Source of the DNA: an uncultured Mycoplasma sp.
GTDB taxonomy: Bacteria; Bacillota_I; Bacilli_A; RF39; UBA660
Assembly (NCBI GenBank): GCA_902493595.1
Contig: CABUPU010000002.1
Coordinates: 73,942-137,941, forward strand
Length of the DNA stretch: 64,000 nt
Direction of reading: 5' to 3'
Part shown: piece after piece, positions 1 through 64,000 of the stretch
How the letters are laid out: each line of letters begins with the position of its first letter
Position numbering within the stretch: position 1 is the stretch's first letter
Translations under genes and position numbers: made by a program
The notes under the pieces: generated by a model
Databases searched by the model: none
What the model saw: the letters and a program-made list of their open reading frames with translations, nothing else
What the model was told of the DNA's origin: nothing

Positions 1-1
1 A

Positions 2-2005
2 GGAGAATTTAATATAACTCCTGGTAATTGTGTAAAAACTGGAAAACAAAGAACTGTAATATGGGATGGTGAAATAAAAATATATGATGAGTATTCGTAT
101 GAAGATAGAAAGTTTATTTTTATAAACAATGATCCCATTGAGATAAAGCCTCTTGAATGGGAATACAATGATATAACAAATAGTCTAATATGTAAACAAA
201 TTATTTGTGATAGTCCTAAAAGTGATTCAATTCTATTTTCTTATATATATATGAATTACTATCTTTTTAGAGAATTATTAGAAAATTACGAAGTAGATGC
301 AACAAATTCTATAAAACTTGTTGATGGAAAAAATGGTACTGTTTTTGCTTATCCTTATGATAATTATATGGAAATAGATGAAAATGGTAATGCAGTATGT
401 CATGATGCAAAGTCATATAATTTGATTATTCCGAAAGGCGTGAAAAAAGTCAAACTAGCGGCCACTAATTCAATTGTTGATGGTGATAATTATGAGTTAA
501 ATTTAAATATCGATATCGATGGAGAGAATTTAAAAATTGGTACAGAGACATTTGATTTTGATTATTTAGATATTGATGCTTCAATTAATAGTTTAACCGT
601 TCGTAATATTACTAAAAGTGTAGAAGATTATTCTTTTAGCTGTAAAAATTTAATAAATAATATCACTATTCCATGTGACTTTACACTTTTCTCTAGACTA
701 TATTTAGGTGGTAATAATAAAACTTCTAAAAATTTGTTTAGGAGTACGAATTTAACTCTTACTTATAAAAATGAAAAAGAATTAATTAATTTCATAAGTG
801 ATGTAAATAGATTTTTAAGTCTTATTATTAAAAGTAACAATAAATGTGCATATACAAATCAATGTGCCGGCTTTGGCTATCATTCTACAAAGGTTGATTT
901 TACATATAAACATAATTTGTATATGTGTAAAGATGTTACTGAGTGTATGCCAAGTGAACGGCTACTAGTAAATAAAGAAATATTATCTATTTTAAAAGTT
1001 AGCTATTTTACTTTAAAAGGCCCGACTATTAGTGATGAATTAATATCAAAATTATTTCCTAATTTTGCAGTAAAAAAGGATTTTACTGATTTAGTTCAAA
1101 AAGAGGATAATACTAAACAAATAAAGGAGTCTAAAGATAAGGAAGAAAAGCCAAAACTTTCAAAAGAAGCAGAACACATACTAGATTTAGCTAGAGAAAT
1201 AATGAGTATTGATTATATAGGCCTTGATAAGGAAGATGTCAGAAATAAAGTAAATGTTATAATTGATGAATATAATACTTCTTATGTAGTCGAAGAGAAT
1301 GGGTTGTCATTATCTACGAATAACGGATTATATACTAATACGATTATTAAATTAGAAAACTTAAGAGATACTTTATATCATAACTTTGAAAAAAATCTTG
1401 AATTTTATGATATCTTAGATTTAATAGAAAGTATGATTAATAAATTAAATGGTGGAGAAGTTAAAATAGATTATGAAATTTTAAAGGACTTAGATACTTT
1501 GACTAAAATAATTAAGTATAGCAAGGATGAACAAACTAAAATAGAACTTATTACTTATTTAGAAAATGAAAAGCAAAATATTATTGATTATTTATGCGGT
1601 AAAAAAGAAATGGATTATAAAAATATAAATGATTTTATTAAAAAATTTAGATTATATTTGATGCCAATACTTACAAAAGTATCTGGTAATGTGTCAAAAA
1701 TTGATGTAATAAAACAAATTAAAAATTATGCTTTAAGTGAAATGAATGATAAAGTAGAAACAAATACAAATAGTTATATAAAAGTTATATTAAGCGAGAT
1801 AAATAAGCTTAAACAAGATATCATTAAGCTTGATGAAAATTATACTTTCGAAGAACTTGATTATTCAGATTTTGCTTCAGGAAAAGAAATAATTGATTAT
1901 TTAGATAATCTATATATAAAATATTATAAAGATTACACTATTTTGCTAAATAAAAAGCAGAAATATGAAGACTATCAAAGTAATATGATTCCTAAAATAT
2001 ATTAA
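2..2005 (+). CDS. paralog-family protein A (5' end outside window): BspA-type LRR-like region plus conserved C-terminal domain
   Basis: The frame of ORF 251..2005 stays open back to position 2. Upstream residues (..IEIKPLEWEYNDITNSLICKQIIC..) align with an internal segment of paralogs B/C/D (e.g. VTPLNWFYDEVSHSLVCKDIIAGF). The IPCDFTLFSRLYLGGN block and the C-terminal ~290 aa (LSKEAEHILDLAREIMSIDYIGLDKE...) are ~80% identical to B/C/D. Confidence 0.75.
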   Translation, partial: GEFNITPGNCVKTGKQRTVIWDGEIKIYDEYSYEDRKFIFINNDPIEIKPLEWEYNDITNSLICKQIICDSPKSDSILFSYIYMNYYLFRELLENYEVDATNSIKLVDGKNGTVFAYPYDNYMEIDENGNAVCHDAKSYNLIIPKGVKKVKLAATNSIVDGDNYELNLNIDIDGENLKIGTETFDFDYLDIDASINSLTVRNITKSVEDYSFSCKNLINNITIPCDFTLFSRLYLGGNNKTSKNLFRSTNLTLTYKNEKELINFISDVNRFLSLIIKSNNKCAYTNQCAGFGYHSTKVDFTYKHNLYMCKDVTECMPSERLLVNKEILSILKVSYFTLKGPTISDELISKLFPNFAVKKDFTDLVQKEDNTKQIKESKDKEEKPKLSKEAEHILDLAREIMSIDYIGLDKEDVRNKVNVIIDEYNTSYVVEENGLSLSTNNGLYTNTIIKLENLRDTLYHNFEKNLEFYDILDLIESMINKLNGGEVKIDYEILKDLDTLTKIIKYSKDEQTKIELITYLENEKQNIIDYLCGKKEMDYKNINDFIKKFRLYLMPILTKVSGNVSKIDVIKQIKNYALSEMNDKVETNTNSYIKVILSEINKLKQDIIKLDENYTFEELDYSDFASGKEIIDYLDNLYIKYYKDYTILLNKKQKYEDYQSNMIPKIY

Positions 2006-2008
2006 GTG

Positions 2009-2042
2009 GTTACTTGCAAAGTAACTGCTTTTTTTATATAAT
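2009..2042 (+). promoter_or_regulatory. terminator hairpin fused to a sigma70-like promoter (copy 1 of 3 of a repeated cassette)
   Basis: gttactt-gca-aagtaac stem-loop followed by T7. TTGCAA (inside the hairpin) - 17 nt - TATAAT, then AAAGGA RBS and the ATG at 2066. Confidence 0.55.
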
Positions 2043-2065
2043 TGTTATAGTAAAGGAAAATAGAT

Positions 2066-4474
2066 ATGAATAAAGTATACATGACTTTTTTAACAGAAAT
2101 GTCATCCTTATCAGAACACAAAAATAGGACGACAACTTTATATGAACCTTTTAATGTAAGCGAAAATGGAACAATGCAAACTGATTTAACAGAGTTTTTA
2201 TATGGTAAAAGAAATGATTATTTTGTATCATATGAACCAGTTAATGATATATGTAGTAAAAAGAAATTAAAAAATAGTTTAGGAATAAACGAGCGCCAGT
2301 TCAAAGGCGATAAAGAAGTATATTATGGTATTAGACCAGTTATTAAAACAACTGGCTCACTTGAAACTTTCATAAGAAAAAATAGTATTAAAGATTTAGG
2401 CAATGATGAATATATGCTTGGCTATTATCCACAAGAGGTTGTTACTGATAAAAATTTAATTCAAGAATTAAGAGTATTTTCTGATTATAATGAAAAAGAT
2501 TATTCTATTCCTAAATATTCTTTTATAGTGCCATGTAAGGGAGTTACATATAAAGGCGAAGATTATATTTATATAAGTGGAAAGAATACTACTTATGTAA
2601 AGGTACAACCGTTAATATGGAAGTATGATAAAGAAAGTAATAGCCTAATTTGTAAAAATATTATCGCGGGTTTTTTAACCAAAACCAAGCCAAAGGCGTT
2701 TTTACATGAGGGATTTGACTTTTTAAATGAATATTTGTTAAGGGATATTTTCAAAGGTAGTATTAAAAGTTTAACCGATAATGTGAAAGTTTGTAATGAA
2801 ATTATACATGATGACTTGCAACGATTTTATCTTCCTTATGAAGGAACTATTGAAATGGATGAGGAAGGAAAATTATATTCACATGATGAAAAAACATATG
2901 AAATTAATATAGGCCCAAAAGTAAAAGTTATATCTAGTAATGCTGTAGAAAATTTATTTGATAATTGCCATAAAGATGGAACATTTGGTGTTGACATTAA
3001 TATTAAAAGCGATGATCTTACTATTTTATCACAAGCATTTGATTTTTCTAAGTCAGGTATTGATGTTTTCATTAGTCATGTAAATATAGATGCAAAAAAA
3101 CTTTCTTTAGCAGAAAAGGTATTTTCAAATGCAAACATGCAAGTAGTTCCAAGATGTGATGAGATATCTATTCCGTGTGATATTAAACTATTTGCAAGAC
3201 TTTATTTGAGTGGAAATAAAGTTGCTAGGAATTTACTTGATAGATCCTTTTTAAAAATTAATTATACATCAGAAAAAGAACTTGTTTCATTTTTAAATGA
3301 TGTTCAAAGATTTGTTAATTTGTTTTCCAAATATGGAGAAAAGTATACTAAAAATGAATATAATCCAAAAAAACGAGGAAATAATAAAATTGATTTTGTT
3401 TATAAACATGATTTATATGAATTTTCCCATTTTGATCTTGTTACATATAATTGTAAAAGTGAAAATTTATTTTACAAACTTAACACTTATGAAATTGTGC
3501 TTTCTGGCCCAAAAATTAATGAAAAACGCGTGTCATCATTTTTCAAAGATTACGCAAGAGTTAAATTTGAGTTCACTGATAAAAAAGCTAGGGAAGAATC
3601 TGCTGATATTAGTAATGATGAATCTCTTACTAAAGAAGCAGAACACATACTAGATTTAGCTAGAGAAATAATGAGTATTGATTATATAGGCCTTGATAAG
3701 GAAAATGTTAAAACAAAAGTCAAAAATATTGTAGGTGAATATAATAATAGTTTGTCGAAGAAAACTGAAGGACTTTCATTAACTACGAATAATGGAGTTT
3801 ATACAAATGCAGTTATTAAGTTAGAAAATTTAAGGGATTCACTGTATTATAACTTTGAAAAAAACCTGGATTATTATGATATTTTAGACTTAATAAAAAA
3901 CATGATTAAAAAACTAAATGATGAAAAGGTTAATTTAGATTATGAAATTTTGAAAGATTTAGATACGCTTAATAAAATTCTTGATTATAATAATGATAAT
4001 AATACGCGAAAAGAACTTATTACTTATTTAGAAAATGAAAGTAAAAGAATAATTGACTATTTATCTGGAAAGGCAGAAATTGATTATAAAAATATAGATG
4101 AATTTGTTAAAAAGTTTAGATTATTTTTAGTACCAATACTTGCAAGAGTAAGTGGTGATGTATCAAAAATTGATGTGATGGAGCAAATAAAAGATTATGC
4201 TATTGAGAAAATGAACAATAAAACTTCGGAAAATACAAATAATTATATAAAGATTATCTTAAGTGAAATAGATATAACGAAGCATCTTATTTTAGAACTT
4301 GATAGTAATTATACATTCGAAGAACTAGATTATTCATCATTTAAAACAGGTAAAGAAATAATTGATTATTTAGATAAAAAATATATGGAGTACTACAAAA
4401 TATATTTAAATCTTATGGAAAATAAGGTTAATGAAGAAAATTATGAAAATAGTAAAGTTCATTTAAATATTTAA
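2066..4474 (+). CDS. paralog-family protein B (802 aa): LRR-like N-terminal/middle region plus conserved C-terminal domain
   Basis: Full ORF with an SD-like AAAGGAAAA upstream. It shares the MxxVYMTF N-terminus, IPCDxxLFxRLYLxGN and the C-terminal 290 aa with C and D. IPxxVxxIxxxAF-type spacing is suggestive of BspA-type LRR (LRR_5). Confidence 0.8.
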   Translation: MNKVYMTFLTEMSSLSEHKNRTTTLYEPFNVSENGTMQTDLTEFLYGKRNDYFVSYEPVNDICSKKKLKNSLGINERQFKGDKEVYYGIRPVIKTTGSLETFIRKNSIKDLGNDEYMLGYYPQEVVTDKNLIQELRVFSDYNEKDYSIPKYSFIVPCKGVTYKGEDYIYISGKNTTYVKVQPLIWKYDKESNSLICKNIIAGFLTKTKPKAFLHEGFDFLNEYLLRDIFKGSIKSLTDNVKVCNEIIHDDLQRFYLPYEGTIEMDEEGKLYSHDEKTYEINIGPKVKVISSNAVENLFDNCHKDGTFGVDINIKSDDLTILSQAFDFSKSGIDVFISHVNIDAKKLSLAEKVFSNANMQVVPRCDEISIPCDIKLFARLYLSGNKVARNLLDRSFLKINYTSEKELVSFLNDVQRFVNLFSKYGEKYTKNEYNPKKRGNNKIDFVYKHDLYEFSHFDLVTYNCKSENLFYKLNTYEIVLSGPKINEKRVSSFFKDYARVKFEFTDKKAREESADISNDESLTKEAEHILDLAREIMSIDYIGLDKENVKTKVKNIVGEYNNSLSKKTEGLSLTTNNGVYTNAVIKLENLRDSLYYNFEKNLDYYDILDLIKNMIKKLNDEKVNLDYEILKDLDTLNKILDYNNDNNTRKELITYLENESKRIIDYLSGKAEIDYKNIDEFVKKFRLFLVPILARVSGDVSKIDVMEQIKDYAIEKMNNKTSENTNNYIKIILSEIDITKHLILELDSNYTFEELDYSSFKTGKEIIDYLDKKYMEYYKIYLNLMENKVNEENYENSKVHLNI

Positions 4475-4477
4475 GTG

Positions 4478-4511
4478 GTTGCTTGCAAAGTAACTACTTT
4501 TTTTATATAAT
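4478..4511 (+). promoter_or_regulatory. terminator hairpin + TTGCAA-N17-TATAAT promoter cassette (copy 2)
   Basis: gttgctt-gca-aagtaac stem (one G.U pair), then a T7 run and TATAAT at 4506-4511. The cassette is near-identical to copies 1 and 3. Confidence 0.55.
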
Positions 4512-4534
4512 TGTTATAGTAAAGGGTGTAAGAT

Positions 4535-6850
4535 ATGGATAGAGTATATATGACATTTTTAAGCAAAATAGATGTGGAGACTCCTTCGATGTTAAATATT
4601 TTAAGAAAAAAGGGACTTATTGCAACTCCAACTGATTTTGTTAAGTATTTATATGGTAATTATTCATATTTAATTGCTAGTGAGCCTTTATATAAAAAAC
4701 AATTTTTAACTACTTTTGATAAATCGTATCCAGATGGTATTAAAAACTATTTTGGAATAAGACCACTTATTGATACAAATAATATGCAAAGTTTCATAGA
4801 AAAAAATGCTATCTCTATTAATGGTAATGAAATTAAATTAGGTAGTTATCCAACAAGTGTAATTAAAGATGAAGCATTAATTCAAAAATTAAGTAATGCA
4901 TATAAAGAAAATAAGTTTAATGATAAAAAGTATCATATACCAATAGGAGATGAAATAATAGAGTGTAATTCAATTACTTTAGATGGCGAAGATTATGTTT
5001 ATATTAAAGAAAATGGTTTATATGTTAAAGTAACGCCACTTAATTGGTTTTATGATGAAGTATCGCACAGTTTAGTTTGCAAAGACATTATTGCAGGTTT
5101 TTCGATAAAACTTTCTGATAGAGCTTTTGAAAAATATGGTTACAACTTTTTAAATGAATATTTATTAAGGGATGTACTTCAAGATAAAATAACTAGATTA
5201 ACAGAACCAGTAGATTTAGTTAACCAAAAGTATTTAGATGAACTGCAGCAAATTGATTTCCCCTTTAAATCTGACTTTGAGGTAAGTAATGAAGGAAAAC
5301 TTTATTTTCACGATGAGAGGGAATATAATATTAACATCGATGACGAAAGCGTGAGAAAAATCGGTGAGTTTGCTCTTGAAAATTTAGATGCTTATGTTCA
5401 TAGAACTAATCCTGTGTTTAATATTAATATAAAAGGTAAAAAGAAAATCGTTGGCCTTCAGGCTTTTGATTTTTCCTCTTTAGGTTTAAATGCTAAAGTT
5501 AAAAGCCTTAATATTGATGTAGATGAACTTCGTGTAGCGGATCCGTTTATATGTGTTAATAGTCAAATTGAAAATGTATCAATGCATTGCGACTTTACTC
5601 TTTTTACAAGACTTTATTTTTGTGGCAAATATTTGGCTCGTAACTATTTAAAAGGTTCTAATTTAACTATTAAATACAAAAATGAAAAAGAACTTATAAT
5701 CTTTTTTAAAGATGTGCAAAGGTTTATTAATTTGCTAGCTAAATCAGATGAGAGAAATAAAATTGACTTTACTTATAAACATTCATTTTATGAGTGCCAT
5801 TCTCTTGCAGAATATAACTACAATTTTAATGCACAAACATTATTTTCTAAAATTGGTTTAGGTAGCATTAAGTTAGTTGGCCCTAGTATAAACAAAGATA
5901 GAATTGCAAATATTTTAGGAGAAATCCCTAATATTAAATATATTTTTACCGATACTCTTGAAGAAGAGACTAAAGAAAAAGATAAAGAGGAAAAACCAAA
6001 ACTTTCAAAAGAAGCTGAACATATACTTGATCTTTCTAGAGAAATATTAAGTATTGAATATATAGGACTTGATAAGGATAGTGTTAAAACAAAAGTCAAA
6101 GATATTGTTGATGAATATAATAATGGTTTATCAAAGAAAAATGAGGGGCTTTCACTAACAACAAATAATGGAGTATACACAGATGCAGTTATTAAGTTAG
6201 AAAAGTTAAGAGATACACTATACCATAATTTTGAAAAAAATCTTAATTATTATGATATTTTAGATTTAATAGAAAACATGATTAAAATGCTAAATAATGA
6301 TGAAGTTAATATAGATTATGAAATTTTAAAAGACTTAGAAACTTTAAATACTATTTTAAAATACAGTAAAGATGAACAAACTAAAGAAGAAATTATTACT
6401 TATTTAGAAAATGAAAGACAATTCATTACTGATTATTTATCTGGTAAGGCAGAAATTGAATATAAAAATGTAGATGAATTTGTTAAAAAGTTTAGATTAT
6501 TTTTAGTACCAATACTTACAAAAGTATCTGGTGATGTTTCAAAAATAGATGTAATGAGGCAAATAAAAGATTATGCTTTTAATGAAATGAATGATAAAAC
6601 TACAGAAAATACAAATAATTACATAAAGCTAATATTAAGTGAAATAGATAAAATTAAGAAAAACATTTTAGAACTTGATAGTGAATATGCATTCGAAGAC
6701 TTTGATTATTCATCATTTAAAACAGGAAAAGAAATACTTGATTATTTAGATAAAAAATATATGGAATATTATAGAGTATATTTAGATCTTATGAAAAATA
6801 AAGCTAACGAAGAAAACTATGAGAATAGTAAAGTGCCTTTAAATTTCTAA
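4535..6850 (+). CDS. paralog-family protein C (771 aa)
   Basis: Full ORF with RBS AAAGGGTG. Its C-terminal domain is ~80% identical to B and D, and it shares the N-terminal motif MDRVYMTFL. Confidence 0.8.
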   Translation: MDRVYMTFLSKIDVETPSMLNILRKKGLIATPTDFVKYLYGNYSYLIASEPLYKKQFLTTFDKSYPDGIKNYFGIRPLIDTNNMQSFIEKNAISINGNEIKLGSYPTSVIKDEALIQKLSNAYKENKFNDKKYHIPIGDEIIECNSITLDGEDYVYIKENGLYVKVTPLNWFYDEVSHSLVCKDIIAGFSIKLSDRAFEKYGYNFLNEYLLRDVLQDKITRLTEPVDLVNQKYLDELQQIDFPFKSDFEVSNEGKLYFHDEREYNINIDDESVRKIGEFALENLDAYVHRTNPVFNINIKGKKKIVGLQAFDFSSLGLNAKVKSLNIDVDELRVADPFICVNSQIENVSMHCDFTLFTRLYFCGKYLARNYLKGSNLTIKYKNEKELIIFFKDVQRFINLLAKSDERNKIDFTYKHSFYECHSLAEYNYNFNAQTLFSKIGLGSIKLVGPSINKDRIANILGEIPNIKYIFTDTLEEETKEKDKEEKPKLSKEAEHILDLSREILSIEYIGLDKDSVKTKVKDIVDEYNNGLSKKNEGLSLTTNNGVYTDAVIKLEKLRDTLYHNFEKNLNYYDILDLIENMIKMLNNDEVNIDYEILKDLETLNTILKYSKDEQTKEEIITYLENERQFITDYLSGKAEIEYKNVDEFVKKFRLFLVPILTKVSGDVSKIDVMRQIKDYAFNEMNDKTTENTNNYIKLILSEIDKIKKNILELDSEYAFEDFDYSSFKTGKEILDYLDKKYMEYYRVYLDLMKNKANEENYENSKVPLNF

Positions 6851-6853
6851 GTG

Positions 6854-6887
6854 GTTACTTGCAAAGTAACTGCTTTTTTTATATAAT
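6854..6887 (+). promoter_or_regulatory. terminator hairpin + TTGCAA-N17-TATAAT promoter cassette (copy 3)
   Basis: gttactt/aagtaac stem, T7 run, TTGCAA at 6859-6864 and TATAAT at 6882-6887. Identical to copy 1. Confidence 0.55.
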
Positions 6888-6910
6888 TGTTATAGTAAAG
6901 GGTGTAAGCT

Positions 6911-9202
6911 ATGAATAGAATATATATGACATTTCCTACTGAAGATGAAGTTAAATTTTTTCCTTGGTTAAAAGATGCAAATTCTTCTGCATTAGTGAGA
7001 GAATTGTTAAAAGATTTATACTATGAATCAGAAACTTTAATTGTGAATAAAAATGATACTTTAAATATTAAGAATAAACGCTTAGGCATTATAGTAAGAC
7101 CGGTTATTAATTCAAATGAATCTCTTGTTCCTTTTATTGAAAAAAATAGAATTAACAAGGGAGGTTATGATAGCATTTTACTTGGAACTTTTCCATTAAA
7201 AGTAGCAAATAATATAGACAGGGGTACGCTTACAGAAACAAATAAAAAAAGAACCATTCCGATTAATTATTCTATGGTAACTTTAAATGAATATACGGAT
7301 GGCAATCGAAATTTTGTTATTGTGGGTGATGATATTATTGAAATATTGCCTATTGAATGGGAATATGATGAAAGCATAAATAAATTATTTTGCAAAACTA
7401 GTATTTTTAAATGTAATACTAGTAAGACAAATGATTTATTGATGGCTTATAATTATATGAATAATCAACTTTTTATGGAAATGCTAGATGATTATACCGT
7501 TATAAAGGATAATTCTGATATAAAATTAATTGATGACAAAGGATACATATCATTTGATTATCCATATAGTTCCTTTATAGAGTTTGATGATTTAGGTAAT
7601 ATAATATTTCATGGTAATGAATATAATCTAACTATACCAAATACTGTAAGAAAAATAGATGAATATGCCTTTGATAAAATTCTTGGAAATGATAGTTCAA
7701 AATTATCTTTAAATATAGATATTGATGGTGATGATTTATCAATACCACCATATGCTTTTAATTTAAATACTATTCGTGCTAATGTACATATTGTGTATTT
7801 AAATGTTCATAACGAGTTAAGTGCAATCGGACAAGCCTCATTTAATACTAATTTTCCTATTGATAATATTACAATTTTGTGCGATTTTGCTCTTTTCTCT
7901 AGACTTTATTTAAGTGGTGATAATTTTGCAAAAAATCTTTTTGAAAATTCAAAATTTACTTTAACTTATACAAGCGAAAATGAATTAGTGAAATTTGTAA
8001 GTGATATAAATAGATTTTTTGAATTAATATATAAAAGTTTGCAAAAAGAAAAAAACAAACGATTTTATTCCAATGATGTAACCTCTATTGATTTTAGTTA
8101 CAAATTTAATACATATAAATATATAGATGCTTCAACTTGTATACCAAATATTGAACTTCTAAAAAACAAAGAAATTTTATCTATTTTAAAAGTAAGCTCT
8201 TTTACTTTAAAAGGTCCGACTATTAGTGATGAATTAATATCAAAATTATTTCCTAATTTTTCAGTAAAAAAGGAATTTACTGATTTAGTTCAAAAAGAAA
8301 AAACTGCAACTAAACAAATTGATGAACCAAAAAATAAAGAAGAAAAGGCAAAACTTTCTAAAGAAGTAGAGCACATACTGGATCTTGCTAGAGAAATAAT
8401 AAGCATCGAATACATAGGTCTTGATAAAGAAACAGTTCGTAAAAAAGTTGATGAAATTGTTATTGAATATAATAATGGATTATCTAAAAAAAGTGGGGGA
8501 TTATCATTAACAACAAATAATGGAGTGTATACAAATACTATTATTAAATTGGAAAACCTAAGAGATGCATTATATCATAATTTTGAAAAAAATCTTGGGT
8601 TTTATGATATTCTAGATTTAATTTCTAGTATGATTAAAAAACTAAATGATGAAGAGGTTAAAATAGATTATGAAATCTTAAAGGACTTAGATACTCTGAC
8701 TAAAATACTTAAGTATAGTAAAGATGAACAAACTAAAAATGAACTTATTTCCTATTTAGAAAATGAAAGCAAAAGAATAGTTGATTATTTATCTGGTAAG
8801 ATAGAAATTGATTATAAAAATATAGATGAATTTGTGAAAAAATTTAGATTATTCTTAGTACCAATACTTACAAGAGTATCTGGTAATGTATCAAAAGTAG
8901 ATGTAATGGAGCAAATAAAGGATTATGCTTTAGATGCAATGAATGATAAAACTACAGAAAATACAAATAATTACATAAAGCTAATATTAAGTGAAATAGA
9001 TAAAATTAAGAAAAACATTTTAGAACTTGATAGTGAATATGCATTCGAAGACTTTGATTATTCATCATTTAAAACAGGAAAAGAAATACTTGATTATTTA
9101 GATAAAAAATATATGGAATATTATAGAGTATATTTAGATCTTGTGGAAAATAAAGTTAATGAGGAAAACTATGAGAATAGTAAAGTACCTTTAATTTATT
9201 AA
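6911..9202 (+). CDS. paralog-family protein D (763 aa)
   Basis: Full ORF. The N-terminus MNRIYMTFP, the IPNTVRKIDEYAF LRR-like units and the conserved C-terminal domain are present. A 205-nt tract is identical to gene C. Confidence 0.8.
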   Translation: MNRIYMTFPTEDEVKFFPWLKDANSSALVRELLKDLYYESETLIVNKNDTLNIKNKRLGIIVRPVINSNESLVPFIEKNRINKGGYDSILLGTFPLKVANNIDRGTLTETNKKRTIPINYSMVTLNEYTDGNRNFVIVGDDIIEILPIEWEYDESINKLFCKTSIFKCNTSKTNDLLMAYNYMNNQLFMEMLDDYTVIKDNSDIKLIDDKGYISFDYPYSSFIEFDDLGNIIFHGNEYNLTIPNTVRKIDEYAFDKILGNDSSKLSLNIDIDGDDLSIPPYAFNLNTIRANVHIVYLNVHNELSAIGQASFNTNFPIDNITILCDFALFSRLYLSGDNFAKNLFENSKFTLTYTSENELVKFVSDINRFFELIYKSLQKEKNKRFYSNDVTSIDFSYKFNTYKYIDASTCIPNIELLKNKEILSILKVSSFTLKGPTISDELISKLFPNFSVKKEFTDLVQKEKTATKQIDEPKNKEEKAKLSKEVEHILDLAREIISIEYIGLDKETVRKKVDEIVIEYNNGLSKKSGGLSLTTNNGVYTNTIIKLENLRDALYHNFEKNLGFYDILDLISSMIKKLNDEEVKIDYEILKDLDTLTKILKYSKDEQTKNELISYLENESKRIVDYLSGKIEIDYKNIDEFVKKFRLFLVPILTRVSGNVSKVDVMEQIKDYALDAMNDKTTENTNNYIKLILSEIDKIKKNILELDSEYAFEDFDYSSFKTGKEILDYLDKKYMEYYRVYLDLVENKVNEENYENSKVPLIY

Positions 9203-9211
9203 ACTTCATAT

Positions 9212-9243
9212 AAAAAGTAGGATTAATAAAAATCCTATTTTTT
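9212..9243. terminator. bidirectional rho-independent terminator between the convergent gene D and the membrane-protein gene
   Basis: taggatt-aataa-aatccta hairpin flanked by an A5 run upstream and a T6 run downstream. Confidence 0.6.
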
Positions 9244-10059
9244 GTAAATAATACTGATTAATTTATTGAGTTCTTCTTTAGCTTCAACTGATAAACTACT
9301 GCTTTCATTTAAAATAATAGCATAAAGTATATATTCATTCCAAAGAGATATTTCTTTTAAAGACTTATCATTGAAATTGCCAAAATCTTTAAGATAATTT
9401 TTTAATCCTTTGAGTTTTAAATATATTTCTTTGCCTTTTTCAGTCTTTACTAGGCTTGCCTCTTTTAAAGAAAATCTTATCATTATAAAACTAATAATCC
9501 AAAATAATATAAATAGTATAATTTCTTGCTTTAAATAATTACTGTGTATTGTAATAAAATAAAAACAAATACCTCCGAATATAATGAAAGCTAAAAAATA
9601 AATCATTGTTGTAAAAGGATTATCTTTAAAGTAATATTTTTTTATACAGTTCTTTTGTTTTAGAGAATTTTCAATTTCTTTTATATAGTATTTATCAAAT
9701 TCCTTATCATTTATAAATTTATAATGATTTAAAATGTAAGATTGTTCTTGATTAACAGAAACATTATTAATTACATTTATTTCATCTTTTGCAAAAGATA
9801 TATATTTTTTGTTTTTTAAGTATTCAAGTTCTGCCATTTTTATTTGAGTAATATTTCTTTTGTTAAACAAATAACCAAGTTCACTAATTGAATAATCTTT
9901 TAAAATGTCCCTAAAATATTTGAATTTGTTTTCATCATTTTTATCAATCTTAATGCTTTTATAAAATAGTAGGTTTCTTTTTAAAACACTAATTATAAAA
10001 CACATTATGTAAATAATTAAAACTATAATTTGAATTTTTAATAATAAAATTTGACTCAC
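9235..10059 (-). CDS. hypothetical integral membrane protein (274 aa, GTG start)
   Basis: ORF with RBS GAAGGAAG 9 nt upstream of the GTG. It has an N-terminal TM helix and two central TM helices. The C-terminal region is loosely reminiscent of DUF2207-type proteins, but this is not verified. Confidence 0.5.
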   Translation of the reverse strand: MSQILLLKIQIIVLIIYIMCFIISVLKRNLLFYKSIKIDKNDENKFKYFRDILKDYSISELGYLFNKRNITQIKMAELEYLKNKKYISFAKDEINVINNVSVNQEQSYILNHYKFINDKEFDKYYIKEIENSLKQKNCIKKYYFKDNPFTTMIYFLAFIIFGGICFYFITIHSNYLKQEIILFILFWIISFIMIRFSLKEASLVKTEKGKEIYLKLKGLKNYLKDFGNFNDKSLKEISLWNEYILYAIILNESSSLSVEAKEELNKLISIIYKK

Positions 10060-10214
10060 AATAGCACACTTCCTTCTAAGAATATAATACCAGTAACAGA
10101 ATTATTTTTAAAGATTATTAAATATATTTACAATTAAAATATGTAAAGTTGAATTTTTTTATAGATTAATTTATAATTATCCTATATTATTTAATTGCTA
10201 AAGGAGAATTTATT

Positions 10215-10829
10215 ATGGATGAATATTTAAAATTAATAGTAAGACTTCAGTCACTAAGTCAAAATGGTCTTGCTTATGCAAATAATGAATATGATAAGGA
10301 AAGGTATGAAGAAATAAGAAATATTGCTTGTCATCTAATGGAATATAAAACTGATTTACCTTTTGAAAAAATAAAAGATTTATTTGGTAGTGAAAAGGGT
10401 TATCAAACACCTAAAATAGATACAAGAGCCGCTATTTTTAAAGATGATAAAATACTACTTGTACACGAAAATAATGATACTTGGGCTCTTCCTGGTGGTT
10501 GGTGTGATAATTTAGAAAGTGTAAAATCAAATACACTTAAAGAGGTAAAAGAGGAAGCTGGACTTACCGTGGAGGCTATAAAGTTAATTGCTGTTCAAGA
10601 TAGAAATAAACATAATACCCCAATTTATGCTTATGGTATTTGTAAAATATTTGTATTATGTAAAGTAGTAGGAGGCTCTTTTAAGAAAAATTGTGAAACA
10701 ATAGAAATGGGGTATTTTTCTTTGGAAGAGATTCCTAAGAATTTAGCTAATGAAAAAACTACTTTAGAACAAATTAAACTTTGTTTTGAGGCAAATAATA
10801 ATCAGAATTTTGAAACATATTTTGACTAA
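10215..10829 (+). CDS. NUDIX hydrolase (ADP-ribose pyrophosphatase-like) with Nudix N-terminal helical domain
   Basis: Nudix box GGWCDNLESVKSNTLKEVKEEAGL fits GX5EX7REUXEEXGU. RBS AAAGGAG lies upstream. Confidence 0.8.
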   Translation: MDEYLKLIVRLQSLSQNGLAYANNEYDKERYEEIRNIACHLMEYKTDLPFEKIKDLFGSEKGYQTPKIDTRAAIFKDDKILLVHENNDTWALPGGWCDNLESVKSNTLKEVKEEAGLTVEAIKLIAVQDRNKHNTPIYAYGICKIFVLCKVVGGSFKKNCETIEMGYFSLEEIPKNLANEKTTLEQIKLCFEANNNQNFETYFD

Positions 10830-10968
10830 TGTATTGCATAAAAATAAATATATTTAAATATGTTTGGATTTAAAATGAACTATTTAACATATGCACTAGA
10901 TATATTTTTATACTCATTTTATACAAATTTGAGTTTAAAAGAGTACTGCAAAAATATTCAGAAAATGT

Positions 10969-10998
10969 AAATAATTTGCAATGTATTGCAAATTATTT
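10969..10998. promoter_or_regulatory. perfect 14-2-14 palindromic operator overlapping the -35 of the ATPase gene promoter
   Basis: AAATAATTTGCAAT gt ATTGCAAATTATTT. The TTGCAA inside the right arm is followed after 17 nt by TATATT, then the RBS AGGTGA and the ATG at 11032. Confidence 0.55.
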
Positions 10999-11031
10999 TA
11001 TTTTGTGATATATTATATTTAGGTGAGATAT

Positions 11032-12219
11032 ATGATAGAGAGAAATGAATACTTAGAAGCATTAAAAAATTGGAAAGACAAAGATTTGATAAAAGTAGTT
11101 ACTGGTATAAGAAGGTGTGGTAAATCTACTTTATTTGAATTATTCGTAAATTATTTAAAACAAATAGGCGTTAATGATGAACATATAATATTTTTAAATC
11201 TTGAATCTCCTGAATATAATTTTAATGATTACATGGAACTTTATAATTATGTTAATGATAAAATAAAGGACAAAGATATGTATTATGTATTTTTGGATGA
11301 AGTTCAAGTTGTTCCACAATTTGAAAAGGCAGTCGATGGTCTTTATATAAAGAAAAATGTAGATGAATATATAACAGGTTCAAATGCTTATCTTCTATCT
11401 GGAGAACTTGCTACATTTTTATCTGGAAGATATGTGGAGTTTAAAATGTTTCCTTTATCATTTAAAGAATATGCAAATTACTACAAACAAGAAGGGGATG
11501 AGAAACTATATTTAAAATATATAAATAATAGTTCTATGCCTTATGCCTTAAAATTAGATAATCAAGATGAGGTTGATAAATATTTAGACAGTATATATAA
11601 TACAATAATAATTAAAGATATAGTAACTAGAAAAAAAATTGCTGATACAGGTATGCTTAGAAGCGTTTCTGAATTTATGTTTTCTAGTGTTGGTAACCTA
11701 TTATCTGTAAAAAAGATAGCTGATACATTAACATCTGCTGGAAGAAGTATATCAGTACATACAGTAGAAAACTATTTGGATTCTTTAGTAGAAAGCTTTA
11801 TTTTTAATAAGGCATCTAGATATGACATAAAAGGGAAACAATACTTAACTACTGGAGAAAAATATTATGCTACCGATGTTACTATGAGATATGCTTTGTT
11901 GGGTAGAAAATATATCGATTTAGGATGTATTTTAGAAAATATAGTATATTTGGAATTAGTAAGAAGAGGATATAAAGTATATATAGGTAAATCTGGTGAT
12001 AGAGAGATAGACTTTGTTGCAGAAAATAGTAAAGGAGTACAATATTTTCAAGTTGCATATACAGTAAGAGATAAAAATACATTAGAAAGAGAATTATCAG
12101 CTTTAGAATCCATAAATGATCATTATCCAAAATTTATATTAACAATGGATATAGATCCAGAAGTTGATTATAATGGAATAAGAAAAATTAATGTACTTGA
12201 TTGGTTGTTGGGCAAATAG
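11032..12219 (+). CDS. AAA+ ATPase of the COG1373 / AAA_14 + DUF4143 family
   Basis: Walker A GIRRCGKST and Walker B-like VFLDEVQ. The overall pattern is typical of the DUF4143 ATPase family. RBS AGGTGA is 5 nt upstream of the ATG at 11032. Confidence 0.75.
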   Translation: MIERNEYLEALKNWKDKDLIKVVTGIRRCGKSTLFELFVNYLKQIGVNDEHIIFLNLESPEYNFNDYMELYNYVNDKIKDKDMYYVFLDEVQVVPQFEKAVDGLYIKKNVDEYITGSNAYLLSGELATFLSGRYVEFKMFPLSFKEYANYYKQEGDEKLYLKYINNSSMPYALKLDNQDEVDKYLDSIYNTIIIKDIVTRKKIADTGMLRSVSEFMFSSVGNLLSVKKIADTLTSAGRSISVHTVENYLDSLVESFIFNKASRYDIKGKQYLTTGEKYYATDVTMRYALLGRKYIDLGCILENIVYLELVRRGYKVYIGKSGDREIDFVAENSKGVQYFQVAYTVRDKNTLERELSALESINDHYPKFILTMDIDPEVDYNGIRKINVLDWLLGK

Positions 12220-12227
12220 TTAGAGGA

Positions 12228-12500
12228 GTGATTAAATGTACTCCACAGCATGGTTTAATTCTTACAATGGATCCTCAAAGTGGGAAAATACTTGCTATGG
12301 GTTCAACTTTTAAAATAATTACTTTTACTGGCAATGATTCTATTATTGTAGGTGCAACACTACACTGCTGGAAATACGGAAGGACATTGAGTCCAAGCAT
12401 ACATTGAGGTTGCCAAAAATTCTTGCAATCAAGGATTTGTATCATTTGGTCAAAAATTAGGTGTACAAAAACTAATGCGTTTATTTATAAATTATAGTAA
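12228..12500 (+). pseudogene. decayed partial duplicate of the transpeptidase region of the downstream PBP gene
   Basis: DNA at 12228-12500 aligns with 13352-13750 of the PBP gene (HALILAMDPQSG.ILAMGS, STFKIIT, GATLHCWK, ENSCN.GFVS.GQKLG.QKLM), with two internal deletions between short direct repeats. ORF 12201..12407 is this remnant. Confidence 0.75.
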
Positions 12501-12641
12501 GAAACTTAAATGCGTAAGAAATGTGGAGATTGAGGATACTATTGATGCAATAAAACAGATAATTGAGATATTAGATTCAAAAATTATTGAGGTATAATAA
12601 TATTCTAATAAAAAAATAAATATATTTAAATAGGTGATGAT

Positions 12642-14543
12642 ATGTTTTATAAACTAATTCATACACGTATTAGATATATTTTTTTATTTGTATTTATAAT
12701 TCTTTTATGTGTAATAATAAAAGTATTTTATATTGAGGTAATAAGCTATAATAAACTTAAAAGTTTATCAGATGATTTATACTCAAGAAATCTTCCTATT
12801 AAAGCTGATAGGGGTAAAATAGTAGATAGAAATGGGTTAGTACTCGCAGATAATATTACAACTACCTCGCTTGTTTTAGTGCCAAGACAAATTAAAGATA
12901 AAGAAAAAGTAGCTAAAGATTTATCTGATATTTTAGGCACTTCTTACGAAGATATGCTTGCTCATGTAAGTAAGAAAACCTCAATTGAAAGAGTTCATCC
13001 TGAGGGAAGAAGACTTTCTTATGAAATCTCAGACAAAATAAATGATTTAAATTATGATGGAGTTTATCTTCTAAAAGAAAGTAAAAGGTATTATCCATAT
13101 AAAGAACTTTTATCGCATACTTTAGGTTATGTTGGTATAGATAATCAGGGCTTAAGCGGTCTTGAACTTATTTATGATGAATATTTAAAAGGTGAAGATG
13201 GCTCTATTAAATATTTTTCTGATGGTAAAGGAAATCGTCTTGAAATGGCGCAGGTTTATGAAAGCCCGACTGATGGGATAACTATAGGCTTAACTATAGA
13301 TTTAAATTTGCAAAAAGCAGTTGAGGGTGCCCTTGATGAAATAGTTTCTAAATATACTCCAGAACATGCTTTAATACTTGCAATGGATCCGCAAAGTGGA
13401 GAAATACTTGCTATGGGTTCAAGACCAGGATTTGATCCAAATAATTATAAAGATTATGATACTGAAACCATTAATAGAAATCTTCCTATTTGGATGACTT
13501 ATGAACCAGGTTCAACTTTTAAAATAATTACACTTGCCTCTTCGATTGAGGAAAAAACTATTGATTTATTCAAAGATACTTTTACTGATAGTGGTTCAAT
13601 TAATGTTGAGGGTGCAACACTACACTGTTGGAAACATGGGGGTCATGGAACGCAAACTTATCTTGAGGTAGTGGAAAATTCTTGCAACCCGGGATTTGTA
13701 TCAATGGGTCAAAAACTTGGTACACAAAAACTTATGAGTTATATAAAAAGTTTTGGTTTTGGTAAAAAAACAGGAATAGATTTAAATGGTGAAAGTAATG
13801 GAATACTTTTTAATATAAATAAAATGGGCCCAGTGGAAACTGCAACAACAGCATTTGGACAAGGAATAAGTGTTACTCCGTTGCAACAAATAACCGCAGT
13901 TAGTGCAGTCGTAAATGGAGGGAATTTATATAAACCTTACATAGTTAAAAGTTTAATGAATGAAAGTGGTGCACTTCTTGATTATAATGAAAAAGTTTTA
14001 GTAAAAAAAGTTATTAGTAAAGATACTTCCTCTCTTGTTAGATTTACTTTAGAGAGTGTTGTTGCTAATGGTACAGGAAGAAATGCATATATTGAAAATT
14101 ATCGTGTTGGTGGTAAAACAGGTACTGCTCAAAAAGTTGTTGATGGAAAATATTCATCCTCAAGTTATATTTTATCTTTTGTTGGTTTTATGCCTGCGGA
14201 TAATCCTAAAATTGTTATATATGTTGCAATTGATGGTGCCAAAAATGTAACTCAATATGGTGGTACTGCCTCTGCTCCAGTTGCTAAAAGTATTCTTACA
14301 AGTGCAATAGATATTTTAGGTATAAAGCCCTCAAAAGAGGGAATGCCTAAAGAGTATAATTATTTAGATAAAAAATATACCTATGTTCCTGATGTTACAG
14401 GAATGAGTCTTGAGGATGCTAAAAAAACTTTAAAAGGATTTAAAATTGAACTTTCTGGTAATGGTGAAAAAGTGTTTTATCAATCACCTGAAGTAGGTAC
14501 TTATATAGAGGAGGGTTCAACCGTAATGTTAATGCTTAAATAA
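12642..14543 (+). CDS. class B penicillin-binding protein (FtsI/SpoVD-like transpeptidase) with C-terminal PASTA domain
   Basis: SxxK (STFK), SxN (SCN) and KTG(T) motifs. N-terminal TM anchor, dimerisation domain, and a PASTA-like C-terminus (YVPDVTGMSLEDAKKTL...). Confidence 0.85.
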   Translation: MFYKLIHTRIRYIFLFVFIILLCVIIKVFYIEVISYNKLKSLSDDLYSRNLPIKADRGKIVDRNGLVLADNITTTSLVLVPRQIKDKEKVAKDLSDILGTSYEDMLAHVSKKTSIERVHPEGRRLSYEISDKINDLNYDGVYLLKESKRYYPYKELLSHTLGYVGIDNQGLSGLELIYDEYLKGEDGSIKYFSDGKGNRLEMAQVYESPTDGITIGLTIDLNLQKAVEGALDEIVSKYTPEHALILAMDPQSGEILAMGSRPGFDPNNYKDYDTETINRNLPIWMTYEPGSTFKIITLASSIEEKTIDLFKDTFTDSGSINVEGATLHCWKHGGHGTQTYLEVVENSCNPGFVSMGQKLGTQKLMSYIKSFGFGKKTGIDLNGESNGILFNINKMGPVETATTAFGQGISVTPLQQITAVSAVVNGGNLYKPYIVKSLMNESGALLDYNEKVLVKKVISKDTSSLVRFTLESVVANGTGRNAYIENYRVGGKTGTAQKVVDGKYSSSSYILSFVGFMPADNPKIVIYVAIDGAKNVTQYGGTASAPVAKSILTSAIDILGIKPSKEGMPKEYNYLDKKYTYVPDVTGMSLEDAKKTLKGFKIELSGNGEKVFYQSPEVGTYIEEGSTVMLMLK

Positions 14544-14631
14544 CTTCCGCTTGAATTTTAAAATATTTTTAAGACACTTTTAAAAAGCCTAAAAGTATTG
14601 TATACTAATTATAGTAAGATAGGTGATATTG

Positions 14632-14889
14632 ATGAGACAAACAAAAGGAATAGTTACTGAGGTATTTATGCCAAATGAATATAGAGAAGAGTTACTTCTT
14701 GATACATTAGATAATAATGTAATCGGCTTTAAAGTAAATACTAGTGATGGAGAAAGAGTAATAATCGAAGAAATTGATGAATTTAATAGTCAAATAATGA
14801 AGGATGACTTAGTTTTGATTACTGAGCAAACTATTGATGGTCATTATTTTATAGATATAGAACTTACTGAGGATGAAAATGAAATATGA
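14632..14889 (+). CDS. small acidic hypothetical protein (85 aa) immediately upstream of and overlapping the helicase gene
   Basis: ORF with AGGTGA 5 nt upstream of the ATG at 14632. It overlaps the helicase start by 17 nt, which suggests coupling. Confidence 0.45.
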   Translation: MRQTKGIVTEVFMPNEYREELLLDTLDNNVIGFKVNTSDGERVIIEEIDEFNSQIMKDDLVLITEQTIDGHYFIDIELTEDENEI

Positions 14890-17800
14890 TGTAGTAGGAT
14901 TATATGAACATAATGAAATAAGTTATGATAAAGTAAAAGAAGCTTTTAAAACTAGCGATGTTGTGGGAATAGTTCAAGCAACAGGTACTGGTAAAAGTTA
15001 TAATGCTTTACAGATTTGTTATGATAATCAGGGCAAAAAAATAATATATGTTGTGCCATCTTTAGGAATTATTGAACATATTAAATCAATAATCGAAGAA
15101 AATCCTAACTTATCATTAGATAAAGATTTTAAAAATGTTGAATTTAGAACCTATCAAAGTTTTTTAAACCTTTCAAAAAAAGAAATGGAAAGCATACCTT
15201 GTGATTTAATAATAGATGATGAATTTCATCATCTTGGAGCACCTGTATGGGGACAAAGAGTTAAAACATTTATAGAACTTCATCCAGGTGTTAAAGTATT
15301 TGGAATGACTGCTTATACTGTAAGAGATCGTGGAACAATATATGAAAGAGATATGGCTAATCCTGATACTGATGAATTGTTTTCAAATAAAATAGTTAGT
15401 AAATATGATTTATGTGATGCAATGGTTGATAAGGTATTACCAAAACCAATATATAAATGTGCTTATATAGGGTTAGAAAAAATGTTAAATGAATTCGAAG
15501 CCAAAGTAAAAGAAAGTAGCAAAGAAATAAATGAACTACTTGAAAGTGCTAGAAAGAAAGTCCACGAAGCACCAAGTATTAAAGATTTAGTAATAAAATC
15601 AATTAAGAAAAATGGTAAATATATTTATTTTTGTCCGCCATATTCAGAAAAAGGTGAAAATGATATTGAAAGTATAAAAAAGGAAGCCTTAGAATGGTTT
15701 AAATCTATTCTTCCCGAAGAAGATATTGTATTTTATACCTCGACAAGTGATATGGGAACATTTGGAAAGCAAAATAGAAAAGCTTTTTACAATGATTTAG
15801 ATTTAGAGGGTAAAGATGCCAAAGGAAAACTTCGTGTAATGTTTGCTATAAATCAATATAATGAAGGAATACATGCTCCCAATGTAGATGGAGTAATAAT
15901 GGGAAGAACAACTACATCAGATATAGTATTTTTTGAGCAGTTAGGAAGAGCATTGTCCGTAAAAGGAAATACTTTCGAAGAATATAATCATTTAATAAAT
16001 TTAAGTTATGAACAGTTACTCCAATTGTGTAAAGATAAAGATATTCCAGTAAAAGAAGATGCTACTAAAGAAGATATGATAGAAAGTTTACTTGCACCAG
16101 TGGTAATCGATTTAGTGGGAAACTATGAATATATAAAAGAACTTGAAAATAATTTACAAAATAGAGTTAAGGAAATTCAAAGTAAAGGCCCAGGTAATGA
16201 AAGAGTTATTAAATTAAAAAATCCTACATTTGATATTGAAGTTGAAAATAAAAACTTATATGAAATGTTAGAAAATTTAAGAGAAAAATTAACACTTTCT
16301 TGGAATGATATGTATGAATATGCAAAAAAATATTACGAACATTATGGAAATCTCGATGTACAGTATAAATTTAAAACCAATGATGGCTTCACTAAAAATG
16401 ATGATGGTAAAATAAATCTTGGGGTGTGGATTACTAATCAAAGACATAAACTTACTCCAGAAAGTGAAAAAGGAAAATTATTATTGCAAATAGGAATGAG
16501 TTTTGAAAATAAAAAAAGTACTTTTTCTTGGGAAGAAATGTATGAGTATGCAAAAAAATATTATGAGCATTATAAAAATCTTGAAGTTCCTCATAGGTTC
16601 AAAACCGATGATGGTTTTTCGTCAAATGAATATGGAAAAATAAATCTCGGAGTTTGGATTCAAAATCAAAGATATAAAATTTCTGTAGATAGTGAAAAAG
16701 GAAAGTTACTTTCTCAAATAGGAATGCGTTTTGAACGGAAAAAAATCTCTTGGGAAGAAATGTATGAATATGCAAAAAAATATTATGAACATTATAAAGA
16801 TCTTGAGGTGCCTATCAAATTTAAAACAAACGATGGTTTTACTAGAGATGACAATGGCAAAATAAACTTAGGAGCTTGGCTTCAAAATCAGAAATATATT
16901 ATTTCCCCGGATAGTGAAAGAGAAAAGTTACTAATGCAAATAGGAATGCACTTTGAGCGAAAAAATATTTCTTGGGAAGAAATGTATGAATATGCAAAGA
17001 AATATTATGAACATTATAAAGATCTTGAAGTACCTGCTAAATTTAAAACAACTAATGGATTTACTAAAGATGACAATGGTAAAATTAATTTAGGAATATG
17101 GATCTTGTCTCAAAGGCATAATATTTCTCCGGACAGTGAAAAAGGAAAGTTATTATCACAAATAGGAATGAGTTTTGAAAATAAAAAAAGTACTCTTTCC
17201 TGGGAAGAAATGTATGAATATGCAAAGAAATATTATGAACATTATGGAAACCTTGAGGTATCTGCCAAATTTAAAACGAATGATGGTTTTACTAGAGATG
17301 ACAATGGTAATATTAATTTAGGTGCTTGGATTTCATATCAAAGAAAAAGAGTTTCTCCAGAAAGTGAAAAGGGAAAACTACTATCACAAATAGGAATGCG
17401 TTTTGAAACAAAGAAAAATGTTTCTTGGGAAGAAATGTATGAGTATGCAAAGAAATATTATGAACATTATGCAAACCTTGAGGTACCTAACAAATTCAAA
17501 ACCAATGATGGTTATACCTTTGATGAGAAAGGTGAAATAAATCTTGGAAATTGGATTATTGCACAAAGGCATAATATTTCTCCGGACAGTGAAAAAGGCA
17601 AACTACTTTCACAAATAGGACTGCGTTTTGCAAATTTAAGAAGTCTAATTTCATGGGAAGAAATGTATGAGCAAGCTAAAAAATATCAAAAATATTATGG
17701 CAATCTTGAAGTACCTAAAAAATTTAGAACTGATGATATTTATACTTATGATAAAAATGGTAAAATTAAATTGGGATTATGGGTAGATAGAATGCGTAAA

Positions 17801-18634
17801 ACAATTGATCTCCAAAGTGAAAAAGGCAAGCTACTTACGCAAATTGGTATGAGATTTACTGAAGAAGTTCCGGATGAAGTTTGGTTAAATATGTATTCTT
17901 ATGCAAAAAGGTATTATGATACATGGGGATATTTAGCAAATATGAACTGCGAATTTAAAACCAATGATGGCGTTAATTACGATAAGTATGGCAAAATTAA
18001 TTTGGGATTATGGGTAGATGAACAAAAAAATCTTATTGCTCCGGAAAGTAAACGAGGTAGAATGCTTGCCCAACTTGGTATGGATTTTCCTAAAAAGAAA
18101 ATGACCTGGTTTACAATGTATGAACTTGCAAAAAAATATTATGAATACTACGATAATCTTAGAATTCCTATAACTTTTAAAACTAACGATGGAATTAATT
18201 ATGATAAAAATGGTAAATTTGACTTAGGACTGTGGTTATTTCGCCAATTTGAAAACAATGACCCGACTAGTGAACAAGGTATTTTACTTTCAAATATTGG
18301 AATGATATGGAACAATGATATAAGACTTTTACAACTTCATATAGCGTGTGATGCTCACAAAATAGACTTTGAAAAGTATAAAGATGAGCTTTTCAAAATT
18401 CCAATTTCCTTGTTATGTGCCAAAATGGATTTTTTATACTTTAATTCTATTCCAATTATAGATAGTGAAGGCAATCTTAATGAAATATTTAATTTAAATA
18501 GTACTGAAATTTATGAAAAATATAATATTACAATTAAACAGTTACTTTCTAAATATAAGTCTACTTTAAACTTTTGCAGTTATATTCTTAAAAAACGATT
18601 AAGTGAGAGTGAAAAAAATAAAAAAGTTTTATAA
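14873..18634 (+). CDS. DEAH/ResIII-type SF2 helicase with nine C-terminal helicase-associated (HA, PF03457-like) domains
   Basis: Walker A-like ATGTGKS and motif II DDEFHH (DEAHH-like) at the N-terminus. Then nine ~73-aa units of pattern SWEEMYEYAKKYYEHYGNLEVPxKFKTNDGFTxDDNGKINLGxWIxNQR...EKGKLLSQIGMRF. Confidence 0.75.
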   Translation: MKMKYDVVGLYEHNEISYDKVKEAFKTSDVVGIVQATGTGKSYNALQICYDNQGKKIIYVVPSLGIIEHIKSIIEENPNLSLDKDFKNVEFRTYQSFLNLSKKEMESIPCDLIIDDEFHHLGAPVWGQRVKTFIELHPGVKVFGMTAYTVRDRGTIYERDMANPDTDELFSNKIVSKYDLCDAMVDKVLPKPIYKCAYIGLEKMLNEFEAKVKESSKEINELLESARKKVHEAPSIKDLVIKSIKKNGKYIYFCPPYSEKGENDIESIKKEALEWFKSILPEEDIVFYTSTSDMGTFGKQNRKAFYNDLDLEGKDAKGKLRVMFAINQYNEGIHAPNVDGVIMGRTTTSDIVFFEQLGRALSVKGNTFEEYNHLINLSYEQLLQLCKDKDIPVKEDATKEDMIESLLAPVVIDLVGNYEYIKELENNLQNRVKEIQSKGPGNERVIKLKNPTFDIEVENKNLYEMLENLREKLTLSWNDMYEYAKKYYEHYGNLDVQYKFKTNDGFTKNDDGKINLGVWITNQRHKLTPESEKGKLLLQIGMSFENKKSTFSWEEMYEYAKKYYEHYKNLEVPHRFKTDDGFSSNEYGKINLGVWIQNQRYKISVDSEKGKLLSQIGMRFERKKISWEEMYEYAKKYYEHYKDLEVPIKFKTNDGFTRDDNGKINLGAWLQNQKYIISPDSEREKLLMQIGMHFERKNISWEEMYEYAKKYYEHYKDLEVPAKFKTTNGFTKDDNGKINLGIWILSQRHNISPDSEKGKLLSQIGMSFENKKSTLSWEEMYEYAKKYYEHYGNLEVSAKFKTNDGFTRDDNGNINLGAWISYQRKRVSPESEKGKLLSQIGMRFETKKNVSWEEMYEYAKKYYEHYANLEVPNKFKTNDGYTFDEKGEINLGNWIIAQRHNISPDSEKGKLLSQIGLRFANLRSLISWEEMYEQAKKYQKYYGNLEVPKKFRTDDIYTYDKNGKIKLGLWVDRMRKTIDLQSEKGKLLTQIGMRFTEEVPDEVWLNMYSYAKRYYDTWGYLANMNCEFKTNDGVNYDKYGKINLGLWVDEQKNLIAPESKRGRMLAQLGMDFPKKKMTWFTMYELAKKYYEYYDNLRIPITFKTNDGINYDKNGKFDLGLWLFRQFENNDPTSEQGILLSNIGMIWNNDIRLLQLHIACDAHKIDFEKYKDELFKIPISLLCAKMDFLYFNSIPIIDSEGNLNEIFNLNSTEIYEKYNITIKQLLSKYKSTLNFCSYILKKRLSESEKNKKVL
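16293..18310 (+). repeat. nine tandem ~220-bp coding repeats (HA-domain units); the central six are near-identical at the DNA level
   Basis: Units start near 16297, 16527, 16749, 16968, 17199, 17420, 17652, 17880 and 18105. The block tcttgggaagaaatgtatga(a/g)tatgcaaa(a/g)aaatattatgaacattat recurs. Confidence 0.8.
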
Positions 18635-18644
18635 TATTTAAAAA

Positions 18645-18670
18645 TGTAAAGATAATTCTTTGCATTTTTT
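18645..18670 (+). terminator. rho-independent terminator after the helicase gene
   Basis: tgtaaag-ataatt-ctttgca hairpin (one G.U pair) followed by TTTTTT. Confidence 0.5.
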
Positions 18671-18740
18671 ATTTGCTTTTAGTATTTTAAAGAATAGTTC
18701 TATTTACTTTTGAAATTCATAAAATTTAATGAGGAAAAAT

Positions 18741-19724
18741 ATGATTTTAACTAAGACTATTTTATGTTTAATATTAGGTTTTTTATCTTCATTAGTATTA
18801 GGCTTTTTAGTAGTACCATTTTTTAAGAAATGTCATATGTATCAAAGTATATCAAAAACTATTTCTAAAAGACATCTTTTAAAAGAGGGGACTCCCACAA
18901 TGGGAGGAGTTATTTTCATAATTAGTACATTATTTATAATTATTTTTTTGTTTTTAAATAAGAATATTCATTTTAATTTAAATTTATTTATAATATTATG
19001 CATATTTATTTTGTATGCATTTCTTGGATTTATTGATGATCTTCTTAAAATAAGATTTCATAATAATAAAGGACTATCAATAATTTTAAAGTTTTTTATT
19101 CAAGTTATTATTGGAATATTTTTCTTTGTTTTATTTTTAATTTCAGGAAATAATACAGTTCTTAATTTTTATTTATTTTCAATAGATTTAAAATATTTAT
19201 ATGGTCTTTTAATTTTATTTATGCTTGTTGGTGGTTCTAATGCAGTAAATATTACAGATGGTCTTGACGGTCTTGCTGCCGGATTATGCACGATATCATT
19301 TATTTCTTATGGAATTATTGCCTTTAATAGTCCATTTATTTTGGGTTATGAAGAAATAGGTATTTTTTGTTTTACTTTGGCAGGAGCTTTAATAGGATTT
19401 TTGTTTTTTAATTTTTATCCTGCCAAAATATTTATGGGTGATTTAGGTTCCCTTTCTTTAGGTGCCACTCTTGCATCGGTATCTATTTTGCTTAAATGTG
19501 AACTTTCCCTTGTTATAATTGGTTTAGTCTTTATCATTGAAACTCTTTCAAGTTTTATTCAAATTATTTCTATAAGATACTTTAATAAAAAAATATTTTT
19601 AAAAAGTCCACTTCATCATCATTTTGAGATGCTAGGTTTTAAAGAAACAGATATTATAAAACTATTTTATTTAGTCTCTTTAGTATGCTCTTTAATAACT
19701 CTTATTTATATATTAGTTCATTAA
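18741..19724 (+). CDS. mraY: phospho-N-acetylmuramoyl-pentapeptide transferase
   Basis: Polytopic membrane protein with MraY hallmarks (TPTMGG, NAVNITDGLDGLA, HHHFE). GAGG RBS 6 nt upstream of the ATG at 18741. Confidence 0.85.
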   Translation: MILTKTILCLILGFLSSLVLGFLVVPFFKKCHMYQSISKTISKRHLLKEGTPTMGGVIFIISTLFIIIFLFLNKNIHFNLNLFIILCIFILYAFLGFIDDLLKIRFHNNKGLSIILKFFIQVIIGIFFFVLFLISGNNTVLNFYLFSIDLKYLYGLLILFMLVGGSNAVNITDGLDGLAAGLCTISFISYGIIAFNSPFILGYEEIGIFCFTLAGALIGFLFFNFYPAKIFMGDLGSLSLGATLASVSILLKCELSLVIIGLVFIIETLSSFIQIISIRYFNKKIFLKSPLHHHFEMLGFKETDIIKLFYLVSLVCSLITLIYILVH

Positions 19725-19756
19725 AAATCAGATTTTAAAAATAACTTTACAATGAT

Positions 19757-19785
19757 TTGCCATTACGCTTAAAATATGATAGTAT
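19757..19785 (+). promoter_or_regulatory. sigma70-like promoter TTGCCA-N17-TAGTAT with TG extended -10 (copy 1 of a duplicated promoter module)
   Basis: The block ctttacaatgatttgcca...aaaatatgatagtat is conserved with 20685-20725. Confidence 0.5.
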
Positions 19786-19802
19786 ACACGGCGGGTGGTT
19801 TT

Positions 19803-20684
19803 ATGAAAAATAGTAATAGTTTTGAATTATTAATTGCACATGATAAAAAGATTGGCGAAGCATATAAAAAACTATGTATGGATTTAATAAATAATGATTT
19901 TGAACAATCCAAAGTATCTTGCAAAAATATTCTTGAACTTATTAAAATTGAAACGAGCATGCTAGATAAAATGACAAAGGAAGAACTTGAATATTATGTT
20001 GATCTTGCAGATATTATATTTACAATGGATGAAGTTGATGATGAAACATATAGAGCTAGTGAAAAGATAGTGCAAACCTATATGGCTAAATTTGAAAAAC
20101 CATTAGAATATGATTTTTCTGATGAAGAGGAAGACTTTGAAAAACTTTCGCGAATTATCCCTGATTTTGCTTTTACTCAAAAAGAACTAGATAGATATTT
20201 TCAATATAATCAAACTTATAAATATAATGCAATGTGCTATGCTAGTAAGATAATTTTAAATGACGAATTAGGTATTAAGTCAAATAATTCTAAATTTTAT
20301 GATTTATTAAGAAAAAAATGCATTCATAACTTAATTTATTATGCTTACCATAGTTATGAAGTTGAATGTTATATTTTAAGCCATAATATGCAAATGGATT
20401 ATGTACCTGAAATTTATGATGATTATTTTAATCCTCTTAATGTAGAAGAATGTAAAAAGATTATTTCTAAATGGAAAGATGCTAGTGATAATCAAAATCC
20501 TGATTGCTGTTTTACAAACTTAGAGGATACTTATAAATTAAAATGTTATTTACATAGTTTAGAAAGAACAGAACTTACAAATATATTTGATTATATTCTC
20601 CATCTTAAAGAAGAACATTCAAGCAAAATGCTAGACTACTATGAAAATATTGTATTAGAAAAAATAGATGATTTATCTAGATAA
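19803..20684 (+). CDS. hypothetical cytoplasmic protein (293 aa)
   Basis: ORF downstream of promoter copy 1. I recognise no domain. Confidence 0.5.
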   Translation: MKNSNSFELLIAHDKKIGEAYKKLCMDLINNDFEQSKVSCKNILELIKIETSMLDKMTKEELEYYVDLADIIFTMDEVDDETYRASEKIVQTYMAKFEKPLEYDFSDEEEDFEKLSRIIPDFAFTQKELDRYFQYNQTYKYNAMCYASKIILNDELGIKSNNSKFYDLLRKKCIHNLIYYAYHSYEVECYILSHNMQMDYVPEIYDDYFNPLNVEECKKIISKWKDASDNQNPDCCFTNLEDTYKLKCYLHSLERTELTNIFDYILHLKEEHSSKMLDYYENIVLEKIDDLSR

Positions 20685-20696
20685 CTTTACACTGAT

Positions 20697-20725
20697 TTGA
20701 CATTTTTGTGAAAATATGATAGAAT
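20697..20725 (+). promoter_or_regulatory. sigma70 promoter TTGACA-N17-TAGAAT with TG extended -10 (copy 2)
   Basis: ctttacactgatttgaca...aaaatatgatagaat, followed by the RBS AAGGGGGG and the ATG at 20750. Confidence 0.55.
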
Positions 20726-20749
20726 GTTGATAACTAAGGGGGGTTAGTT

Positions 20750-21253
20750 ATGAAAAATAATAAAATATTTAAGGGAGTATTAAGTATTTGTTTAGTGGCT
20801 AGTATAAGTGCTACTTCATATTGCATTAAGAAAAGTAATGAAGAGCAAAGTAATATATATGAACCAAATTATTTATATAGTGAAGAAACATTTGAAGTAA
20901 GTAAAGAATCTCGTGAAAAAATGATGACAATAGTTATGAATGAACCAAGTTATGGTTTAGAACCTGAACTTACTTATGATGATGCTTTAGAGTATTTCTG
21001 GGGTAGACCATTTCAACATTTAGAGTCAATATTAGAGAAATTTTATGAAGGTCAAAATGTACCAGTATTTAAAAATAGTGATGAGGTTTCTGGCTATTTT
21101 AAATTAAATGGAATAGATAGTTATGCATACTCCATTGAAGATGACCTTATATGGCATTTAAATGGTGATGGTGAAATAGAAAGTATTCAAAATACTCATG
21201 AAGCGGTAAGTAATTATAATAAATATTGTTTATCTTTAAATAGAAAAAGATAA
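20750..21253 (+). CDS. secreted/lipoprotein-like hypothetical protein (167 aa)
   Basis: N-terminal signal peptide MKNNKIFKGVLSICLVASISATSYC. Strong RBS AAGGGGGGTTAGTT. Confidence 0.6.
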   Translation: MKNNKIFKGVLSICLVASISATSYCIKKSNEEQSNIYEPNYLYSEETFEVSKESREKMMTIVMNEPSYGLEPELTYDDALEYFWGRPFQHLESILEKFYEGQNVPVFKNSDEVSGYFKLNGIDSYAYSIEDDLIWHLNGDGEIESIQNTHEAVSNYNKYCLSLNRKR

Positions 21254-21270
21254 TAAGGGGGGTTAGTTTA

Positions 21271-21366
21271 ATGGAAAGTTCATCTGAAAGAAAAGAGCTT
21301 TTATATATAATATTATTTTTAACATGTTTTAGTTTAATTATGGAGTTTATTAAAAACTTTATATAG
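21271..21366 (+). CDS. 31-aa hydrophobic micropeptide preceded by a duplicated RBS
   Basis: The identical 14-nt AAGGGGGGTTAGTT (as at 20733) sits 3 nt upstream of the ATG at 21271. Product MESSSERKELLYIILFLTCFSLIMEFIKNFI. A terminator follows. Confidence 0.35.
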   Translation: MESSSERKELLYIILFLTCFSLIMEFIKNFI

Positions 21367-21375
21367 TAAAAATAG

Positions 21376-21409
21376 GGCACTTGCTACTTGATTTAGTGTG
21401 CCTTTTTTT
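21376..21409 (+). terminator. rho-independent terminator
   Basis: GGCAC-17 nt loop-GTGCC followed by T7, then TATAAT at 21411-21416 for the next gene. Confidence 0.55.
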
Positions 21410-21446
21410 GTATAATAAAAATAGTTTTAAAAGAAAAGGGAAATAA

Positions 21447-22037
21447 ATGGATCATTATTTTACAAATAATCAAAATTTAAAAAGTGAAATTAGGACACTT
21501 AGTTATAATTATAAAAACATAACTATTGATTTTTTTAGTGATAACGGAGTATTTAGTAAAAATCATTTAGATTATGGAAGTAGACTTTTAATAGAAACAT
21601 TTTTAAAAAATGAATCTGATTATGAAAATATCTTAGACTTAGGTTGTGGTTATGGATTAATAGGAATATCACTTGCTAAGATAACTGGTAAAAATATAAC
21701 TATGTGTGATGTTAACAAAAGAGCATTACATTTATGTGAAAGAAATATTGCTGCAAATAAAGTTAATGCTAAAGTAATTGAAAGTAATGTGTATGAAAAT
21801 ATTTTAGATAAATATGATGTAATTATCACAAATCCACCGATAAAAGCTGGTAAAAAAGTTATATTAGAGTTTCTTATTAATGCTAAAATACATCTAAATG
21901 ATGGTGGAAGGCTTTGGTTTGTAATGCGTAAGGACCAAGGTGCTAAATCTATACAAAAACTGTTAAATGAACATTACAATGTTGAAATAAAAGAAAAAGA
22001 TAAAGGATTTTACATTTTTTGCTGTAAAATGTCTTGA
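21447..22037 (+). CDS. small-domain class I SAM-dependent methyltransferase (RsmC/YbxB-like), in the conserved position upstream of rpoB
   Basis: Motif I LDLGCGYGLIG and the NPP motif IITNPP. The ybxB-rpoB-rpoC arrangement is known from Bacillus. Confidence 0.75.
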   Translation: MDHYFTNNQNLKSEIRTLSYNYKNITIDFFSDNGVFSKNHLDYGSRLLIETFLKNESDYENILDLGCGYGLIGISLAKITGKNITMCDVNKRALHLCERNIAANKVNAKVIESNVYENILDKYDVIITNPPIKAGKKVILEFLINAKIHLNDGGRLWFVMRKDQGAKSIQKLLNEHYNVEIKEKDKGFYIFCCKMS

Positions 22038-22133
22038 CAAAATACTTTATTCTTTGCTAAAATTATTTAATGTTGACGTGTTTATTTTTAACATAAAAAT
22101 AGTCCAAAAAAAATAAGATTATGGGGTGAGATC

Positions 22134-25100
22134 GTGGCTTATAAAAAACAAAAATTCGGAGACTATCGCGAAAGAATTAATTTCGCAAAATCAAGTAACA
22201 CTCTTGAACTTGCAGACCTTTTGGAAATCCAAAAGAAAAGTTATCAAAATTTCATTGAAAATGGAATCAAAGAAGTATTTGAGGATCTTTTTCCAGTTGA
22301 AAGTTTTACTGGAAATATTTCACTTGAATTTACTGACTATTCTTTAGATGAACCAAGATATTCAATTAAGGAAGCAAAGGAAAGAATGGTTAACTATGCT
22401 GCACCACTTAAAGTGCAAGCAAGACTTTACCTTCATGAAACTGGTGAAGTAAAAGAACAAGAGATATTCTTAGGTGATTTACCACTTATGACAGATGCTG
22501 GTACATTTATCATAAATGGTGCTGAAAGAGTAATTGTATCTCAACTTGTTCGTTCTCCATCTATTTATTTCAAAAGAGAAATAGATAAAAACGGTAGAAG
22601 AATTGTTAGTGGAGAAATAATCCCTAATAAAGGTACATGGCTTGAATATGAAACAGATGCTAAAGGTGTAATCTATGTAAGAATAGATCGTACTAGAAAA
22701 GTAGCTGTTACAACATTCTTACGTGCACTTGGACTTTCCACTGATGAAGAAATCATTGAATTATTTGGTGATAATGAATTTGTAAAAAATACTTTAGAAA
22801 AAGATATTACAAATAATACTGATGAAGCACTACTTGAAATTTATGAAAAACTTCGTCCAGGAGAACCTGCAACAATTGATAGTGCTAAAAACCAATTAAT
22901 CACTAGATTCTTTGATAGATTCCGTTATGATTTAGCAAAAGTAGGAAGATACAAATTTAACAAAAAAATGTTTATTTGTGAAAGAATACTTGGATGTACT
23001 TTAGCTGAAAACATTAAATTTAATGGTGAAGAAATTGCTAAAAAAGGTGATGTTATTACTAAAGATATTCTTGAAAAATTAAAAGTTGCTTTTGCTGGTG
23101 GATTAAATTTAAAAGAAGCTACAATTAATGAAGAACTTGATGATTTTAAAATGATTCAAACTTTAAAAGTTTATGATAAGATTGATGGTAAAAAAGTTCT
23201 TACTTTAATTGGAACTGATAGTAGTGTAACTGAAAAAAGACTTACTATTCCTGATGTATATGCATCTTTATCATATTATATTGATTTACATTATAATATT
23301 GGTAATGAAGATGAAATCGATCATTTAGGAAATAGACGTGTAAGACAAGTTGGTGAGCTAGTTGAAAATCAATTTAGGGTTGGTATGGCTCGTATGGAAA
23401 GAGTTATTCGTGAAAGAATGACTACTCAAGAACTTGAAAATGTTACACCAAAAACATTGATTAATATTAGACCTGTAACTGCAGTATTAAAAGAGTTCTT
23501 TGGTTCATCACAACTTTCTAAGTTTATGGATCAAGTTAACCCAATTGCTGAACTTACAGATAAAAGAAGACTTTCTTCTCTAGGACCAGGAGGACTTTCA
23601 AGAGAAAGAGCTGGTATGGAAGTAAGAGATGTTAACTCATCTCACTATGGAAGAATATGTCCAATTGAATCACCAGAGGGACAAAATATAGGTCTTATTA
23701 CATCACTTGCTGGTTATGCTAAAGTAAATGAATATGGATTTATTACAACTCCTTACCATAAAGTAAATAATGGTGTTGTTGATAAAGATATAATTTATAT
23801 GACTGCAGATGAAGAAACTGATTATTATATTTCTCAAGCAACTGTAAAACTTGATAAAGATAATAGAATTATTGATGATGAAGTTCTTGTACGTGTTAAT
23901 GGTGATAACGTAATTGTTAAACGTGAAGAAGTTGATTATGTAGACGTTGCTCCAAGTCAAGTTGTTGCAGTAACTACAAGTTGTATTCCATTTTTGGAAT
24001 TCGATGATGCAAAAAGAACACTTATGGGTGCTAACATGCAAAGACAAGCAGTTCCACTTCTTACAAGTGAAGCTCCAATAGTTGGTACTGGTGTTGAATA
24101 TATCGCTGCATCATCATCAGGAAGTTGTGTACTTTCTAAAACTGCTGGTGTAGTTGATTATGCTGATAGTAAAAAAATTGTTATAAATAATGGTAAATCA
24201 TGTGATACTTATTATCTTTCTACATTTGAAAGAAGTAATGCATCAACATGTGTAAACCATAGACCAATTGTTAAAGCAGGCGATAAAGTTCATGCTGGAC
24301 AAGTTATTGCAGATGGTCCTTCTTGTGATAAAGGAGAACTTGCTTTAGGTAAAAATATGACAGTTGCTTTCATGACATTTGAGGGTTATAACTATGAGGA
24401 TGCCGTAATCTTAAATGAAAGACTTGTTAAAGATGATGCATATACTTCACTTCATATTTCCCATTATGATATTGAATGTCGTGATACAAAACTAGGACCT
24501 GAAGAAATTACTCGTGATATACCAAATGTTTCTGAAGATGCTCGTAAAAATCTTGATGCTGATGGTATTGTAAGAATAGGTACTGAAGTTAGAGAAGGTG
24601 ATATTCTTGTTGGTAAAGTAACTCCAAAAGGAATGCAAGAACTTACTTCTGAAGAAAAACTACTTCATGCAATCTTTGGTGAAAAAACAAGAGAAGTTAG
24701 AGATACTTCACTTAGAGTAGATCATGGTGCTGATGGTATTGTTCATGATGTACAAATTTATACAAAAGAAAACTCAGATGAACTTGCTGCTGGTGTTCAA
24801 AAAGTTATAAGAGTTTATATAGTTCAAAAGAGAAAAATTCAAGTTGGAGATAAAATGTCAGGAAGACATGGTAATAAAGGTGTTATTTCTTTAGTAGTAC
24901 CTGAGGAAGATATGCCATTTATGCCAGATGGTCGTCCAGTAGACATTATGCTTAACCCACTTGGTGTTCCATCTCGTATGAACGTTGGTCAAATTCTAGA
25001 ACTTCATTTAGGAATGGCTGGTAAGATTTTAGGTAGACATTATGCTACTCCAGTATTTGATTCTGCTACTTGGGAAGATGTATCAGAGCAAATGAAAGAT

Positions 25101-25751
25101 GCTAAGATGAGTCCTGATGGTAAGATGACTTTATATGATGGACGTACAGGTGAACCATTTGATAATAAAATTGCCGTTGGTGTTATGTATATGATTAAAC
25201 TTCACCATATGGTTGATGATAAACTTCATGCAAGAGCAACAGGACCTTATAGTGTTATTACACAACAACCATTAGGTGGTAAAGCACAATTTGGTGGACA
25301 AAGATTTGGAGAAATGGAAGTTTGGGCACTTTATGCTTATGGTGCTGCTCATGTACTTCAAGAAATTTTAACTGTTAAAGCCGATGATATTGTAGGTCGT
25401 GTTAAAGTATATGAAGCTTTAGTAAAAGGTAAACTTGTTAATCAAGCAGGTGTTCCAGAAAGCTTTAGAGTACTTGTTAAAGAATTCCAAGCATTATGCT
25501 TAGATGTACAAGTTCTTACAAATGATGATGAATTATTAGAATTTAAAGATATTGAAGAAAAAGATGATGAATCTAATGATAATTTAAGAATTGATGAGAT
25601 TGATTTATCTAATGAAGAAGAAGTACTTCCAGAACCAAGTGAACCACTTGATGAAGAGGAAGATGACTTTGATGATGAAGATGAAGAACCATCACTTGAT
25701 GATTTGGAATTTCCAGATGATTTAGATGACATGAAAGGGGAAGGTGAATAA
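22134..25751 (+). CDS. rpoB: DNA-directed RNA polymerase subunit beta, with ~70-aa acidic C-terminal tail
   Basis: GTG start with RBS GGGGTGAG. Conserved blocks throughout (e.g. [22 protein letters not shown]). The C-terminus is a D/E-rich low-complexity tail. Confidence 0.95.
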
Positions 25752-25753
25752 TA

Positions 25754-28700
25754 ATGATAGATGTTAGTAACTTTAAAGGAATTAAAGTTTCCATAGCATC
25801 CCCTGAAAAAATTCGTTCTTGGTCTTATGGCGAAGTTAAAAAACCTGAAACTATTAACTATCGTACATTAAAACCTGAAAGAGACGGATTATTCTGTGAA
25901 AAGATTTTCGGACCTACAAAAGATTTTGAATGTAGTTGTGGAAAATACAAAAGACTTAGATATAAAAATATTATATGTGATAGATGTGGTGTAGAAGTTA
26001 CTCTTTCTAAAGTAAGAAGAGAGAGAATGGGACACATTGAACTTGCTGCACCTTGCTCTCACATCTGGTTCTTTAAAGGTGTTCCATCTAAAATGGGCCT
26101 TGTACTAGATATGTCTCCAAGAGATTTGGAAGAAGTTTTATACTTTGTAAGCTATGTAGTAATTGATCCAGGAACTGCTCCACTTGAGCATAAACAAACT
26201 ATTTCTGATAAAGAATATAGAAGTTTATATGAAAAATATGGTAATACATTTAAAGTTGGAATGGGTGCTGAAGCTATTAAGGAACTACTTAAACAAGTTG
26301 ACCTTAAAAAAGAAATTGAAAAAGTTCATGATGAACTTGAAAATACAACTGGACAAAAAAGAGTGCGTCTTGTTAAAAGACTTGATTGCTTAGATTCATT
26401 TATTGAATCTGGTAATAAACCTGAATGGATGGTACTTGATGTTATTCCAGTTATACCTCCAGAGCTTAGACCTATGCTTCAACTAGATGGTGGTAGATTT
26501 GCTACATCTGATTTAAATGATCTTTATAGAAGAATTATTAACCGTAATAATCGTCTTAAAAAATTACTTGAACTTGGAGCACCATCAATTATTGTTCAAA
26601 ATGAAAAGAGAATGCTTCAAGAGGCAGTTGATTCACTACTTGATAATGGTAGAAGAGGAAGAAGTGTAACAGCATCTTCTAATAGACCACTTAAGAGTTT
26701 ATCTTCAATGCTTAAGGGAAAACAAGGTCGTTTTAGACAAAACTTACTTGGTAAGAGAGTTGATTACTCTGGCCGTTCAGTTATCGTAGTTGGACCAAGC
26801 CTTAAAATGTATCAATGTGGTCTTCCAAAAGAAATGGCCCTTGAACTATTTAAACCACATGTTATTCATGGTTTAGTAGAAAGAGGACTTGCTCATAATA
26901 TTAAAGGAGCAAAAAAATTAATTGAAACTAGAAATGAATGTGTTTGGGATATAGTCGAAGATGTTATAACAGAACATCCAGTAATGCTTAACCGTGCACC
27001 AACCCTACATAGACTTGGTATTCAAGCATTCGAGCCAGTATTAATTGGTGGTAAAGCAATAAGACTACATCCACTTGTATGTGCTGCATTTAACGCTGAT
27101 TTCGATGGTGACCAAATGGCTGTTCACGTACCACTTTCTGAGGAAGCAAAAGCAGAAGCAAGACTTTTAATGCTTGGTGCTAACAACATTTTAAATCCAA
27201 AAGATGGAAAACCAATTGTTACACCTTCACAAGATATGGTACTTGGTAACTGTTATTTAACTATTGAAAAAGCTGGTGAAGAAGGCGAAGGTAGAGTATT
27301 TAAAGATGAAAATGAAGCATTAATGGCTTATGAAAGAAGAGAAATTACTTTACATACAAGAATTGCTATTCCTGCTAGTGCATTTAAACATAAATTATTT
27401 ACTGATGAACAACAAGGTAAATATTTAGTTACAACTGTAGGAAAACTTAAATTTAATGAAATATTCCCAGATTCATTCCCATTTATGAATGAACCTACAA
27501 AAGATAATATCGAAGGTATTACTCCAATGAAATATTTCTTAGAACCTGGAACTAATATTCCACAGGCTATAAAAGAAATGCCTTTAGTATCACCTTTTGT
27601 AAAAGGAACATTAAAATCATTAATTGCTCAAGTATTTAAAAGATATCGTACTACTGAAACTTCTATAATGCTTGATAAATTAAAAGATCAAGGATTTAAA
27701 TATTCAACTATCGCAGGTATTACAGTATCTTATGCAGATATTAAAACTACTCATAAAAAAGAAGAATTTATTGCAGAGGCAAAAGCAGCTGTAGATAAAG
27801 TTAATAAACAATTTAAACGTGGTATTATTACTAAAGAAGAAAGACATGAAGCTGTAATTGCAATTTGGTCTAAATGTACTGAAAATGTTAAAAATGAATT
27901 TAAAGAAATGAGTGCTGGTGATTTTGATAATCCAATATTCATGATGATGAATTCAGGAGCACGTGGTGAGGTTACAAACTTTACTCAACTTGCAGGTCTT
28001 AAAGGCTTAATGGCAAAACCAAATGGTGATACAGTTGAAATCCCGATTACATCATCATTTATGGAAGGACTTTCAGTTCTAGAATTCTTCTTATCAACAC
28101 ATGGTTCAAGAAAAGGTGTTGCCGATACTGCTTTAAAAACTGCTGACTCTGGTTATTTAACAAGAAGACTTGTAGATGTTGCTCAAGATATTATTGTTAA
28201 AGAACATGATTGTGGTTCAATCCATGGTGTAGTTGTTAAAGACTTACTAAATGATAAAGATGGTTCAGTTATCGAACCTCTTGAAGAAAGAATTTTAGGA
28301 AGATTTGCCGCTAAAAAGATTATTGATCCAGAAACTAAGAAAGTATTATGTGAATCTGGTGAAATGATTACTGAAGCTGTTGTTCAAAAAGTTAAAAAAG
28401 CTGGCATTAAACAAGTTGAAATTCGTTCTTCACTTACTTGTAAAACTGAAAACGGTGTTTGTCAAAAATGTTATGGTAGAAACCTTGCTACAGGTAACTT
28501 AGTTGAAACTGGTGAAGCAGTAGGTATTATGTCTGCTCAATCAATTGGTGAACCTGGTACACAGCTTACAATGAAAAACTTCCACAAAGGTGGAGTTGCT
28601 GGTGAAGATGATATTACACAAGGTCTTCCAAGAGTTGAAGAATTATTTGAGGCTAGAACGCCTAAATATAAAGCTACTATTTCTGAAATTACTGGTACTG

Positions 28701-29461
28701 TAACTAAAATTGAGGAAAACGGTGGTAAACATATTATTACAGTTGCAAACGATGCTGGTTCAAGAGAACATACAACACTTTATAATATGAAACTTAGAGT
28801 TAGTGTTGGTGATAAAGTAGAAGCAGGAGATAAACTTACTGAAGGTGTTATTGCTCCTAAAGAATTACTTGCTGTTACTGACCCACTTACTGCTCAAGAA
28901 TACATTCTAAAAGAAATTCAAAGTGTATATAAACTTCAAGGTGTTGATATTAATGATAAACATATTGAAATTATTGTTAAGAGAATGATTAATAAGATGA
29001 GAATCTTAGATCCAGGAGATACTAAATTTGTTGAGGGCTTATCTGTTTCACTTAAAACATTTAATGAAGGAAACAAACCAGTACTTCTTGCAGGTGGAGT
29101 TCCTGCTAAAGGACTTCCAATTATGCTTGGTATTACTAAATCATCTCTTGAAACTGATTCATTCTTATCAGCAGCTTCATTCCAAGAGACTACAAGAGTA
29201 CTTACAGATGCTGCTATTAAAGGTAAAGTTGACTACTTAAAAGGTTTAAAAGAAAACGTTATTATTGGTAAACTTATCCCAGCAGGTACTGGTGCTACTG
29301 AATATTCAAATATTGATATTGCTCTTGAAAAACAATTTATGGAAACTGATGCAACTGAAGCTTTAGAGGAAAACTTAATGGATGAAAAACCTGAAGTTAT
29401 TGATGAAACTAAAGTTGAAGAAGTAAATTCTGAAAAAATAAACGAAGAGGAAACAAATTAG
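25754..29461 (+). CDS. rpoC: DNA-directed RNA polymerase subunit beta'
   Basis: Zn-finger [24 protein letters not shown], and a trigger-loop region. RBS GAAGGTGA. The C-terminus is acidic. Confidence 0.95.
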
Positions 29462-29480
29462 TTTCCTCTTTATAATTTTT
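29447..29480 (+). terminator. rho-independent terminator of rpoBC
   Basis: Perfect 8-bp stem gaggaaac-aaatta-gtttcctc followed by TTTATAATTTTT. Confidence 0.7.
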
Positions 29481-29548
29481 GCAATAAATGTTATAATATA
29501 AAATGTAAACAAAGTAAAAAATTGGAATTTGTTGAAAGGATGGTATTT

Positions 29549-30319
29549 ATGAAAAAAACAATTTTAACTATTTTAATTTGTGGGTTTATGGTTTTAGGAA
29601 TAACAGGGTGTGGAGGAAAGAAAAAGTACGAATTATCAATTCCTAAAGAAGAAAATGTTGAGAGCATTTTATTTGAAAAAAATGATAATAAAAAAGAAAT
29701 TACAGATACCGAAGAAATCAAAGATATTATTTATGTATTGAGTGGTAGTGGTAAAGGAAGAACTACAGATGAAGAAAGCATACAAGACTATCCAGTAAAT
29801 GCAGAAGATATTATAAAAATTGAATTTGATTTGAAAGATGATAAGCAATCAACATTATTTGTTTACAAGAAAAATGGGAAAATGTATATTGAAATACCTT
29901 ATAATGGAATTTATAGAATAAATGGCGATGAATATAATTCAATGGAAAAATATATTAGAAGTAATAATGAAAGTATTTTAATGACAATTAAGAACAATAC
30001 ATTAACTAATAGTGGATTAACCTTGCTTATGAAAAATAATACTGATCAAACATACTATTATGGACCACAATATTCGTTAGAAAAATACGAAAATGGCAAA
30101 TATGTTTCATTAGAGCCAAAAGAAACTTTGACTTGGAATTCTATTTTATATAATATAAAAACAAATGAAGAAAAAGAAGAAACAATTGATTGGACTTATG
30201 GATACGATAAATTAAAGAGTGGTAAATATAGATTGGTAAGGTATTTTACCTCAGAAGAAAATCTTCCATACTCATCAAATGTCGCAGAAAAAATTTATAT
30301 TGAATTTGATATAAATTAA
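29549..30319 (+). CDS. lipoprotein, unknown function (257 aa)
   Basis: Signal peptide with lipobox MKKTILTILICGFMVLGITGC. AAAGGA 8 nt upstream of the ATG at 29549. Confidence 0.65.
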   Translation: MKKTILTILICGFMVLGITGCGGKKKYELSIPKEENVESILFEKNDNKKEITDTEEIKDIIYVLSGSGKGRTTDEESIQDYPVNAEDIIKIEFDLKDDKQSTLFVYKKNGKMYIEIPYNGIYRINGDEYNSMEKYIRSNNESILMTIKNNTLTNSGLTLLMKNNTDQTYYYGPQYSLEKYENGKYVSLEPKETLTWNSILYNIKTNEEKEETIDWTYGYDKLKSGKYRLVRYFTSEENLPYSSNVAEKIYIEFDIN

Positions 30320-30341
30320 TCTCAAATTACAATTAATCGAG

Positions 30342-30370
30342 CAGATCATAAATTTATGGTCTGTTTTTTT
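30342..30370 (+). terminator. rho-independent terminator
   Basis: cagatcata-aattt-tatggtctg stem (one G.U pair) followed by T7. Confidence 0.55.
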
Positions 30371-30395
30371 ATACAATAAATTAAGTAAAGGAGGA

Positions 30396-30606
30396 ATGTT
30401 TATAAATAAAATTGGATATTTAATTAGACAAGATAGAATAAATAGAAAATTATCTTTAAAAACACAATCAAAATTATCAAATATTTTTATTTCCACCCTT
30501 AGTAGTATTGAAAATGATAAAACTAGAAATGTTAATAGAGTTTTTTTTGTATAGATTATGTAATATATTAAAAATTGATTATGAATATATGACTAGGAAA
30601 AAATAG
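30396..30606 (+). pseudogene. XRE-family HTH regulator gene interrupted by a frameshift in a T8 homopolymer
   Basis: Frame 1 reads MFINKIGYLIRQDRINRKLSLKTQSKLSNIFISTLSSIENDKTRNVNRVFFV and stops at 30552-30554. The +1 frame continues as ..LYRLCNILKIDYEYMTRKK, the typical XRE C-terminus. A single T deletion in the run at 30541-30548 restores a 70-aa HTH protein. Confidence 0.5.
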
Positions 30607-30682
30607 GTACTAATACTATACCATTTACCTATTTAAAATCATTACTATTTATAGTATAATATTAATTACCTAAGGAGGGTTT

Positions 30683-30916
30683 ATGGAATATACTGAAGAT
30701 GAGTTAAAATATTATAAAGGTATGCTTGAATATGGACTTTTAATTAGACAAGATGAAATTAATCGTTATAATAAGCAAATTTATGAATGTATGCGAAATG
30801 GTCAATTTATAATGATACCTTATATTAAAAGAAAAATTTATAATTGTGAGAGAGTCATTGATGAAATAAAAGATGCACTTTTAAATTATGAAAAAACTTA
30901 TGGAAAGGGAAGATAA
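30683..30916 (+). CDS. small hypothetical protein (77 aa)
   Basis: RBS AAGGAGGG 5 nt upstream of the ATG. Confidence 0.5.
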   Translation: MEYTEDELKYYKGMLEYGLLIRQDEINRYNKQIYECMRNGQFIMIPYIKRKIYNCERVIDEIKDALLNYEKTYGKGR

Positions 30917-30917
30917 T

Positions 30918-31175
30918 ATGAATAATTTTACTGAGGAAGATAAACAAAAAATTAATTATTTAAAAAGAAAACTTTTAGAACTTTATGGAAGATGTGATAG
31001 TTCTACAGAAGTTGCATGTAAAATAGCTATTGTACATCAATTATTTTTAAATATTTTTGAAAAAGAAGAAAAAGATACAAGATTTATTAATATGAAACTA
31101 AATTTAATTTATAATCTTGTAAGTGAATGTGAAAATGAATTAAATCTTTATGAAGATAGTAAACTAAAAATGTAA
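30918..31175 (+). CDS. small hypothetical protein (85 aa)
   Basis: ATG 2 nt after the previous stop codon, so likely coupled to the 77-aa ORF. Confidence 0.45.
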   Translation: MNNFTEEDKQKINYLKRKLLELYGRCDSSTEVACKIAIVHQLFLNIFEKEEKDTRFINMKLNLIYNLVSECENELNLYEDSKLKM

Positions 31176-31228
31176 ACTATCTTTTTTTTTTAGTCAAAAT
31201 CATATATAATATTTTATAGGTGATAATG

Positions 31229-32344
31229 ATGGATAAAAAAATATATGAAAATATGCGTAAACATAATAAATATTTAAGTGATTATGCTTGTACGGATGAT
31301 AAAGTAATTAGATTCGAAGAGGAATCCGAGGATTTTAGACCAGGCTTTTTTAGAGATATAGATAGAATTATTTATTCACTATCTTATGTAAGATATATGG
31401 ATAAAACTCAAGTTTTTACTGAAACTAAGAATGATCATATTCAAAAAAGAATGATTCATGTACAGTATGTATCTAAAATTGCAAGAACTATAGGAAGAGC
31501 GCTTAATTTAAATGAGGATTTAATCGAGGCGGCAGCCCTTGGCCATGATCTTGGACATACACCTTTTGGACATGTAGGGGAAAGAGTATTAAATGAAATA
31601 AGTAAAGAAGTAGGCGAAGGATATTTTATGCATAACATAAACAGTGTTAGAAACCTAATGTTTGTTGAAAACTATGGTAAAGGTCAAAATATTAGCCTTC
31701 AGGTGCTTGATGGAATAATGTGTCATAATGGTGAACTTGTTTCAAATGAATATTATATTAAACCAAAAACTAAAGATGATTTTTTAAAGGAATACTTTGA
31801 ATCTTATAAATCTTTAGAGGTAGCCAAATATTTAAGACCAATGACCCTTGAGGGATGTATAGTAAGAATAAGTGATATAATTGCTTATTTAGGAAGAGAT
31901 ATCGAAGATGGTGTAAGAATGGGACTTGTATCTTTCGAAGAAATTCCCAAAGAAATAGTAAATGTTTTAGGTAAAACTAATAGAGAAATAGTTAATACAA
32001 TAATTACTGATATAATAACTGAAAGTGAAGACAAAAGTTATATAAAAATGAGTGATGAAGTATTTAATGCAATCTCTAAATTAAAGGACTTTAACTATGA
32101 ACATATTTATGGGAAGGCTTATACAGTTAAAGAAAGAGAACTTATTAATAAAATGTTTAGAACAGTATTTAATGGCTACTTAAATGATTTACAAACTAAA
32201 AATTATGATAGTCCAATATTTTATTCTTACTTAAATAATATGGATAAAAAATATTTAGAAAGTTCTAATGAAAGAATAGTACTTGATTATATATCAGGTA
32301 TGACCGATGATTATTTTATATCATCTTATAAAAAATTTGTTTAA
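31229..32344 (+). CDS. HD-domain phosphohydrolase, dGTP triphosphohydrolase-like
   Basis: HD motif H..AALGHDLGHTPFGH. AGGTGA 5 nt upstream of the ATG at 31229. Confidence 0.7.
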   Translation: MDKKIYENMRKHNKYLSDYACTDDKVIRFEEESEDFRPGFFRDIDRIIYSLSYVRYMDKTQVFTETKNDHIQKRMIHVQYVSKIARTIGRALNLNEDLIEAAALGHDLGHTPFGHVGERVLNEISKEVGEGYFMHNINSVRNLMFVENYGKGQNISLQVLDGIMCHNGELVSNEYYIKPKTKDDFLKEYFESYKSLEVAKYLRPMTLEGCIVRISDIIAYLGRDIEDGVRMGLVSFEEIPKEIVNVLGKTNREIVNTIITDIITESEDKSYIKMSDEVFNAISKLKDFNYEHIYGKAYTVKERELINKMFRTVFNGYLNDLQTKNYDSPIFYSYLNNMDKKYLESSNERIVLDYISGMTDDYFISSYKKFV

Positions 32345-32383
32345 ATAAATAAAATTAATACATAATAATTAAGAAGGAGAGTT

Positions 32384-33658
32384 ATGGAATATAATACTAT
32401 AGATAAAAGTTCATACAAAATTCATACTTTAAAATACGATAGATTTAAAACTAGTGATATTGAGGTTATATTTAGATTTAAAACTGATAAAGAAAGATTT
32501 CCTATTGTAAGTCTTTTGTGTGAGGTAATGGGAACTTGTAATAAACATTATAATTCACTTAGAAACTTAGCACTTAAAAAAGAGGACTTATATAATATAT
32601 ATTATTCTACAGGTATAAGTAGAAAGGGGTATGTTACCTCACTCACATTTAGAGTAAATTTTATTAATCCAGAATATATTAGTGAAAATGATTATCTAGA
32701 AAATGTCGTAAAATTCTTATTTGATATGATATTATTTCCTAATGTAAAAAATAATGAATTTGCTGAAATCCCTTTTGAAAATGGTAAAAATGAACTTTAC
32801 CTTGATATTGATAGTACAAAAGAAAATGCTATGCAGCTTGCTTTTGATAATGCTTTTGACACTCTTGATAAAAATTCAATATCTGCTTTATCAGTAACTG
32901 GTACTAAAGAGGAAGTTAAAGCTATAACTAGGGAAGCATTATATAAAGAATATTTATATATAATGCAAAATAGTATTGTTGATATCTTTGTAATGGGTAA
33001 TTTAGATATGAATAAGGCAGTATCTTTAATCAAAGATAATTATCATAATAACAGAGTAAATTATATAAATTTTAATTATTATGTAAAAAATATTGAAAGA
33101 AAGAAACCAATAGTTAAAATGGATGAATCTACATTTAAACAATCATCTTTAGTAATGCTTTATAATATTAATGATATTACCGAGGAAGAAAGAAGAAGTG
33201 TATACCCAGTATTTAATTATATTATAGGTTCTGGGGGACTATCCTCAAAACTATATAAATATTTACGCGAAGAAAATGGTTTATGCTATAGAGTATCAAG
33301 TGTTTTAAATGTTTTTGATAATGTTTTCGAGGTAGATGTTTCCCTTAGTAAAGAAAATATTGATAAAGCAGTTACTTTAATAAAAAAAAGTGTTAGTGAA
33401 ATGGTCAAAGGTAAGTTTACTGATGATGATGTAAATAATGCAAAAAATAATATAATAAATAATATTGAATTAAATTCAAATAGTCAATCAGGAATAAATA
33501 ATAACTATGTTTCACAAAAATTTGTAAATGATTATACATTCGAAGAGAAAAAAGAGCATATAAAAAAAGTTACAAAAAGTGATATTATTACTTTTGCAAA
33601 AAAATTAAAATTAAATGTAGTTTATGCTTTGTGTGAGGATCAAAATGGAAAAAATTAA
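32384..33658 (+). CDS. M16-family peptidase-like protein lacking the HxxEH motif (non-catalytic partner)
   Basis: Has an M16-type fold pattern but no HxxEH. It is paired with the active M16 gene downstream, as in ymfF/ymfH. Confidence 0.55.
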   Translation: MEYNTIDKSSYKIHTLKYDRFKTSDIEVIFRFKTDKERFPIVSLLCEVMGTCNKHYNSLRNLALKKEDLYNIYYSTGISRKGYVTSLTFRVNFINPEYISENDYLENVVKFLFDMILFPNVKNNEFAEIPFENGKNELYLDIDSTKENAMQLAFDNAFDTLDKNSISALSVTGTKEEVKAITREALYKEYLYIMQNSIVDIFVMGNLDMNKAVSLIKDNYHNNRVNYINFNYYVKNIERKKPIVKMDESTFKQSSLVMLYNINDITEEERRSVYPVFNYIIGSGGLSSKLYKYLREENGLCYRVSSVLNVFDNVFEVDVSLSKENIDKAVTLIKKSVSEMVKGKFTDDDVNNAKNNIINNIELNSNSQSGINNNYVSQKFVNDYTFEEKKEHIKKVTKSDIITFAKKLKLNVVYALCEDQNGKN

Positions 33659-34919
33659 AATAGAAAGAACTGATGAAATAGTTTATCATCATAAATTAGA
33701 TTGTGGTCTTAATATTTATATTTGGGAGTGTAAGGAATCTAGTGATATTAATCTAACCTTAACAGTTAAATATGGTAGTGTTCATACTAACTTTGAGGTA
33801 AATAAAAAAGATATTAAAGTACCAAATGGAATGGCTCATTTTTTAGAGCATATTAAATTTAATGAAGAGGATAATAAAACCTCACATGATTATTTTTATA
33901 AAATTGGTAGTTATGTAAATGCCTATACAACCTTTGACCATACATGTTATGAAGTTACTACAAACGATAATTTAAAAGATAACTTAAATCATTTACTATA
34001 TTTTGTTAATAATGATTATTTTACAAAAGAACTTGTAAGTAAAGAAAAACCTATTATTATTGAGGAAGCCAAAATGACTAAAAATAATCCCTTTAATGAA
34101 GGATATTTTGAACTTCTAAATAATATTTATAAATATGATAATCATAAGTATTTAATTACGGGTGATGAAGAAGATATAAAAAGTATTAGTATAGAGGATG
34201 CTAAAAATGTATTTGATGCTTTTTATCATCCAGAAAATATGTTTTTAGTTGTAACTGGTAATGTAAATCATTATGAAGTAATAAAACTTTGTGAGGACTT
34301 TTATGAAAGTTTTGATAAAAAATATTTAAATCCAAAGATAATTTCTATGAAAGAACCTAAAAAAGTTAATATTCCTTATTCAGTAATAAATACCAATGTT
34401 ACAAAAGAAAACCTTTATTATGGTTTGAAAATAGATAAAAAGAAATATAAAGATTATAGTAAATTAGAACTTAGTATGTATATGAATATACTTCTTAGAA
34501 ATAATTTTAGTGGTACATCAGAGTTTTATGAACATATTCGTAATAACCATTTAGTTGATGATTTTTCTTATACATTTACGCAAAATGATGATTATGCTTT
34601 AATTTTATTTGAAGCTGTTACATCTTATGCTAAAAAACTTATTGAACTTTTAAAGGAAAAACTTAATAATTTAGATATCAATGAAAATGATTTTAATCGA
34701 AAGAAAAAAGTTTTTATTGCAAATGCAATAGTGGATTTTGAAAATGCTTATCAAGTTAATAATGAAATAAGATCTAGCATCTTAAAATATAATAAAATGC
34801 TTAATGATATACCATCATCAATAGAAAATTTGAAATTTGATAAATTTGCTAAAGTAAAAGATAATCTAGGTAATGAAACTGCATATGTTATTTTAAAACC
34901 AATAAAAAAAGAAGAGTGA
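33645..34919 (+). CDS. M16-family zinc peptidase (pitrilysin-like), active-site HFLEH present
   Basis: Inverted zincin motif HFLEH..E. Overlaps the upstream partner gene by 14 nt. Confidence 0.7.
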   Translation: MEKIKIERTDEIVYHHKLDCGLNIYIWECKESSDINLTLTVKYGSVHTNFEVNKKDIKVPNGMAHFLEHIKFNEEDNKTSHDYFYKIGSYVNAYTTFDHTCYEVTTNDNLKDNLNHLLYFVNNDYFTKELVSKEKPIIIEEAKMTKNNPFNEGYFELLNNIYKYDNHKYLITGDEEDIKSISIEDAKNVFDAFYHPENMFLVVTGNVNHYEVIKLCEDFYESFDKKYLNPKIISMKEPKKVNIPYSVINTNVTKENLYYGLKIDKKKYKDYSKLELSMYMNILLRNNFSGTSEFYEHIRNNHLVDDFSYTFTQNDDYALILFEAVTSYAKKLIELLKEKLNNLDINENDFNRKKKVFIANAIVDFENAYQVNNEIRSSILKYNKMLNDIPSSIENLKFDKFAKVKDNLGNETAYVILKPIKKEE

Positions 34920-34931
34920 TCTTCTTTTTTT
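34905..34931. terminator. bidirectional terminator between the M16 gene and the convergent rpsD
   Basis: aaagaag-agtgat-cttcttt hairpin with T7 downstream and an A-run upstream. Confidence 0.6.
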
Positions 34932-34933
34932 GA

Positions 34934-35536
34934 TTATCTATTGTAGAACTCAACGATTAATTGTTCATTAATTTCTTGATTTAATTCACTTCTATCTGGA
35001 ACTCTAACATATTTTCCAGTAAGTTTTTTAGAATCGAATTCTACATAAGCAGGAGTTTTAATTCCTAGTTCAATTGTTTCTCTAATACCAGCATGGTCTA
35101 AAGAATTTTCTTTAACTGAAATTACATCTCCAGGTTTACAAGTATATGATGGAATGTCAACTTTAACATCATTTACTAAAATGTGTCCATGGTTAACAAT
35201 TTGTCTTGCAGCTCTTCTTGTTCTAGCAAGTCCCATACGATAAACTAAATTATCTAGTCTTGATTCAAGTAATACTAGTAAGTTTTCACCAGCAATACCA
35301 TGCATTTTAGATGCTCTATCAAATACTTTTCTAAATTGTTTTTCAGTAAGTCCATACATAACTCTAACTTTTTGTTTTTCTTGAAGTTGGATTCCATATT
35401 CACTTAATTTTCTTCTTTTGTCTTTACCATGTGCACCTGGTGCATAAGGTCTTTTTGCAAGTTCTTTACCAGTTTCAAGTGTAGAAAAACCATATCTTCT
35501 TGATTTTTTATATGTAGATCCTGTATATCTAGCCAT
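34934..35536 (-). CDS. rpsD: 30S ribosomal protein S4
   Basis: [14 protein letters not shown]..., an S4 domain, and RBS AGGAGG upstream. Confidence 0.95.
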
Positions 35537-36124
35537 ATCTATTTTCCTCCTTTCAAATATTACAAATAAAAAGATAGGTATTAATTTAGTATAGGGAGTT
35601 TACAATAATTTCATCTTAGGCAGAAGATTACTTTATTTTGAAGTAAACACATTATACAAATTAATATCACTGCCAATTTAAATTGCATAATTATTATAAG
35701 ATTTATATACTTTAATGTCAAGTATTTCATAAAAAAACCTACATAAAGTAGGGGATTTTTCTTTAGATGATGTCATAGATTAAAAATACAAATATTAAAT
35801 TTGAAAACAAATTAAATTTTTTTAATTACTTAATATCAATTAAATTTTTATTTAAAGTTTCTAATTATTTAATTGTTTTATCATTTTCTAATTAAAATTT
35901 TCAAAGGTTGTAAATTCGTGACCTTTAGATTTTTTTATTTTTTACACATAAGCCTAAATAAGCAATAACATCTTTATTTCTCATCTAAGTTTGTATTGGT
36001 ATCTTTGGTTCCACCGAATTTACATATCTTGCTAAGTTTATTAGCAATATAAATTCTTTATTGTTTATGGTTATTACTTTAATTTTAGTATTATTAACAT
36101 CTAATTCTAATTTCATTTTATTGT

Positions 36125-36159
36125 ATATTAAAACTCGAACCTTTTTATTAGATCGAGTT
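36125..36159 (-). terminator. putative terminator downstream of tRNA-Arg
   Basis: aactcga-14 nt loop-tcgagtt stem. On the minus strand it is followed by a U-rich run. Confidence 0.35.
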
Positions 36160-36170
36160 AATTATCAATT

Positions 36171-36247
36171 TGGCGTCCTCGGGGGGATTTGAACCTCTGA
36201 CCTACCCCTTAGGAGGGGGTCGCTCTATCCAGCTGAGCTACGAGGAC
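36171..36247 (-). tRNA. tRNA-Arg (anticodon CCU), CCA encoded
   Basis: Minus-strand sequence GUCCUCGUAGCUCAGCUGGAUAGAGCGACCCCCUCCUAAGGGGUAGGUCAGAGGUUCAAAUCCCCCCGAGGACGCCA. It has a 7-bp acceptor stem, a canonical D-arm, an anticodon loop CU-CCU-AA, and T-loop UUCAAAU. By my folding the T-stem has two A.C mismatches. Confidence 0.8.
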
Positions 36248-36258
36248 AAGATGCTATA

Positions 36259-36378
36259 TTATATAAACATATAGCAAATTAGAAATACGATTACAGCCGC
36301 TAAAACAGCAGTTACCATAAGTAGGGCATAAAACTTACTTTTCTCAATCATTTCTGGTTTTTTAGTACTTTTTTTCAT
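36259..36378 (-). CDS. 39-aa putative membrane micropeptide ending 12 nt upstream of the tRNA
   Basis: MKKSTKKPEMIEKSKFYALLMVTAVLAAVIVFLICYMFI. An AAAGGGA RBS-like element lies upstream. Confidence 0.3.
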   Translation of the reverse strand: MKKSTKKPEMIEKSKFYALLMVTAVLAAVIVFLICYMFI

Positions 36379-36618
36379 CTTCAATCCCTTTCTATAAGAA
36401 TTATAGCACATATTTATTTATTTTTTAAGTCTAATACTTTTATTTTTTATCTTTTTCATGTCTTGTTTTGACATGTAATGCCCGAAGTCCTTGCAATCAT
36501 AAATTTTATATGTATAATAAATACTCGAACGTGCAGGAATGGCGCTACTTTTCCAACAGTCCAGAGGGTTTTGGGTGTAATTTTGCATCTTTGATTTCAA
36601 TGGAGAGGAGGAATGTGT

Positions 36619-36765
36619 GTGAAAAAGAGGACGTATGAAAGACTACTAATCTGGATCATATTATTTTGCTTGGTTGTAACAAATCAAGACAAAATAAGAA
36701 GCGTCATCCGTAGTATAATAGAATTCATCATTTGCTTATTACAACTTTTGAATTCTAAAATATAG
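36619..36765 (+). CDS. 48-aa putative small membrane protein with perfect SD
   Basis: AGGAGG is 7 nt upstream of an in-frame GTG (an ATG lies 1 nt after the SD). A candidate promoter TTGCAA-N16-TATAAT sits at ~36491-36518, leaving a ~95-nt leader. Confidence 0.25.
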   Translation: MKKRTYERLLIWIILFCLVVTNQDKIRSVIRSIIEFIICLLQLLNSKI

Positions 36766-36859
36766 GATAACGCTGCCTTTGAATAAACTTAGGTAACGTG
36801 ATATCTTGCACGTTCCTTAATATTAATATAACATTTATTTATATAATTATGCAAGATGT

Positions 36860-38155
36860 TTAGTGTCTAAAATATTTATTAATGTAATAATAATTAAGAG
36901 AAACCACTAAAATGATATTTATAATTTCAGCAATTAAAAGACCATATATACCAATTTCTAAAAAAGATAATATACTTAAAAATAATAATTTAACAATACC
37001 AGAAAATATAGTTATTTTAAGTGTTACTTTAGCTTTACCAATCCCTTGCATAAAAGAGGCAAATATACTTTCAAAATAAAACAATATAAAAAATGGAGCA
37101 AGAAGTTTTATATAATCAGTACCAAGAGTTGTTTTATATAAAAAGAATAATAATTCATTTCGAAAAATAAAAATGCAAAAAGTTGAAATAAGTCCAATAA
37201 TAAATGTATATATACATGCTTCTTTTAATCTTTTTTTAACATAATATGTATTATTATTTTCATTATATTTTGATATTTCAGGAATAAGAGCAAGAGAAAT
37301 AGCACTTATAAAAAATGATGGTATTGTTAAAGTGGAAATTGCATAAGCATTATAAGCACCATATTCTGTTAAAATAAAATAATGGGAATAACCTTTATAT
37401 AATAATATATTAGTAAGAATAATTGGTTCAAAAAAATAGCATATATTTCCAATAATTCTACTTGTAACTGTTGGTATAGATAAATTTAAAATATCTTTTA
37501 TATCACTTTTTGAATATGATAATTTATACATAGTCTTAACATCTTTTTTATTCATACATATAGAAAATACTATTATCGATGCAGCCTCAGTAAAAAGAAA
37601 TGTTAGTATTAAACCAACAGCTGCATGAACATAAGAAATTTCAATTAATTTAGGTATAACTGTAAGAATTAAAATAAGTCTTATTAATTGTTCTACAGTA
37701 TTTGAAAGTACATGAGGATAATTTTTTTGTATACCATAAAAGTATCCTTTGAATATACAAGCTATCGAAGAAAAGGGTAATGTTAATGCCATAGCAATTA
37801 ATAAATAATATGTTTTAGGTTCCTTTAAAAGATTATTTGCTATAAATGGACTTACTATAAACATAATTATTATTAATGAAATATTTAATACTAATATTAT
37901 ATTTAAAGCATTATTTAATATTTTTTTATCTTTATTTTGAGCAATTAATTTAGCAATTGTAGTAGGCATAGCAAATGTACCAATAGTTAAAAGTAAAGAA
38001 TATGTTGGCATTACAATTGTATATAAACTTATAGTTGTATTTCCTACAATTCTTGTAAATATTATTTTTATAATAAGACCTAATACTTTAGTAGAAAGTC
38101 CACTTAACATAAGAATAAATGTAGATGTAAAAAATTTATTTTTAAATAATTTCAT
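36860..38155 (-). CDS. MOP-superfamily flippase (MurJ/SpoVB/Wzx-like polysaccharide or lipid II flippase)
   Basis: Twelve or more predicted TM helices. The N-terminus LSGLSTKVLGLIIKIIFTRIVG...YTIVMPTYSLLLTIGTFAMPTTIAKLIAQ matches the MurJ/SpoVB family pattern. Confidence 0.7.
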   Translation of the reverse strand: MKLFKNKFFTSTFILMLSGLSTKVLGLIIKIIFTRIVGNTTISLYTIVMPTYSLLLTIGTFAMPTTIAKLIAQNKDKKILNNALNIILVLNISLIIIMFIVSPFIANNLLKEPKTYYLLIAMALTLPFSSIACIFKGYFYGIQKNYPHVLSNTVEQLIRLILILTVIPKLIEISYVHAAVGLILTFLFTEAASIIVFSICMNKKDVKTMYKLSYSKSDIKDILNLSIPTVTSRIIGNICYFFEPIILTNILLYKGYSHYFILTEYGAYNAYAISTLTIPSFFISAISLALIPEISKYNENNNTYYVKKRLKEACIYTFIIGLISTFCIFIFRNELLFFLYKTTLGTDYIKLLAPFFILFYFESIFASFMQGIGKAKVTLKITIFSGIVKLLFLSILSFLEIGIYGLLIAEIINIILVVSLNYYYINKYFRH

Positions 38156-38311
38156 TATATTAAATTTTATTAAATAAATCTAAATTCTTTACAACTATAT
38201 TAGTTTAGTTAAATTATTTATAATCTCAGTATTAACCTTGTTCGTATTTTTCCAAAATATATAGATTTAAGAAAAACTATCTCACTATTTATAAGGTATT
38301 GTAGAGTACAT

Positions 38312-38539
38312 ATGATAAAAAATAATAAAGTAAAAATAATAGGTGTAATTTCAAGTATAATACTGTTGGTAATAGTAATAACTGCATCATTTGCATATTT
38401 GGGTTTATTTAATATAAATTTAACTGGAACTGCTAATCTTAGCACAACTTGTACTTATGACATTGTTCAGGAATATGATAGTTCATTTTATATTTATGGA
38501 AGAACAGGAACAATTCTAGATCCATATCATATTGGTTAA
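38312..38539 (+). CDS. possible small membrane-anchored protein (75 aa)
   Basis: N-terminal TM helix, no clear RBS. I kept it because it has intergenic space of its own. Confidence 0.2.
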   Translation: MIKNNKVKIIGVISSIILLVIVITASFAYLGLFNINLTGTANLSTTCTYDIVQEYDSSFYIYGRTGTILDPYHIG

Positions 38540-38614
38540 GTTCAAAGTCTATAATCAAAGTTATAGACTTTTTCTATGTTTTTTAGTAAAATAAATATAG
38601 AAAGAAAATGTGTT

Positions 38615-38854
38615 ATGGAAGAAATAAAATTTGAATCATTAAATGAATTATTTAATAGGTTATATCCTGCTTTTAATACGAAAGTTTGTGAGTTAAAAAG
38701 ATCTGGTATTAATGTAAGTGAAGTTAAACTATGGAATTATTTAAAAGAAAATAAATGGTCAAATAGTAAAAATCTTACTTTATATGATATGGTAAGTGAC
38801 ATATTAAATCTTTCTAAATCTGATTTTGAAGGTGAAAAAAATGATGACATTTAA
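38615..38854 (+). CDS. small hypothetical protein upstream of relA (80 aa)
   Basis: ORF whose end overlaps the relA start. The start codon choice is uncertain (ATG 38576 or 38615). Confidence 0.4.
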   Translation: MEEIKFESLNELFNRLYPAFNTKVCELKRSGINVSEVKLWNYLKENKWSNSKNLTLYDMVSDILNLSKSDFEGEKNDDI

Positions 38855-40928
38855 TTATATATTAAATAAAATTAAGAATCCTGATGATATAAAAGATATT
38901 AAAGCATCTTATGAATATGCAAATTCTAAATTATCAGGTATTATGCGTAAAAATGGAGATACGGAAATATCTCATTGTCTTGAGGTAGCAAATATATTAA
39001 TTGATTTAAACGTTGATAAGGAAACAATAATATGTGCAATACTTCATAGTGTCCTTGATTTTAATGATATTGATGAAAAAGAAATTGTAGAAAATTTTTC
39101 ATTAGAAACCTATAAAATAATTTTTTCTTTATCAAAAATTAATAATCTTGAGATGGTAGATGACTCTGAAAGTGCTGCTTTATATCTTCGTAAAGTAATG
39201 GTTGGTTTAAGTGAGGATGTAAGAGTATTATTTATTAAACTTGCAGATCGTCTTCATAATATGCGTACTTTTGATGCAATAAGTACTGAAAGACAAAAAA
39301 AAGTTGCAAATGAAACTCTTTCTGTTTTAGTGCCAATTGCTCATAGACTAGGTATTAACTCTATAAAAAGTGAACTTGAAAACTTATGTTTATATTATTT
39401 AAAACCTGATGTTTATAATGACATTTTAGAAAAGTTAAATGCAACTGTTGATAGTTTAAATAATTATTTAATAGAAATGCAAGAAAGTATTTGTGATTTG
39501 TTAAATGAAAATGAAATTAAGTTTGAAATAAAGGGTAGAGTAAAAAGCGTATATAGTATCTATAATAAATTAAGTGCTGGTAAAAAATGGGATGATATTT
39601 ATGATATATTAGCCCTTAGAATTTTTGTAGATAAAGAAAGTGATTGTTATGCAGTAGTTGGTTTAATTCATTCAAAGTTTAGACCAATACCATCAAGGTT
39701 CAAAGATTATATTGCAGTTCCAAAGGAAAATATGTATCAAAGTTTACATACAACAGTATTTGGTCCAGGTGGTAAATTTTATGAAATCCAAATTAGAACA
39801 TATGAAATGGATGAAATTGCCGAAAAAGGAATAGCATCACATTGGTCTTATAAAGAAAAAGGTGCTAAAAAGATCCAAACTTATATGGAACAAAAACTTG
39901 AAATATATCGCTCAATAATTGAAAATAGTGAAAATGATACTGATGAAGTATTTAATGAAGTTGTGGGAAGTAATATTTTAGGAAATTTAATGTATGTATT
40001 TACTCCTAAAGGAGATGTTATTGAACTACCCGAAGATGCAACACCAATAGATTTTGCTTATAGAGTACACTCAAAAGTAGGTGATACAATGACTGGGGCT
40101 ATTGTAAATGATATAATGGTTTCTATTAATACACCACTTCATGATGGAGATATTTGTAAAATTCTTACCAATCCAAATAGCACGCCGTCTAAAGAATGGT
40201 TAAATATTGTTAAAACTACCCAGGCAAAAGATAAAATTAAAGCTTATTTTTCAAAAATAGATAAACAAAATTATATTGAAAGAGGTAAAAATATTTTAGA
40301 AAAAGAACTTCGCAAAAGAAAAATACCTCAAAATATGGTTACTTCTCAAGAAAATTTAAAACTTATTTTAAAGGAATTAAAACTTAAAGATTTAGATGAT
40401 CTATATTTTAGTATTGGATCTTATAAATATACAGTTACTCATATAGTTAATATCATTATTCCAAAAGAGGAAACTAGTGCTATTAAGAAAAATATTAATA
40501 TTAAAACAGGTAGTGATATATTAATTGATGGTAAAGTGAATATTCTTACTCATTTAGCAAAATGTTGTAATCCTGTAAAAGGTGATGAAATAGTCGGAGT
40601 TATTACTAAAAATGATGGTATATCAGTTCATCAAAAAAATTGTGAAAATGTTATAAATTCTGATGAAAAAATAGTATCTGCTTCATGGATTGAAAGTGTT
40701 CATAATGACTATATTTGCTCTATTAAAATTACCTTAAGTAGTAATAAAAATAAGTTATCTGATATTATTGCCAAAATATCAATTCCAAAGGTTTATATAA
40801 TATCTATTGAAACAATTGATGAAATAAATTATTTAGTTAAAATTAAAGTTGAGGATAATTCATATATTGATTTAGTTATTAAAAATGTTAATAAACTAAG
40901 GTATGTAAAGGATGTTAAAAGAGTATGA
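38841..40928 (+). CDS. relA: RelA/SpoT-family (p)ppGpp synthetase with TGS and ACT domains; hydrolase HD motif degenerate
   Basis: Synthetase motifs are present (RVKSVYSIYNKL, LALRIFV, YQSLHTTV). TGS block VFTPKGDVIELPEDATPIDFAYRVHSKVG. In the HD region the HD dyad reads HS (ILHSVLD). GAAGGTGA 5 nt upstream of the ATG. Confidence 0.85.
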   Translation: MMTFNYILNKIKNPDDIKDIKASYEYANSKLSGIMRKNGDTEISHCLEVANILIDLNVDKETIICAILHSVLDFNDIDEKEIVENFSLETYKIIFSLSKINNLEMVDDSESAALYLRKVMVGLSEDVRVLFIKLADRLHNMRTFDAISTERQKKVANETLSVLVPIAHRLGINSIKSELENLCLYYLKPDVYNDILEKLNATVDSLNNYLIEMQESICDLLNENEIKFEIKGRVKSVYSIYNKLSAGKKWDDIYDILALRIFVDKESDCYAVVGLIHSKFRPIPSRFKDYIAVPKENMYQSLHTTVFGPGGKFYEIQIRTYEMDEIAEKGIASHWSYKEKGAKKIQTYMEQKLEIYRSIIENSENDTDEVFNEVVGSNILGNLMYVFTPKGDVIELPEDATPIDFAYRVHSKVGDTMTGAIVNDIMVSINTPLHDGDICKILTNPNSTPSKEWLNIVKTTQAKDKIKAYFSKIDKQNYIERGKNILEKELRKRKIPQNMVTSQENLKLILKELKLKDLDDLYFSIGSYKYTVTHIVNIIIPKEETSAIKKNINIKTGSDILIDGKVNILTHLAKCCNPVKGDEIVGVITKNDGISVHQKNCENVINSDEKIVSASWIESVHNDYICSIKITLSSNKNKLSDIIAKISIPKVYIISIETIDEINYLVKIKVEDNSYIDLVIKNVNKLRYVKDVKRV

Positions 40929-41368
40929 AAGTAGTTATTCAAAGAAGTAAAAAATCAAGTGTAAGTGTTTCTGGAAAACTTATAAATAAAATCGATAAAG
41001 GCTTATGTATTTTAGTGGGAATCACTCCCGAGGATACTGACGAAGATATTAATTACTTAGTAAAAAAAATTGTAAATCTTCGCATTTTTGATGATGAAAA
41101 AGGAGTTATGAATAAAAGTATTTTAGATAGTGGTGGAGAAATACTTTTAATAAGTCAGTTTACCTTAATGGCTGATACTTCCAAAGGAACTAGACCAAGT
41201 TATATTGGTGCCGCTAAAGGAGATGTTGCTAAACCATTATATGAAAAAATGCTTAACGAGCTAAATAATCATGTTAAAACTTATGGTGGCGTTTTTGGAG
41301 CAGAAATGCTTGTAAATATAGAAAATGATGGTCCAATAACTATTATAATAGATTCTAAAAATAAATAG
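40925..41368 (+). CDS. dtd: D-aminoacyl-tRNA deacylase
   Basis: MKVVIQRS..., SQFTLMADTSKGTRPS and GPITII motifs. Overlaps the relA stop codon (ATGA). The relA-dtd pairing is conserved. Confidence 0.9.
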   Translation: MKVVIQRSKKSSVSVSGKLINKIDKGLCILVGITPEDTDEDINYLVKKIVNLRIFDDEKGVMNKSILDSGGEILLISQFTLMADTSKGTRPSYIGAAKGDVAKPLYEKMLNELNNHVKTYGGVFGAEMLVNIENDGPITIIIDSKNK

Positions 41369-41417
41369 TAATAAAATTAAAGTCATCTTCATATCTTTTG
41401 ATAGGAGATGATTTTTT

Positions 41418-42065
41418 ATGAATTTAATTATACCTTTTGAAAAAGTAGTTAAGTTTGATACCCCAGTAAGTGAAATATCTAGTATATCTTTAGAACATGA
41501 AATTACTAAAAACGAAAAAGAGGTTCTAGGAAATTTTATTATAAAAGGAACTTATAAAGAATATGAACTTAGTTTAAATAAAAAAGACTTTTCATTTACT
41601 TTACCTTTTAGTGTAGAAATTGCTAGCAACATTGATATTAATACATTAGACTTTACAGTAGATAATTTTACTTATGATTTAAAAGATAAAGATTTAACTG
41701 TTAAAATTGATTATATTGTGAAAGCTGATGAAAAAAAAGAGGAAACAACCTTTGAAAAAACTGATAGACTTCCCGAACCACTTGATTTAATCGAGGAAAG
41801 AACTGATGTTATAGAAATGCCTGAAATTAATAAAAACCCAGTCAAAATTGATGATAAAATAAATGATAATATGATTACTACAGTTACTGGTATTAATGCA
41901 GAAAATGATTATATTTCTTATCATGTTCATATTGTGAAAGAAACCGAAGATATTGATTTTATATGTAAAAAATATAATATTTCTAAAGAGGAACTTTTAA
42001 ATATAAATGGAATTACAGATGTGAATATAAATGATAAATTACTTATTCCTATTATAAATGAATAG
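41418..42065 (+). CDS. hypothetical protein with C-terminal LysM-like domain
   Basis: The C-terminus YHVHIVKETEDIDFICKKYNISKEELLNINGI..NDKLLIP resembles a LysM domain. RBS TAGGAGA. Confidence 0.5.
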   Translation: MNLIIPFEKVVKFDTPVSEISSISLEHEITKNEKEVLGNFIIKGTYKEYELSLNKKDFSFTLPFSVEIASNIDINTLDFTVDNFTYDLKDKDLTVKIDYIVKADEKKEETTFEKTDRLPEPLDLIEERTDVIEMPEINKNPVKIDDKINDNMITTVTGINAENDYISYHVHIVKETEDIDFICKKYNISKEELLNINGITDVNINDKLLIPIINE

Positions 42066-42954
42066 TTTAGAATATATCAAAAACCTATATAAACCCTACA
42101 GAATAACCAAATTAAAAAATGCCACGATAATTGATTCCTCCGAGGGTAAATTTGTTTTAAAAAAGGAAAATAAAGATTTATATTCACTATTCAATTATTT
42201 ACAAAAAAGAGGATTTACAGGTTTTCCAAAACTAATAAAAAACTTTAGAGATGAGGAAAACCTTTTCGAATTTGTAGAGGATGAACCAATATTTACAGAA
42301 CAAAAGTTGCTTGAATTATCTTCGGTTATTGCAAGTCTTCATAATAAAACGGTTTATTTTAAAAATTCCAAACTAGATGACTACAAAGAAATATATGAAA
42401 ATATAGATAACAACATCAGTTATTTAAAGACTGTTTATAATTCTCTTTTTTTAAAGTATTTATCATATGAATATCAAAGCCCTCCGCAATATTTGTTTTG
42501 TCGTAATTATTCAAAATATAATGCAGCCTTAAATTTTTGCAAAGAAAGATTAGATGTTTGGTATGAAAAAGTTAAAGATCAAGAAAAAGTTAGGGTAAGT
42601 GTTGTTCACAATAACCTTGAAATGGACCACTTTATGTATTCAGAAAGAGGCCCTGCATTAATAAGTTGGGATAATTATAAAATAGACACGCCAGTACTTG
42701 ATTTTGTTAATTTATTTCATAATGAATATTTAACATGTGATTTTTCACCATATTTAGAAAATTATCTTAGTACATTTGAACTTAATGATGATGAAAAAGA
42801 CTTATTATTTATTCTTTTGAATATTCCTCTTAATTTGGAAAAAAGTGATAACATTCAAAAAAATACTATTAATATTCATAATAATATTTTATATCTTTTA
42901 AAAGCGGAAAAATTAACGAAGGAGTATTATAGTAATAATAGTGATAATAAGTAG
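42058..42954 (+). CDS. CotS/aminoglycoside-phosphotransferase-fold (kinase-like) protein, motifs degenerate
   Basis: Kinase-like N-lobe pattern (KFVLKKE) and HNNLEMDHF / WDNYKID resembling the HxDxxxxN / DFxx of the CotS family. Overlaps the upstream gene. Confidence 0.4.
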   Translation: MNSLEYIKNLYKPYRITKLKNATIIDSSEGKFVLKKENKDLYSLFNYLQKRGFTGFPKLIKNFRDEENLFEFVEDEPIFTEQKLLELSSVIASLHNKTVYFKNSKLDDYKEIYENIDNNISYLKTVYNSLFLKYLSYEYQSPPQYLFCRNYSKYNAALNFCKERLDVWYEKVKDQEKVRVSVVHNNLEMDHFMYSERGPALISWDNYKIDTPVLDFVNLFHNEYLTCDFSPYLENYLSTFELNDDEKDLLFILLNIPLNLEKSDNIQKNTINIHNNILYLLKAEKLTKEYYSNNSDNK

Positions 42955-43162
42955 TATAACTGTAACCTTAAATATAAATATATTCGATTTGAATGGAAAT
43001 ACAACCATAAAACATAGTTCGTAAAATATTACAATTATAAATAAACTAACTATACTTATTAATAATATTTTTTTAATTAAATCGTCCATATAATATTATA
43101 TACATTATAATGTAAATTGACATTTGTAAGTTTATTTGCTAAACTTTATAGTAGTGATAGGT

Positions 43163-44038
43163 ATGAATAATAATAAGGGTTTTATATTTCTTGAAACAAT
43201 CATTATTACTGTTGTTTTAACAACAACTCTTATTTTTTTGTATTCAAATTTTAGTAAGAATATTAATGATGAAAAACGAAGACTTTATTATGATGATATA
43301 GCATATGTATATAAAACTATTTTTATTCGTAATGCTGTAAAAAGTACGATTAATAATGCTGTTTTTGAAGAAGCAATTAATGATGATAAAGCAGATAATC
43401 AAAATAGTTTAAAAAATAATTTTGTGTTCTTATTTAACTCTGAATCGAAGTTTTGTACTGAATATTTTATTGATACTACGGATGGAAATAAAATTAAATG
43501 TGAAGCTAAAAATTATCGTTCACTATACTTTGACAATAAATATATAAGTGATTTAAATAATATTTATAAATTTAAAACTCTTGTATATTTAAAAAACGAT
43601 GATATTTCTAAAATTAAGAAATGCATTAATAGTGGTATAGATAGTTTCGAGGATACTGATGCTGATAAAAAAAGATGCCAAAATTTTTTAGAATTTACAA
43701 ATGAGTATTCAGAAATAAACTTGAATGAATATATGCTTACAATTAACTCAGTTGATACAAATGCAGTTAATCCTAGTTCACAGCAGAGTATAATGATTGC
43801 AATTTTTAATGAAAGAAAGAACGGAAATGCTATTAGTTTTAATGATATATCTTCGGATGAAGATACCATACCTAATGATAGCTATAAAAGTTGTTTAAAT
43901 TATTATATAAATAAAAATTTTAATTGTCCAGATTGTAATCTTAAAACTAAAATTGAAAATTATTATGATCAAGATATTATAAGGTATAATATGGCTTGTG
44001 AAAAAGCTTATTATGTTTCGTGGGTGTATTATGAATAA
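43163..44038 (+). CDS. type IV pilin-like (pseudopilin) protein, 291 aa, class III signal peptide
   Basis: MNNNKG|FIFLETIIITVVL has G-1/F+1/E+5 followed by a hydrophobic helix. Cys-rich C-terminal region. Confidence 0.65.
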   Translation: MNNNKGFIFLETIIITVVLTTTLIFLYSNFSKNINDEKRRLYYDDIAYVYKTIFIRNAVKSTINNAVFEEAINDDKADNQNSLKNNFVFLFNSESKFCTEYFIDTTDGNKIKCEAKNYRSLYFDNKYISDLNNIYKFKTLVYLKNDDISKIKKCINSGIDSFEDTDADKKRCQNFLEFTNEYSEINLNEYMLTINSVDTNAVNPSSQQSIMIAIFNERKNGNAISFNDISSDEDTIPNDSYKSCLNYYINKNFNCPDCNLKTKIENYYDQDIIRYNMACEKAYYVSWVYYE

Positions 44039-45311
44039 AAAAGGATTTATATCAACAGCATCATTATTTTCATTTTTTCTAGTTTTTTGCACTTTATTAA
44101 TACTTATTATGACTACATATACTAATAATAGAGTTAACTTTAAAATGATAAAAAATGATTTAAAAAAATATTTAATTACTGATAGCAATACTTTCCTTAA
44201 AAGTCGTTATAAAACTTTACCCGAGGAAATTATTGAAGGTGAGGGACCAGATGGTCCTCAAAGTCCGGATACACCAAGTAATCCAGATGTTCCAACTGAT
44301 CCTGATAATCCTCCGAGTCCAGATCCAGTAATTCCTTCATATAAAGCGTATGAAAAAGTTTTATTAGACAATAGTGCAGGAGCTTCAACAGTTAGTAATG
44401 CTATAAGCTTTATTAAAGAAAGAGGTACACCAAACTTTAATAGAACTGCCACAACTAATGAAAGAATGTTCTTTGCAGAGGATAACTTAGGTTCATCATA
44501 TTATTTCAGAGGGGCTGTAGACAATAACTGGGTAAAATTTGGTAAAGATGATAGTAGCAAAGATATGTACTGGCGAATAATAAGAATCAATGGTGATAAT
44601 TCAATAAGAATGATATATTCAGGAACTAATGCTCCTACTGCTGCGACAAGTGTTATCATGACTGGAGATACTACTGCAGTTGGACATAGTGTTTATAATA
44701 CAGTAACTAGTGGTGCAGAATACACTGGTTATATGTATCAAAAAAATTATCAAAGAAATAATGTAAATAATAGTACAATCAAAAATAAAGTTGATGAGTG
44801 GTATGCTAAGACTACATTAGCTAGTACTGATTCTATAAAAGTTGTAGATTCCATCTTTTGCAATGATCGAGACACTGTCACAAATTGGGCTAGTAAACCA
44901 GGTGCAAATTTGATGTTTAATGGGCGTGACAGGAATGTTAATAGCAAAAATCCTTCACTTAAATGTAATAATGATGCTGATAAGTTCACTGTATCAAAAG
45001 ATAAAAGCAATAAAGCTCTTAGATATCCTGTTGGATTAATTACGATTGATGAAGTTGCAATGGCAGGTGGATGTTTCTTGAATACTAATAAAAATTATTA
45101 TTTATATACTGGAATATTTTATTATACAATGACTCCAAATTTTATACGAAGAGGGGGAGCCGCATTTGTGTTCCTTGTTGATCAAAAAGGAGATTATCCA
45201 AACTATGCAATTGGTTCTGACATCTACATTAGACCAGTTATTAATTTAAATGGTGATGTTAAATTTAAGGGGTCAGGAACATATGATGATATTTATGAGG
45301 TAGTAGAATGA
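44031..45311 (+). CDS. large minor-pilin-like protein (426 aa) with prepilin-type leader lacking E+5 and a Pro-rich linker
   Basis: MNKKG|FISTASLFSFFLVFCTLLILIM, then the linker GPDGPQSPDTPSNPDVPTDPDNPPSPDPVIP. Its ATG is embedded in the upstream stop region (8-nt overlap). Confidence 0.55.
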   Translation: MNKKGFISTASLFSFFLVFCTLLILIMTTYTNNRVNFKMIKNDLKKYLITDSNTFLKSRYKTLPEEIIEGEGPDGPQSPDTPSNPDVPTDPDNPPSPDPVIPSYKAYEKVLLDNSAGASTVSNAISFIKERGTPNFNRTATTNERMFFAEDNLGSSYYFRGAVDNNWVKFGKDDSSKDMYWRIIRINGDNSIRMIYSGTNAPTAATSVIMTGDTTAVGHSVYNTVTSGAEYTGYMYQKNYQRNNVNNSTIKNKVDEWYAKTTLASTDSIKVVDSIFCNDRDTVTNWASKPGANLMFNGRDRNVNSKNPSLKCNNDADKFTVSKDKSNKALRYPVGLITIDEVAMAGGCFLNTNKNYYLYTGIFYYTMTPNFIRRGGAAFVFLVDQKGDYPNYAIGSDIYIRPVINLNGDVKFKGSGTYDDIYEVVE

Positions 45312-45910
45312 AATTAAATAATAAAGGTGTAACAATAGTGGAGCTTTTAGTTAGTATGGCACTTTTATCAGTAATACTTATGTTTTTATACAACTTACTT
45401 TCTAATGTTACTTTTGAAAAAAATAGTGATTTTATTGCATCAGCTAATCAATCAAATAGAATTGATATTATAATGACAATTGAAGATGATTTATTAAAGG
45501 ACAATAATGTAACCATAGTCTCAAAATCTGATAATGGTAATGAACTTATATTAAAAGGATCATTAAAAAAATATAAAATCACTTTAGTGGATAATAAAAG
45601 TCTTGCTTACGATGTTAGTGAACTATCTCGAGATAATTGGCAAATCCAAAATACTTGGAAAATTAAAAATGGTACTTTGGGAAAAATTGATTGTGGAAAT
45701 ACTAATATGAGTTCTTTAGAAAGTAATGTTAACGCAAGTGAATGTAAAAGCGGGTCTGCAAATAGTAATCTTACTTGTCGTGATGTAATAAACAGCTATG
45801 AATCAATTGTAATAACTGAATGTAAAATACCGGTTTATACAACTAATGTTAATAATACTAAAGATAATAATAATACTTTAGATGATATAATATTCTCATT
45901 TATACAATAA
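45308..45910 (+). CDS. type IV pilin-like protein (200 aa) with canonical prepilin leader
   Basis: MKLNNKG|VTIVELLVSMALLSVIL has G-1 and E+5. ATGA overlap with the upstream gene. RBS GAGGTAG. Confidence 0.7.
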   Translation: MKLNNKGVTIVELLVSMALLSVILMFLYNLLSNVTFEKNSDFIASANQSNRIDIIMTIEDDLLKDNNVTIVSKSDNGNELILKGSLKKYKITLVDNKSLAYDVSELSRDNWQIQNTWKIKNGTLGKIDCGNTNMSSLESNVNASECKSGSANSNLTCRDVINSYESIVITECKIPVYTTNVNNTKDNNNTLDDIIFSFIQ

Positions 45911-46766
45911 GTATAATTATTATTCCAGTAATTATTAAAAAAAGTCTTGATAAATAAAAGTATTTATAATCTATATTAAATTTTTCTAAGATTATGCTAA
46001 TTTGCATTTGAATAGAAAATCCCATAAAGGAAATAATTATGAAACTAATTATTTCCTTTATTTTTATGGAAACATATATAGTGTTTAAACTGTTTAATCC
46101 GGTTGTTACCTCAATTAACCCCTTAAATATTACGAATAAAAGACTATTTTTAGTCATTGTTAAATCAAGAATAATTTTAAAAAATACAATGATACCCATA
46201 ATTTTAATTAAATTTTGCATACTATCATAAATACTATTAAATAATTCTTTCTTTAAATTATAATCTTTATAGTTTTGCTTTACTGATATTCTCATTTTAT
46301 TTGTTAAATAAATGAATATTACTATATTAAGAATATATAATATTGCCATTATTTTAATTACACTATGGATATTATTAAAAATTAAGAATAGATAACTATA
46401 TAGAAAAAGGGGATTATTAAAACATGTGCATGAAAGTAGAATACTTGCTTCTTTCAAAGAGATATATTTACTATCTAGAAAGTTTTTTAAGATAATTGCA
46501 TTTATTGGGCTACCAGAAATAATAGAGCTAAAAAAAATATAAAGATTTTGATTTTTAAATATTTTATTAAAATAATATGGTAAATTACATTTAATAAGAA
46601 AATTATTTAATGTCATCATGATAAATAAAAAAGGAAAAACCTTAGTTATAAATATTTTTAAACTTAAAAAAGTAATATTTGATAAAGCAGAGTTTTTCTT
46701 AAATATTAAATAAATAAAAAAGTATATTAAGATAATTAAAATAAAATTTATTCTTTTTTTATTCAT
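45900..46766 (-). CDS. polytopic integral membrane protein (288 aa), family uncertain (possibly nucleoside-recognition/Gate-like)
   Basis: Eight or more hydrophobic helices. It lacks the prepilin-peptidase GGGDxKL signature. Confidence 0.45.
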   Translation of the reverse strand: MNKKRINFILIILIYFFIYLIFKKNSALSNITFLSLKIFITKVFPFLFIMMTLNNFLIKCNLPYYFNKIFKNQNLYIFFSSIISGSPINAIILKNFLDSKYISLKEASILLSCTCFNNPLFLYSYLFLIFNNIHSVIKIMAILYILNIVIFIYLTNKMRISVKQNYKDYNLKKELFNSIYDSMQNLIKIMGIIVFFKIILDLTMTKNSLLFVIFKGLIEVTTGLNSLNTIYVSIKIKEIISFIIISFMGFSIQMQISIILEKFNIDYKYFYLSRLFLIITGIIIILIV

Positions 46767-46808
46767 ATTTTTCTTTATTTTTGTTATAATTATTTAGGTG
46801 ATAATTAA

Positions 46809-47810
46809 ATGTATAATAAAATATATGAAAAAATTAAAGATTTTATTAAGAATAATTTAAAAGGTTTAATAATTCTTGCAATAATTGTGTTTTTATGTTT
46901 CTATAAAACTCCCTATGTTATTTATACCCCTGGAGGTAGTATTAATTTAAATAATAGAGTTTCAATTGAAAATGAAAATAATATAAGTGGTAATTATTAT
47001 ATGAGCTATGTTTCTGTAATTAAGGCTAATATTCCTACGATTGTCTTATCTTTATTTGTTCCGAACTGGGATATTTATAATGAACAAGATTTAACGGATA
47101 TGGATTATGATACGCTTCTTAAAATAGAGCAAATTGATTTAAAAAATTCCATTTATTTAGCTAGTTTGAATGCTTATACAAAAGTTGGGAAAAAGATTGA
47201 TGTAACCAATGAAATTCCATATGTTACCTTAATTAGTGAAGAAAGTAATACTAATTTACAACCTTTAGATGAAATTATTACTATTGATGGTAATAAATTT
47301 ACTAAACTTGAGAATTTTCAAGATTACATTTCTACTTTAAACATTGGTGATAAAGTTTCATTTACAATTAAACGCAGTGGCAAAGAATTAAATAAATATG
47401 CTTATGTTACTGAAATTGATGGTGTGAAAAAGATTGGTGTAGGTATTGTTACAGCATATGAATTTGAGTCTAGTCCTAAACTTGAAATGAAGACTAAATC
47501 TTCTGAAGCTGGTTCTTCAGGAGGACTAATGCTATCCCTCGAAATATATGATAAATTAAATGAAAAGGATTTATCTCATGGTAAAAAAATTATGGGTACG
47601 GGAACTATTGATGAAACTGGTAATGTTGGACAAATAGGCGGAATAAAATATAAACTATTTGGAGCAGAAAATGATGGTGCAGATATTTTCTTTGTACCAA
47701 AGGATAATTATGAAGAAGCAAAAAAGGTTTATAAAAAGAATAATTTAAGTTTTGATCTTGTTATGGTTGAAACTTTTGATGATGCAGTAAATTATTTAAA
47801 TAGTTTATAA
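46809..47810 (+). CDS. YlbL/SepM-like PDZ + Lon-C (S16) peptidase-domain membrane protein
   Basis: N-terminal TM anchor, PDZ-like middle region, and a Lon proteolytic domain (SSEAGSSGGLMLSLEIYDKL ... KIMGTGTIDETGNVGQIGGIKYK). AGGTGA RBS. Confidence 0.7.
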   Translation: MYNKIYEKIKDFIKNNLKGLIILAIIVFLCFYKTPYVIYTPGGSINLNNRVSIENENNISGNYYMSYVSVIKANIPTIVLSLFVPNWDIYNEQDLTDMDYDTLLKIEQIDLKNSIYLASLNAYTKVGKKIDVTNEIPYVTLISEESNTNLQPLDEIITIDGNKFTKLENFQDYISTLNIGDKVSFTIKRSGKELNKYAYVTEIDGVKKIGVGIVTAYEFESSPKLEMKTKSSEAGSSGGLMLSLEIYDKLNEKDLSHGKKIMGTGTIDETGNVGQIGGIKYKLFGAENDGADIFFVPKDNYEEAKKVYKKNNLSFDLVMVETFDDAVNYLNSL

Positions 47811-47839
47811 TATTTGTTATAATATTTTAAGGAGGGTTT

Positions 47840-48616
47840 ATGGAATATTCTTATGCTGAAAACTATTTACTAAATTTGTATGCTTCTCTTGTTAAAGAGA
47901 AAAGTTATGATAAATTTAAAAAAATATATGATAATATTGTAATTTTATATACTAAAAAAGATACTTTTATTGCAAGTAATATTATTAAGACTCTTAATTT
48001 TTATTATGCTGTAAGTTTTAATAAAACAGTAAATGAAGACTACATCTATAATGAATTTCTTAATAATGAAGAAGAAGCATTAGACCTTATTATAAATTTT
48101 TATAGTAAAATAATTATTAAGGATAAAATAATGGATTTAGCTAGTGATAATTTAAAAGAACTTACTTATGAAGTAAGAAGTTTAAATGATTTTTTAAGAT
48201 TTACTTTGATGGAAGTTTTTAGTGCTATACTTCACAGTATTCAAACAGATCCTTTTATAGAATTAGAACTATTTTTAAATAGTAATGTAGAAACTAGTAA
48301 TGATATTGTAAATGAAAAAATAAATATTTTACGTAATTATAAACCTTATTTAGCAAATATAATTTATAGTGATTTATTTGAACACTTATCTTTAGTTAAT
48401 GATAAAGAGATTGTAGAAATTAAAAATATGATAAAACATATAATTTTAAATAGAGAAATTTTTGAAACTGAAGTACTTCTTCGAAAAGAAATATTAAAAT
48501 TATATGTAAGTTTAAATATGAATAATTATAAAAGAAAGGAAGCAAGAAAAAAGTTTAGTGAGGAAGATTTTTCTTTAATAAGAAGGATAAATCCTTTATA
48601 CAAACTAGATAGTTAA
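47840..48616 (+). CDS. hypothetical protein (258 aa) immediately upstream of mutS
   Basis: ORF with RBS AAGGAGGG. Its stop is 1 nt before the mutS ATG. Confidence 0.5.
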   Translation: MEYSYAENYLLNLYASLVKEKSYDKFKKIYDNIVILYTKKDTFIASNIIKTLNFYYAVSFNKTVNEDYIYNEFLNNEEEALDLIINFYSKIIIKDKIMDLASDNLKELTYEVRSLNDFLRFTLMEVFSAILHSIQTDPFIELELFLNSNVETSNDIVNEKINILRNYKPYLANIIYSDLFEHLSLVNDKEIVEIKNMIKHIILNREIFETEVLLRKEILKLYVSLNMNNYKRKEARKKFSEEDFSLIRRINPLYKLDS

Positions 48617-48617
48617 T

Positions 48618-51134
48618 ATGAAAAGATGTGAAGTAGATAGAAATAAATTAAGTCCAATGATGGCTCAATATATGCAGATAAAAGATAAATATGCTGATGT
48701 GCTATTATTTTATCGTTTGGGTGACTTTTATGAGCTTTTTTTCGAGGATGCATTAATTGCCTCAAAAGAGCTTGAACTTACTTTAACTGGTAGAGTTGCG
48801 GGTTTAACTGAAAGAGTACCAATGTGTGGTGTTCCTTATCATGCTGTAAAAAGTTATATTGAAAAAGTTATAAATAAAGGATATAAAGTAGCAATATGTG
48901 AACAACTTGAAGATCCTAAAACCACTAAAGGTATGGTTAAAAGAGGAGTAACAGATGTTATTTCTAAAGGCACAATTGCTGACCTTGAACTACTAAAATC
49001 CTATGAAAACTCTTTTGTAGCCTCACTTTTAGTTTATCCTGATACATATATATTAACGGCTTTGGATATTTCCACAGGAAGACTTATAAGTTCTAAAGTT
49101 TCTAAAAGTGTAAATAAAATTATTACTGAAATATTTAAATATAATATTAAAGAAATTATTTTTAATGGTAATGAAGAAGTAACTCTAATAAATACTTTAA
49201 AAAATGATTATAGTATTGAAATTGATTATTATACAGGGCTTGCTGACACTCTTCCTGAAAATATTGATAATAAACTTAATGATATAAGATGTAAAATGGG
49301 CGTCAGACATTTATTTGGTTATTTAACTTTATCACTTAAAGATTTGTCGACTATTAATGATATTGAAATTGTTTCTAATGAAGATTATTTATATATGGAT
49401 GCTTATAGTGCAAATAACCTAGAGCTTACCGAAACAGTTCGTAATAAAGATAGAGAATTTTCTCTTTTATGGCTTTTAGATAAATGTAAAACCGCAATGG
49501 GAAGTAGAAAGATGAGAAATATGCTTCTTTCACCACTTAAGGATATATCACAGTTAAACAAAAGATATGATATGATTGAAAAACTTAATGATGAATTCAT
49601 TTTGAAGGATAATCTTATTACACTTCTTGATGAAATATATGATATAGAGCGTCTTACTGGTAAACTTACAAATGGCTCATTTAATGCAAGAGATATGCTC
49701 CAGTTAAAAAGAAGTTTAAAACCACTTCCGGAAATAATTGAAATAGTTAAAAAACTAAATTTTGATTTAGAAATTAAGCCATTTAAAGAAATTTATGATT
49801 TACTAGAAAAAAGTATTTATGAAGATCCACCAATCACTTTAAAAGAGGGTTATCTTATTAAGGAATGTTATAATACTGATTTAGATAGCCTTCGTGAAAT
49901 AAAGAAAAATGGTAAAGACTTTATTGCTAAATTTGAAAATGAAATTAAGAAAAAAACAGGATTTAAAAATTTAAAAGTTGGTTTTAATAAAGTATTTGGT
50001 TATTATATTGAAATAAGTAAAGCACAGGCAAAAGATGCCGAGAAGTTTGGCTTTGAAAGAAAACAAACTCTTGCTAATGGCGAAAGATTTATATCTCCTG
50101 AGTTAAAAGAAAAAGAAGATATGATTTTAAATGCTGAGGAAAAGATAATTGATCTTGAATATTCGCTTTTTATGGACATTAAAAATGAAGTTAAAACTTA
50201 TGTCGAAGATATGCGTAAGACTGCAGATAGTTTAAGTTTTCTAGATGTAATGGTAGCATTTTCAATTGATAGTGAAAAATATAATTTAGTAAGACCACTT
50301 CTTAATGAAAGTCACGATTTAGAAATTATCGAGGGAAGGCATCCTGTTGTAGAAAATACTTTAAAAGGTTCATTTGTGGCAAATGATTGTAAAATGAATG
50401 AAAATATTTGTGCTTATTTAATAACGGGACCAAATATGAGCGGTAAATCAACTTATATGAGACAGATTGCCATAACAATAATTATGGCTCAAATAGGATG
50501 CTTTGTTCCTTGCAAATCTGCAAAATTGCCGATAATAGATAAAATATTTACAAGAATTGGTGCATCTGACGACCTTGCCGGAGGTAAGTCAACTTTTATG
50601 GTTGAAATGAGTGAGGCTAATAATGCAATTAGTAATGCGACTAAAAATAGTTTAATAATATTTGATGAACTAGGAAGAGGGACTGCTACATATGATGGTA
50701 TGGCAATTGCTCAAAGCATAATTGAATATATATGCGATAATATAAAATGCAAAACTTTATTTTCAACTCATTACCATGAACTTACTGTTTTAGATAAAAA
50801 ATATAAGTCTATTAAAAATGTTCATGTTGACGCAAAAGAAGAAAATGGTAATTTATACTTTCTTCATAAGGTTAAACCTGGTGCTATTGATAAAAGTTAT
50901 GGTGTTCATGTTGCCTCTTTAGCGGGACTTCCTGAAAGCCTTATTAAAAGAGCAGATGAAATATTAAATAATCTTGAAAATTCAAATAAAAAAGAGCCAG
51001 TTAAAGAACAATTATCATTTGACTTTGAGGAAAAGAAAGAAAAACCAAAAGATATTCTCGAAGGAATTGATATTTTAAATACAACGCCAATCGAAGCATT
51101 AAATATTTTATATAAGTTAAAGGAAAATAAGTAA
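48618..51134 (+). CDS. mutS: DNA mismatch repair protein MutS
   Basis: N-terminal mismatch-recognition block LSPMMAQYMQIKDKY..LLFYRLGDFYELF. Walker A GPNMSGKSTYMRQ, and the ABC signature/Walker B region. Confidence 0.95.
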   Translation: MKRCEVDRNKLSPMMAQYMQIKDKYADVLLFYRLGDFYELFFEDALIASKELELTLTGRVAGLTERVPMCGVPYHAVKSYIEKVINKGYKVAICEQLEDPKTTKGMVKRGVTDVISKGTIADLELLKSYENSFVASLLVYPDTYILTALDISTGRLISSKVSKSVNKIITEIFKYNIKEIIFNGNEEVTLINTLKNDYSIEIDYYTGLADTLPENIDNKLNDIRCKMGVRHLFGYLTLSLKDLSTINDIEIVSNEDYLYMDAYSANNLELTETVRNKDREFSLLWLLDKCKTAMGSRKMRNMLLSPLKDISQLNKRYDMIEKLNDEFILKDNLITLLDEIYDIERLTGKLTNGSFNARDMLQLKRSLKPLPEIIEIVKKLNFDLEIKPFKEIYDLLEKSIYEDPPITLKEGYLIKECYNTDLDSLREIKKNGKDFIAKFENEIKKKTGFKNLKVGFNKVFGYYIEISKAQAKDAEKFGFERKQTLANGERFISPELKEKEDMILNAEEKIIDLEYSLFMDIKNEVKTYVEDMRKTADSLSFLDVMVAFSIDSEKYNLVRPLLNESHDLEIIEGRHPVVENTLKGSFVANDCKMNENICAYLITGPNMSGKSTYMRQIAITIIMAQIGCFVPCKSAKLPIIDKIFTRIGASDDLAGGKSTFMVEMSEANNAISNATKNSLIIFDELGRGTATYDGMAIAQSIIEYICDNIKCKTLFSTHYHELTVLDKKYKSIKNVHVDAKEENGNLYFLHKVKPGAIDKSYGVHVASLAGLPESLIKRADEILNNLENSNKKEPVKEQLSFDFEEKKEKPKDILEGIDILNTTPIEALNILYKLKENK

Positions 51135-51161
51135 ATTTTTCCTTTTTTCATATAATTAATT

Positions 51162-51848
51162 ATGAAAAATGTTTTAAAATATATTTTAGTTTTATGTTTA
51201 CTATTGATAATGATTTGTTATCCTAAAAGTATTCCTGTTTTAGGTGAAAATAATACTACCTTAATATTTACTTTTGATGATGGACCAAATGGCGAAAATA
51301 CCTTAGAAATATTAGACTATTTAGAAAACCATAATATGTCCGCAACATTTTTTATGGTTGGAAATAAAATGGCAAGTCAAAAAGATATAGTAAAAAAAGT
51401 ATATCACTCAAATAGTGAAATAGGGTACCATAGTTACAATCATACGCTTTTTACAAAAAATAAAATTAAGAAAATTGAAAGTGATTTTGATAAAACAAAT
51501 AAAATATATTATGATATTACAGGTGATTATCTTTCTCTTACAAGGCCTCCATACGGAGCATATAATAATAGAATTTTAAAAGCACTTAATACATCATTTA
51601 TTTTATGGGATAAAGATACACACGATTGGAAATATAAAGACACAGATTTCATAGTTAAATATGTTTTAGAAAATGCAAATGATAAAGATATTATTCTTTT
51701 TCATGATTCATATAAAACCACAGTCGAGGCAGTTAAAAAATTAATTGATATCTTATATGAAAATGATATAAAAGTATTAAGTGTAACAAATTATGCTAAA
51801 GAAAATAATATAAAACTTGAAAATAAAGTTTACTATTCGTTTAAATAA
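51162..51848 (+). CDS. polysaccharide deacetylase (NodB homology domain), secreted
   Basis: Signal peptide. NodB motif FTFDDGP, then the His motifs HSYNH and LFHD. Confidence 0.75.
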   Translation: MKNVLKYILVLCLLLIMICYPKSIPVLGENNTTLIFTFDDGPNGENTLEILDYLENHNMSATFFMVGNKMASQKDIVKKVYHSNSEIGYHSYNHTLFTKNKIKKIESDFDKTNKIYYDITGDYLSLTRPPYGAYNNRILKALNTSFILWDKDTHDWKYKDTDFIVKYVLENANDKDIILFHDSYKTTVEAVKKLIDILYENDIKVLSVTNYAKENNIKLENKVYYSFK

Positions 51849-51921
51849 TTTTAAAATTTATATTGCAAGTTATAAAATTATTTGTTATATTTAAATAGTC
51901 AGAGTTTAGAAAGGACTAAAT

Positions 51922-52761
51922 ATAAAAAAGTTTGATAAATTATATTCAAAATCTGGCTTTATTAGAGATTTGGCTTTTAAAAAACTATTTATAGATAACT
52001 ATGATTTATTATTTTATGTAGTGATGAAAACATTAAATAGTTTAAATTTACCTATGAATAGTGATATCACTGTTTTAGATAATTTAGTTAGTGATAAAGT
52101 AACGTTAAAGAAAAAAGAAACTGATTTACTTTATGAAACTAGTGATTATTTAATAAATATCGAAGGAAATAGTGAATACTCAAATACCGTAAATGTAAAA
52201 ATATGTCATATGTTTTGGCACTACTTTTAAGGCAGTTAAAACCTGGTGAAAATAATAAAATTAAAAAGATTTTACAAATAAACATAAATAACGAAAATTC
52301 TTTGAATAATGGTGAATTTATGGGAGTATCTTTATTTACAGATGTCTTAAGTGGAAAAGTAAGATATGAGGATGCTATAGTCGTAGACTATAATCTTGAA
52401 TATTTAAATAAAATGACATATAGTGAAATTGCAAGTTTACAAGATGATGATATAAAGAAAATATTTTATGCATTTACCCGGGATAATAATGATAAATATT
52501 ATGATTTATATAATAATAATGAACTTGGACAAGAGTTATTAAGGAGAATGGAAAAAAATGATGGAAAATATTGATAGTATATTTTATTATGATAAGGTGG
52601 AATTTGCTAAAACTGTAGGCGAGGAAATTGGCTTTAATAACGGAAAAATTGAGACAATTAAAAGTCTAATCAAAAATAAAATGCCAGAGGAAGATATAAT
52701 AAAATTCGTAGGAATATCCAAAGAAGAATTGGATGAAATTAAGAAAAGTATGGGTAAATAA
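51922..52761 (+). pseudogene. Rpn/YhgA-like (PD-(D/E)XK, transposase_31 family) nuclease gene inactivated by start-codon loss and two frameshifts
   Basis: AAAGGA RBS 6 nt upstream of ATA (not ATG) at 51922. The reading IKKFDKLYSKSGFIRDLAFKKLF... continues through ORFs 51970..52230 (frame 1), 52203..52574 (frame 0) and 52558..52761 (frame 1). Y..L...QLKPGE..KIKKIL.ININ and a C-terminal helical tail are typical of the family. Confidence 0.55.
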
Positions 52762-52774
52762 AACTCATACATTT

Positions 52775-53113
52775 TTATATAATACCAACTTCAATTTCAT
52801 TTTGTCCTTGATATTCAATATATAAATAAATGGTACCAGCAATAAAAAACATAATCGAAGCAAACTCTCTTAAAGAACCATATTTACTATTTCTAATATT
52901 TTCATAGTTAATAATTACAAAATATAAGTATATTAAAAGACCTATTACAAGTACTGTAAGATTAATATTTTTATATACTTTTTTTGATTTATAATCTTTA
53001 GTAAAAAGATATTTTTCTTCATAATAATTTGATACTATTGCCATTACAAAAATAAATATATATATAAGCCAAATAATATTTTCTTTATCTAAATTTTTTA
53101 GTTTATCTTCCAT
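52775..53113 (-). CDS. small membrane protein (112 aa, 3 TM)
   Basis: ORF with three hydrophobic helices. Confidence 0.4.
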   Translation of the reverse strand: MEDKLKNLDKENIIWLIYIFIFVMAIVSNYYEEKYLFTKDYKSKKVYKNINLTVLVIGLLIYLYFVIINYENIRNSKYGSLREFASIMFFIAGTIYLYIEYQGQNEIEVGII

Positions 53114-53135
53114 ATTAAAAAATATGTAATAAAGT

Positions 53136-53438
53136 CTATATTTTATTCTTTATTACATATTCATTTATCTTTTTAACTTCAATTTTTCTGATTGCAATTA
53201 GAAATCCTATTCCTATTAAAAGGATGCTTATATTATAAAAATAATCAATAAATTTAGGATCTTTAGTACTTATTAATAGATAAATTCCAATACCTATACA
53301 TAAAATTCCACATACAAATGAAGAAATAAGTTTCTTTTTAACATATTTGCCTAAAGAGGTTTCATAATATTTTTGCTTTACTTCTTTTCTTTTTTCTTTA
53401 TCTAATCTTAAATATTTAACTTTCAATTCAATCACCAT
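53136..53438 (-). CDS. small membrane protein (100 aa, 2 TM)
   Basis: ORF with two hydrophobic helices. It is in tandem with the previous ORF. Confidence 0.4.
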   Translation of the reverse strand: MVIELKVKYLRLDKEKRKEVKQKYYETSLGKYVKKKLISSFVCGILCIGIGIYLLISTKDPKFIDYFYNISILLIGIGFLIAIRKIEVKKINEYVIKNKI

Positions 53439-53504
53439 ATTTATGATACCAAATTAATATTAAAAAGTATAGATTTTTTTATAAAAATAAAGTACAATTA
53501 AATT

Positions 53505-54377
53505 ATGGAAAGTATAGAAAAAAATATTGATAAATATATAGATTATTTAAAATATGAAAAAAAATTAAGTAATAATACAATTATCTCTTATTATGAAAAT
53601 CTTAAGAAATTTTATAGTCATTTTGAAAAGAAAAATATTTTAAATTTAAGTACTGATGAAATTAGAGATTTTCTTTATGATGATGGTATAGTAGCTCGAA
53701 CTAGAGCACATTACTTAACTGTTTTAAATTCATTTTATAATTATATGATAAGTACTGCATATGTAAAAACTAATCCTTGTGAAACCATTAAACTTCCGAA
53801 ACTTGAAAAAAAATTACCATCTTTTTTAACAATCGAGGAAGTAGATAGGCTTTTAAATATTAATCCAGTTAAAATATATGATTATCGTAATATTGCAATG
53901 ATGGAAACGCTATATGCCACTGGTATAAGAGTAAGTGAACTATGTAATATGAAAATATCTGATATTGATTTTAATGAATGCACTATAAAAATATTTGGTA
54001 AAGGTAGCAAAGAAAGAATTGTTCCTATGAATGATAGCACTTATAATGCCTTAAAAAATTATATTGATAATTATAGGCCATTTTTACTAAAAACTAAAGT
54101 TAGTGATTATGTATTTATAAATAATTTTGGTAATGTTATAAGTAGAGTAGGTTTTTTTAAAATACTTAAAAAGTTATGTAAGGATGGTGGAATTAACAAA
54201 GATGTTTCACCGCATACATTAAGACATTCTTTTGCTACTCATTTACTTAATAATGGTGCCAATTTAAGAGTTATTCAGCATCTTTTAGGGCATAGTAATA
54301 TAACTACTACTCAGATTTATTCTCATCTTTCTAATGAATCTTTAAAAGAGGATTATAAAATGCATCCAAGAGATTAA
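53505..54377 (+). CDS. tyrosine recombinase, XerC/XerD family
   Basis: N-terminal SAM-like domain (YLKYEKKLSNNTIISY) and C-terminal catalytic RHSFATHLL..G..LRVIQHLLGH..ITTTQIYSH with Tyr. Confidence 0.8.
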   Translation: MESIEKNIDKYIDYLKYEKKLSNNTIISYYENLKKFYSHFEKKNILNLSTDEIRDFLYDDGIVARTRAHYLTVLNSFYNYMISTAYVKTNPCETIKLPKLEKKLPSFLTIEEVDRLLNINPVKIYDYRNIAMMETLYATGIRVSELCNMKISDIDFNECTIKIFGKGSKERIVPMNDSTYNALKNYIDNYRPFLLKTKVSDYVFINNFGNVISRVGFFKILKKLCKDGGINKDVSPHTLRHSFATHLLNNGANLRVIQHLLGHSNITTTQIYSHLSNESLKEDYKMHPRD

Positions 54378-54387
54378 CTACATACAA

Positions 54388-54414
54388 AAGGGAAGGGGTT
54401 ACCTTCCTTTTTTC
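54388..54414 (+). terminator. rho-independent terminator after the xer gene
   Basis: GGAAGG-ggtta-CCTTCC followed by T6. Confidence 0.6.
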
Positions 54415-54425
54415 ATATATAATGC

Positions 54426-54548
54426 TTATTTAGATCTTGAGTTAGCTCTAGCATTTGTAGAATTATTTCTTGCAGATTGTGAATTACTTCTAGCGTTGTT
54501 TCTTGCTTTAGCTTTACAAGTTCTAGCATTACTTCTTGAATTACTCAT
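54426..54548 (-). CDS. 40-aa highly basic low-complexity peptide with NAR/SNS repeats
   Basis: Perfect SD AGGAGG 6 nt upstream of the ATG. Product MSNSRSNARTCKAKARNNARSNSQSARNNSTNARANSRSK, with 12 of 40 residues R/K and no hydrophobic core. Confidence 0.45.
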   Translation of the reverse strand: MSNSRSNARTCKAKARNNARSNSQSARNNSTNARANSRSK

Positions 54549-54615
54549 TTATTTCCTCCTGATATTATTATGGATAGTTTTGATAAAAATACTATGGAAA
54601 TAATTGGTATATATT

Positions 54616-55083
54616 TTATTGAAGTTTCTTTAATAATTCTGCTTTAATAGAATCTATATCAGTAAAAAATAAGTTTAAACCATTTTCTTTTAAAGATAGC
54701 ATATATTTAAAATTATTTAGAATTTCTTTACATACTGCAGATGGAACTTTAACAACTTTTCCATTAATAGTATGCCTGTTTTGTATATACTTTTCTAATG
54801 TTGGAAATGCATTTTGAATTAAGATTGCTTCCTTATTTCCGGCTATTTCTTTAATTAATATTGTTTTACATTCACCATATTTTTTAATTTTTCTATTAAC
54901 AATTTTCTGGTATTTTTGAATTTTAGAACTTAAAGGAATAAACCAAAGAATTTTACCATCTTTTATTGCTAGGTATGAAGGTCTAGAATGACCATTTTTA
55001 TGATTAATCATTACACTTTTAGCATTAATTTTATCAAAAAATTCATCTTTAATATGATATAAATATCCCGTTATTACTTTCAT
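54616..55083 (-). CDS. ToxN/AbiQ-family endoribonuclease toxin (type III TA / abortive infection)
   Basis: 155 aa. MKVITGYLYHIKDEFFDKI.. and the ..RPSYLAIKDGKILWFIPLSSK block resemble the ToxN/AbiQ pattern (Y.I...Y..YL..FD.KV ... RPY.G.......YF.PLSS). AGGAGG 9 nt upstream. Preceded by tandem repeats and a terminator, as at toxIN loci. Confidence 0.65.
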   Translation of the reverse strand: MKVITGYLYHIKDEFFDKINAKSVMINHKNGHSRPSYLAIKDGKILWFIPLSSKIQKYQKIVNRKIKKYGECKTILIKEIAGNKEAILIQNAFPTLEKYIQNRHTINGKVVKVPSAVCKEILNNFKYMLSLKENGLNLFFTDIDSIKAELLKKLQ

Positions 55084-55098
55084 AATTTCATTTCCTCC

Positions 55099-55147
55099 TT
55101 AAAAAAATAATAAAAATGGAAACTCTAATATAGATTTAGGGTTCCCA
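55099..55147 (-). terminator. rho-independent terminator between the repeat array and the toxin gene
   Basis: Minus-strand UGGGAAC-17 nt loop-GUUUCCA hairpin followed by UUUUUAUUAUUUUUUU. Confidence 0.6.
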
Positions 55148-55251
55148 ACATTTGCAACCGAGATCATTTATTGCTCGCACCACTCGGAGGCGATTAACAT
55201 TTCACGACTAGGATCATTTATTGCTCGCACCACCTAGAGGCGATTTACATT
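55138..55251 (-). ncRNA. ToxI-like antitoxin RNA: 2.3 tandem direct repeats of ~50 nt
   Basis: Units at 55138, 55188 and 55238 (acattt...). The core gatcatttattgctcgcaccac(t/c)(c/t)(g/a)gaggcgatt(a/t)acattt is 42/42 conserved apart from 4 positions. It lies between a promoter and the terminator, upstream of the toxin gene on the same strand. Confidence 0.6.
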
Positions 55252-55269
55252 TGCATTAGCATTCATTGA

Positions 55270-55298
55270 ATGCAATAGTAATATAACATTATTTTTAC
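55270..55298 (-). promoter_or_regulatory. sigma70 promoter for the ToxI-toxN transcript
   Basis: On the minus strand TTGACA (55298-55293) - 17 nt - TATATT (55275-55270). The palindrome GCATTCATTGAATGC (55249-55263) lies at the predicted transcript start. Confidence 0.5.
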
Positions 55299-55351
55299 AA
55301 TCTGTCAATTAAATTTATTAATAATTATTTACAAAAAAAATATAATTTATT

Positions 55352-56092
55352 ATGAATATAATTAATGCTTTATTAGTATCTTTATTTGCATCATTTTCAA
55401 CTTGTTTAGGTTGCGTGTTTTTGTTTGTTAAAATTAAAAGTCAAAATATAAATAAATTTATTACCTTTTCTTTATCATTTTCGATTGCTATTATGATAGG
55501 AATTAGTATATTTGATTTACTTCCAAGTTCAATATTCATAATAATTAATAGATATAAAATATGGTCAATACTGCTTTTTAGCTTACTATTTTTATGTAGT
55601 TATTATCTAATTAAATACATCAGTAATCTTTTGTCAAAGTATGAAAATAACCTATATAAATTAGGTGTTTTATCAATGGTTGTTTTAATTATGCATAATC
55701 TTCCTGAAGGAGTAATTACATTCATAAGTAGTTATAAAGACTTAAATTTAGGTATTAAGATGGCCTTAGCGATAGCACTTCATAATTTTCCCGAAGGCAT
55801 TGCTATCGCAGTTCCAATATATTATGCCACTAAAAGTCGCAAAAAAGCCTTTTTAAATACATTTTTAAGTGGTTTTTCAGAGTTTATTGGAGCAGTGCTA
55901 TCATATTTGTTTTTAGCAAGATTTGTTAGCGAAATAACCCTTTCTTTAATACTTACTGGTGTTGCATTTTTAATGATAACTTTATCTATTGAACAAATGC
56001 TTCCTAAGGTACTTTCTTATAAAGAAAATAAAATTATGAATGTAGGACTTATTTTAGGCTTTATTATTATCTTAATTAGTATTATAATTTAA
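55352..56092 (+). CDS. zupT: ZIP-family zinc transporter
   Basis: HNLPEGV and HNFPEGIAIA motifs, 8 TM helices. Confidence 0.8.
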   Translation: MNIINALLVSLFASFSTCLGCVFLFVKIKSQNINKFITFSLSFSIAIMIGISIFDLLPSSIFIIINRYKIWSILLFSLLFLCSYYLIKYISNLLSKYENNLYKLGVLSMVVLIMHNLPEGVITFISSYKDLNLGIKMALAIALHNFPEGIAIAVPIYYATKSRKKAFLNTFLSGFSEFIGAVLSYLFLARFVSEITLSLILTGVAFLMITLSIEQMLPKVLSYKENKIMNVGLILGFIIILISIII

Positions 56093-56094
56093 TT

Positions 56095-56697
56095 ATGAAG
56101 AGAGTAGGAATATTAACAAGAGAAGAAAATTTAAATAATAAGAAAATATTATATATACCTAAAAATATATATAATAAGTTAAATGGTAAAGCCCAGGTTA
56201 TTTTAATACCTTTTGATTTTAATGATAATTTTAATAAGGTTAAGGGAATAATTGATATTTGTGATGGAATAATTCTTCCAGGTGGGGATGATATTTATCC
56301 TTTAGAACTTGAGGTAGCAAAATACTTACATAAATTAAATAAACCACTTTTAGGAATATGCTTAGGCATGCAAACGATGGGTGTAGCCTTTAATGGTAAA
56401 TTAGGCCATTTAAATACTTTAGCTCATAAGAGTAAAGATAAGTATGTACATAGTGTAGATATAAATAAGGATAGCTTACTATACTCTATTATTGGGAAAG
56501 AAAATATAATGGTTAATTCAAGGCATAAAGATTATGTAGAAAGTACAGGATTAACTATAGGAGCTGTTTGTAATGGTATTATTGAAGAAGTAGAAGACAA
56601 AAACAAAAGATGTTTTATTGGAATGCAGTGGCATCCTGAAGACTTAAAGGACGAAAATTCTGAAAAATTATTTAATTTTTTTATAAATAAATTATAA
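56095..56697 (+). CDS. class I glutamine amidotransferase-like / peptidase C26 (gamma-glutamyl hydrolase-like)
   Basis: Nucleophile elbow GICLGMQ, a His in WHPE, and PGGDD. Confidence 0.65.
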   Translation: MKRVGILTREENLNNKKILYIPKNIYNKLNGKAQVILIPFDFNDNFNKVKGIIDICDGIILPGGDDIYPLELEVAKYLHKLNKPLLGICLGMQTMGVAFNGKLGHLNTLAHKSKDKYVHSVDINKDSLLYSIIGKENIMVNSRHKDYVESTGLTIGAVCNGIIEEVEDKNKRCFIGMQWHPEDLKDENSEKLFNFFINKL

Positions 56698-56736
56698 AGT
56701 GTGGTATACTAAATATATATAGTAAAGGTGGTAAAA

Positions 56737-58062
56737 GTGAAAAAAATTATTATTTTAATTATTATGATGGTATTACCTATAATGGTAAATGCAAAAGATA
56801 TTACAAGCAAGTGTACTATAAAAGTTGGTTATTATCCTACAAAGGACATAACTGATGATAATTCCTCAACTTTTTTAACTAAATCAAAAAATTATGCTGT
56901 AAATGTCGAGTGTGAAGAAGATATTAAAAATGTTTATATTATGTATCACGATCATTCTACAAAAGGAAAAATTCTTTTTGAAAATTATGAAAATATTGTA
57001 GGCCAAAATGGTTATTTGCATGAACTTATCAAAGTTAATAATAATGTTAAAACATTCAAAATACAATATGAAGATGAATTTTCTATAGCGGATATTTATA
57101 TTTATAATGATGATAATTTGCCTGATATGGTTCAAGATTGGAAAAGCTTGGATACTGCAGATTTAATGTTATTTACAACTCACGCCGATGATGAACAGTT
57201 ATTTTTTGCTGGACTAATACCAACTTATGTAGATGCTGGCAAAAAAATTCAGGTTGTTTATTTTACAAGACATACAAATAATGTTTTAAGATATCATGAA
57301 CTTTTAAATGGCTTATGGGCTGTAGGAATCAAATATTATCCAGTTGTAAGTGATTTTCCAGAGGCTTGGGCATCAACAAGAGATGGCGCATTATTAAATT
57401 TACAGAATGCAGGATTTTCTATAGAGGATGCAGTAAGATATGAAACAACTCAAATAAGAAAATATAAACCTTATGTTGTTGTAGGTCACGATGAAAAAGG
57501 GGAGTATGGTCATGGACAGCATATGCTTAATACTTATGTACTTGAGAGTGCTTACAAACTAGCTAGTGACAAAAATTATGTGATTGATGGAGTAGGGTAT
57601 GAACCTTGGCAAATTCAAAAACTATATTTACATTTATATAAAGATAACAAAATTGTTTTAGATTATGATAAACCACTTACATCATTCGGTGGTAAAACAG
57701 CTTATGAAGTATCTAAAATAGGTTATTCATACCATTTATCACAACAAGGCACTAGGTTCACTGCTTGGATTAATGGAAAGGATAAACCCTATACTAGTGC
57801 AACACAAATTAAAACATATAGTCCTTGTGAATATGGTTTATATTATAGCGCTGTTGGCGAAGATGAAGAAAAAAATAATATGTTTGAAAATGTTAAAGAT
57901 ACAAAAAATACTAATGAATCAATTAAAGATGATCATAATCAAGACCAAAATACTACAGTCGACTTAAATGACCATTCTATAGGAGGTAATATACTTTTAT
58001 ATGTTTCTATTGGAATAGTCCTTGTTATAATAATAATATTAATAATCAGTTTAGTTAGATAA
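56737..58062 (+). CDS. PIG-L/LmbE-family deacetylase with N-terminal signal peptide and C-terminal TM anchor
   Basis: GTG start 9 nt after AAAGGTGG. Signal peptide, the TTHADDE (PIG-L HxDD) motif, and a C-terminal hydrophobic helix LLYVSIGIVLVIIIILIISLV. Confidence 0.6.
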   Translation: MKKIIILIIMMVLPIMVNAKDITSKCTIKVGYYPTKDITDDNSSTFLTKSKNYAVNVECEEDIKNVYIMYHDHSTKGKILFENYENIVGQNGYLHELIKVNNNVKTFKIQYEDEFSIADIYIYNDDNLPDMVQDWKSLDTADLMLFTTHADDEQLFFAGLIPTYVDAGKKIQVVYFTRHTNNVLRYHELLNGLWAVGIKYYPVVSDFPEAWASTRDGALLNLQNAGFSIEDAVRYETTQIRKYKPYVVVGHDEKGEYGHGQHMLNTYVLESAYKLASDKNYVIDGVGYEPWQIQKLYLHLYKDNKIVLDYDKPLTSFGGKTAYEVSKIGYSYHLSQQGTRFTAWINGKDKPYTSATQIKTYSPCEYGLYYSAVGEDEEKNNMFENVKDTKNTNESIKDDHNQDQNTTVDLNDHSIGGNILLYVSIGIVLVIIIILIISLVR

Positions 58063-58412
58063 TAAAAAAGAAGCATAAGTTAACATAATATATATTATAC
58101 GAAGTTAATAATTGATATAGAAATTATAGATAATTTAAGCATTAATTGATTAATTCATTGATGCTTTTTTTATAGTAAATATCAATTTAAATTTGTAATT
58201 CAAATTATAATTTAGTTATAACAAAAAATAATTTTAATATAAAAATTTTATTTAATTTTAAAATTATGAATTATATAGAACATTATTAATAATAAATAAA
58301 GTAATATTTACCTTATTAAATATAAAATAAGGTTATAATATAATACCTTATTAATATATAAATAAGGATATATACGCGTATACTTTATTTCACTAAAAAA
58401 TAGGGTAGTCCC

Positions 58413-59210
58413 CTATTTCTTTTTATCTTCATTAATACCACACATTTTTCTAGATTCAATTTCAGCAATCTTTTCAAATACTTCAGTAGCATTTTCTGTA
58501 TTTATATCTGAATATCCAAGTTCATGTAATGCTTGAACTCTAATTGTATTTAATGCTTGTGTACGGCCAATTTTTTCTTGTTTTTTAAGTTCAATTTCAC
58601 GAATAAATCTTTTTCTTGATTCAGCAACTTTACTCTTTGAGGCTCCTCCATTGTTATATAAAGTTAAACCAGAATATAATATTCCCTCGAAAATAAATTG
58701 TTTATCTTCATTATAAAGAAATTCGTCTGGATCAATAAATCCATTTGTTTTGGCTATATAGGCAAGCATATATTTAATTTCTGGTACATTTTCCATTGAG
58801 GAAAGTAGGTAATAAATATATTGTACTGTCCCCTTCTCTGCTTTTGAGCCATCAATTAACTTTTCCTTAAGTAAATAAACTATATCAGATAAAAGACATT
58901 TATCATCTCTTGTTATGCCACTTAAGTCAAAATTATTTGTCATATTTTCTTCCTTTTGTGATGTATTATTTAATTTCTTTTCAATTCTAAGCATATATTC
59001 AGTTGTCACTTTAATTTTATCAAAACCTTTAAAAGAGGAAGAATCTATTTCTAATAATTGAAATAGTAATGCTTTCTTTTCTTTTGGCCAATTATTGATA
59101 TCCTCAAATGTCAAATAATTGTAAACCATTTGCCTCGATACTCCTAAATATTTTGCTAATTTTACTTTAGATATTCCTAAATCTTGTAATAATTTGTTTA
59201 ATGTGTCCAT
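58413..59210 (-). CDS. N-terminal HTH (XRE-like) domain protein, unknown function (265 aa), downstream of smc
   Basis: HTH KVKLAKYLGVSRQMVYNYL. AAGGA 6 nt upstream of the ATG. Confidence 0.5.
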   Translation of the reverse strand: MDTLNKLLQDLGISKVKLAKYLGVSRQMVYNYLTFEDINNWPKEKKALLFQLLEIDSSSFKGFDKIKVTTEYMLRIEKKLNNTSQKEENMTNNFDLSGITRDDKCLLSDIVYLLKEKLIDGSKAEKGTVQYIYYLLSSMENVPEIKYMLAYIAKTNGFIDPDEFLYNEDKQFIFEGILYSGLTLYNNGGASKSKVAESRKRFIREIELKKQEKIGRTQALNTIRVQALHELGYSDINTENATEVFEKIAEIESRKMCGINEDKKK

Positions 59211-59281
59211 AAATTATCCTTGTACTCCTTTACATTTTTATTATACATTACTTAACAGTATTTTGTAAACCTATTTTAATA

Positions 59282-62203
59282 TTATTCGATATTATTTTCA
59301 AGTTTTACGCTTACTAGCTTAGATACCCCACTCTCTTGCATTGTTACACCATATAAGTTACTTGCATATTCCATCATTTTCTTTTTATGAGTAATTAATA
59401 TAAATTGACTAATATTTTGCATACTTTTTAAATAATCACCAAACATTGATACATTTTCTTCATCAAGTGGTGCCTCAACCTCATCTAAAACAATAAATGG
59501 AGCTGGTTTAACATTAAGTATTGCAAATATAAGACATATTGCAGTGAGTGCTTTTTCTCCTCCGGAAAGCATTGATGTAGAATTAAGTTTTTTTCCTGGA
59601 GGAACTGCTAAAATAGAGATTCCTGTATTAAGTAAATCATTTTCATCAGTTAGTTTTAAAACACCATTTCCACCTTTAAACATCTTCCTAAATACAATAG
59701 AAAATTCAGTAGATATTTTATCAAAAGTCTCTTTAAAACGTTTTTTCATAATATCATCCATTTCATCAATAATATTATAAAGTTCTTTAGAGGATGACTC
59801 TAAATCATCTTTTTGACCTGCTAAAAAGTCATATCTTTTACTTAATCTATCATATTCAAAAATACTTCCTGTATTAATATTTGTAAGTCCTTTTAAATCA
59901 TTTTTATATTTAATTACAATTTCCCGAGCCTCTTCAGGATCCATAGTAAGTTCATATGATTTTAAGGCATTTTCATAAGTCATATTATACTCATTTTGAA
60001 GATTTTCAAGAAGTGAGTCCATTTTTACCTCTAACTTACCAATTTCAATTTCATTATTTTTAATTAAGCTTTCATTTTTATTATATTTACTATTTACTTC
60101 ATTAATCTTTCTTTCCAAATCTTCAATCTTATTATTTAAATCAAACTTTCTAGATTTCAAAGAAATCAAATTATTTTCAAGGATCTCTTTTTCTTTAGAT
60201 TTACTATTAAGTGTATATAATATTTCCTCGATTTTATCATTTAAAGTATTATTATTAAGGTTTTTAAAACCATCAATATTGCTTTCAGTGTATGTTAATT
60301 TATCTTTTGTTTCCGATAAAACTCTTTCTTTATTTTCAATTAAAACTCTTTTTTCAGTTAATTTATAATTAATTTCATTAATCTCTTTCTCAAGTTCTTC
60401 ATATTTATCATTAGCATTATCTAAAGTAACAGATATACTTTGTAGTAATCCTTTTTTATCATTATATTCATTTTGCATATGTAAAAGGTTTAATTTATCA
60501 TCATTATTTGTATTTACTCTACCACCACTTACTGCACCGCCTGAATATAGGATATCTCCCTCTAAAGAGACAATTTTATATTTATAATCAGTCTTTTTAC
60601 CAATTTTATTTGCATCATCAAGACTGTCTACAATAATAACATTACCAAGTTGATTTTCAATAATATTTTTATATTTTTTATCATAACTTACAAGATCAGA
60701 TGCAATTCCTATGAAACCAGTTAAATCTTTAATACTATTTAATGCTATATTATCAATATAACGAGATTTTATAGTATCAAGAGGAAAGAATGTACATCTT
60801 CCTAAATCAAAGTTTTTAAGATACTTAATAGCTCTTTTTGCACTATCAAAGTCAGTTGTTACTATAAAGTTTTTAGCGGCTCCTAAAGAAGATGAAATGG
60901 CTATTTTATGAGCATCATTTACTTCGATTAAGTTTTCAATACGATCACAAATACCACTTAAAGCTTTTGAATTTAAAACTGCTGCAATACTTTTTGGTAA
61001 AAATGAGTTGTTTTCAATATTACTTTTAGCAATATTAATTTTATTTTCTAAGTCAAATAGTTCTTTGGATTTAACATTATAATCACTTTTTAAAGTTGTA
61101 ATTTTAATTTTTTCTTTTAACTGTGCATTATTTTTATCATTATATTCCTTAATTAAAATATTGTATTCATCCTTTAAAGATTTTATTTCACTATCAAGGA
61201 CAGCAATATTTTTTTCAATAGATAGTTTTTCTTCCTTAAGTCTAAGTAGGTTTTCATTAATTGCACTTTCGTTTACACTTAATTTTACTCTTTCTAAATT
61301 AATTTGTTTTTGACTTTGAAGTCTTGATATATCATCATTAATTTGAATAATTTGTTCATTTGATTTGGTTATTTCTTCATCCATTTGTAAAAGGATTAAT
61401 TTAAGTTTTTCAAGTTCCTCAGGATGCAGAAAAACATTTACCTCTTGCTCTTTTTTTAATTTGTTATTCTCAAGTTTAATGTTTTCATATCTTTCTTTTA
61501 TATTTGTTATATCACTGGCAATTAAAGATACCTCAATATTTTCAAGATTATCTTTTATTTTGATATATTTTTCGGCCTCTTTTTTTTGTTTTTCTAATGG
61601 CTTTAATGAAGACATAACTTCCTTGATTATTAGGTTTAATCTAGTGATATTTTCTTTGGTATTATCTAGTTTTTTTAATGTTTCCTCTTTTCTTTTTTTA
61701 TATTTTAATACTCCTGCAGCATTTTCAAATAGAACTCTTCTTTCTGAGGATTTATTATCCACTAATGCATTAATATTTCCTTGAGTAATTATGTTGAACT
61801 TTGATGAAACATCAAGTATAAGGTCAGTAATATCTTTAAGTCTTACTCTTGAATTATTTATGAAATATTCATTTTCGCCAGTTTTATAAATAGTTCTTTT
61901 TATTTCAACTTCACCAAACTCTGATGGTAAAGTATGATCTTCATTATCAAATAAAATACTTACACTTGCTTTAGTTAAACCCTCTCTTGATTTAGAACCA
62001 CTAAAAATGATGTCGCTCATTTTGTCATCACCACGTAAAGTTTTGACACTTTGCTCTCCTAAAACCCATAAAAGAGCATCAACAACATTACTTTTACCGC
62101 TTCCATTAGGTCCAACTATTGCACATATATTTTTATCAAAATCTAATTCTGTTTTATCAGCAAAGGACTTAAATCCTTGCATTTTAATATTTTTTATATA
62201 CAT
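59282..62203 (-). CDS. smc: chromosome segregation protein SMC (short, 973 aa)
   Basis: Walker A GPNGSGKSN, a coiled-coil, hinge, signature LSGGEK, and Walker B VLDEVEAPLD. Confidence 0.9.
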   Translation of the reverse strand: MYIKNIKMQGFKSFADKTELDFDKNICAIVGPNGSGKSNVVDALLWVLGEQSVKTLRGDDKMSDIIFSGSKSREGLTKASVSILFDNEDHTLPSEFGEVEIKRTIYKTGENEYFINNSRVRLKDITDLILDVSSKFNIITQGNINALVDNKSSERRVLFENAAGVLKYKKRKEETLKKLDNTKENITRLNLIIKEVMSSLKPLEKQKKEAEKYIKIKDNLENIEVSLIASDITNIKERYENIKLENNKLKKEQEVNVFLHPEELEKLKLILLQMDEEITKSNEQIIQINDDISRLQSQKQINLERVKLSVNESAINENLLRLKEEKLSIEKNIAVLDSEIKSLKDEYNILIKEYNDKNNAQLKEKIKITTLKSDYNVKSKELFDLENKINIAKSNIENNSFLPKSIAAVLNSKALSGICDRIENLIEVNDAHKIAISSSLGAAKNFIVTTDFDSAKRAIKYLKNFDLGRCTFFPLDTIKSRYIDNIALNSIKDLTGFIGIASDLVSYDKKYKNIIENQLGNVIIVDSLDDANKIGKKTDYKYKIVSLEGDILYSGGAVSGGRVNTNNDDKLNLLHMQNEYNDKKGLLQSISVTLDNANDKYEELEKEINEINYKLTEKRVLIENKERVLSETKDKLTYTESNIDGFKNLNNNTLNDKIEEILYTLNSKSKEKEILENNLISLKSRKFDLNNKIEDLERKINEVNSKYNKNESLIKNNEIEIGKLEVKMDSLLENLQNEYNMTYENALKSYELTMDPEEAREIVIKYKNDLKGLTNINTGSIFEYDRLSKRYDFLAGQKDDLESSSKELYNIIDEMDDIMKKRFKETFDKISTEFSIVFRKMFKGGNGVLKLTDENDLLNTGISILAVPPGKKLNSTSMLSGGEKALTAICLIFAILNVKPAPFIVLDEVEAPLDEENVSMFGDYLKSMQNISQFILITHKKKMMEYASNLYGVTMQESGVSKLVSVKLENNIE

Positions 62204-62206
62204 AAT

Positions 62207-62854
62207 CTACCTTGCACTTTTCCTTAAGGCATCTTTTGCTGCCATTTGTTCTGCTTCTTTTTTAGATTTACCCGTGCCACTTCCTAGTGTTAAACCATCT
62301 ACAATAGCATCAGCTTTAAATAAAGGTTTTCCTTCTTCATCTGTAATGCTTTCTACTTCATAAATTACTGACCTTTGACTTGTTTGAACAACCTCTTGAA
62401 AAGCAGTTTTATAATCAGCAAAGAACTGTTCATTTCTTTGAATGTGAGGTATAACAACAGCATAAATATATCTTTTACAAGTTTCAAATCCTTGATCAAT
62501 ATATATAACCGCTAAAATAGCCTCAAAAACATCTGCAATTATTGTTTCATTTGCTTTACCATGAAGACCATTGCCAACCTTAATAAATCCAGCATAACCT
62601 ACTTCTTTAGCATAAACATTTAAAGCATCCTCACATACATAACTAGCTCTAATTTTAGTCATTTGGCCCTCTTTTAAGTTATGCTTATTATATAAATACT
62701 CACTTACTATTACACTTAATACTGCATCTCCCAAAAACTCTAGTTTTTCATATGAATTTATATTATTTTCATATGCATAAGAAGAATGTGTTAATGCTTC
62801 TGATAATAACATTGCATTATTAATTTTAATGTTATATTTTTCTAAGAAATTCAT
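62207..62854 (-). CDS. rnc: ribonuclease III
   Basis: ERLEFLGDA signature and a dsRBD C-terminus. AGGTGAGT RBS upstream of the ATG giving MNFLEK. Confidence 0.9.
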   Translation of the reverse strand: MNFLEKYNIKINNAMLLSEALTHSSYAYENNINSYEKLEFLGDAVLSVIVSEYLYNKHNLKEGQMTKIRASYVCEDALNVYAKEVGYAGFIKVGNGLHGKANETIIADVFEAILAVIYIDQGFETCKRYIYAVVIPHIQRNEQFFADYKTAFQEVVQTSQRSVIYEVESITDEEGKPLFKADAIVDGLTLGSGTGKSKKEAEQMAAKDALRKSAR

Positions 62855-62949
62855 ATACTCACCTACTACTTTCCTTAGTAAGTATAACATATTATTAGGT
62901 AATTGTAAATTTTAAAAATATATAGTATAATACTAATTATGGACGAAAT

Positions 62950-63156
62950 ATGAAAATGATTATAATATATTTAATAAGAGGTTATCAAATTATTCCAAAT
63001 ATATCACATAAAATGTGTAGATTTACTCCAACATGTAGTGAATATATGATTGAATCTATTTATAAGTATGGCGTAATTAAAGGCTTAAAACTTGGTTTTA
63101 AAAGGTTAAAAAGATGTCGTCCAAATGGAAAATGTGGATATGATCCTGTTCCATGA
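62950..63156 (+). CDS. yidD: membrane protein insertion efficiency factor
   Basis: YQ..SP.....CRFTPTCSEY...I.KYG..KG..LG.KR..RC.P. Confidence 0.85.
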   Translation: MKMIIIYLIRGYQIIPNISHKMCRFTPTCSEYMIESIYKYGVIKGLKLGFKRLKRCRPNGKCGYDPVP

Positions 63157-63170
63157 AAGGAAAAAATTAA

Positions 63171-64000
63171 ATGAAATTAAAATTATTTAAAACATTTTGC
63201 TTGCTAACCTTATTTGCATTAATATTATCTTCGTGTTCAATTAAAAAAGATGACCTCGAAGGTGCCACTATTTATACTACGGTTTACCCAGTAAACTATT
63301 TAGTAAAATATTTATATAATGATTATGGGCAAATAGATAGTATTTATCCAAAAGATTGTGATTTAAATACTTATAAATTAACAGGAAAACAAATTACAAA
63401 TTATGCAAATGCTAACCTTTTTGTTTATAATGGTTTAACTAAAGAAAAAGAGATTGCTAAAACTTTATTAAATAAAAACAAAAATCTTTTGATAATTGAT
63501 GTTTCTTATGGATTGTCTTATGAAAATGATCCTGCTGAACTTTGGTTAAGCCCTAAAAATTATTTAATGCTTGCTAAAAATATTAAAGAGAATCTTACAA
63601 ATTATTTGACAAGTAAATATATTATCGAAGAGGTTAATAAAAATTATGCTGATTTCGAGGAAAAAATATCTCTTATGGATGCTAACTTAAGAAGTATAGC
63701 AAATGAAGCACAATCTAATGGTAAATATACAATTATTGCAAGTAGTAAAGTATTTAACTTTCTTAAAAGCTATGGATTTGATATAATTAGTCTTGATGAT
63801 GCAGATAATTTAAAAGAAAACAAATATAATAATATAAAATCTAAATTTAAAAATAAAAAATATACATATATCTTATGTACAGAAAATGATAAAGATAATG
63901 AAAAAATAAAAGAGTTAGTTAATAATAATGCTAAATTAATTGATGTTAATCTAATGACCTTATCTATGGATGATGATTATTTCAGTACAATGACTTCTTT
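63171..64000 (+). CDS. metal ABC transporter substrate-binding lipoprotein (ZnuA/TroA family), 3' end outside window
   Basis: Lipoprotein signal LFALILSSC. YTTVYPVNYLVK and AELWLSP blocks resemble ZnuA/TroA. No stop before position 64000. Confidence 0.7.
   Translation, partial: MKLKLFKTFCLLTLFALILSSCSIKKDDLEGATIYTTVYPVNYLVKYLYNDYGQIDSIYPKDCDLNTYKLTGKQITNYANANLFVYNGLTKEKEIAKTLLNKNKNLLIIDVSYGLSYENDPAELWLSPKNYLMLAKNIKENLTNYLTSKYIIEEVNKNYADFEEKISLMDANLRSIANEAQSNGKYTIIASSKVFNFLKSYGFDIISLDDADNLKENKYNNIKSKFKNKKYTYILCTENDKDNEKIKELVNNNAKLIDVNLMTLSMDDDYFSTMTS

What the first reader, a model, noticed from the sequence alone, without database searches (positions are those of the whole stretch)
1..9202. 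Head-to-tail array of at least four large paralogous genes: conserved C-terminal domain, diversified LRR-like N-terminal halves
Four consecutive same-strand genes (763-802 aa; the first runs off the window) share a ~290-aa C-terminal domain at roughly 80% identity (LSKEAEHILDLAREIMSIDYIGLDKE ... ENYENSKVPLN), and all begin MxxVYMTF. Their N-terminal 450-500 aa are much more divergent and contain IPxxVxxIxxxAF-spaced units reminiscent of BspA-type leucine-rich repeats. None has a signal peptide or TM segment. I do not recognise the conserved C-terminal domain. Each copy has its own promoter. This is the layout of a diversifying intracellular recognition family (conserved effector or anchor module plus variable binding module), not of housekeeping genes. 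It lies immediately next to core genes.
Basis: partly seen in the sequence, partly recalled or inferred. Interest (0 to 1): 0.8.

Follow-up and report, generated by a model that had tools for sequence, protein, structure and literature searches.

The report
Tandem family of modular binding proteins
An uncultured gut bacterium carries seven head-to-tail genes for large, unannotated proteins with no export signal; their differing front halves look like ligand-binding modules and their shared helical tail is kept alike by recombination, which suggests a repertoire of recognition proteins, but what they do is unknown.

Summary
The window holds the last four genes of a seven-gene chromosomal array (plus one small membrane-protein gene). 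The host is an uncultured low-GC gut Bacilli lineage whose closest named relative is 'Mycoplasma sp. CAG:472'.

Each protein has three parts:
- N domain (~235 aa): a circularly permuted relative of DUF6273. Published work models DUF6273 as C-type-lectin-like. In distant relatives, the loop before the IRPV strand is rewritten by an intact diversity-generating retroelement (DGR).
- Middle module (~235 aa): beta-rich, with only weak fold similarity to BspA/LRR_5-type repeats.
- Tail (~285 aa): all-helical, with no relative in Pfam, NCBIfam, PADLOC, PHROGs or PDB.

None has a signal peptide or TM segment. All modules are under purifying selection (dN/dS 0.2-0.35). Tails are homogenised and swapped by recombination. 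Copy number (4-7), gene order and head/tail pairings differ between related genomes. A conserved 60-nt terminator-hairpin/promoter-like cassette separates the five genes from C to G4.

Diversification is by cassette shuffling, not point mutation. The function is inferred, not shown.

Novelty: new variant of a known kind. Interest about 0.55.

The parts
1..2005 (+). G1, 3' 667 codons of a 766-aa paralogue. The gene starts 295 nt upstream of the window (L007 7640). The helical tail covers roughly 1148..2005.
2004..2065 (+). Intergenic cassette 1. It holds a terminator-like hairpin AAGTGGTTACTTGCAAAGTAACTGCTT plus a T7 run (2004-2030), a TTGCAA-17-TATAAT promoter-like site (2014-2042) and an AAAGGA ribosome-binding site.
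2066..4474 (+). G2, 802-aa paralogue. The tail starts at about 3614.
4473..4534 (+). Intergenic cassette 2. Same hairpin, with changes that keep the stem paired (GTGGTTGC...GTAACTAC).
4535..5239 (+). G3 N domain (aa 1-235), a circularly permuted DUF6273-like domain. Residues ~51-79 correspond to the DGR variable region of relatives.
5240..5944 (+). G3 middle module (aa 236-470). It is beta-rich with high model confidence and weak LRR-like fold similarity.
5945..6001 (+). G3 linker, acidic/lysine-rich and modelled as disordered (about aa 471-489).
6002..6850 (+). G3 helical tail (aa 490-771). It has nine helices, no relative in any annotated family library or PDB, and has been homogenised by gene conversion.
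6849..6910 (+). Intergenic cassette 3.
6911..9202 (+). G4, 763-aa paralogue and last gene of the array. The tail starts at about 8342.
9218..9244 (.). Hairpin TAGGATT-N7-AATCCTA plus a T run, between G4 and the convergent DUF2207_C gene. It is a likely bidirectional terminator that closes the array, and it differs from the internal cassette.
   Evidence: read from the sequence

Best explanation
The locus encodes a lineage-specific repertoire of soluble, acidic proteins that lack a signal peptide and are therefore probably cytoplasmic.

Each protein has a recognition 'head' and a shared 'tail'. The head is a permuted DUF6273-like domain, whose loop before the IRPV strand is the likely specificity site, followed by a beta-rich, weakly LRR-like module. 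The tail is an all-helical domain that I infer docks every family member onto one common partner or assembly. That partner could be the tails of other members, or the small basic membrane protein (s158) encoded inside the array.

Shown:
- the domain anatomy
- homology of the N domain to a domain that an intact DGR rewrites in relatives
- absence of export signals
- purifying selection on all modules
- gene conversion of tails
- head/tail reshuffling and copy-number change between genomes

Inferred:
- Heads bind different ligands.
- The tail is a docking or assembly module.
- The ~0.9-kb conserved block (tail + 60-nt spacer + first codons) is the recombination substrate that adds, deletes and re-pairs head cassettes.
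- Each gene from G1 to G4 is its own transcription unit, because of the terminator/promoter cassette.

The biological role is unknown. The most likely role is sensing in some conflict or interaction with phages, other cells or the host.
For: Array and paralogy.

No hit to any annotated family or solved structure, by sequence.

An exhaustive profile search of 1.84 billion representatives found only 93 relatives. These include ~550-600-aa N+C proteins that lack the middle module, and N-only proteins.

N domain and DUF6273:
- 11 of 43 distant N-domain relatives carry Pfam DUF6273.
- hhalign matches N 100-219 to DUF6273 unit positions 5-128 (probability 97%) and N 28-80 to unit positions 175-240 (77%). 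The two halves are in swapped order.
- A relative, P0374, aligns to the N domain at hhalign probability 100 (E 3e-44). It sits next to bAvd and an RT. Its variable region shows 12 of 12 mismatches at template adenines (p 1.6e-7). That region maps to G3 residues ~51-79.
- This is the least conserved head segment in the window (22% identity, 29% gapped).
- Papers describe DUF6273 as a C-type-lectin-like DGR target or receptor-binding domain (PMC10743442; bioRxiv 10.1101/2024.10.15.618418).

Intracellular location:
- No TM segment or signal peptide.
- All 38 aligned N-domain relatives start the domain within about 20 residues of Met1.
- Abundant relatives carry weak AAA_5 matches and sit next to a DUF2201 VWA-like gene.

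Evolution:
- dN/dS is 0.19-0.35 in all modules (one exception is given under evidence against). dS is 0.03-0.065 in the heads against 0.68 in the tail for the same gene pair.
- Head and tail best matches disagree.
- Copy number is 4-7 and gene order differs.

Cassette: conserved across species with changes that keep the stem paired, and confined to the array within the window.

s158: conserved between genes B and C, and its start overlaps the stop of B.
Against: No ligand, partner or phenotype is known.

The tail model has only moderate confidence (pLDDT about 70), and its fold hits are generic helical bundles.

Lack of a Sec signal does not exclude non-classical export.

There are no PADLOC hits. 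The array sits at one fixed chromosomal site in every genome seen, which is unlike a typical mobile defence island.

One head comparison gave dN/dS 0.85, on low dS (N domain versus L002).

The promoter and terminator calls are consensus matches only. The region as a whole has about as many promoter-like matches as shuffled sequence (170 against 158 +/- 12).
Confidence: 0.45

Rival explanations
1. Surface adhesin family. The heads (lectin-like plus LRR-like) bind host or microbial surface molecules. The conserved tail anchors the proteins to the envelope, as in internalins, PcpA or BspA-like proteins. Export would use an unrecognised route.
For: The best beta-type fold hits are surface LRR_5-type proteins: TpLRR, BACOVA/BACCAP LRR proteins and PcpA. 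Characterised DUF6273 domains are extracellular: phage receptor-binding proteins and the N-terminal domain of a secreted IgA protease. The neighbours include an SH3_3 protein, a DUF2207_C membrane protein and the in-array membrane protein s158. Large paralogue arrays in reduced host-associated bacteria often encode surface proteins (general knowledge).
Against: None of the seven paralogues has a signal peptide, lipobox or TM segment, and no Pfam or NCBIfam cell-wall-anchor domain was detected. The whole permuted N-domain family starts at Met1 with no leader. Relatives are fused to AAA+ ATPase-like regions, which are cytoplasmic. The proteins are strongly acidic and have 4-11 cysteines.
Confidence: 0.2
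2. Dedicated anti-phage (abortive-infection-type) sensors. Each head recognises a different phage component, and the helical tail is the effector, for example by oligomerising or attacking the membrane.
For: The proteins are intracellular, multi-copy and head-variable with a common tail. Cassettes are exchanged between lineages: some are 97-99% identical between genomes whose other cassettes are 63-75% identical. Relatives of the N domain are DGR targets attached to MoxR-like AAA+/VWA gene pairs. From my own recollection, unchecked here, that gene-pair layout has been proposed as a conflict system (Kaur et al. 2020).
Against: There is no match to 5,027 PADLOC models. No recognisable nuclease, NADase, protease or pore domain is present. 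The array is at the same chromosomal site in all six species-level genomes rather than patchily distributed. There are no relatives in phage or plasmid collections. The heads are under purifying, not positive, selection.
Confidence: 0.2
3. Phase- or antigenic-variation system like the variable surface protein loci of Mollicutes, in which one copy is expressed at a time through slippage in the T run of the promoter spacer.
For: Each spacer has a T7 run between the -35-like and -10-like hexamers. The host lineage carries a Mycoplasma name at NCBI.
Against: The T run is T7 in 13 of 15 spacers from seven loci, and T6AA in the other two. No length series is seen. No other simple repeats were found. 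All copies are intact ORFs. The proteins are not lipoproteins.
Confidence: 0.05
4. Assembly duplication artefact or decaying pseudogene array.
For: None for the window. One copy in a related MAG (L004) is broken into 578-aa and 202-aa ORFs.
Against: The copies are 72-85% identical at the DNA level, not identical. The same array is found in several independent assemblies and species. All ORFs in the window are intact, with dN/dS 0.2-0.35.
Confidence: 0.01

Closest known systems
DUF6273 (PF19789) domains. Papers model these as C-type-lectin-like. They are DGR targets and receptor-binding modules of gut phages ('tentaclins', Mtd-like proteins) and form the N-terminal domain of the IgA protease ThomasA.
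   Same: Both halves of the DUF6273 unit are recognisable in the N domain by profile-profile comparison. In relatives of the N domain, an intact DGR rewrites the loop before the (G)VRPAL strand, which is where DUF6273/CLec variable regions lie.
BspA/TpLRR-type leucine-rich repeat proteins (Pfam LRR_5, PF13306; structures 6mlx, 4oju, 4fs7, 4fdw, PcpA 4cp6)
   Different: There is no LRR_5 HMM match. Self-comparison finds no significant internal repeat (E 0.73). The module also holds long strands and three helices. It has no signal peptide.
Internalin multigene family of Listeria and pneumococcal choline-binding proteins (analogy only)
   Same: A variable binding head sits on a family-wide C-terminal module, and the genes form a multigene family in one genome.
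   Different: Those proteins are Sec-exported and their tails are known wall anchors. Here there is no export signal and the tail is a helical domain that matched no annotated family. No sequence relationship was tested or claimed.
~640-aa gut-metagenome proteins with the same permuted N domain, a weak AAA_5 (MoxR-like) region and an adjacent DUF2201 VWA-like gene. Some have an intact DGR (P0374 in L016).
   Same: The N domain is homologous (hhalign probability 100). They have no leader peptide.
   Different: Their C-terminal part is unrelated to the helical tail. They have no middle module. They are single-copy, not in arrays. They diversify by DGR rather than by paralogue cassettes.

Membership tests
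LRR_5 / BspA-type leucine-rich repeats (PF13306) | Match to the Pfam LRR_5 profile | tested here: not met
   No LRR family at E<=1 for G1-G4, nor at E<=0.01 for seven paralogues of L001.
LRR_5 / BspA-type leucine-rich repeats (PF13306) | Tandem ~20-25-aa repeats detectable within the module | tested here: not met
   Profile self-comparison of the middle module: best off-diagonal hit E 0.73.
LRR_5 / BspA-type leucine-rich repeats (PF13306) | Solenoid fold superimposable on solved LRR_5 structures | tested here: inconclusive
DUF6273 (PF19789) | Match to the Pfam DUF6273 profile | tested here: not met
   No hit in G1-G4. 11 of 43 distant N-domain relatives do hit it.
DUF6273 (PF19789) | Profile-profile homology to canonical DUF6273 units, in the same linear order | tested here: not met
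   Both halves match (probability 97% and 77%) but in swapped order, so this is a permuted variant and not a canonical member.
DUF6273 (PF19789) | C-type-lectin-like fold | tested here: inconclusive
DGR target (variable) protein | Reverse transcriptase, Avd and a template repeat nearby, with adenine-specific TR/VR mismatches | tested here: not met
   No RT or Avd by tblastn in the window or L007 (best E 0.8), and no TR-like copy of head segments. The heads are nearly identical between close genomes (dS 0.03-0.065). The feature is met in a relative (L016: 12/12 mismatches at A).
MoxR-type AAA+ / VWA systems | AAA+ ATPase domain in the protein and an adjacent VWA-domain gene | tested here: not met
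   No AAA match in the paralogues and no VWA/DUF2201 gene in L007. The feature is present only in N-domain relatives.
Known anti-phage defence systems (PADLOC-DB 2.0) | Match to any PADLOC model | tested here: not met
   Best E 0.48.
Mollicute-type variable surface lipoproteins | Lipoprotein signal peptide, plus a length-variable homopolymer or repeat controlling expression | tested here: not met
   No hydrophobic N-terminus. The T run is invariant across 15 spacers.

The most novel reading that the evidence does not exclude
The array is a germline-encoded intracellular receptor repertoire. A gut bacterium with a small genome keeps 4-7 fixed versions of a lectin-like recognition head, the same head that related proteins diversify somatically with a DGR. 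It shuffles these heads onto a common, so far unknown helical signalling or assembly tail by gene conversion. The tail, possibly together with the co-encoded membrane protein s158, would be a new effector or docking module of a conflict or sensing system.
Probability: 0.2. Interest if true: 0.75.

Novelty: new variant of a known kind. Interest (0 to 1): 0.55.

Why it matters
About 17 kb of a small genome in a common but uncultured human-gut lineage is spent on a protein family that no annotation library covers.

The family ties together three things:
- a permuted form of a lectin-like domain that DGRs hypermutate in relatives
- a helical tail domain with no match in any annotated family library or in PDB
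- a clear case of concerted evolution and cassette shuffling driven by a conserved tail-plus-spacer block

If the heads are receptors, the locus shows a second way of diversifying the same binding domain, by paralogue cassettes instead of a DGR. It also gives a concrete set of proteins to test for what these uncultured bacteria sense.

The side finding may be of separate interest: DGR targets that have no leader peptide and are fused to MoxR-like ATPase regions.

Tried and rejected
Searches that found nothing for the large paralogues:
- Pfam, NCBIfam, PADLOC and PHROGs scans of the paralogues: no hits.
- PDB sequence searches with three profiles: nothing relevant. The Sel1 hits came from an unrelated part of P0278.
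- Foldseek of the full model against PDB: best E 0.11.
- Relatives in IMG/VR, GenBank phages and plasmids: none. Two alignments were too diverse for the pattern scan.
- Names for distant relatives from source databases: none.
- A paper search for the named organism found none; the taxonomy look-up only listed its taxid.

Hypotheses tested and dropped:
- Internal repeats in the middle module: none significant.
- Phase variation by T-run slippage: the run is invariant.
- A 158-aa gene next to a distant relative (L009) is unrelated to s158; the equal length is a coincidence.
- A DGR in the window: none.
- Positive selection on the heads: dN/dS is 0.25-0.35. One value of 0.85 rests on low dS and is not interpretable.


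Full report
**1. What is in the sequence**

Window positions 1-9202 hold four + strand ORFs separated by 60-nt spacers:
- G1, 2..2005, cut by the window edge
- G2, 2066..4474, 802 aa
- G3, 4535..6850, 771 aa
- G4, 6911..9202, 763 aa

An exact-protein look-up recovered the window's own contig as L007 (ENA ERZ857791 NODE_55, 169 kb). It has 0 mismatches over the 14,474 nt it shares with the window.

L007 shows the full array, in this order:
- SH3_3 gene on the minus strand
- A (709 aa)
- B (718 aa)
- s158 (158 aa, one clear TM helix)
- C (763 aa)
- G1 (766 aa), G2, G3, G4
- DUF2207_C gene on the minus strand
- NUDIX, an AAA_14/DUF4143 ATPase, a PBP, and further core genes

A and B are divergent family members (hhalign probability 99.9, about 30% identity).

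The rest of the window is ordinary chromosome: MraY, rpoB, rpoC, RelA/SpoT, MutS and SMC. GC content is about 25%.

A scan of one genome per species (185,579 species) found the family in only six genomes, at one locus each. These are five uncultured Bacilli/Bacillales MAGs, four of them from Hadza stool metagenomes, and 'Mycoplasma sp. CAG:472'.

The array is not an assembly artefact. The copies are 72-85% identical at the DNA level, and the array recurs in independent assemblies.

**2. Anatomy of the proteins**

Alignment and an AlphaFold2 model of G3 (mean pLDDT 80) give three modules and a disordered linker:
- N, residues 1-235, mixed alpha/beta, pLDDT about 88
- M, residues 236-470, beta-rich with three helices, pLDDT about 91
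- linker, about residues 471-489, modelled as disordered
- C, residues 490-771, nine helices, pLDDT about 70, with a disordered stretch at 667-700

Among C and G1-G4 the modules are 24-45% (N), 25-51% (M) and 65-82% (C) identical.

None of the seven proteins has a TM segment or a signal-like N-terminus. They are acidic, with net charge -14 to -28.

No module matches anything in Pfam, NCBIfam, PADLOC or PHROGs, or in PDB by sequence.

**3. How far the family reaches**

A profile of 15 full-length members was run with HMMER against 1.84 billion representative proteins. It found only 93 hits at E<=1e-3. Besides close relatives, the hits are of two kinds:
- rare ~550-600-aa proteins made of N + C without the middle module
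- proteins that have only the N domain

So the middle module is an insertion specific to this clade, and the tail is confined to this small group.

One N+C relative is a single-copy gene in a spore-former contig. The contexts of two others were looked up, and neither gene list shows a tandem array.

**4. The N domain**

Eleven of 43 distant N-domain relatives carry Pfam DUF6273. Their sequences show that the order of conserved motifs differs from the canonical unit.

- In the canonical unit (P0278) the order is GxYPQ ... PIxWxVL ... WLxxF, then LLSxxE ... TDYA ... WLLRxP ... IRP.
- In this family the block TLLSxxE ... TDFA ... YWTxS ... IRPV comes first, and GEYPQ ... PIxWxVD ... LISK ... FLN comes second.

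hhalign confirms this. N 100-219 matches DUF6273 unit positions 5-128 (probability 97%, E 6e-11). N 28-80 matches unit positions 175-240 (probability 77%, E 2e-5). The N domain is therefore a circularly permuted relative of DUF6273.

Papers describe DUF6273 as C-type-lectin-like. It is a DGR target in phage receptor-binding proteins (PMC10743442; bioRxiv 10.1101/2024.10.15.618418) and the N-terminal domain of a gut IgA protease (PMC12402451).

**5. A functional clue from relatives**

The permuted N domain is common: 944 proteins at E<=1e-3 in a word-indexed search.

Most are ~640-aa 'hypothetical' proteins with these features:
- The C-terminal half shows the same weak AAA_5/AAA match in three members (E 0.009-0.04).
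- They are followed by a 130-aa gene and a DUF2201_N/DUF2201 (VWA-like) gene.

In L016 such a protein (P0374) aligns with the N-domain profile at hhalign probability 100 (E 3e-44). It lies directly downstream of a bAvd-like gene, an 80-nt template repeat and an intact RVT_1 gene. All 12 TR/VR mismatches are at template adenines (p 1.6e-7).

L011 has a decayed version of the same element: 12 of 19 mismatches at A, and a fragmented RT.

The variable region (VRAVDRDGTRDHECRYERIGAVRPAL) maps to G3 residues ~51-79. In the window's paralogues this is the least conserved head segment (22% identity, 29% gapped), and residues 51-67 of it form the low-confidence loop of the N domain in the model.

This is the best evidence that the N domain is a ligand-binding module and that this loop sets its specificity.

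It also argues for a cytoplasmic setting, for two reasons:
- All 38 aligned relatives begin the domain within about 20 residues of the start.
- Several relatives are fused to ATPase-like regions.

The window itself has no RT, no Avd and no template-like copy of head segments.

**6. The middle module and the 'LRR' idea**

Against this, Pfam LRR_5 does not match and profile self-comparison finds no internal repeat (E 0.73). I rate the LRR-like reading as weakly supported at fold level only.

The helical hits for the tail are generic: designed bundles, F-BAR, EzrA and terpene synthases. Foldseek against PDB found nothing.

**7. Evolution of the array**

Heads and tails have different histories:
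- By N and M, the paralogues group as (G1, G4) and (C, G2, G3).
- By the tail, neighbours group together: (G2, G3, G4) and (C, G1).

Orthologues of G3 in other genomes keep the N domain at 83-94% identity. Their tails are only 73-80% identical, about as far apart as paralogous tails within one genome.

Between G3 and its L003 orthologue, dS is 0.065 (N), 0.030 (M) and 0.68 (C). dN/dS is 0.19-0.35 in all modules, apart from one value of 0.85 on low dS (N domain versus L002).

Best-match mapping across loci shows many head/tail mismatches. Array content and order also differ:
- L007: A, B, s158, C, G1, G2, G3, G4
- L001: A, B, s158, C', G3, G1', G1'', G2
- L003: B, s158, C, G1', G2, G3 (locus cut upstream)
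- L002: A, B, s158, C, G3

Some cassettes are 97-99% identical between genomes whose other cassettes are 63-75% identical. This implies lateral exchange by homologous recombination. One copy in L004 is broken.

The genes are therefore functional. The tails evolve in concert. The locus diversifies by cassette gain, loss and re-pairing, not by positive selection on residues.

**8. The spacer cassette**

The four spacers from C to G4 are nearly identical. Each contains:
- an 11-12-bp hairpin followed by a T7 run, which looks like a terminator
- a TTGCAA-17-TATAAT match, with the -35-like hexamer lying in the hairpin loop
- an AAAGGA/AAAGGG ribosome-binding site

The cassette is conserved in all related loci, even where the proteins are only 42-51% identical. 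Its variants keep the stem paired (GTGG...CTGC versus GTAG...CTAC). In the 64-kb window it occurs only in the array.

The T run does not vary in length, which argues against slippage-based phase variation.

A and B have a different shared upstream motif. B, s158 and C look like one operon: the s158 start overlaps the stop of B, and C starts 17 nt after s158.

**9. Interpretation**

Shown: the array, the three-module anatomy, the permuted DUF6273 relationship, the DGR targeting of the homologous loop in relatives, the absence of export signals, purifying selection, and tail conversion and cassette shuffling.

Inferred:
- The heads bind different ligands.
- The tail is a common docking or assembly module. 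s158, which is basic (net +9), membrane-anchored and conserved in the array, is a candidate partner for the acidic tails.
- The conserved tail + spacer + first-codon block is the recombination substrate.

The biological role is open. I favour an intracellular recognition repertoire, possibly in a conflict or sensing system. The rivals are a non-classically exported adhesin family and a dedicated anti-phage system. Neither can be excluded with these tools.

**10. Verdict**

The finding is real and the family is uncharacterised.

It is a new variant of a known kind: a multigene family with variable binding heads on a conserved tail. The head is built from a permuted DUF6273-like domain, and the tail matches no annotated family. 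Interest is moderate (0.55). The anatomy and evolution are clear and unusual, but the function is unknown and the family is confined to one uncultured clade.

Noticed in passing
L016 2940..8939 (relative P0374); decayed copy in L011 8211..13915: An intact diversity-generating retroelement: a bAvd-like gene, an 80-nt template repeat, then RVT_1. Its target has no leader peptide and combines the permuted DUF6273-like N domain with a weak AAA_5 (MoxR-like) region. It is followed by a 130-aa gene and a DUF2201 VWA-like gene. 12 of 12 TR/VR mismatches are at template adenines. In L011 the RT is fragmented and 7 of 19 mismatches are not at A.
   Followed up: partly
L007 4794..5270 (3.1 kb upstream of window position 1): A 158-aa basic protein (net +9) with one strong TM helix (residues 41-59) is encoded inside the array between B and C. 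Its start overlaps the stop of B. It is conserved at this position in L001-L004 and L007 (62-97% identity) and has no Pfam match.
   Followed up: partly
window 2004-2065, 4473-4534, 6849-6910: The 60-nt spacer is more conserved across species than the coding sequence. Its hairpin is also a near-perfect palindrome (GTTAC-N7-GTAAC) centred on the -35-like hexamer, so it could be an operator for a dimeric regulator as well as a terminator.
   Followed up: partly
window 14873..18634 (+): A 1,253-aa protein with an N-terminal ResIII helicase domain and seven copies of the HA (helicase-associated) domain.
   Followed up: no
window 9235..10059 (-) and 11023..12219 (+): A 274-aa membrane protein consisting only of the DUF2207 C-terminal domain closes the array. 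It is absent in L002, where NUDIX follows the array directly. An AAA_14/DUF4143 ATPase lies downstream here, whereas in L001 a homologous gene lies upstream of the array.
   Followed up: no
L004 13324..15682: One array member in the UBA6448 MAG is split into 578-aa and 202-aa ORFs. This is either a pseudogene or an assembly or frameshift error.
   Followed up: no
window ~58000-64000: GC skew changes from positive to negative at about 58 kb, where gene orientation also flips (SMC and its neighbours are on the minus strand). This may mark a replication origin or terminus.
   Followed up: no
L007 423..456 and 2607..2640: Genes A and B share their own conserved upstream block (TGTGGTAGAATATTTCTTACCAAAAGGGGGATAT before the ATG, with an extended -10-like TGnTAGAAT). 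It differs from the cassette used between C and G4.
   Followed up: no

Follow-up and report, generated by a model that had tools for sequence, protein, structure and literature searches.

Probable footprints of gene conversion in a tandem array of hypervariable paralogs from an uncultured gut bacterium

Introduction

How do stretches of exactly identical DNA come to lie within tandem paralogs that are otherwise clearly diverged? This question is raised by a gene array on the chromosome of an uncultured human-gut Bacilli lineage. It is read here in a window of 64,000 nucleotides—the whole stretch of DNA that was analyzed—from a SPAdes metagenome contig, and all sequences compared are likewise short-read metagenome assemblies. 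The host lineage is AT-rich (26% GC), and its nearest named record is 'Mycoplasma sp. CAG:472'. We consider it very likely that the shared tracts are footprints of homologous recombination among head-to-tail paralogs, which would be mostly non-reciprocal (ectopic gene conversion). The mechanism is already known; the gene family is hypervariable and has never been described before.

Organization of the array

The array reads X1, X2, x3, Z, A, B, C, D on the parent contig—identical to the window—with all genes head-to-tail in a single orientation and each copy a complete ORF. The original prediction had described an array of the four genes A-D; these are indeed part of it, but its extent was underestimated, as the array continues upstream of the window edge with Z, x3, X2, and X1. 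On the + strand, gene A (1..2005; 766 aa at full length) has its first 295 nt cut off by the left window edge and is open from window base 2, its true start lying at L001:7640 on the parent contig, where the full gene is present. Gene B (2066..4474, +; 802 aa) has orthologues of 92-97% identity in four other genomes, and gene C (4535..6850, +; 771 aa) has orthologues of 75-88% identity. Gene D (6911..9202, +; 763 aa) is the last of the array, and an identical D protein is found on 22-23 contigs from independent samples.

Each repeat unit of ~2.35-2.47 kb has three parts: a variable 5' portion of ~1.5 kb, encoding the N-terminal domain and a beta-rich middle domain; a conserved 3' portion of ~0.8 kb, encoding an all-helical C-terminal domain; and a conserved 60-nt spacer. 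The spacer between A and B (2004..2065, +; 60 nt between the genes) bears a terminator-like 12-bp hairpin with a T7 run at 2004-2030 (dG -12.9 kcal/mol, z -4.6), which is overlapped by a promoter-like TTGCAA-17 nt-TATAAT at 2014-2042 and followed by an AAAGGA ribosome-binding site. The B/C spacer (4473..4534, +; hairpin dG -12.0, z -3.8) and the C/D spacer (6849..6910, +; dG -11.0, z -3.5) are built alike, with a terminator-like hairpin and a promoter-like site. A further hairpin 3' of D (9215..9240; dG -8.9 kcal/mol, z -2.8) sits between D and a convergent DUF2207_C gene. Genes A-D hence each carry their own promoter-like site, ribosome-binding site, and terminator-like hairpin; Z differs in having only a 17-nt gap after x3, with a ribosome-binding site. 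The T-run between both promoter hexamers is of constant length across strains. MutS is encoded within the window; the near neighbors scanned contain no recombinase or reverse-transcriptase domain, and the array contains no inverted repeats.

The encoded proteins

The proteins have no match in Pfam, NCBIfam, PADLOC, or PDB and only sub-threshold matches in PHROGs; neither toxin or trafficking domains nor a signal peptide or lipobox were detected in them. In the structure model of B, residues 1-84 are of low confidence. The N-terminal domain has 98 remote homologues, 11 of which carry DUF6273, a domain to which the window proteins themselves show no match even at E<=10. The N-terminal domain is distantly related to domains that adjoin DUF6273, which has a C-type-lectin-like fold. 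As a tentative proposal—and a rather doubtful one—the copies might be binding proteins of differing specificity, each joining a C-type-lectin-related head to a common helical module, in conflict with phage, mobile elements, or the host.

Exact tracts shared between the genes

The two exact tracts of the original prediction are borne out and are maximal, the identity ending at the very next base in both directions. In gene A, 72 nt (1163..1234, +) match 3632-3703 of gene B (+) exactly; they encode KEAEHILDLAREIMSIDYIGLDKE, at the start of the conserved C-terminal domain, and the tract begins precisely at the boundary between variable linker and this domain. Residues E534, I535, S537, I538, Y540, and G542 are invariant here, and the tract encodes the most conserved motif of the family. 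In gene C, 205 nt (6586..6790, +) match 8938-9142 of gene D (+). These pairs had been described as non-adjacent paralogs; in fact A and B, like C and D, are adjacent genes, one repeat unit apart. The flanks of the A-B tract, thought to be ~75-85% identical, are less similar than that, with 63-72% identity on the right and unalignable sequence on the left. For the C-D tract, identity is 84-88% in the left flank and ~82% over the final 60 nt of the genes.

At permutation p<0.005, neither tract can have originated by chance. The longest chance repeat in Markov-1 simulations of the 9.4-kb region is 16-19 nt. Over their final 900 nt, the genes align in register at 72% (A-B) and 85% (C-D) identity; on this basis, runs of this length are expected 1e-8 (A-B) and 5e-13 (C-D) times, and even generous local identities of 85% and 93% raise these expectations only to 1e-3 and 2e-5. 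In a Sawyer-type permutation of polymorphic sites, the C-D run covers 86 such sites, with none of 5000 permutations giving an equally long one. The A-B run covers 25 (global p=0 over the whole alignment; p 0.005 when restricted to the conserved 3' part and 0.035 for third codon positions only). Third-position runs comprise 16 (A-B) and 45 (C-D) polymorphic sites, so that synonymous sites are identical too.

Further tracts had been overlooked. A and D—a truly non-adjacent pair—share a module of ~95% identity (974..1110 in A and 8168..8304 in D, both +), at which Z, B, and C are only ~50% identical. It includes exact runs of 45 nt and 23 nt and is significant, with 33 polymorphic sites in its run (global p=0). 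B and C share an exact tract of 47 nt (4095..4141 = 6471-6517, +), present in all population arrays, and 54 nt at the A/B and C/D spacers are identical (2003-2056 = 6848-6901). Arrays of other genomes bear tracts of their own (A1-B of L005, 265 nt; Z-D of L012, 134 nt; B-D of L013, 72 nt), as does, independently, the distant array L027.

Four samples independent of one another, L017, L018, L019, and L020, show the 205-nt identity exactly, and 8/8 arrays analyzed show the 72-nt identity, MEGAHIT and SPAdes assemblies included; the boundaries are sharp and the same across samples. Given this recurrence, the tracts are not an artefact of a single contig.

Orthologues and the direction of transfer

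Comparison with orthologues suggests which copy was overwritten. The A orthologue L005_A2 differs from window A at 12 positions within the 72-nt tract (83% identity), whereas outside it the two are 95% identical over 500 nt rightward and nearly identical leftward. Within the tract, window A instead shows 100% identity with B and with each of its four orthologues (L002, L005, L007, and L008). Window A matching B, and not its own orthologue, inside the tract only points to conversion of A by B. For the 205-nt tract, the C orthologues L007_C, L002_C, and L010_C carry strongly different sequence, while the D orthologue L011_D3 is of the tract type, with 95% identity; the tail of window C is thus of D type, which suggests transfer from D-type sequence into C. 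Both directions are based on a handful of orthologues. The C tract shows no difference from resident D, and the other sampled D-type tails are 4-8% different; the donor could nevertheless have been a D-type tail from another strain, as such tails are joined to differing heads in different genomes.

Mosaic genes and variation between strains

The identity profile across the array genes is a mosaic. Alignment columns 0-1500 group A with D (bootstrap 100) and C with Z (98), columns 1760-2250 group B with C (92) and A with Z (90), and columns 2250-2514 group A with Z and C with D (100 each). Hence, an N-terminal tree (A,D)(C,Z) conflicts with a C-terminal tree (A,Z)(C,D) at 90-100% bootstrap, which indicates that whole modules have been reassorted. 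C-terminal similarity tracks physical adjacency within the array—a prediction of intragenomic exchange—and the pattern is one of concerted evolution of the 3' module. Since the quoted tracts lie in this conserved module, they homogenize the copies rather than diversify them.

Among ten loci of the same species, whose flanks are 99-100% identical, the array varies in copy number, order, and alleles. In L021, deletion of B and most of C has left Z, an A/C chimera that switches parent four times, and D. The middle module of C is replaced in L016 and L024, and the Z and A alleles are replaced in L015-17 and L023. B is knocked out independently in two strains, and in four strains the C-D tract is interrupted by a 41-nt patch that holds 10 differences; D is invariant across all ten loci. 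For Z, A, x3, and the middle module of C, allele classes differ in their variable modules by a dS of 0.5-0.76, compared with ~0-0.02 in flanking genes, and their breakpoints lie in or adjoin conserved segments. Between the window strain and CAG:472, identity is 99.5% for X1 but 73-82% for its neighbors.

The structural variants anticipated for a recombining array thus exist among independent assemblies of one species and, together with orthologue incongruence and conflicting trees, support the original prediction of recombination or gene conversion in an active array. Its claim that homogenization was recent holds less well: conversion stands, but the 72-nt patch, fixed in all sampled strains of the species, is not very recent.

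Origin of the tracts

Could the tracts be ancestral sequence that never recombined and stayed identical under strong purifying selection, whether for a critical protein motif or a nucleotide one, as the remainder of each gene diverged? The 72-nt tract does encode the most conserved motif of the family, with its six invariant residues, and is invariant in B across species, between which B as a whole varies by 2-7%, so that selection has a share in preserving it. Selection cannot account for the contrast with L005_A2, however, and at this tract the peptide encoded by C and D is nearly that of A and B despite 11-12 nt of difference. With identity extending to synonymous sites and C orthologues differing heavily across the 205-nt tract, the orthologue contrast largely refutes selection as the sole cause, to which we assign an almost negligible probability. 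That paralog or strain repeats were collapsed or mis-joined in metagenome assembly, giving false identity and false chimeras, is quite improbable, although the setting invites it: repeats above the k-mer size can collapse by bubble popping or mis-join in a SPAdes metagenome contig, and tracts of 72-205 nt are about as long as assembler k-mers or longer. A number of related contigs, L002-L004 among them, break exactly inside conserved tails, and the L021 chimera switches parent four times, so that the perfect identity and this chimera could partly be assembly products. Yet both tracts recur with the same sharp boundaries across samples and assemblers, the same D protein is found on many contigs, and the contrasts with orthologues of other species are independent of the window assembly.

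That the patches arrived by allelic replacement from a different strain or species, through transformation or another route of horizontal transfer, and not from paralogs in the same chromosome, is unlikely. Replacement of allele classes between strains clearly occurs, as the dS values, the X1 gene, and the D-type tails on different heads attest. The C tract, however, matches resident D without a difference where every other sampled D-type tail is 4-8% off, the A tract is identical to adjacent resident B, and C-terminal similarity follows adjacency. Import and intragenomic exchange are non-exclusive, and both probably operate. Programmed variation—cassette antigenic variation or a shufflon, with dedicated machinery rewriting one expressed copy at high frequency—might be suspected from the tandem arrangement of divergent copies, from the hypervariability of the family, from its setting in a host-associated Bacilli lineage with a reduced genome, from the two independent knockouts of B, and from variable copy number and order. 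We hold it to be very improbable: all copies are complete ORFs, those of A-D with expression elements of their own, and the scanned neighborhood offers neither recombinase nor reverse transcriptase nor inverted repeats. Furthermore, it is the conserved module and not the variable one that holds the quoted tracts, signal peptide and lipobox are missing, and the T-run between the promoter hexamers is length-stable across strains.

In the favored course of ectopic gene conversion, the conserved 3' part and spacer present in every unit act as homology arms. Short patches have been copied—~72 nt from B to A, at least 205 nt from D-type sequence to C, and a block of ~135 nt between A and D. Crossover between copies alters copy number, as in the variant with Z, the A/C chimera, and D. 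The exchange might be RecA-dependent without a dedicated recombinase, and long exact tracts might seed further exchange. Conversion would keep the C-terminal module uniform, presumably for a function common to all copies, while balancing or frequency-dependent selection would keep the N-terminal and middle modules diverse.

Comparison with known systems

Tandem variable lipoprotein arrays are found in Mollicutes, such as vlp of M. hyorhinis, vsp of M. bovis, and vsa of M. pulmonis. The present array shares with them tandem paralogs, conserved and variable modules, strain-variable copy number, and a reduced, AT-rich, host-associated setting among Bacilli relatives. In those arrays, however, the conserved part is a 5' promoter and lipoprotein signal, and switching proceeds via homopolymer slippage or site-specific inversion; features of this kind are all absent here. 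Cassette antigenic variation, as in Neisseria pilE/pilS, Borrelia vlsE, Mycoplasma genitalium mgpB/MgPar, and Treponema tprK, likewise involves segmental conversion among related sequences, mosaic genes, and a host-associated bacterium. Such systems rewrite variable surface-exposed regions at one expression site from promoterless partial donors, whereas here complete copies carry expression signals, the patches homogenize a conserved module, and no export signal is seen.

Polymorphic-toxin orphan-cassette arrays (Rhs, CDI cdiA-CT/cdiI, LXG) also use repeated conserved segments as homology arms for variable-module swaps and vary strongly between strains. Their polarity is reversed with respect to the present array, in which the N terminus is variable and the C terminus conserved; moreover, spacers of just 60 nt leave no room for small immunity genes, and toxin or trafficking domains were not detected.

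DUF6273 proteins are C-type-lectin-like variable proteins of gut phages and Firmicutes that are targeted by diversity-generating retroelements (PMC10743442; bioRxiv 10.1101/2024.10.15.618418). The present family resembles them as hypervariable binding-type domains in gut Firmicutes, in motifs ('..V.LLS..E', 'GIRPV', 'P.EW..D') compared by eye, and through the 11/98 homologues of its N-terminal domain that carry DUF6273. Unlike such targets, it has no reverse transcriptase among the near neighbors scanned, and its diversity comes from recombination among alleles and paralogs.

Ectopic conversion and concerted evolution are exemplified by Helicobacter pylori babA/babB and other outer-membrane-protein paralogs, Neisseria opa, and enterobacterial tufA/tufB. 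The array departs from these families in its head-to-tail copies, its 60-nt spacer with terminator-like and promoter-like elements of its own, the 3' position of its conserved module, and an unannotated protein family that apparently lacks an export signal. In common with them—and apparently without dedicated machinery—it shows non-reciprocal patches just tens to hundreds of nt long, paralogs that all stay functional, mosaic identity with conflicting trees along the gene, and copy-number change by unequal crossover.

Architecture of the array and its genomic setting

The window is identical to part of the 169-kb ENA contig ERZ857791 NODE_55; the window edge truncates gene A, and on this parent contig the array extends beyond what the original prediction could see. 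Upstream lie X1 (709 aa) and X2 (718 aa), a distant pair ~30% identical to the other paralogs, and x3, a small protein of 158 aa with a single strongly hydrophobic segment. After x3 follow, in this order, the paralogs Z (763 aa), A (766 aa), B (802 aa), C (771 aa), and D (763 aa). In total, the array measures ~17 kb. Downstream of D, a convergent DUF2207_C gene, a Nudix gene, an AAA_14/DUF4143 ATPase, a class B PBP, an HA-domain helicase, MraY, and rpoB/rpoC are found, with rpsD, relA, mutS, and smc farther along the window. The array site is core chromosome and not a mobile element. The DNA has a GC content of 26% and uses genetic code table 11; code 4 was rejected, as TGA serves as the stop in 4 out of 40 ORFs and table 11 leaves long conserved genes intact. 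No extra copies of the family were found elsewhere in the window, and internal tandem repeats were rejected, since just one trivial 23-nt, two-copy repeat came up. A single tRNA-Arg(CCT), at 36171–36247 on the minus strand, was the only gene for an RNA that the window yielded.

The spacers Z|A, A|B, B|C, and C|D are 60 nt long and near-identical. Each bears a 12-bp hairpin followed by a run of T6–T7 (dG −11 to −13 kcal/mol, z −3.5 to −4.6); a TTGCAA-17 nt-TATAAT element overlaps this hairpin, and an AAAGGA ribosome-binding site comes next. With terminator-like, promoter-like, and ribosome-binding elements side by side, each copy behind such a spacer looks, by its consensus matches, like a transcription unit of its own. 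Z follows x3 after a gap of 17 nt, which includes a ribosome-binding site. Within the genes, sliding-window comparison separates a variable 5′ region of ~1.5 kb (40–65% nucleotide identity) from a conserved 3′ region of ~0.8 kb (65–100%).

The flank downstream of the array has variability of its own. The class B PBP (12642–14543) shows 96–99% identity between same-species strains, while the 5 kb directly upstream of it (D, DUF2207_C, Nudix, AAA_14) are 100% identical and the downstream helicase is 98–100% identical. Its divergence was hence rejected as a genome baseline—the PBP being locally more variable than its neighbours—and the same-species strain baseline is ~99–100%. In its local mosaicism, this gene resembles the recombinant pbp genes of streptococci. 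A block at 14623–18634, consisting of an 88-aa ORF and a ResIII helicase with seven HA repeats, is missing from the same-species locus L016 and from 'Mycoplasma sp. CAG:472' (L010), where MraY directly follows the PBP; CAG:472 also lacks the AAA_14/DUF4143 ATPase and the DUF2207_C gene. Given these absences, the region downstream of the array is an accessory-gene hotspot as well.

Identity tracts between paralogs

Both tracts that had been read by eye proved exact. Positions 1163–1234 in A equal 3632–3703 in B at 72 of 72 nt, and positions 6586–6790 in C equal 8938–9142 in D at 205 of 205 nt; both are maximal, with mismatching bases adjoining on either side. Chance repeats reached 16–19 nt at most when the 9.4-kb region was simulated with a Markov-1 model. 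Over the last 900 nt of the genes, the in-register identity is 72% for A–B and 85% for C–D, and at these identities the expected number of runs so long is 1e-8 and 5e-13, respectively (1e-3 and 2e-5 with generous local identities). A Sawyer-type permutation of polymorphic sites (the Sawyer/GENECONV criterion; codon alignment of the five paralogs, 5000 permutations) returned the C–D fragment with 86 polymorphic sites, the A–B fragment with 25, and a further A–D fragment with 33 (974–1110 in A with 8168–8304 in D) that is absent from the original list, each with a global p of 0/5000 over the whole alignment. Confined to the 3′ region, this permutation gave p=0 for C–D and p=0.005 for A–B; on third codon positions alone, it gave p=0 and p=0.035. 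The genes of the two quoted pairs had been described as non-adjacent, which the gene order on the parent contig contradicts: A and B, and likewise C and D, are neighbours, and it is the A–D tract only that links non-adjacent genes.

Neighbour-joining trees change along the alignment. Columns 0–1500 group A with D (bootstrap 100%) and C with Z (98%); columns 1760–2250 group B with C (92%) and A with Z (90%); and columns 2250–2514 group A with Z and C with D (100% each). Physical adjacency (Z–A, then B–C–D) is thus mirrored by C-terminal but not by N-terminal similarity, the signature of a 3′ module that evolves in concert via local exchange.

Orthologues in other genomes allow for a reading of what was transferred. 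L005_A2, an orthologue of A in the genome CAKONK01, hardly differs from the A of the window on the immediate left side of the 72-nt tract; on the right side, the identity is 95% for 500 nt and 93% farther on, but inside the tract it drops to 83% (12 differences in 72 nt). In this stretch, the A of the window matches the resident B at 100%, as it does the B genes from four other genomes. As judged from this contrast and from the identity to all B orthologues, the patch is B-type sequence of ~72–76 nt in an A backbone. Its start coincides exactly with the start of the conserved C-terminal domain, and L005_A1, a second A-type gene of the same array, switches from A-type to B-type at the identical point and stays B-type thereafter; hence, junctions recur at the patch boundary. 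Across the 205-nt tract, L007_C, L002_C, and L010_C, all orthologues of C, have a common and quite different sequence, whereas the tract type is present on the D orthologue L011_D3 (95%) and on the tails of genes with other heads (L005_B, L005_A1, and L007_A). Accordingly, C probably received a D-type tail segment in place of its own sequence between 265 and 61 nt before the stop codon, a direction that draws on few orthologues; the last 60 nt of C are still distinct from D. An apparent frameshift in the D of L011 turned out to be a run of masked N bases and not biology.

Variation of the array among strains and species

The exact D protein occurs on 22–23 contigs, from which ten loci of the same species (L015–L024) were retrieved, covering independent samples and assemblers. 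Their flanks are 99–100% identical to the window except for the locally variable PBP. Inside the array, however, the Z and A alleles of L015, L016, L017, and L023 are merely 80–85% identical to those of the window, and L018 carries yet another A allele. In L016 and L024, the middle module of C alone is replaced, with a dS of 0.72 versus 0.06 and 0.13 in the neighbouring modules. The array of L021 consists of Z, a chimeric gene, and D only: the chimera is 100% A over nt 1–1400, 100% C over ~1450–1950, A again over ~2000–2200, and then C to the end including the spacer. An A–C crossover has removed B. This arrangement was found on one further contig. The C–D tract itself varies in length—205 nt in L017, L018, L019, and L020, 202 nt in L024, and 77 + 87 nt in L015, L016, L022, and L023, where a 41-nt patch with 10 clustered differences splits it—while D is invariant in all population strains compared for this tract.

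B (2066–4474 in the window) has been knocked out twice in the same species, independently and at sites 14 nt apart: in L016 (5148–7555) through loss of 1 nt (AAA to AA) at nt 788 and in L020 (5156–7564) through a GGA-to-TGA change at nt 802, the latter being a true nonsense mutation since table 11 holds. These twin losses suggest that B is repeatedly selected against or that mutations concentrate locally at a hotspot.

Among species-level genomes, the array reads Z–C in CAG:472, Z–C–A–A–B in CAKONK01, Z–A–B–C in CAKOIF01, and Z–D in UBA6448, and in CAKOOO01 the copies are dispersed over three loci. Further in-register exact tracts occur in other arrays: 265 nt between A1 and B in L005, 134 nt between Z and D in L012, and 72 nt between B and D in L013. 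The L013 locus (9977–14039; CAKOOO010000002.1) holds a B-like and a D-like copy at a second chromosomal site, by which the family can relocate as well as expand in place; its flanking genes, of 298 aa and ~280–300 aa, are similar in size to the window ORFs at ~42–44 kb.

Structural variants, allele swaps, and independent tracts in other arrays bear out the description of the array as an actively recombining substrate. A caveat concerns timing: the 72-nt patch has gone to fixation in all strains sampled from the species and is therefore not very recent. Within this one species, the variable modules of the allele classes show a dS of 0.5–0.76 and a dN/dS of 0.2–0.45, as compared with a dN/dS of 0.02–0.06 in housekeeping PBP comparisons. 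From these values, the alleles appear to be old and functional, and either kept side by side or re-imported; we interpret the pattern as more in line with balancing or frequency-dependent selection than with rapid positive selection.

A narrow protein family with remote relatives

Scans of the paralogs and x3 against Pfam (at E≤0.01 and E≤10), NCBIfam, PADLOC, and PHROGs yielded no match of use. For the paralogs, no match was obtained in Pfam even at E≤10, in NCBIfam, in PADLOC, or in a profile search of PDB sequences; PHROGs returned weak sub-threshold matches only, the best being E 8.6e-4 for Z and 2.7e-3 for x3. The family is narrow, with 286 clusters among 5.8 billion proteins and eight loci in about six of the genomes that represent 185,579 species; all six or so belong to uncultured gut Bacilli close to 'Mycoplasma sp. 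CAG:472'. For B, an AlphaFold2 model with a mean pLDDT of 63 predicts a beta-rich region at residues 85–230, repetitive beta structure at 277–400, an alpha/beta region at 403–505, and an all-helical C-terminal region at 523–794; a Foldseek search with this model returned nothing in the PDB or BFVD. Neither a hydrophobic N-terminus nor a membrane segment was found in Z and A–D, whose maximal Kyte–Doolittle score over 19 residues is 0.9–1.2 versus 2.8 in the membrane protein x3.

An exhaustive profile search of 1.84 billion representatives gave 140 matches. In a separate homologue search, repeated with a profile including X1 and X2, the Z-dominated list came back unchanged and without added diversity. 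The remote relatives fall into two groups. Proteins of the first, often of 220–350 aa, share the N-terminal domain only, some of them fused to AAA_5, ankyrin, or Sel1/TPR domains; those of the second, of ~550–600 aa, match the N-terminal and the helical C-terminal domains without the middle region. DUF6273, described as a C-type-lectin-like fold that serves as a target of diversity-generating retroelements (PMC10743442; bioRxiv 10.1101/2024.10.15.618418), is found on 11 of 98 remote N-terminal-domain homologues examined. The link to this fold is indirect, as the paralogs themselves give no direct match, and their motifs might be read as a permuted lectin-like domain.

A tandem array of five shorter relatives (L027:8273–17039; 562–611 aa) is present in another gut Firmicute of 28% GC, again with N-terminal and helical C-terminal domains and no middle region. 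Non-adjacent members of it share in-register exact tracts of 65 and 50 nt near their 3′ ends. Two signal-peptidase-like (S24/S26) genes lie just downstream; one, of 247 aa, was assigned by motif reading without a Pfam match. At L025:10001–14209, a remote relative of 626 aa occurs in single copy; behind it come a 131-aa ORF and a protein with DUF2201_N/DUF2201 (VWA-like metallopeptidase). Together with the AAA_5 fusions, these neighbours hint at an intracellular context of MoxR/VWA type for the N-terminal domain. For the helical module, binding of a common partner, e.g., the co-located membrane protein x3, is a candidate role.

Significance of the array

Within a chromosome stretch that is nearly clonal otherwise, the array varies more than any other locus, and its host is an uncultured human-gut Bacilli lineage that recurs across many independent gut metagenome samples. 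A far-reaching reading—which we consider rather unlikely, though worth stating—is that of a so far unrecognised combinatorial diversification locus of small-genome gut Bacilli. Here, C-type-lectin-related and beta-repeat 'specificity' modules on a common helical module, in proteins that lack export signals, would be exchanged as cassettes via homology arms, within and between strains and without retroelement or recombinase, and would act at a conflict interface, such as phage or mobile-element sensing or the binding of host or phage ligands. The deep allele classes inside a 99–100% identical background, their dN/dS values, the independent loss of B in two strains, the similar tandem array in L027, and the N-terminal fusions to AAA_5, ankyrin, and Sel1 all fit such a locus. 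If the family does mediate phage or host interaction, it would be a new example of gut-microbiome diversity driven by balancing selection. In the literature, searches on DUF6273 gave DGR and phage papers only, those on RFN20 and CAG-472 gave taxonomy and 16S papers only, and those on hypervariable tandem paralogs in gut metagenomes gave nothing relevant. Practically, the locus is a concrete strain-tracking marker for the species, and a warning to assemblers and pangenome tools, as it will fragment or form chimeras in short-read assemblies.

Proposed mechanism and comparison with known systems

A variable head, a conserved tail, and a terminator/promoter spacer would explain reshuffling without a dedicated enzyme. 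General, presumably RecA-dependent homologous recombination would use the conserved 3′ module plus spacer, repeating every 2.35–2.47 kb, as homology arms; the conserved first 25 nt would serve likewise, though less so. Non-reciprocal events would leave patches of 40–265 nt, reciprocal unequal events would delete or duplicate units and form chimeras, and DNA exchange with other strains would swap variable modules. For the 72-nt patch, B equals all B orthologues in the tract—the donor apparently being unchanged—while A is altered, which is consistent with non-reciprocal transfer; a double crossover is a possible alternative. That the tracts mainly reflect repeat collapse or mis-joins appears very improbable to us. 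All data are indeed short-read metagenome assemblies, in which near-identical repeats may collapse or be mis-joined via tracts longer than the k-mer. However, the tracts recur with identical boundaries in independent samples and with different assembly programs, and the orthologue contrasts derive from unrelated assemblies. The multi-switch chimera of L021 is the item most open to this doubt and most in need of confirmation.

Dedicated diversification systems fit the array poorly. Cassette-type antigenic variation relies on a single expression locus with promoterless or truncated donor cassettes, whereas each of Z, A, B, C, and D is an ORF of full length, and A–D each have the TTGCAA-17-TATAAT element, a ribosome-binding site, and an upstream terminator-like hairpin; its product is also surface-exposed or secreted, while the array paralogs lack a hydrophobic N-terminus, although non-classical export is possible. 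Against an inversion shufflon of the hsdS, vsa, or pilV type stands the single orientation of all copies; the inverted repeats found are imperfect, AT-rich, and ≤30 nt, and no recombinase domain was found among the scanned near neighbours of the array. A target of a diversity-generating retroelement likewise appears improbable: none of seven paralogs matches DUF6273 at E≤10, no reverse-transcriptase domain was found among the scanned near neighbours (to ~10 kb downstream) and part of the other window ORFs, and the paralog differences are, by eye, not adenine-specific. Phase variation by promoter-spacer slippage was rejected on the T-run, which is 6 or 7 in 16 spacers from seven loci without length polymorphism; the 6-T form is a T-to-A substitution and so leaves the spacer length unchanged. 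Orphan arrays of polymorphic toxins were rejected too, their defining features being absent here.

The process amounts to ectopic gene conversion of the ordinary kind, accompanied by concerted evolution. Both are known in bacterial multigene families, and gene conversion between tandem paralogs is textbook knowledge, so that the mechanism alone adds little; what is new here is an undescribed, strain-variable, lineage-restricted, and unannotated gene family.

Follow-up and report, generated by a model that had tools for sequence, protein, structure and literature searches.

Our analysis identified, within the window (the whole stretch of 64,000 nucleotides that was analysed), a two-gene chromosomal unit of an uncultured, low-GC, small-genome gut Bacilli lineage, in which the gene of a small acidic protein precedes and overlaps that of an SF2 ATPase carrying nine helicase-associated (HA) domains. 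We favour, with a probability of roughly 55%, the reading that this module would form an ATP-driven motor, held on DNA by a flexible array of HA domains and coupled to the acidic partner, with HA units 1-6 recombining with one another. The domain identities, the conservation of the ATPase motifs, the coupling of the two genes and the repeat polymorphism are directly supported by our data. The features concerned are the following:

14632..14889, + strand: gene of the small acidic partner, 85 aa
14873..18634 (alternative start 14879), + strand: helicase-HA gene, a single ORF of 1253 aa
14873..16300, + strand: SF2 ATPase/helicase core (aa 1-476), with a RecA-like domain, a putative second one and a helical linker
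14978..14998, + strand: Walker A / motif I, ATGTGKS (aa 36-42), read in the translation and invariant in an alignment of 37 homologues
15218..15232, + strand: Walker B / motif II, DEFHH (aa 116-120), with D116, E117, F118 and H120 invariant in the 37 homologues
16301..18328, + strand: HA array of nine units of 74-76 aa
16301..17653, + strand: HA units 1-6 (aa 477-927), a mutually similar, strain-variable block that appears to recombine
17654..18328, + strand: HA units 7-9 (aa 928-1152), mutually divergent and constant from strain to strain
18329..18631, + strand: C-terminal tail of about 100 aa, without known domain

The small protein (85 aa, pI 4.05, net charge -16) ends in an acidic C-terminal tail (EDENEI), and its ATG at 14632 lies 5 nt downstream of a Shine-Dalgarno sequence, AGGTGA, inside which an alternative GTG (14623) is located; its homologues begin with MRQ or MKQ. 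The overlap of the two genes is 17 nt, reduced to 11 nt if the helicase begins at its second ATG (14879), which start-site inspection found to be preceded by GAGGA with a 7-nt spacing and which the gene callers choose on related contigs; this ATG may be the functional helicase start. The earlier note had mentioned a small acidic ORF overlapping the start of the helicase, which is indeed present, but it understated a conserved partner. The small ORF is located upstream of 60 of the 72 complete helicase-HA genes, the protein has ~800 homologues (none with a Pfam domain), an identical sequence occurs on 865 contigs, and identity in distant family members (48-53%) remains comparable to that of the helicase. 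From its sequence and gene order, the small protein is probably a conserved and translationally coupled partner of the helicase, and the gene coupling suggests that the two proteins may interact physically. The AF2 model (five strands, pLDDT 85.5, pTM 0.74) predicts a five-stranded OB-like beta-barrel, for which the fold matches (RPA, HIN, uS12 and LEF-3) are weak and non-significant (E at least 0.016, TM 0.45-0.58).

Regarding the array, the nine units were delimited by motif and family HMM, with starts at aa 477, 553, 627, 701, 777, 852, 928, 1004 and 1079. Their assignment to the HA family, as first proposed from the sequence, is well established by PF03457 (272.6 bits for a cut-off of 28.4, E 1.2e-82), for which eight stretches pass on their own. 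Likewise, a profile combining the units of the window with those of Ruminococcus albus matched the solved HA domain 2KTA (E 3.3e-6), with which it shares the signature W...Y / LG.W..QR / L..IG; a profile built from only the nine window units missed 2KTA and gave only non-significant homeodomain matches. This solved domain, from BVU_0683 of Bacteroides vulgatus, belongs to the same Pfam family, and three helices are predicted in the window units, although the work on 2KTA (Mills et al. 2013) concerned a single isolated domain and not an array. In the AF2 model, every unit forms a helix, a long loop and two further helices; the units are confident, while the linkers fall below pLDDT 50 and the overall pTM is 0.43, so the array is modelled as flexible beads on a string.

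The central six units had been described as near-identical and as a recent expansion, and neither point held. The mutually similar units are units 1-6, which share 71-81% DNA identity and 64-76% protein identity among themselves, the longest exact run common to any two units being 45 nt, and units 7-9 are 56-65% identical to the remaining units at the nucleotide level; Tandem Repeats Finder reported 6.5 copies with 78% matches for the array. Since the synonymous divergence among units 1-6 is high (dS ~0.85), these are old duplicates and not the product of a recent expansion. Copy-number variation, which had also been suggested, was confirmed. Indeed, in seven other assemblies of the species the gene is equally long (3756 nt), and an eighth (L093, 1.12-Mb contig) keeps the nine-unit layout with a few small insertions, which shows that the count of nine is not an assembly artefact. 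Within the species, in-frame deletions of 225 nt (L090) and of 222 and 675 nt (L098) correspond to one and four units, respectively. The species thus has alleles of 9, 8 and 5 units, closely related alleles carry 7, 6 and 4, and complete genes across the family range from 2 to 13 units; units 7-9 are kept in all shortened alleles of the window clade.

Units 1-6 are only 77-89% identical to those of L010, for a background of 93-99%, and the identity between the window and L010 rises from 89% (17582-17731) to 95% (17732-17881) and to 99% from nt 17882 on. This excess of divergence reaches the synonymous sites (dS 0.64 vs 0.19), and dN/dS is 0.24 for units 1-6 as a whole, rising to only 0.6-0.9 at positions chosen for their variability. 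Positive selection was rejected as undemonstrated, since synonymous sites are equally elevated, and for the same reason the divergence of units 1-6 points to unit shuffling. The dynamics of the array are further indicated by the whole-unit in-frame indels observed in the species and in close alleles and by a higher similarity among the units of a single protein than between units of distant orthologues.

The module is flanked by a PBP gene and mraY, within a cell-wall gene run on the same strand, and occupies this identical position in 10 of 10 strains (contigs of 0.2-1.1 Mb), and therefore behaves as a core gene. According to Pfam naming in the same-species loci, rpoB/rpoC lie downstream of the module, and nusB is found nearby in L001. 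Over 70 loci, the neighbours are mostly housekeeping genes without conservation, different genera carry the module at different chromosomal positions, and several genomes contain tandem duplicates of it. Note that a promoter scan of this AT-rich DNA was uninformative (53 sites vs 49 expected), that a terminator scan of two intergenic gaps found none, and that no record identical to the helicase or the MraY of the window was found. A horizontal transfer to Bacteroidales was ruled out, the contigs in question being 24-28% GC and probably mis-binned.

A variable array could also belong to an anti-phage or anti-mobile-element defence or conflict module, in which the HA array would sense foreign DNA and the variable units would result from an arms race. 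We regard this as unlikely, although it survives best among the alternatives. Such a role is consistent with a divergence of units 1-6 between close genomes far above that of the rest of the locus, with the variable copy number and the tandemly duplicated modules, with the presence of a flanking PDC-S01/DUF4143 ATPase in the window and of Abi_2 and AbiEi/AbiEii in L001, and with the resemblance of the core to restriction-enzyme ATPases (Type ISP, SauUSI). In addition, PADLOC gave a weak match to mREase_IV over a 46-aa motif stretch, and a figure legend of PMC12191111, a paper on defence, presents HA fused to PLD nucleases. However, Pfam revealed no nuclease or effector domain in the helicase, the small protein or the third ORF, and no system model of PADLOC-DB 2.0 was matched, the other matches being sub-threshold. 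The fixed PBP-mraY position, the non-conserved housekeeping neighbours and the rise of dS along with divergence in units 1-6, which suggests shuffling, also argue against defence.

We return to the DNA-tethered motor, and first to its core. A Pfam ResIII match (aa 11-147, E 1.4e-9) together with the nine HA units supports the architecture announced in the earlier note, and the two motifs cited there are those read in the translation (see the list above). The key residues of motifs I, II and VI (the last being QLGRAL) are invariant among the 37 homologues and the core displays a dN/dS of 0.08 relative to L010, which argues for an active enzyme; on sequence grounds, the helicase-HA protein is most likely an active ResIII-type SF2 ATPase, either a DNA translocase or a helicase. 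Pfam Helicase_C was undetected in the window protein, though found in 46 of 50 core relatives, and the AF2 model shows an alpha/beta core with an alpha/beta second domain, in which the motif V/VI region (aa 328-354) is at pLDDT ~31. A Pfam match to tRNA_int_end_N2 on the helicase was considered spurious because no stretch passes on its own. With phmmer, the whole protein had no match among PDB sequences, and NCBIfam, PHROGs and PADLOC returned generic or sub-threshold matches for the helicase and the small ORF. The C-terminal tail gave nothing with Pfam at E <= 0.1, and nothing credible was obtained at E <= 1 for the tail, the third ORF or the small protein; this tail is conserved in the family consensus and bears a weak similarity (E 0.002) to this third ORF, which in other genomes lies after the helicase gene.

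The Foldseek top matches to the core were LlaBIII Type ISP, XPB, RadD and SauUSI (11-16% identity), and since these closest solved folds are dsDNA translocases and repair helicases, a DNA-type motor is suggested. The tails of the core relatives lead in the same direction for the array. Among 50 relatives that are 33-40% identical over aa 8-366, 14 carry Sigma70_r4 and 13 carry two to three copies of RNA_pol_A_CTD in place of HA, which suggests that the HA array is likewise a DNA-binding module. As an example, P0308, P0311, P0318 and P0335 share the homologous SF2 core and end in Sigma70_r4 and RNA_pol_A_CTD tails, made of small helical DNA-binding modules that are promoter-DNA readers where the window protein has HA, and in P0293 a complete sigma-70 is fused to a relative of the core; a literature search for fusions of helicases with sigma region 4 or with alpha-CTD found nothing relevant. 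The HA domain is described as DNA-binding in the title of Mills et al. 2013, as given in the reference list of PMC12191111. We infer DNA over RNA as the substrate from these fold neighbours, from the domain swaps and from the title of this one NMR paper. By analogy of architecture only, the combination of an SF2 translocase with three-helix modules of homeodomain/SANT type is also met in the ISWI/CHD1 remodellers (a CHD1 structure ranks 24th among the core fold matches), but the window protein has neither the Snf2-specific insertion nor a specific sequence relationship to them, and bacteria have no nucleosomes.

Slightly less probable again than defence is an RNA helicase or RNP remodeller acting in ribosome or transcript metabolism, in which HA would bind structured RNA and the partner would be S1/cold-shock-like. 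The DEAH/RHA RNA helicases DHX36, HrpA and Prp43 are indeed among the core fold matches, the partner weakly matches uS12 and the NCBIfam 'putative RNA-binding protein' model (E 0.005), and several loci lie near transcription or translation genes, such as rpoB/rpoC in the window species and nusB in L001. However, the E-values of these RNA helicases are slightly weaker than those of the top matches, which are DNA enzymes, and the gene neighbourhood is without conservation. In addition, the sister clades replace HA with promoter-DNA-binding domains, and HA, DNA-binding according to the title cited above, is present in two proteins that act on DNA, TniQ and TtrA.

For the DNA-tethered motor that we prefer, DNA as the substrate, the part played by the small protein and the cellular role are matters that we infer. 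The SF2 motor would be an ATP-driven DNA translocase or helicase, and the nine three-helix HA modules would bind DNA and thereby hold or target the motor on it. The acidic OB-like protein, co-produced with the helicase, could regulate the basic HA array or serve as a small strand-binding accessory. Through in-register recombination among its units, the block of units 1-6 would change in copy number and make-up, and units 7-9 would remain fixed.

Unit position 22 (loop) and positions 42, 45, 46, 49 and 50 (helix 2) are hypervariable, with 2.8-3.6 bits of entropy vs 0-1 for the scaffold, and the five helix 2 positions fall on one face of the helix. By analogy with TALE and PPR proteins, the array might be a re-programmable modular DNA-recognition device in which each unit reads a short segment, a proposal that we hold to be quite improbable. 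Units would then contact DNA with the solvent-facing side of helix 2 that bears these positions, together with position 22 in the loop; a strain would give the motor a new target by gaining, losing and exchanging units, and the acidic OB-like partner would gate access to DNA. The entropy pattern and the unit shuffling between close genomes allow this modular reading and do not demand it.

Concerning known systems, the earlier note considered HA helicases of this size to be uncommon, which our searches contradict. More than 1600 homologues were found, and helicases with HA arrays are common across Bacillota and Actinomycetota; the protein type is already recognised and not rare. RefSeq 'Helicase associated domain protein' entries reach 990-1197 aa in Ruminococcus albus, as for WP_013483605.1 and WP_013483606.1 of pRUMAL01, which belong to the same class as the window protein. 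WP_266976150.1 (1042 aa), from a Streptomyces linear plasmid, is collinear with the window protein (21% identity, E 4e-27), the BLASTP alignment spanning motif II through the array and the Pfam domain order being the same. For Streptomyces TtrA, tandem HA domains and a link of the helicase to conjugation are reported (bioRxiv 10.1101/2024.11.13.623437). The TtrA/RefSeq class shares with the window protein an N-terminal ResIII-type SF2 core of ~470 aa followed by at least 7 HA units (990-1200 aa in total), and the tandem gene duplicates of R. albus are paralleled in some Bacilli MAGs. However, these examples are only 21-35% identical to the window protein, whose units differ by an 8-residue insertion in the loop following helix 1 and a shorter helix 2-3 loop. 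In R. albus, no homologue of the 85-aa partner is annotated adjacent in the PLSDB table, which is incomplete, and the Streptomyces gene overlapping the helicase start was rejected as a partner homologue (hhalign probability 0.2%). Unlike the TtrA type, the window copy lies on the chromosome of a low-GC gut lineage with circular genomes and is not telomere-associated; given this PBP-mraY context, away from a subtelomeric location on a linear replicon, the window protein shares the TtrA architecture but is not filed as a TtrA orthologue.

A TtrA-like function in conjugative or element-specific DNA processing, the module being mobile-element cargo, fits the collinear linear-plasmid helicase, the conjugation-related description of TtrA, the different module positions among genera and the relatives present on megaplasmids, but it is very improbable given a position that does not change within the species (contigs of 0.2-1.1 Mb), 70 loci with no recurrent relaxase, integrase, transposase or terminal repeats beside the module, a Streptomyces upstream gene not homologous to the partner, and a phage collection that yielded no close relatives and only five weak matches (at most 39% identity, the best being 29% over 74% of the core), three of which are unannotated faecal 'Bacteriophage sp.' contigs.

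Altogether, the window protein is a further member of an already recognised HA-array helicase type, accompanied by a conserved acidic partner without previous description. To our knowledge, TtrA of Streptomyces is the sole HA-array helicase with a reported phenotype. If the HA units do not read DNA sequence, the protein would be one more uncharacterised helicase, whereas if they do, the array would constitute a modular scaffold for DNA recognition of a new kind. The lineage represents a natural experiment, which combines a core chromosomal gene, alleles differing in unit number, a conserved partner and sister clades that swap HA for other domains, and these features provide testable hypotheses on how HA arrays may tether an SF2 motor to DNA or target it there.

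The earlier note had recognized a helicase core followed by nine HA domains, and this reading is correct, because Pfam, anchoring on the W..MY motif and a profile match to the solved HA domain 2KTA agree. The gene comprises the following features:

14873..18634 (+), helicase-HA ORF of 1253 aa, the single long ORF of the region
aa 36–42 (+), ATGTGKS, read in translation
aa 116–120 (+), DEFHH, read in translation
aa 11–147 (+), ResIII (Pfam, E 1.4e-9)
nt 16301..18328 (+), HA array of nine units, placed by W..MY motif anchoring
after the HA array (+), C-terminal tail of ~100 aa, in which Pfam found no domain match

The HA model (PF03457) reached 272.6 bits for a cut-off of 28.4 (E 1.2e-82), eight stretches passing alone, and the units, 74–76 aa in size, start at aa 477, 553, 627, 701, 777, 852, 928, 1004 and 1079. 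The match to 2KTA (‘putative helicase’; E 3.3e-6) was obtained with a profile of window and Ruminococcus albus units. Helicase motif residues were invariant in 37 homologues and the dN/dS of the core was 0.08, showing that the ATPase is strongly constrained. In the AF2 model of aa 1–1152 (mean pLDDT 77, pTM 0.43), all HA units are folded and all linkers fall below a pLDDT of 50, and we interpret the modelled array as beads on a string.

The central six units had also been described as near-identical copies from a recent expansion, which our measurements contradict. Indeed, it is units 1–6 that resemble one another, with 71–81% DNA and 64–76% protein identity, units 7–9 being 56–65% identical to other units; the longest exact run common to any two units does not exceed 45 nt, and Tandem Repeats Finder reported 6.5 copies with 78% matches. 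Synonymous divergence pooled over units 1–6 was about 0.85, compared to a dS of 0.19 for the helicase core between the window genome and L010, a relative with 92% identity, and the duplications are thus much older than the split from L010.

In contrast to the age of the units, the variation in copy number proposed at the same time is real and well documented in nature. Ten long contigs of the same species (0.22–1.12 Mb, from different samples) were gathered via the exact 85-aa sequence of the acidic protein encoded just upstream of the helicase, and seven of them carry a helicase gene of window length, 99.2–99.7% identical to the window copy, showing that the nine-unit count is no assembly artefact. 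One strain lacks exactly 225 nt, from offset 183 of unit 5 to offset 182 of unit 6, and another lacks 222 and 675 nt, i.e., four units; each of these deletions preserves both the reading frame and the repeat register, with short junction identities (12, 4 and 4 nt). The 1.12-Mb contig of GCA_021628585.1 (L093) keeps the nine-unit layout (8248..12009; 3762 nt vs 3756 nt in the window from ATG 14879) with three 1-nt insertions and one of 3 nt, the former breaking the reading frame into five ORFs; long-read sequencing errors are suspected, or the gene could be a pseudogene. Genes adjoining this helicase are shortened as well. Close alleles in the protein database show the unit orders 1-2-3-6-7-8-9, 1-2-3-7-8-9, 1-2'-7-8-9 and 1-7-8-9, and complete genes contain 2 to 13 units across the family. 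Note that many short-read contigs stop within the HA array, so that unit numbers are more reliable on the long contigs than in fragmented assemblies.

Compared to L010, the whole locus displays 93–99% DNA identity, which falls to 77–89% in units 1–6 and is back to 99% from nt 17882 on (units 8–9). Both dS (0.64) and dN (0.154) are elevated in units 1–6, with a dN/dS of 0.24, and we read this excess divergence as probable unit shuffling or replacement; positive selection was considered and is undemonstrated, since dS is raised too and the ratio is low. Units of the same protein are closer to one another than to units of distant orthologues (e.g., those of the homologous protein P0020 are mostly 71–88% identical mutually vs 54–68% to window units 1–7), a sign of concerted evolution or of expansions that occurred independently. 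Across 400 distinct units, the scaffold is nearly invariant (W1, Y5, A8, K9, Y11, Y12, L18, F24, T26, G29, G36, L40, G41, W43, Q47, R48, L61 and I64), and entropy reaches 2.3–3.6 bits at positions 22, 42, 45, 46, 49–53, 59, 62 and 63. Helix 2 spans positions 40–50 in the AF2 model, and helical periodicity would put positions 42, 45, 46, 49 and 50 on a single face, with the W43/I44/L40 core face on the other side. Omega was 0.6–0.9 at the high-entropy positions, which were picked post hoc, vs 0.13–0.19 elsewhere. That the array forms a modular, re-programmable DNA-recognition device appears quite improbable.

The small acidic ORF reported to overlap the helicase start does so, and sequence comparison points to a conserved, previously unnoticed partner of the helicase. 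It starts at ATG 14632, with AGGTGA 5 nt upstream (GTG 14623 falls inside this Shine-Dalgarno sequence), and its stop codon at 14887–14889 overlaps the helicase start, more likely ATG 14879, which has a GAGGA 7 nt ahead of it. In all loci of the first set examined, homologues of 78–97 aa overlap the helicase in the same manner, although other neighbours vary, and such a homologue precedes 60 of 72 complete helicase genes; none of the about 800 family members shows a Pfam domain or has been given an informative name. With a pI of 4.05 and a net charge of −16, the protein ends in an acidic tail. Its AF2 model, a confident one (pLDDT 85.5, pTM 0.74), is a barrel of five strands in which a short helix separates strands 3 and 4, and its top fold matches are OB folds (RPA, HIN, uS12 and LEF-3) at non-significant values (E at least 0.016, TM 0.45–0.58); a viral structure search with this model added nothing. 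In addition, a third ORF (‘MFLEKYLN...’, ~100 aa), absent from the window and without Pfam match, lies at most a few bases behind the helicase in 34 of the 72 loci (e.g., L027:3015–3353, L005:9749–10060 and L008:10625–10954), in tandem arrays behind the last helicase copy only, and is weakly similar to the helicase C-terminal tail (E 0.002).

The strongest computational argument here for the role of the array comes from domain swaps. An exhaustive profile-free search related 2514 representative clusters to the core, and 50 distant relatives, HA-less by the family-specific HA model, were scanned with Pfam, giving HA in 18, Sigma70_r4 in 14, RNA_pol_A_CTD in 13 and HHH_5 in 6. Single relatives end in one Sigma70_r4 and two or three RNA polymerase alpha-CTD copies, and in one a complete sigma-70 (regions 2, 3 and 4) is fused N-terminally, ahead of the core (P0293, P0308, P0311, P0318, P0323 and P0335, all outside the window); no description of this architecture was found in the literature searched. 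Such tails mean that the core has repeatedly acquired runs of small helical modules that bind DNA, and the HA array is probably the DNA-binding or targeting part. Our preferred reading, with a probability of about 0.55, is that an ATP-driven DNA translocase or helicase would serve as motor, that the flexible HA array would hold or target it on DNA, that the co-translated acidic OB-like protein would act jointly with it, and that in-register recombination would reshape units 1–6.

The partner and helicase genes form a module between a PBP gene and mraY, a few kb upstream of rpoB/rpoC, in a window of about 25% GC; no terminator-like site was detected in the two intergenic gaps, a scan that is uninformative in AT-rich DNA. 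The surrounding features are:

11023..12219 (+), DUF4143/AAA ATPase gene, matching PADLOC candidate PDC-S01 (E 6e-154)
about 12204..12477, directly after the ATPase gene, decayed partial PBP copy (aa 227–365, 39–72% identity to the neighbouring PBP)
12642..14543 (same strand as the module), class B PBP gene, 5′ neighbour
18729..19724 (same strand as the module), mraY, 3′ neighbour
19776..21253 (+), two ORFs of 302 and 167 aa after mraY, no Pfam match

The module occupies the same site in 10/10 strains, and the DNA just outside PBP and mraY is strain-variable on both sides. Upstream of the PBP gene, the ATPase gene is present in some strains only (window, L092 and L099), and together with the decayed PBP copy suggests an insertion with partial duplication. 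Downstream of mraY, two alternative gene sets occur among the ten strains, L091 and L094–L098 carrying an opposite-strand 49-aa ORF and a 503–518-aa ORF instead of the 302- and 167-aa ORFs. Elsewhere in the window, 251..9202 (+) holds four tandem paralogous ORFs (584, 802, 771 and 763 aa; 45–60% mutual identity) without Pfam match, the 584-aa one aligning only to the C-terminal part of the others, from about residue 183–220; their number and lengths vary among the same-species strains L090–L099.

In other genera, the module lies at other sites beside unrelated, mostly housekeeping genes, sometimes in two or three tandem copies in several MAGs (L006/L007 6001..15474; also L072, L073, L076, L077, L081, L083 and L087). 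In the species-level genome collection, the family is almost confined to MAGs of uncultured ‘Bacilli’ from the gut of humans, rabbits, goats and deer, and also occurs in Clostridium sp. CAG:710, CAG:433 and ‘Tenericutes’ UMGS bins; short module contigs (L011, L034, L047, L048, L068 and L078; GC 24–28%) in Bacteroides, Muribaculaceae and Paludibacteraceae bins (Bacteroidales) are probably mis-binned. A defence system would be in keeping with the variable array, with the paralogues in tandem and with the defence genes that lie in the strain-variable flanks; however, an effector domain was not found, all ten strains have the module as a core gene in a fixed place, the regions around it are no defence islands, and we consider this role unlikely. 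An RNA helicase is improbable; Foldseek against the PDB returned first Type ISP LlaBIII, archaeal XPB, RadD and SauUSI (11–16% identity), and then DEAH RNA helicases.

The architecture of an SF2 core plus HA array is itself known, and the view that HA-array helicases of such size are uncommon has to be abandoned. Indeed, Pfam describes HA as present in multiple copies in bacterial helicases, and in RefSeq, R. albus 7 pRUMAL01 carries a tandem pair of genes annotated ‘Helicase associated domain protein’ (1197 and 990 aa), each with some seven or eight HA units. A 1042-aa protein of a Streptomyces linear plasmid has the same Pfam domain order, and its alignment to the window helicase (21% identity, E 4e-27) is collinear, running from motif II through the array; the gene overlapping its start was considered as a partner homologue and rejected as not homologous. 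According to a preprint (10.1101/2024.11.13.623437), Streptomyces TtrA is a helicase related to conjugation, subtelomeric in location and equipped with tandem HA domains, and such domains may bind DNA; the NMR paper on BVU_0683 states DNA binding in its title. A TtrA-like transfer role for the module is very improbable, as any mobile-element context is missing. No description of the acidic partner, the third ORF or the strain-level unit polymorphism was found in the sources searched. The window helicase belongs to a class that is known but uncharacterised, to which our analysis adds a conserved partner and natural repeat-number variation.

Follow-up and report, generated by a model that had tools for sequence, protein, structure and literature searches.

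A conserved operon of three type IV pilin-like genes in uncultured gut Bacilli encodes a candidate pilus-tip adhesin set

The three genes g1, g2 and g3 probably form one short operon of minor type IV pilin-like subunits, judging by their gene structure, their leaders and their synteny. They lie in the window, i.e., the whole stretch of 64,000 nucleotides of DNA that was analysed (Table 1). We suggest that the three proteins constitute a pilus-tip adhesin set, that is, a minor-pilin tip complex which includes a modular adhesin reduced to the N-terminal helix of a pilin and devoid of the glutamate at position 5 (E5-less). We consider this reading the probable one and would assign it a probability of roughly 0.6.

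Results

Gene structure and upstream region

Table 1. Coordinates of the operon, of the protein segments of g2 and of the neighbouring elements
Feature	Position	Strand	Description
Small ORF	42913..43089	-	58 aa; divergent; hydrophobic, with two probable TM helices; contains PFK[ST]N
Promoter-like element	43117..43145	+	TTGACA, 17 nt, extended -10 TGnTAAACT; consensus scan
g1	43163..44038	+	291 aa; leader MNNNKG, mature FIFLE...; five conserved Cys
g2	44031..45311	+	426 aa; leader MNKKG, then FISTA; Glu at +5 absent
g2, N-terminal module	44031..44219	+	leader MNKKG; E5-less hydrophobic helix (aa 6-32) and, behind it, a short helical stem (aa 37-59)
g2, Pro/Asp-rich linker	44220..44336	+	aa 64-102; 39 residues, of which 13 are Pro and 6 are Asp
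g2, head	44337..45311	+	aa ~103-426; from a large family of extracellular domains that has no name; remote kinship to DUF6273 / C-type-lectin-like domains
g3	45308..45910	+	200 aa; prepilin-type; leader MKLNNKG, mature VTIVE...

The earlier note on this DNA had described three adjacent genes with prepilin-type N-termini coding for products of 291, 426 and 200 amino acids, and its coordinates, lengths and N-termini are exact. It had also stated that the start codons overlap the preceding stops. This is the case, with an overlap of 8 nt between g1 and g2 (ATGAATAA) and of 4 nt between g2 and g3 (ATGA), and both overlaps as well as the three-gene unit recur in the orthologous loci. In the public gene calls g2 starts with the GTG at 43998, which gives a product of 437 aa. 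We prefer the ATG at 44031 because in a relative (locus L028) whose set opens with g2 this gene begins directly at MNKKGF.

The promoter-like element ends 18 nt 5′ of the ATG of g1 and is kept in eight of the ten aligned species. It is sigma-A-like and has no recognisable sporulation-sigma pattern. The element is presumably the promoter of the trio. An Rfam search of the window gave no match except one tRNA.

The N-termini of the three proteins

All three proteins have a short basic leader which ends in glycine and is followed by a hydrophobic segment of about 21 residues, and the same arrangement is found in all orthologues. Among the open reading frames of the window only g1, g2 and g3 possess a prepilin-like N-terminus, and therefore chance is not a credible explanation. 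Gly-1 and, in g1 and g3, Glu5 are invariant in ten GTDB species and in the distant lineages L021, L027 and L028. In each protein conservation is highest in residues 11-35, with mean pairwise identities of 0.92, 0.80 and 0.80 for g1, g2 and g3; for the C-terminal parts the values are 0.47, 0.35 and 0.44. That the N-terminal helix is the most conserved region fits a pilin alpha1 helix in the core of a filament and not a Sec signal peptide which is discarded. The conserved charged residue within the membrane helix likewise argues for a role as pilin.

The protein g3 is the only member of the trio above the Pfam and TIGRFAM prepilin thresholds. It reaches 27.6 bits with Pfam N_methyl (PF07963, cutoff 21.2 bits) and 22.5 bits with TIGR02532 (cutoff 16.3), which supports its description as pilin-like. 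Its orthologues score between 22.8 and 31 bits, 26 sequences all share the residues K6, G7 and E12, and one orthologue carries the NCBI name 'prepilin-type N-terminal cleavage/methylation domain-containing protein'.

Pfam does not recognise the g1 protein of the window, which also stays below the prepilin HMM thresholds; distant orthologues of g1 obtain 15.3-18.6 bits with N_methyl, just short of the threshold of 21.2. The g1 family comprises 33 clusters, is confined to the host lineage and has an invariant Gly-1, Phe+1 and Glu+5 throughout. The AlphaFold2 (AF2) model of g1 (pLDDT 72) consists of two helices (residues 5-43 and 46-62) and, behind them, an alpha/beta region with strands, and a Foldseek search of the PDB with this only moderately confident model matched no structure and hence no solved pilin. 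A pilin-like nature of g1 is supported by the invariant residues and the subthreshold N_methyl scores of the distant orthologues, but not by a fold match.

For g2 neither a Pfam match, even at E<=1, nor a score above any prepilin HMM threshold was obtained. All orthologues, including the distant ones, share the KG and [FV]IS residues at the putative cleavage site and the absence of Glu5. Between the orthologous loci the N-terminal module has about 70% identity compared with only 26-35% in the head. The Pro/Asp-rich linker and the big C-terminal domain, both recognised in the earlier note, are clearly present: the linker is disordered in the AF2 model (pLDDT <50-56) and residues 61-100 are the least conserved segment (mean identity 0.11), while the head is modelled confidently (pLDDT ~98). 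Apart from the N-terminal helix, the linker and the head the model contains no pilin beta-sheet or globular domain. In this model g2 is not a complete pilin. Its conservation and the fold link of its head to DUF6273 support the view that g2 is a minor-pilin-like subunit which lacks Glu5 and bears a head of the adhesin type.

Carriers and genomic context

The trio is kept in all ten GTDB species which have g1. These carriers are uncultured gut MAGs, designated 'Bacilli bacterium' or 'Mycoplasma sp. CAG:472', with a GC content of roughly 25%. AT-rich relatives at a greater distance have the trio too, and its place is invariably close to ylbL-mutS; g2 orthologues occur on hundreds of human-gut metagenome contigs. 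A literature search for the host lineage (CAG-472, UBA6448, RFN20/RF39 with competence) returned no papers.

In the window the trio is located between spoVID/ysxE-like and ylbJ-like genes. The best NCBIfam matches of the neighbours are SpoVB, SpoVID, YsxE, YlbJ and PdaB, all of them below cutoff. Locus L021 keeps the synteny with these spore-like neighbours; in L028 and L029 the spore-like genes are absent and the trio adjoins Lon, YlbL and MutS.

The head domain of g2

The head belongs to a large family of extracellular domains with 4683 clusters at 50% identity (representatives at E<=1e-3) and between 1 and 16 copies per protein. Its relatives occur in giant surface proteins, there in multiple copies, and in a few structural proteins of phages. 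At the N-terminus most of the remaining family members have a conventional membrane anchor or signal sequence and not a pilin leader. With Foldseek we searched BFVD and found that the head resembles phage DUF6273 proteins and receptor-binding proteins (E 3e-5 to 3e-3, probability 0.93-1.0), although TM scores of only 0.3-0.6 indicate a remote relationship. Searches of the PDB by sequence and by fold gave no match for the head, and g2 itself does not match DUF6273 (PF19789) in Pfam at E<=1. Two homologues of the head, P0159 (26.6) and P0134 (38.9), are above the Pfam DUF6273 threshold of 23.5. DUF6273 has been reported as a C-type-lectin-like, receptor-binding module (PMC10743442) and the secreted gut IgA protease ThomasA has it as its N-terminal domain (PMC12402451). 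The head of g2 is about twice as large as DUF6273 (~320 residues compared with 172 profile positions) and contains an additional beta-rich N-terminal subdomain. Its invariant residues include N166, S248, W257, E341, the pair D279-R280 and R401-P402.

The protein P0159, which stems from another lineage, has a GFTLVE leader with an N_methyl match, a pilin module of about 165 aa, a Pro-rich linker and the head with the DUF6273 match; its gene adjoins a plain pilin paralogue. Here the head is fused to a full canonical pilin and therefore the head serves as pilin cargo elsewhere. In UBA6448 the head of g2 is deleted, in L027 there is a duplication with a diverged head, and between species the head is far more divergent than the anchor. 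The head thus behaves as an exchangeable module.

Some further ideas on the head were examined and discarded. The many '90% clusters' and the role of DUF6273 as a target of DGRs had prompted the idea that the head is hypervariable within species. Yet 115 orthologues are 93-100% identical and high-entropy columns are absent, and unlike the phage DUF6273 DGR targets ('tentaclins') g2 has no DGR or reverse transcriptase nearby. A kinship to the four tandem paralogues at 251-9202, with which the head has a 'GIRPVI' motif in common, is not substantiated by BLAST (no match) and hhalign (probability 6%). Relatives encode an 819-aa paralogue with the g2 domain at the position of the 75-aa open reading frame 38312-38539, but BLAST does not support that the latter is a remnant of it. 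Finally, the 'S[FY]AYF' motif of other family members suggested TIGR04088/SipW-type signal peptides, for which NCBIfam gave no match. Among viral contigs only 5 of 2.9 million encode a relative of the head, and tblastn with the head against cultured phage genomes found no match.

Search for an assembly machinery

The earlier note had reported that an assembly ATPase, a platform protein and a prepilin peptidase are all absent from the window. This is confirmed by Pfam and NCBIfam searches of the open reading frames and by a six-frame motif scan for T4P/T2SS components. In about 15 related loci we examined 10 kb on either side of the trio and found no ATPase, platform protein, peptidase or major pilin, and a motif scan of 518 kb from related loci did not reveal any either. 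The operon is thus an orphan, as had been proposed, at every locus examined. The surroundings of homologues with pilin leaders in five other lineages also lack genes for the machinery, and these members of the head family are likewise scattered among housekeeping genes.

Discussion

Comparison with known minor pilins

The PilABC operon of Streptococcus sanguinis codes for three minor pilins, one of which is without Glu5 and two of which are modular adhesins (PMC9934059, PMC8179133). PilC has a lectin module and PilB a vWA module; the complex has been modelled at the pilus tip and is proposed to start the assembly and to present the adhesins at the tip (PMC9934059, PMC8179133). Similarly, we find in an apparently monoderm host three minor-pilin-like genes, one of them E5-less, and an unusually large modular subunit with a putative adhesive module. 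Sequence homology to PilABC is, however, absent. In S. sanguinis the subunit without Glu5, PilA, is a small protein, and the modular subunits have retained Glu5 along with a short pilin portion; in the trio the E5-less g2 is itself modular and has no pilin globular moiety. Of the layout of modular pilins g2 shows a leader-like N-terminus, a linker and a well-folded module, but neither Glu5 nor the globular pilin part, whereas P0159 shows the full architecture. The head folds differ as well, being DUF6273 / C-type-lectin-like in g2 and ConA-like or vWA in S. sanguinis, and the S. sanguinis genes are found inside a pil locus together with the machinery, which the trio lacks in its vicinity.

In the HIJK complex the cap is GspK, a bulky subunit without Glu5, and in known minor-pilin sets the absence of E5 is typical of one cap subunit (PMC9934059). 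As in complexes of the GspH/I/J/K type (with GspK or PilX as the cap), the genes of the trio appear to be transcribed together, and the largest of these minor (pseudo)pilins is E5-less and expected to be the cap. With HIJK and PilABC the trio has in common a set of minor-pilin genes with one E5-less member; the genes of the trio overlap, and this set is kept across species. In contrast to the four Gsp genes the trio has only three, and the bulk of GspK is a domain inserted into the pilin fold, while the bulk of g2 is a head on a stalk. Sequence searches for homology to GspH/I/J/K or PilA/B/C yielded only N-terminal NCBIfam matches below cutoff (GspJ, E 0.26), and PDB profile searches found nothing past the leader.

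Alternative explanations

A different view, which we regard as unlikely, is that the proteins are displayed on the membrane without any filament. The helices, whether cleaved or not, would then be mere N-terminal anchors, the Pro-rich stalk would span the wall and the whole would be a lectin complex of the cell surface. In favor of this view are the absence of the machinery from all DNA examined, the architecture of g2 as helix, linker and head with no pilin fold in the model, the plain TM or signal anchors of most members of the head family, and the dispersal of the other members with pilin leaders among housekeeping genes. But mere anchors hardly explain why Gly-1 and, in g1 and g3, the glutamate within the helix are invariant across a deep divergence, why g3 exceeds the cutoffs of the prepilin models and why the helix is more strongly conserved than the ectodomain. 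Much less probable still is that ordinary Sec signal peptides or signal anchors mimic prepilin leaders by chance. It is true that g1 and g2 are under the HMM thresholds and that Lys, Asn, Ile and Phe are abundant in AT-rich genomes. The motif is nevertheless seen in three neighbouring genes and in no other open reading frame of the window, the leader is invariant across species, the N-terminus is the most conserved region, and the hydrophobic stretch of about 21 residues is not followed by a site of the A-x-A type.

The trio might also represent the minor pilins of a Com pseudopilus, equivalent to ComGD-ComGG and serving DNA uptake but encoded away from comGA-GC; this we judge to be improbable. 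The host appears to belong to a monoderm lineage of the Bacilli, and a minor-pilin tip complex is known for Com pili (PMC12153270). Like ComGD-ComGG the three proteins would be minor subunits of a type 4 filament, again from Bacilli, and the best NCBIfam match of all three N-termini is ComGE, a weak one at E 0.001-0.1. These matches are limited to the generic leader and helix, and with the ComG equivalog HMMs the scores are far below cutoff (ComGE, 12.6-18.9 bits at a cutoff of 49; ComGF, 11.2 at a cutoff of 80). The known comG minor pilins are small and located in the comG operon; the trio differs in sizes and domain content and lies outside such an operon. Further, a lectin-like head of 320 aa with kinship to phage receptor-binding domains suggests adhesion rather than DNA binding. 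The position of the trio between spore-like genes, with the synteny kept in L021, could finally hint at a surface or appendage module associated with sporulation. We give this very little credence, as the conserved upstream element is sigma-A-like and as the trio persists beside Lon, YlbL and MutS in the two loci devoid of spore-like genes.

Proposed mode of action

For the favored pilus-tip adhesin set we envisage the following steps. The class III signal sequence would insert each of the three proteins into the membrane, and a prepilin peptidase encoded elsewhere would cleave behind the conserved glycine. The three N-terminal helices could then pack into a small complex which primes and caps a type IV filament, either a pilus or a Com-type pseudopilus. 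Since Glu5 and the pilin globular domain are absent from g2, this protein would be the terminal subunit and carry its C-type-lectin-like (DUF6273-related) head on the flexible Pro/Asp-rich stalk. The ligand of the head would presumably be a glycan or some other structure on a surface, and g1 and g3, both with Glu5, would link g2 to the body of the filament. Observed are the gene structure, the leader motifs with their conservation, the match of g3 to the prepilin models, the family and fold class of the head and the conserved synteny; cleavage, incorporation into a filament, position at the tip, ligand binding and the dependence of the trio on a filament we infer.

It is conceivable, though in our opinion rather doubtful, that we are dealing with something more unusual, namely a clade-specific tip module of a type 4 filament, located at a fixed ylbL-mutS housekeeping locus without linkage to any machinery, whose cap is reduced to a bare E5-less alpha1 helix tethering an exchangeable C-type-lectin-like head by a proline-rich stalk. 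In a radical version the filament machinery would be lost and the trio would form a surface lectin complex anchored by pilin leaders.

The carriers are abundant, uncultured gut Bacilli with small genomes. With its lectin-like head the conserved pilin trio is a concrete candidate for an adhesin by which these organisms would attach to the host or to other cells. If our suggestion is true, the 'modular pilin' idea developed for S. sanguinis gains a new head fold and an extreme architecture in which only the helix is left. Moreover, the head points to a very large extracellular domain family which does not have its own Pfam model and which surface proteins, pilin-like proteins and a few structural proteins of phages have in common.

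A last observation concerns the small divergent open reading frame upstream of the promoter-like element. A Pfam search with its product gave no match. Its amino acid sequence is conserved in nine of the eleven loci checked, and in L021 a gene of 72 aa is called at the same position.

Gene structure

An earlier note had described three consecutive genes for type IV pilin-like proteins (the trio g1, g2 and g3), and re-reading of the sequence gave the same three open reading frames with the same positions, lengths and N-termini. They overlap as claimed: the ATG of g2 lies within the final codons of g1 (ATGAATAA, an overlap of 8 nt) and the ATG of g3 on the stop codon of g2 (ATGA). Public gene calls start g2 at a GTG at 43998, giving 437 aa. 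The ATG at 44031 is the better start; the extra stretch is the conserved 3′ end of g1 read in another frame. In L028, a relative's locus where g2 heads the set, g2 begins at MNKKGF. When all potential starts in the window were scanned with a regular expression, the trio genes alone gave prepilin-like N-termini. The trio is bounded by a 208-bp spacer upstream and a convergent gene downstream and is thus a self-contained unit. The spacer contains TTGACA, 17 nt and then TGnTAAACT, an element kept in 8 of 10 aligned species.

Features of the window and of related loci (L0xx); a slash marks the predicted prepilin cleavage site
Feature	Sequence	Position	Strand	Description
g1	window	43163-44038	+	291 aa, MNNNKG/FIFLE
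g2	window	44031-45311	+	426 aa, MNKKG/FISTA
g3	window	45308-45910	+	200 aa, MKLNNKG/VTIVE
Small ORF	window	42913-43089	-	58 aa, very hydrophobic, PFK[ST]N motif
Tandem paralogues	window	251-9202		four genes, 584, 802, 771 and 763 aa
Helicase	window	14873-18634		1253 aa, ResIII helicase N-terminus, seven 'helicase associated' (HA, PF03457) repeats
Sporulation-like genes	window	36860-51848		
Region without head-family paralogue	window	38156-38575		75-aa ORF at 38312-38539
Head-family paralogue	L003/L005	2140-4599		815-837 aa
Head-family paralogue	L010	2870-5383		815-837 aa
Head-family paralogue	L006	6785-9232		815-837 aa
Head protein, phage-like N-terminus	L023	5668-7731		
Duplicated g2-g3 pair	L027	559-4145		
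Headless g2 (UBA6448)	L009	5144-5362		about 70 aa (leader, helix, stem)
Fragmented locus	L030 (GCA_021628585.1, JAJXSO010000002.1)	442781-463302		1.12-Mb contig

Pilin character of the three proteins

The claim that the products are pilin-like stands by family membership for g3, which passes the prepilin models (Pfam N_methyl 27.6 bits, cutoff 21.2; TIGR02532 22.5, cutoff 16.3). Its orthologues, one of which is annotated by NCBI as a prepilin-type protein, score 22.8-31 bits with N_methyl. On the other hand, neither g2 nor the window copy of g1 has a Pfam match; for distant g1 orthologues N_methyl is the best match, at a slightly subthreshold 15-19 bits. Conservation says more here than the HMM scores. 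The motif K-G/F-x-F-x-E is invariant in 24 of 24 full-length g1 sequences, as are K6, G7 and E12 in all 26 g3 sequences, and every g2 orthologue has the leader KG/[FV]IS without a glutamate at +5. For g1, AF2 (pLDDT 72, pTM 0.71) predicts a long helix at the N-terminus (5-43, 46-62) and, after it, strands and helices. No PDB structure matches this model, so that the support for g1 as a pilin is motif and conservation, not fold.

The head domain of g2

Both the Pro/Asp-rich linker (aa 64-102, 13 Pro and 6 Asp in 39 residues) and the large C-terminal domain attributed to g2 were recovered. Structure prediction with AF2 (61-sequence alignment) shows a confidently folded head, with pLDDT of about 98 over aa 100-426, preceded by a hydrophobic helix (9-32), short helices up to about residue 59 and the disordered linker; the pilin beta-sheet is absent from this model.

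An exhaustive HMMER search of 1.84 billion representatives gave 4683 proteins with this head at E<=1e-3 and 753 at E<=1e-30. They carry 1-16 head copies and reach 4905 aa. Most have a plain membrane anchor or signal sequence at the N-terminus; a minority begins with MNKKGF. Within this minority, the leader of P0159 and P0178 is a canonical GFTL[VI]E that passes N_methyl. P0159 and P0134 pass the model of DUF6273, a C-type-lectin-like domain of phage receptor-binding proteins, which matches the C-terminal half of their head. Among predicted viral structures, Foldseek matched the g2 model to DUF6273 proteins, a 'receptor binding protein' and a tail-collar fibre protein (E 3e-5 to 2e-2). Against solved structures nothing was significant by sequence or fold, and C-type lectin domains were the sole recurring theme of the insignificant Foldseek matches. 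A few family members lie on viral contigs and begin MK(L/P)MKLNIQMFA. Taken together, these results point to a predicted binding module, not an enzyme.

P0226, P0259, P0262 and the L023 protein begin MK(P)MKL(N/D)IQMFAPD, and one such member lies on a 75-kb viral contig. Such N-termini are typical of Prp-processed phage structural proteins; the head is therefore common to cellular surface proteins and phages. Some relatives also have, between the SpoVB-like and Post_transc_reg/RelA genes or elsewhere, an 815-837-aa gene whose product has a TM helix, an 'SISYAFF' motif and, at the C-terminus, a relative of the g2 head. The window lacks it and has instead a 75-aa ORF with a similar-looking N-terminus, hence an insertion/deletion polymorphism of a head-family paralogue.

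Conservation across species

A g1 profile scan of one genome per GTDB species found the family in 10 species, all uncultured ('Bacilli bacterium' MAGs, 'Bacillales bacterium UBA6448', 'Mycoplasma sp. CAG:472'), with identical gene order, place and overlaps in 10 of 10. The clusters of g1 (33) and g3 (141) are lineage-restricted. More distant AT-rich relatives, reached through g2, have three variants of the locus. In L021 (GCA_964404455.1) synteny is unchanged and g1 is shorter (215 aa). In L028 and L029 g2 comes first (g2-g1-g3), and the set lies between Lon and YlbL-MutS without spore-like neighbours. In L027 the g2-g3 pair is duplicated in tandem.

The head behaves as a module. From one species to another the g2 anchor keeps about 70% identity, the head 26-35%. 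UBA6448 has deleted the head and kept g1 and g3 intact. The tandem g2 copies of L027 are near-identical in their first ~45 and last ~30 residues with a diverged head core and look like alternative head cassettes. In L017 a complete pilin, paralogous to the plain pilin gene beside it, carries the head as a fusion; the head has therefore been joined to pilins more than once. In the common species 115 g2 orthologues are 93-100% identical, thus there is no hypervariation within it.

In L030, g1, MutS and other genes are broken up in a way that suggests frameshift errors from long-read assembly; genes missing there should be interpreted with caution.

A proposed role and its alternatives

The best-supported model, with a probability of about 0.6, is that the trio is a minor-pilin set which primes and caps a type 4 filament. 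After cleavage by a prepilin peptidase and incorporation into the filament, g2 would be the terminal subunit, because it lacks the Glu5 that would neutralise a subunit placed above it, and because its head is bulky. At the tip this head could bind a ligand, and g1 and g3 would link g2 to the filament. The logic of a terminal subunit without E5 mirrors that of GspK in the HIJK complex. The model likewise mirrors PilABC of S. sanguinis, an operon of three minor pilins, one without Glu5 and two of them modular adhesins, one a lectin (PMC9934059).

The trio might instead form a filament-independent, membrane-anchored lectin complex, which we consider unlikely, or supply the minor pilins of a Com pseudopilus for DNA uptake, which is more doubtful still. 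Gene annotation and a six-frame scan confirmed that the window holds no type IV pilus/T2SS ATPase, platform protein or prepilin peptidase. A six-frame search of the window and 29 fetched loci (518 kb in total) for the Walker A, Walker B and His-box motifs of the GspE family was likewise negative; over this DNA the conserved trio locus is unlinked to machinery. A sporulation-linked structure is very improbable, weakened by the putative sigma-A-like promoter upstream of the trio and by L028, where the trio has no spore-like neighbours. Just as little probability falls to ordinary signal peptides that resemble prepilin leaders by chance. Sec signal peptides that are cleaved off normally vary more than any other region of a protein, and the alpha1 helices of pilins, as the core of the filament, normally vary least. 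Residues 11-35 have mean pairwise identities of 0.92 (g1), 0.80 (g2) and 0.80 (g3), the C-terminal parts 0.47, 0.35 and 0.44. On reading the sequences, no small-x-small signal peptidase I site was found after the hydrophobic stretch of about 21 residues.

As a probable modular minor-pilin set the trio is of a known type and not a categorically new system. Unusual are its lineage-specific subunits, for which no characterised system has homologues, a predicted cap subunit (g2) reduced to helix and stalk, and a head from a large family so far without Pfam coverage. The trio merits further study chiefly as a candidate adhesin in an uncultured gut lineage and as a way into the head-domain family.

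Genomic neighbourhood

The window (GC about 25%) lies within a 166-kb human-gut metagenome scaffold (ENA ERZ28566509). The trio's neighbours are housekeeping genes: upstream an SpoVB-like flippase (-), RelA, Dtd, a LysM protein (weak SpoVID match) and a YsxE-like protein, downstream a YlbJ-like gene (-), a YlbL/SepM-like Lon-PDZ protease, MutS and a PdaB-like deacetylase. rpoB and rpoC also lie upstream. Several genes here have SpoVB, SpoVID, YsxE, YlbJ and PdaB as best NCBIfam matches, all below cutoff, in a lineage publicly labelled 'Mycoplasma sp.', which may sporulate or keep remnants of sporulation genes.

The 58-aa ORF, probably with two TM helices, is divergent from g1, overlaps the 3′ end of the YsxE-like gene and shows amino-acid conservation in 9 of 11 related loci. 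The four tandem paralogues have neither a Pfam match nor a signal peptide; their C-terminal ~330 aa are highly similar, and an N-terminal domain with a 'GIRPVI' motif is common to three of them. Kinship between them and the g2 head was rejected by BLAST and hhalign. The helicase with its seven HA repeats is unusual in a small bacterial genome.
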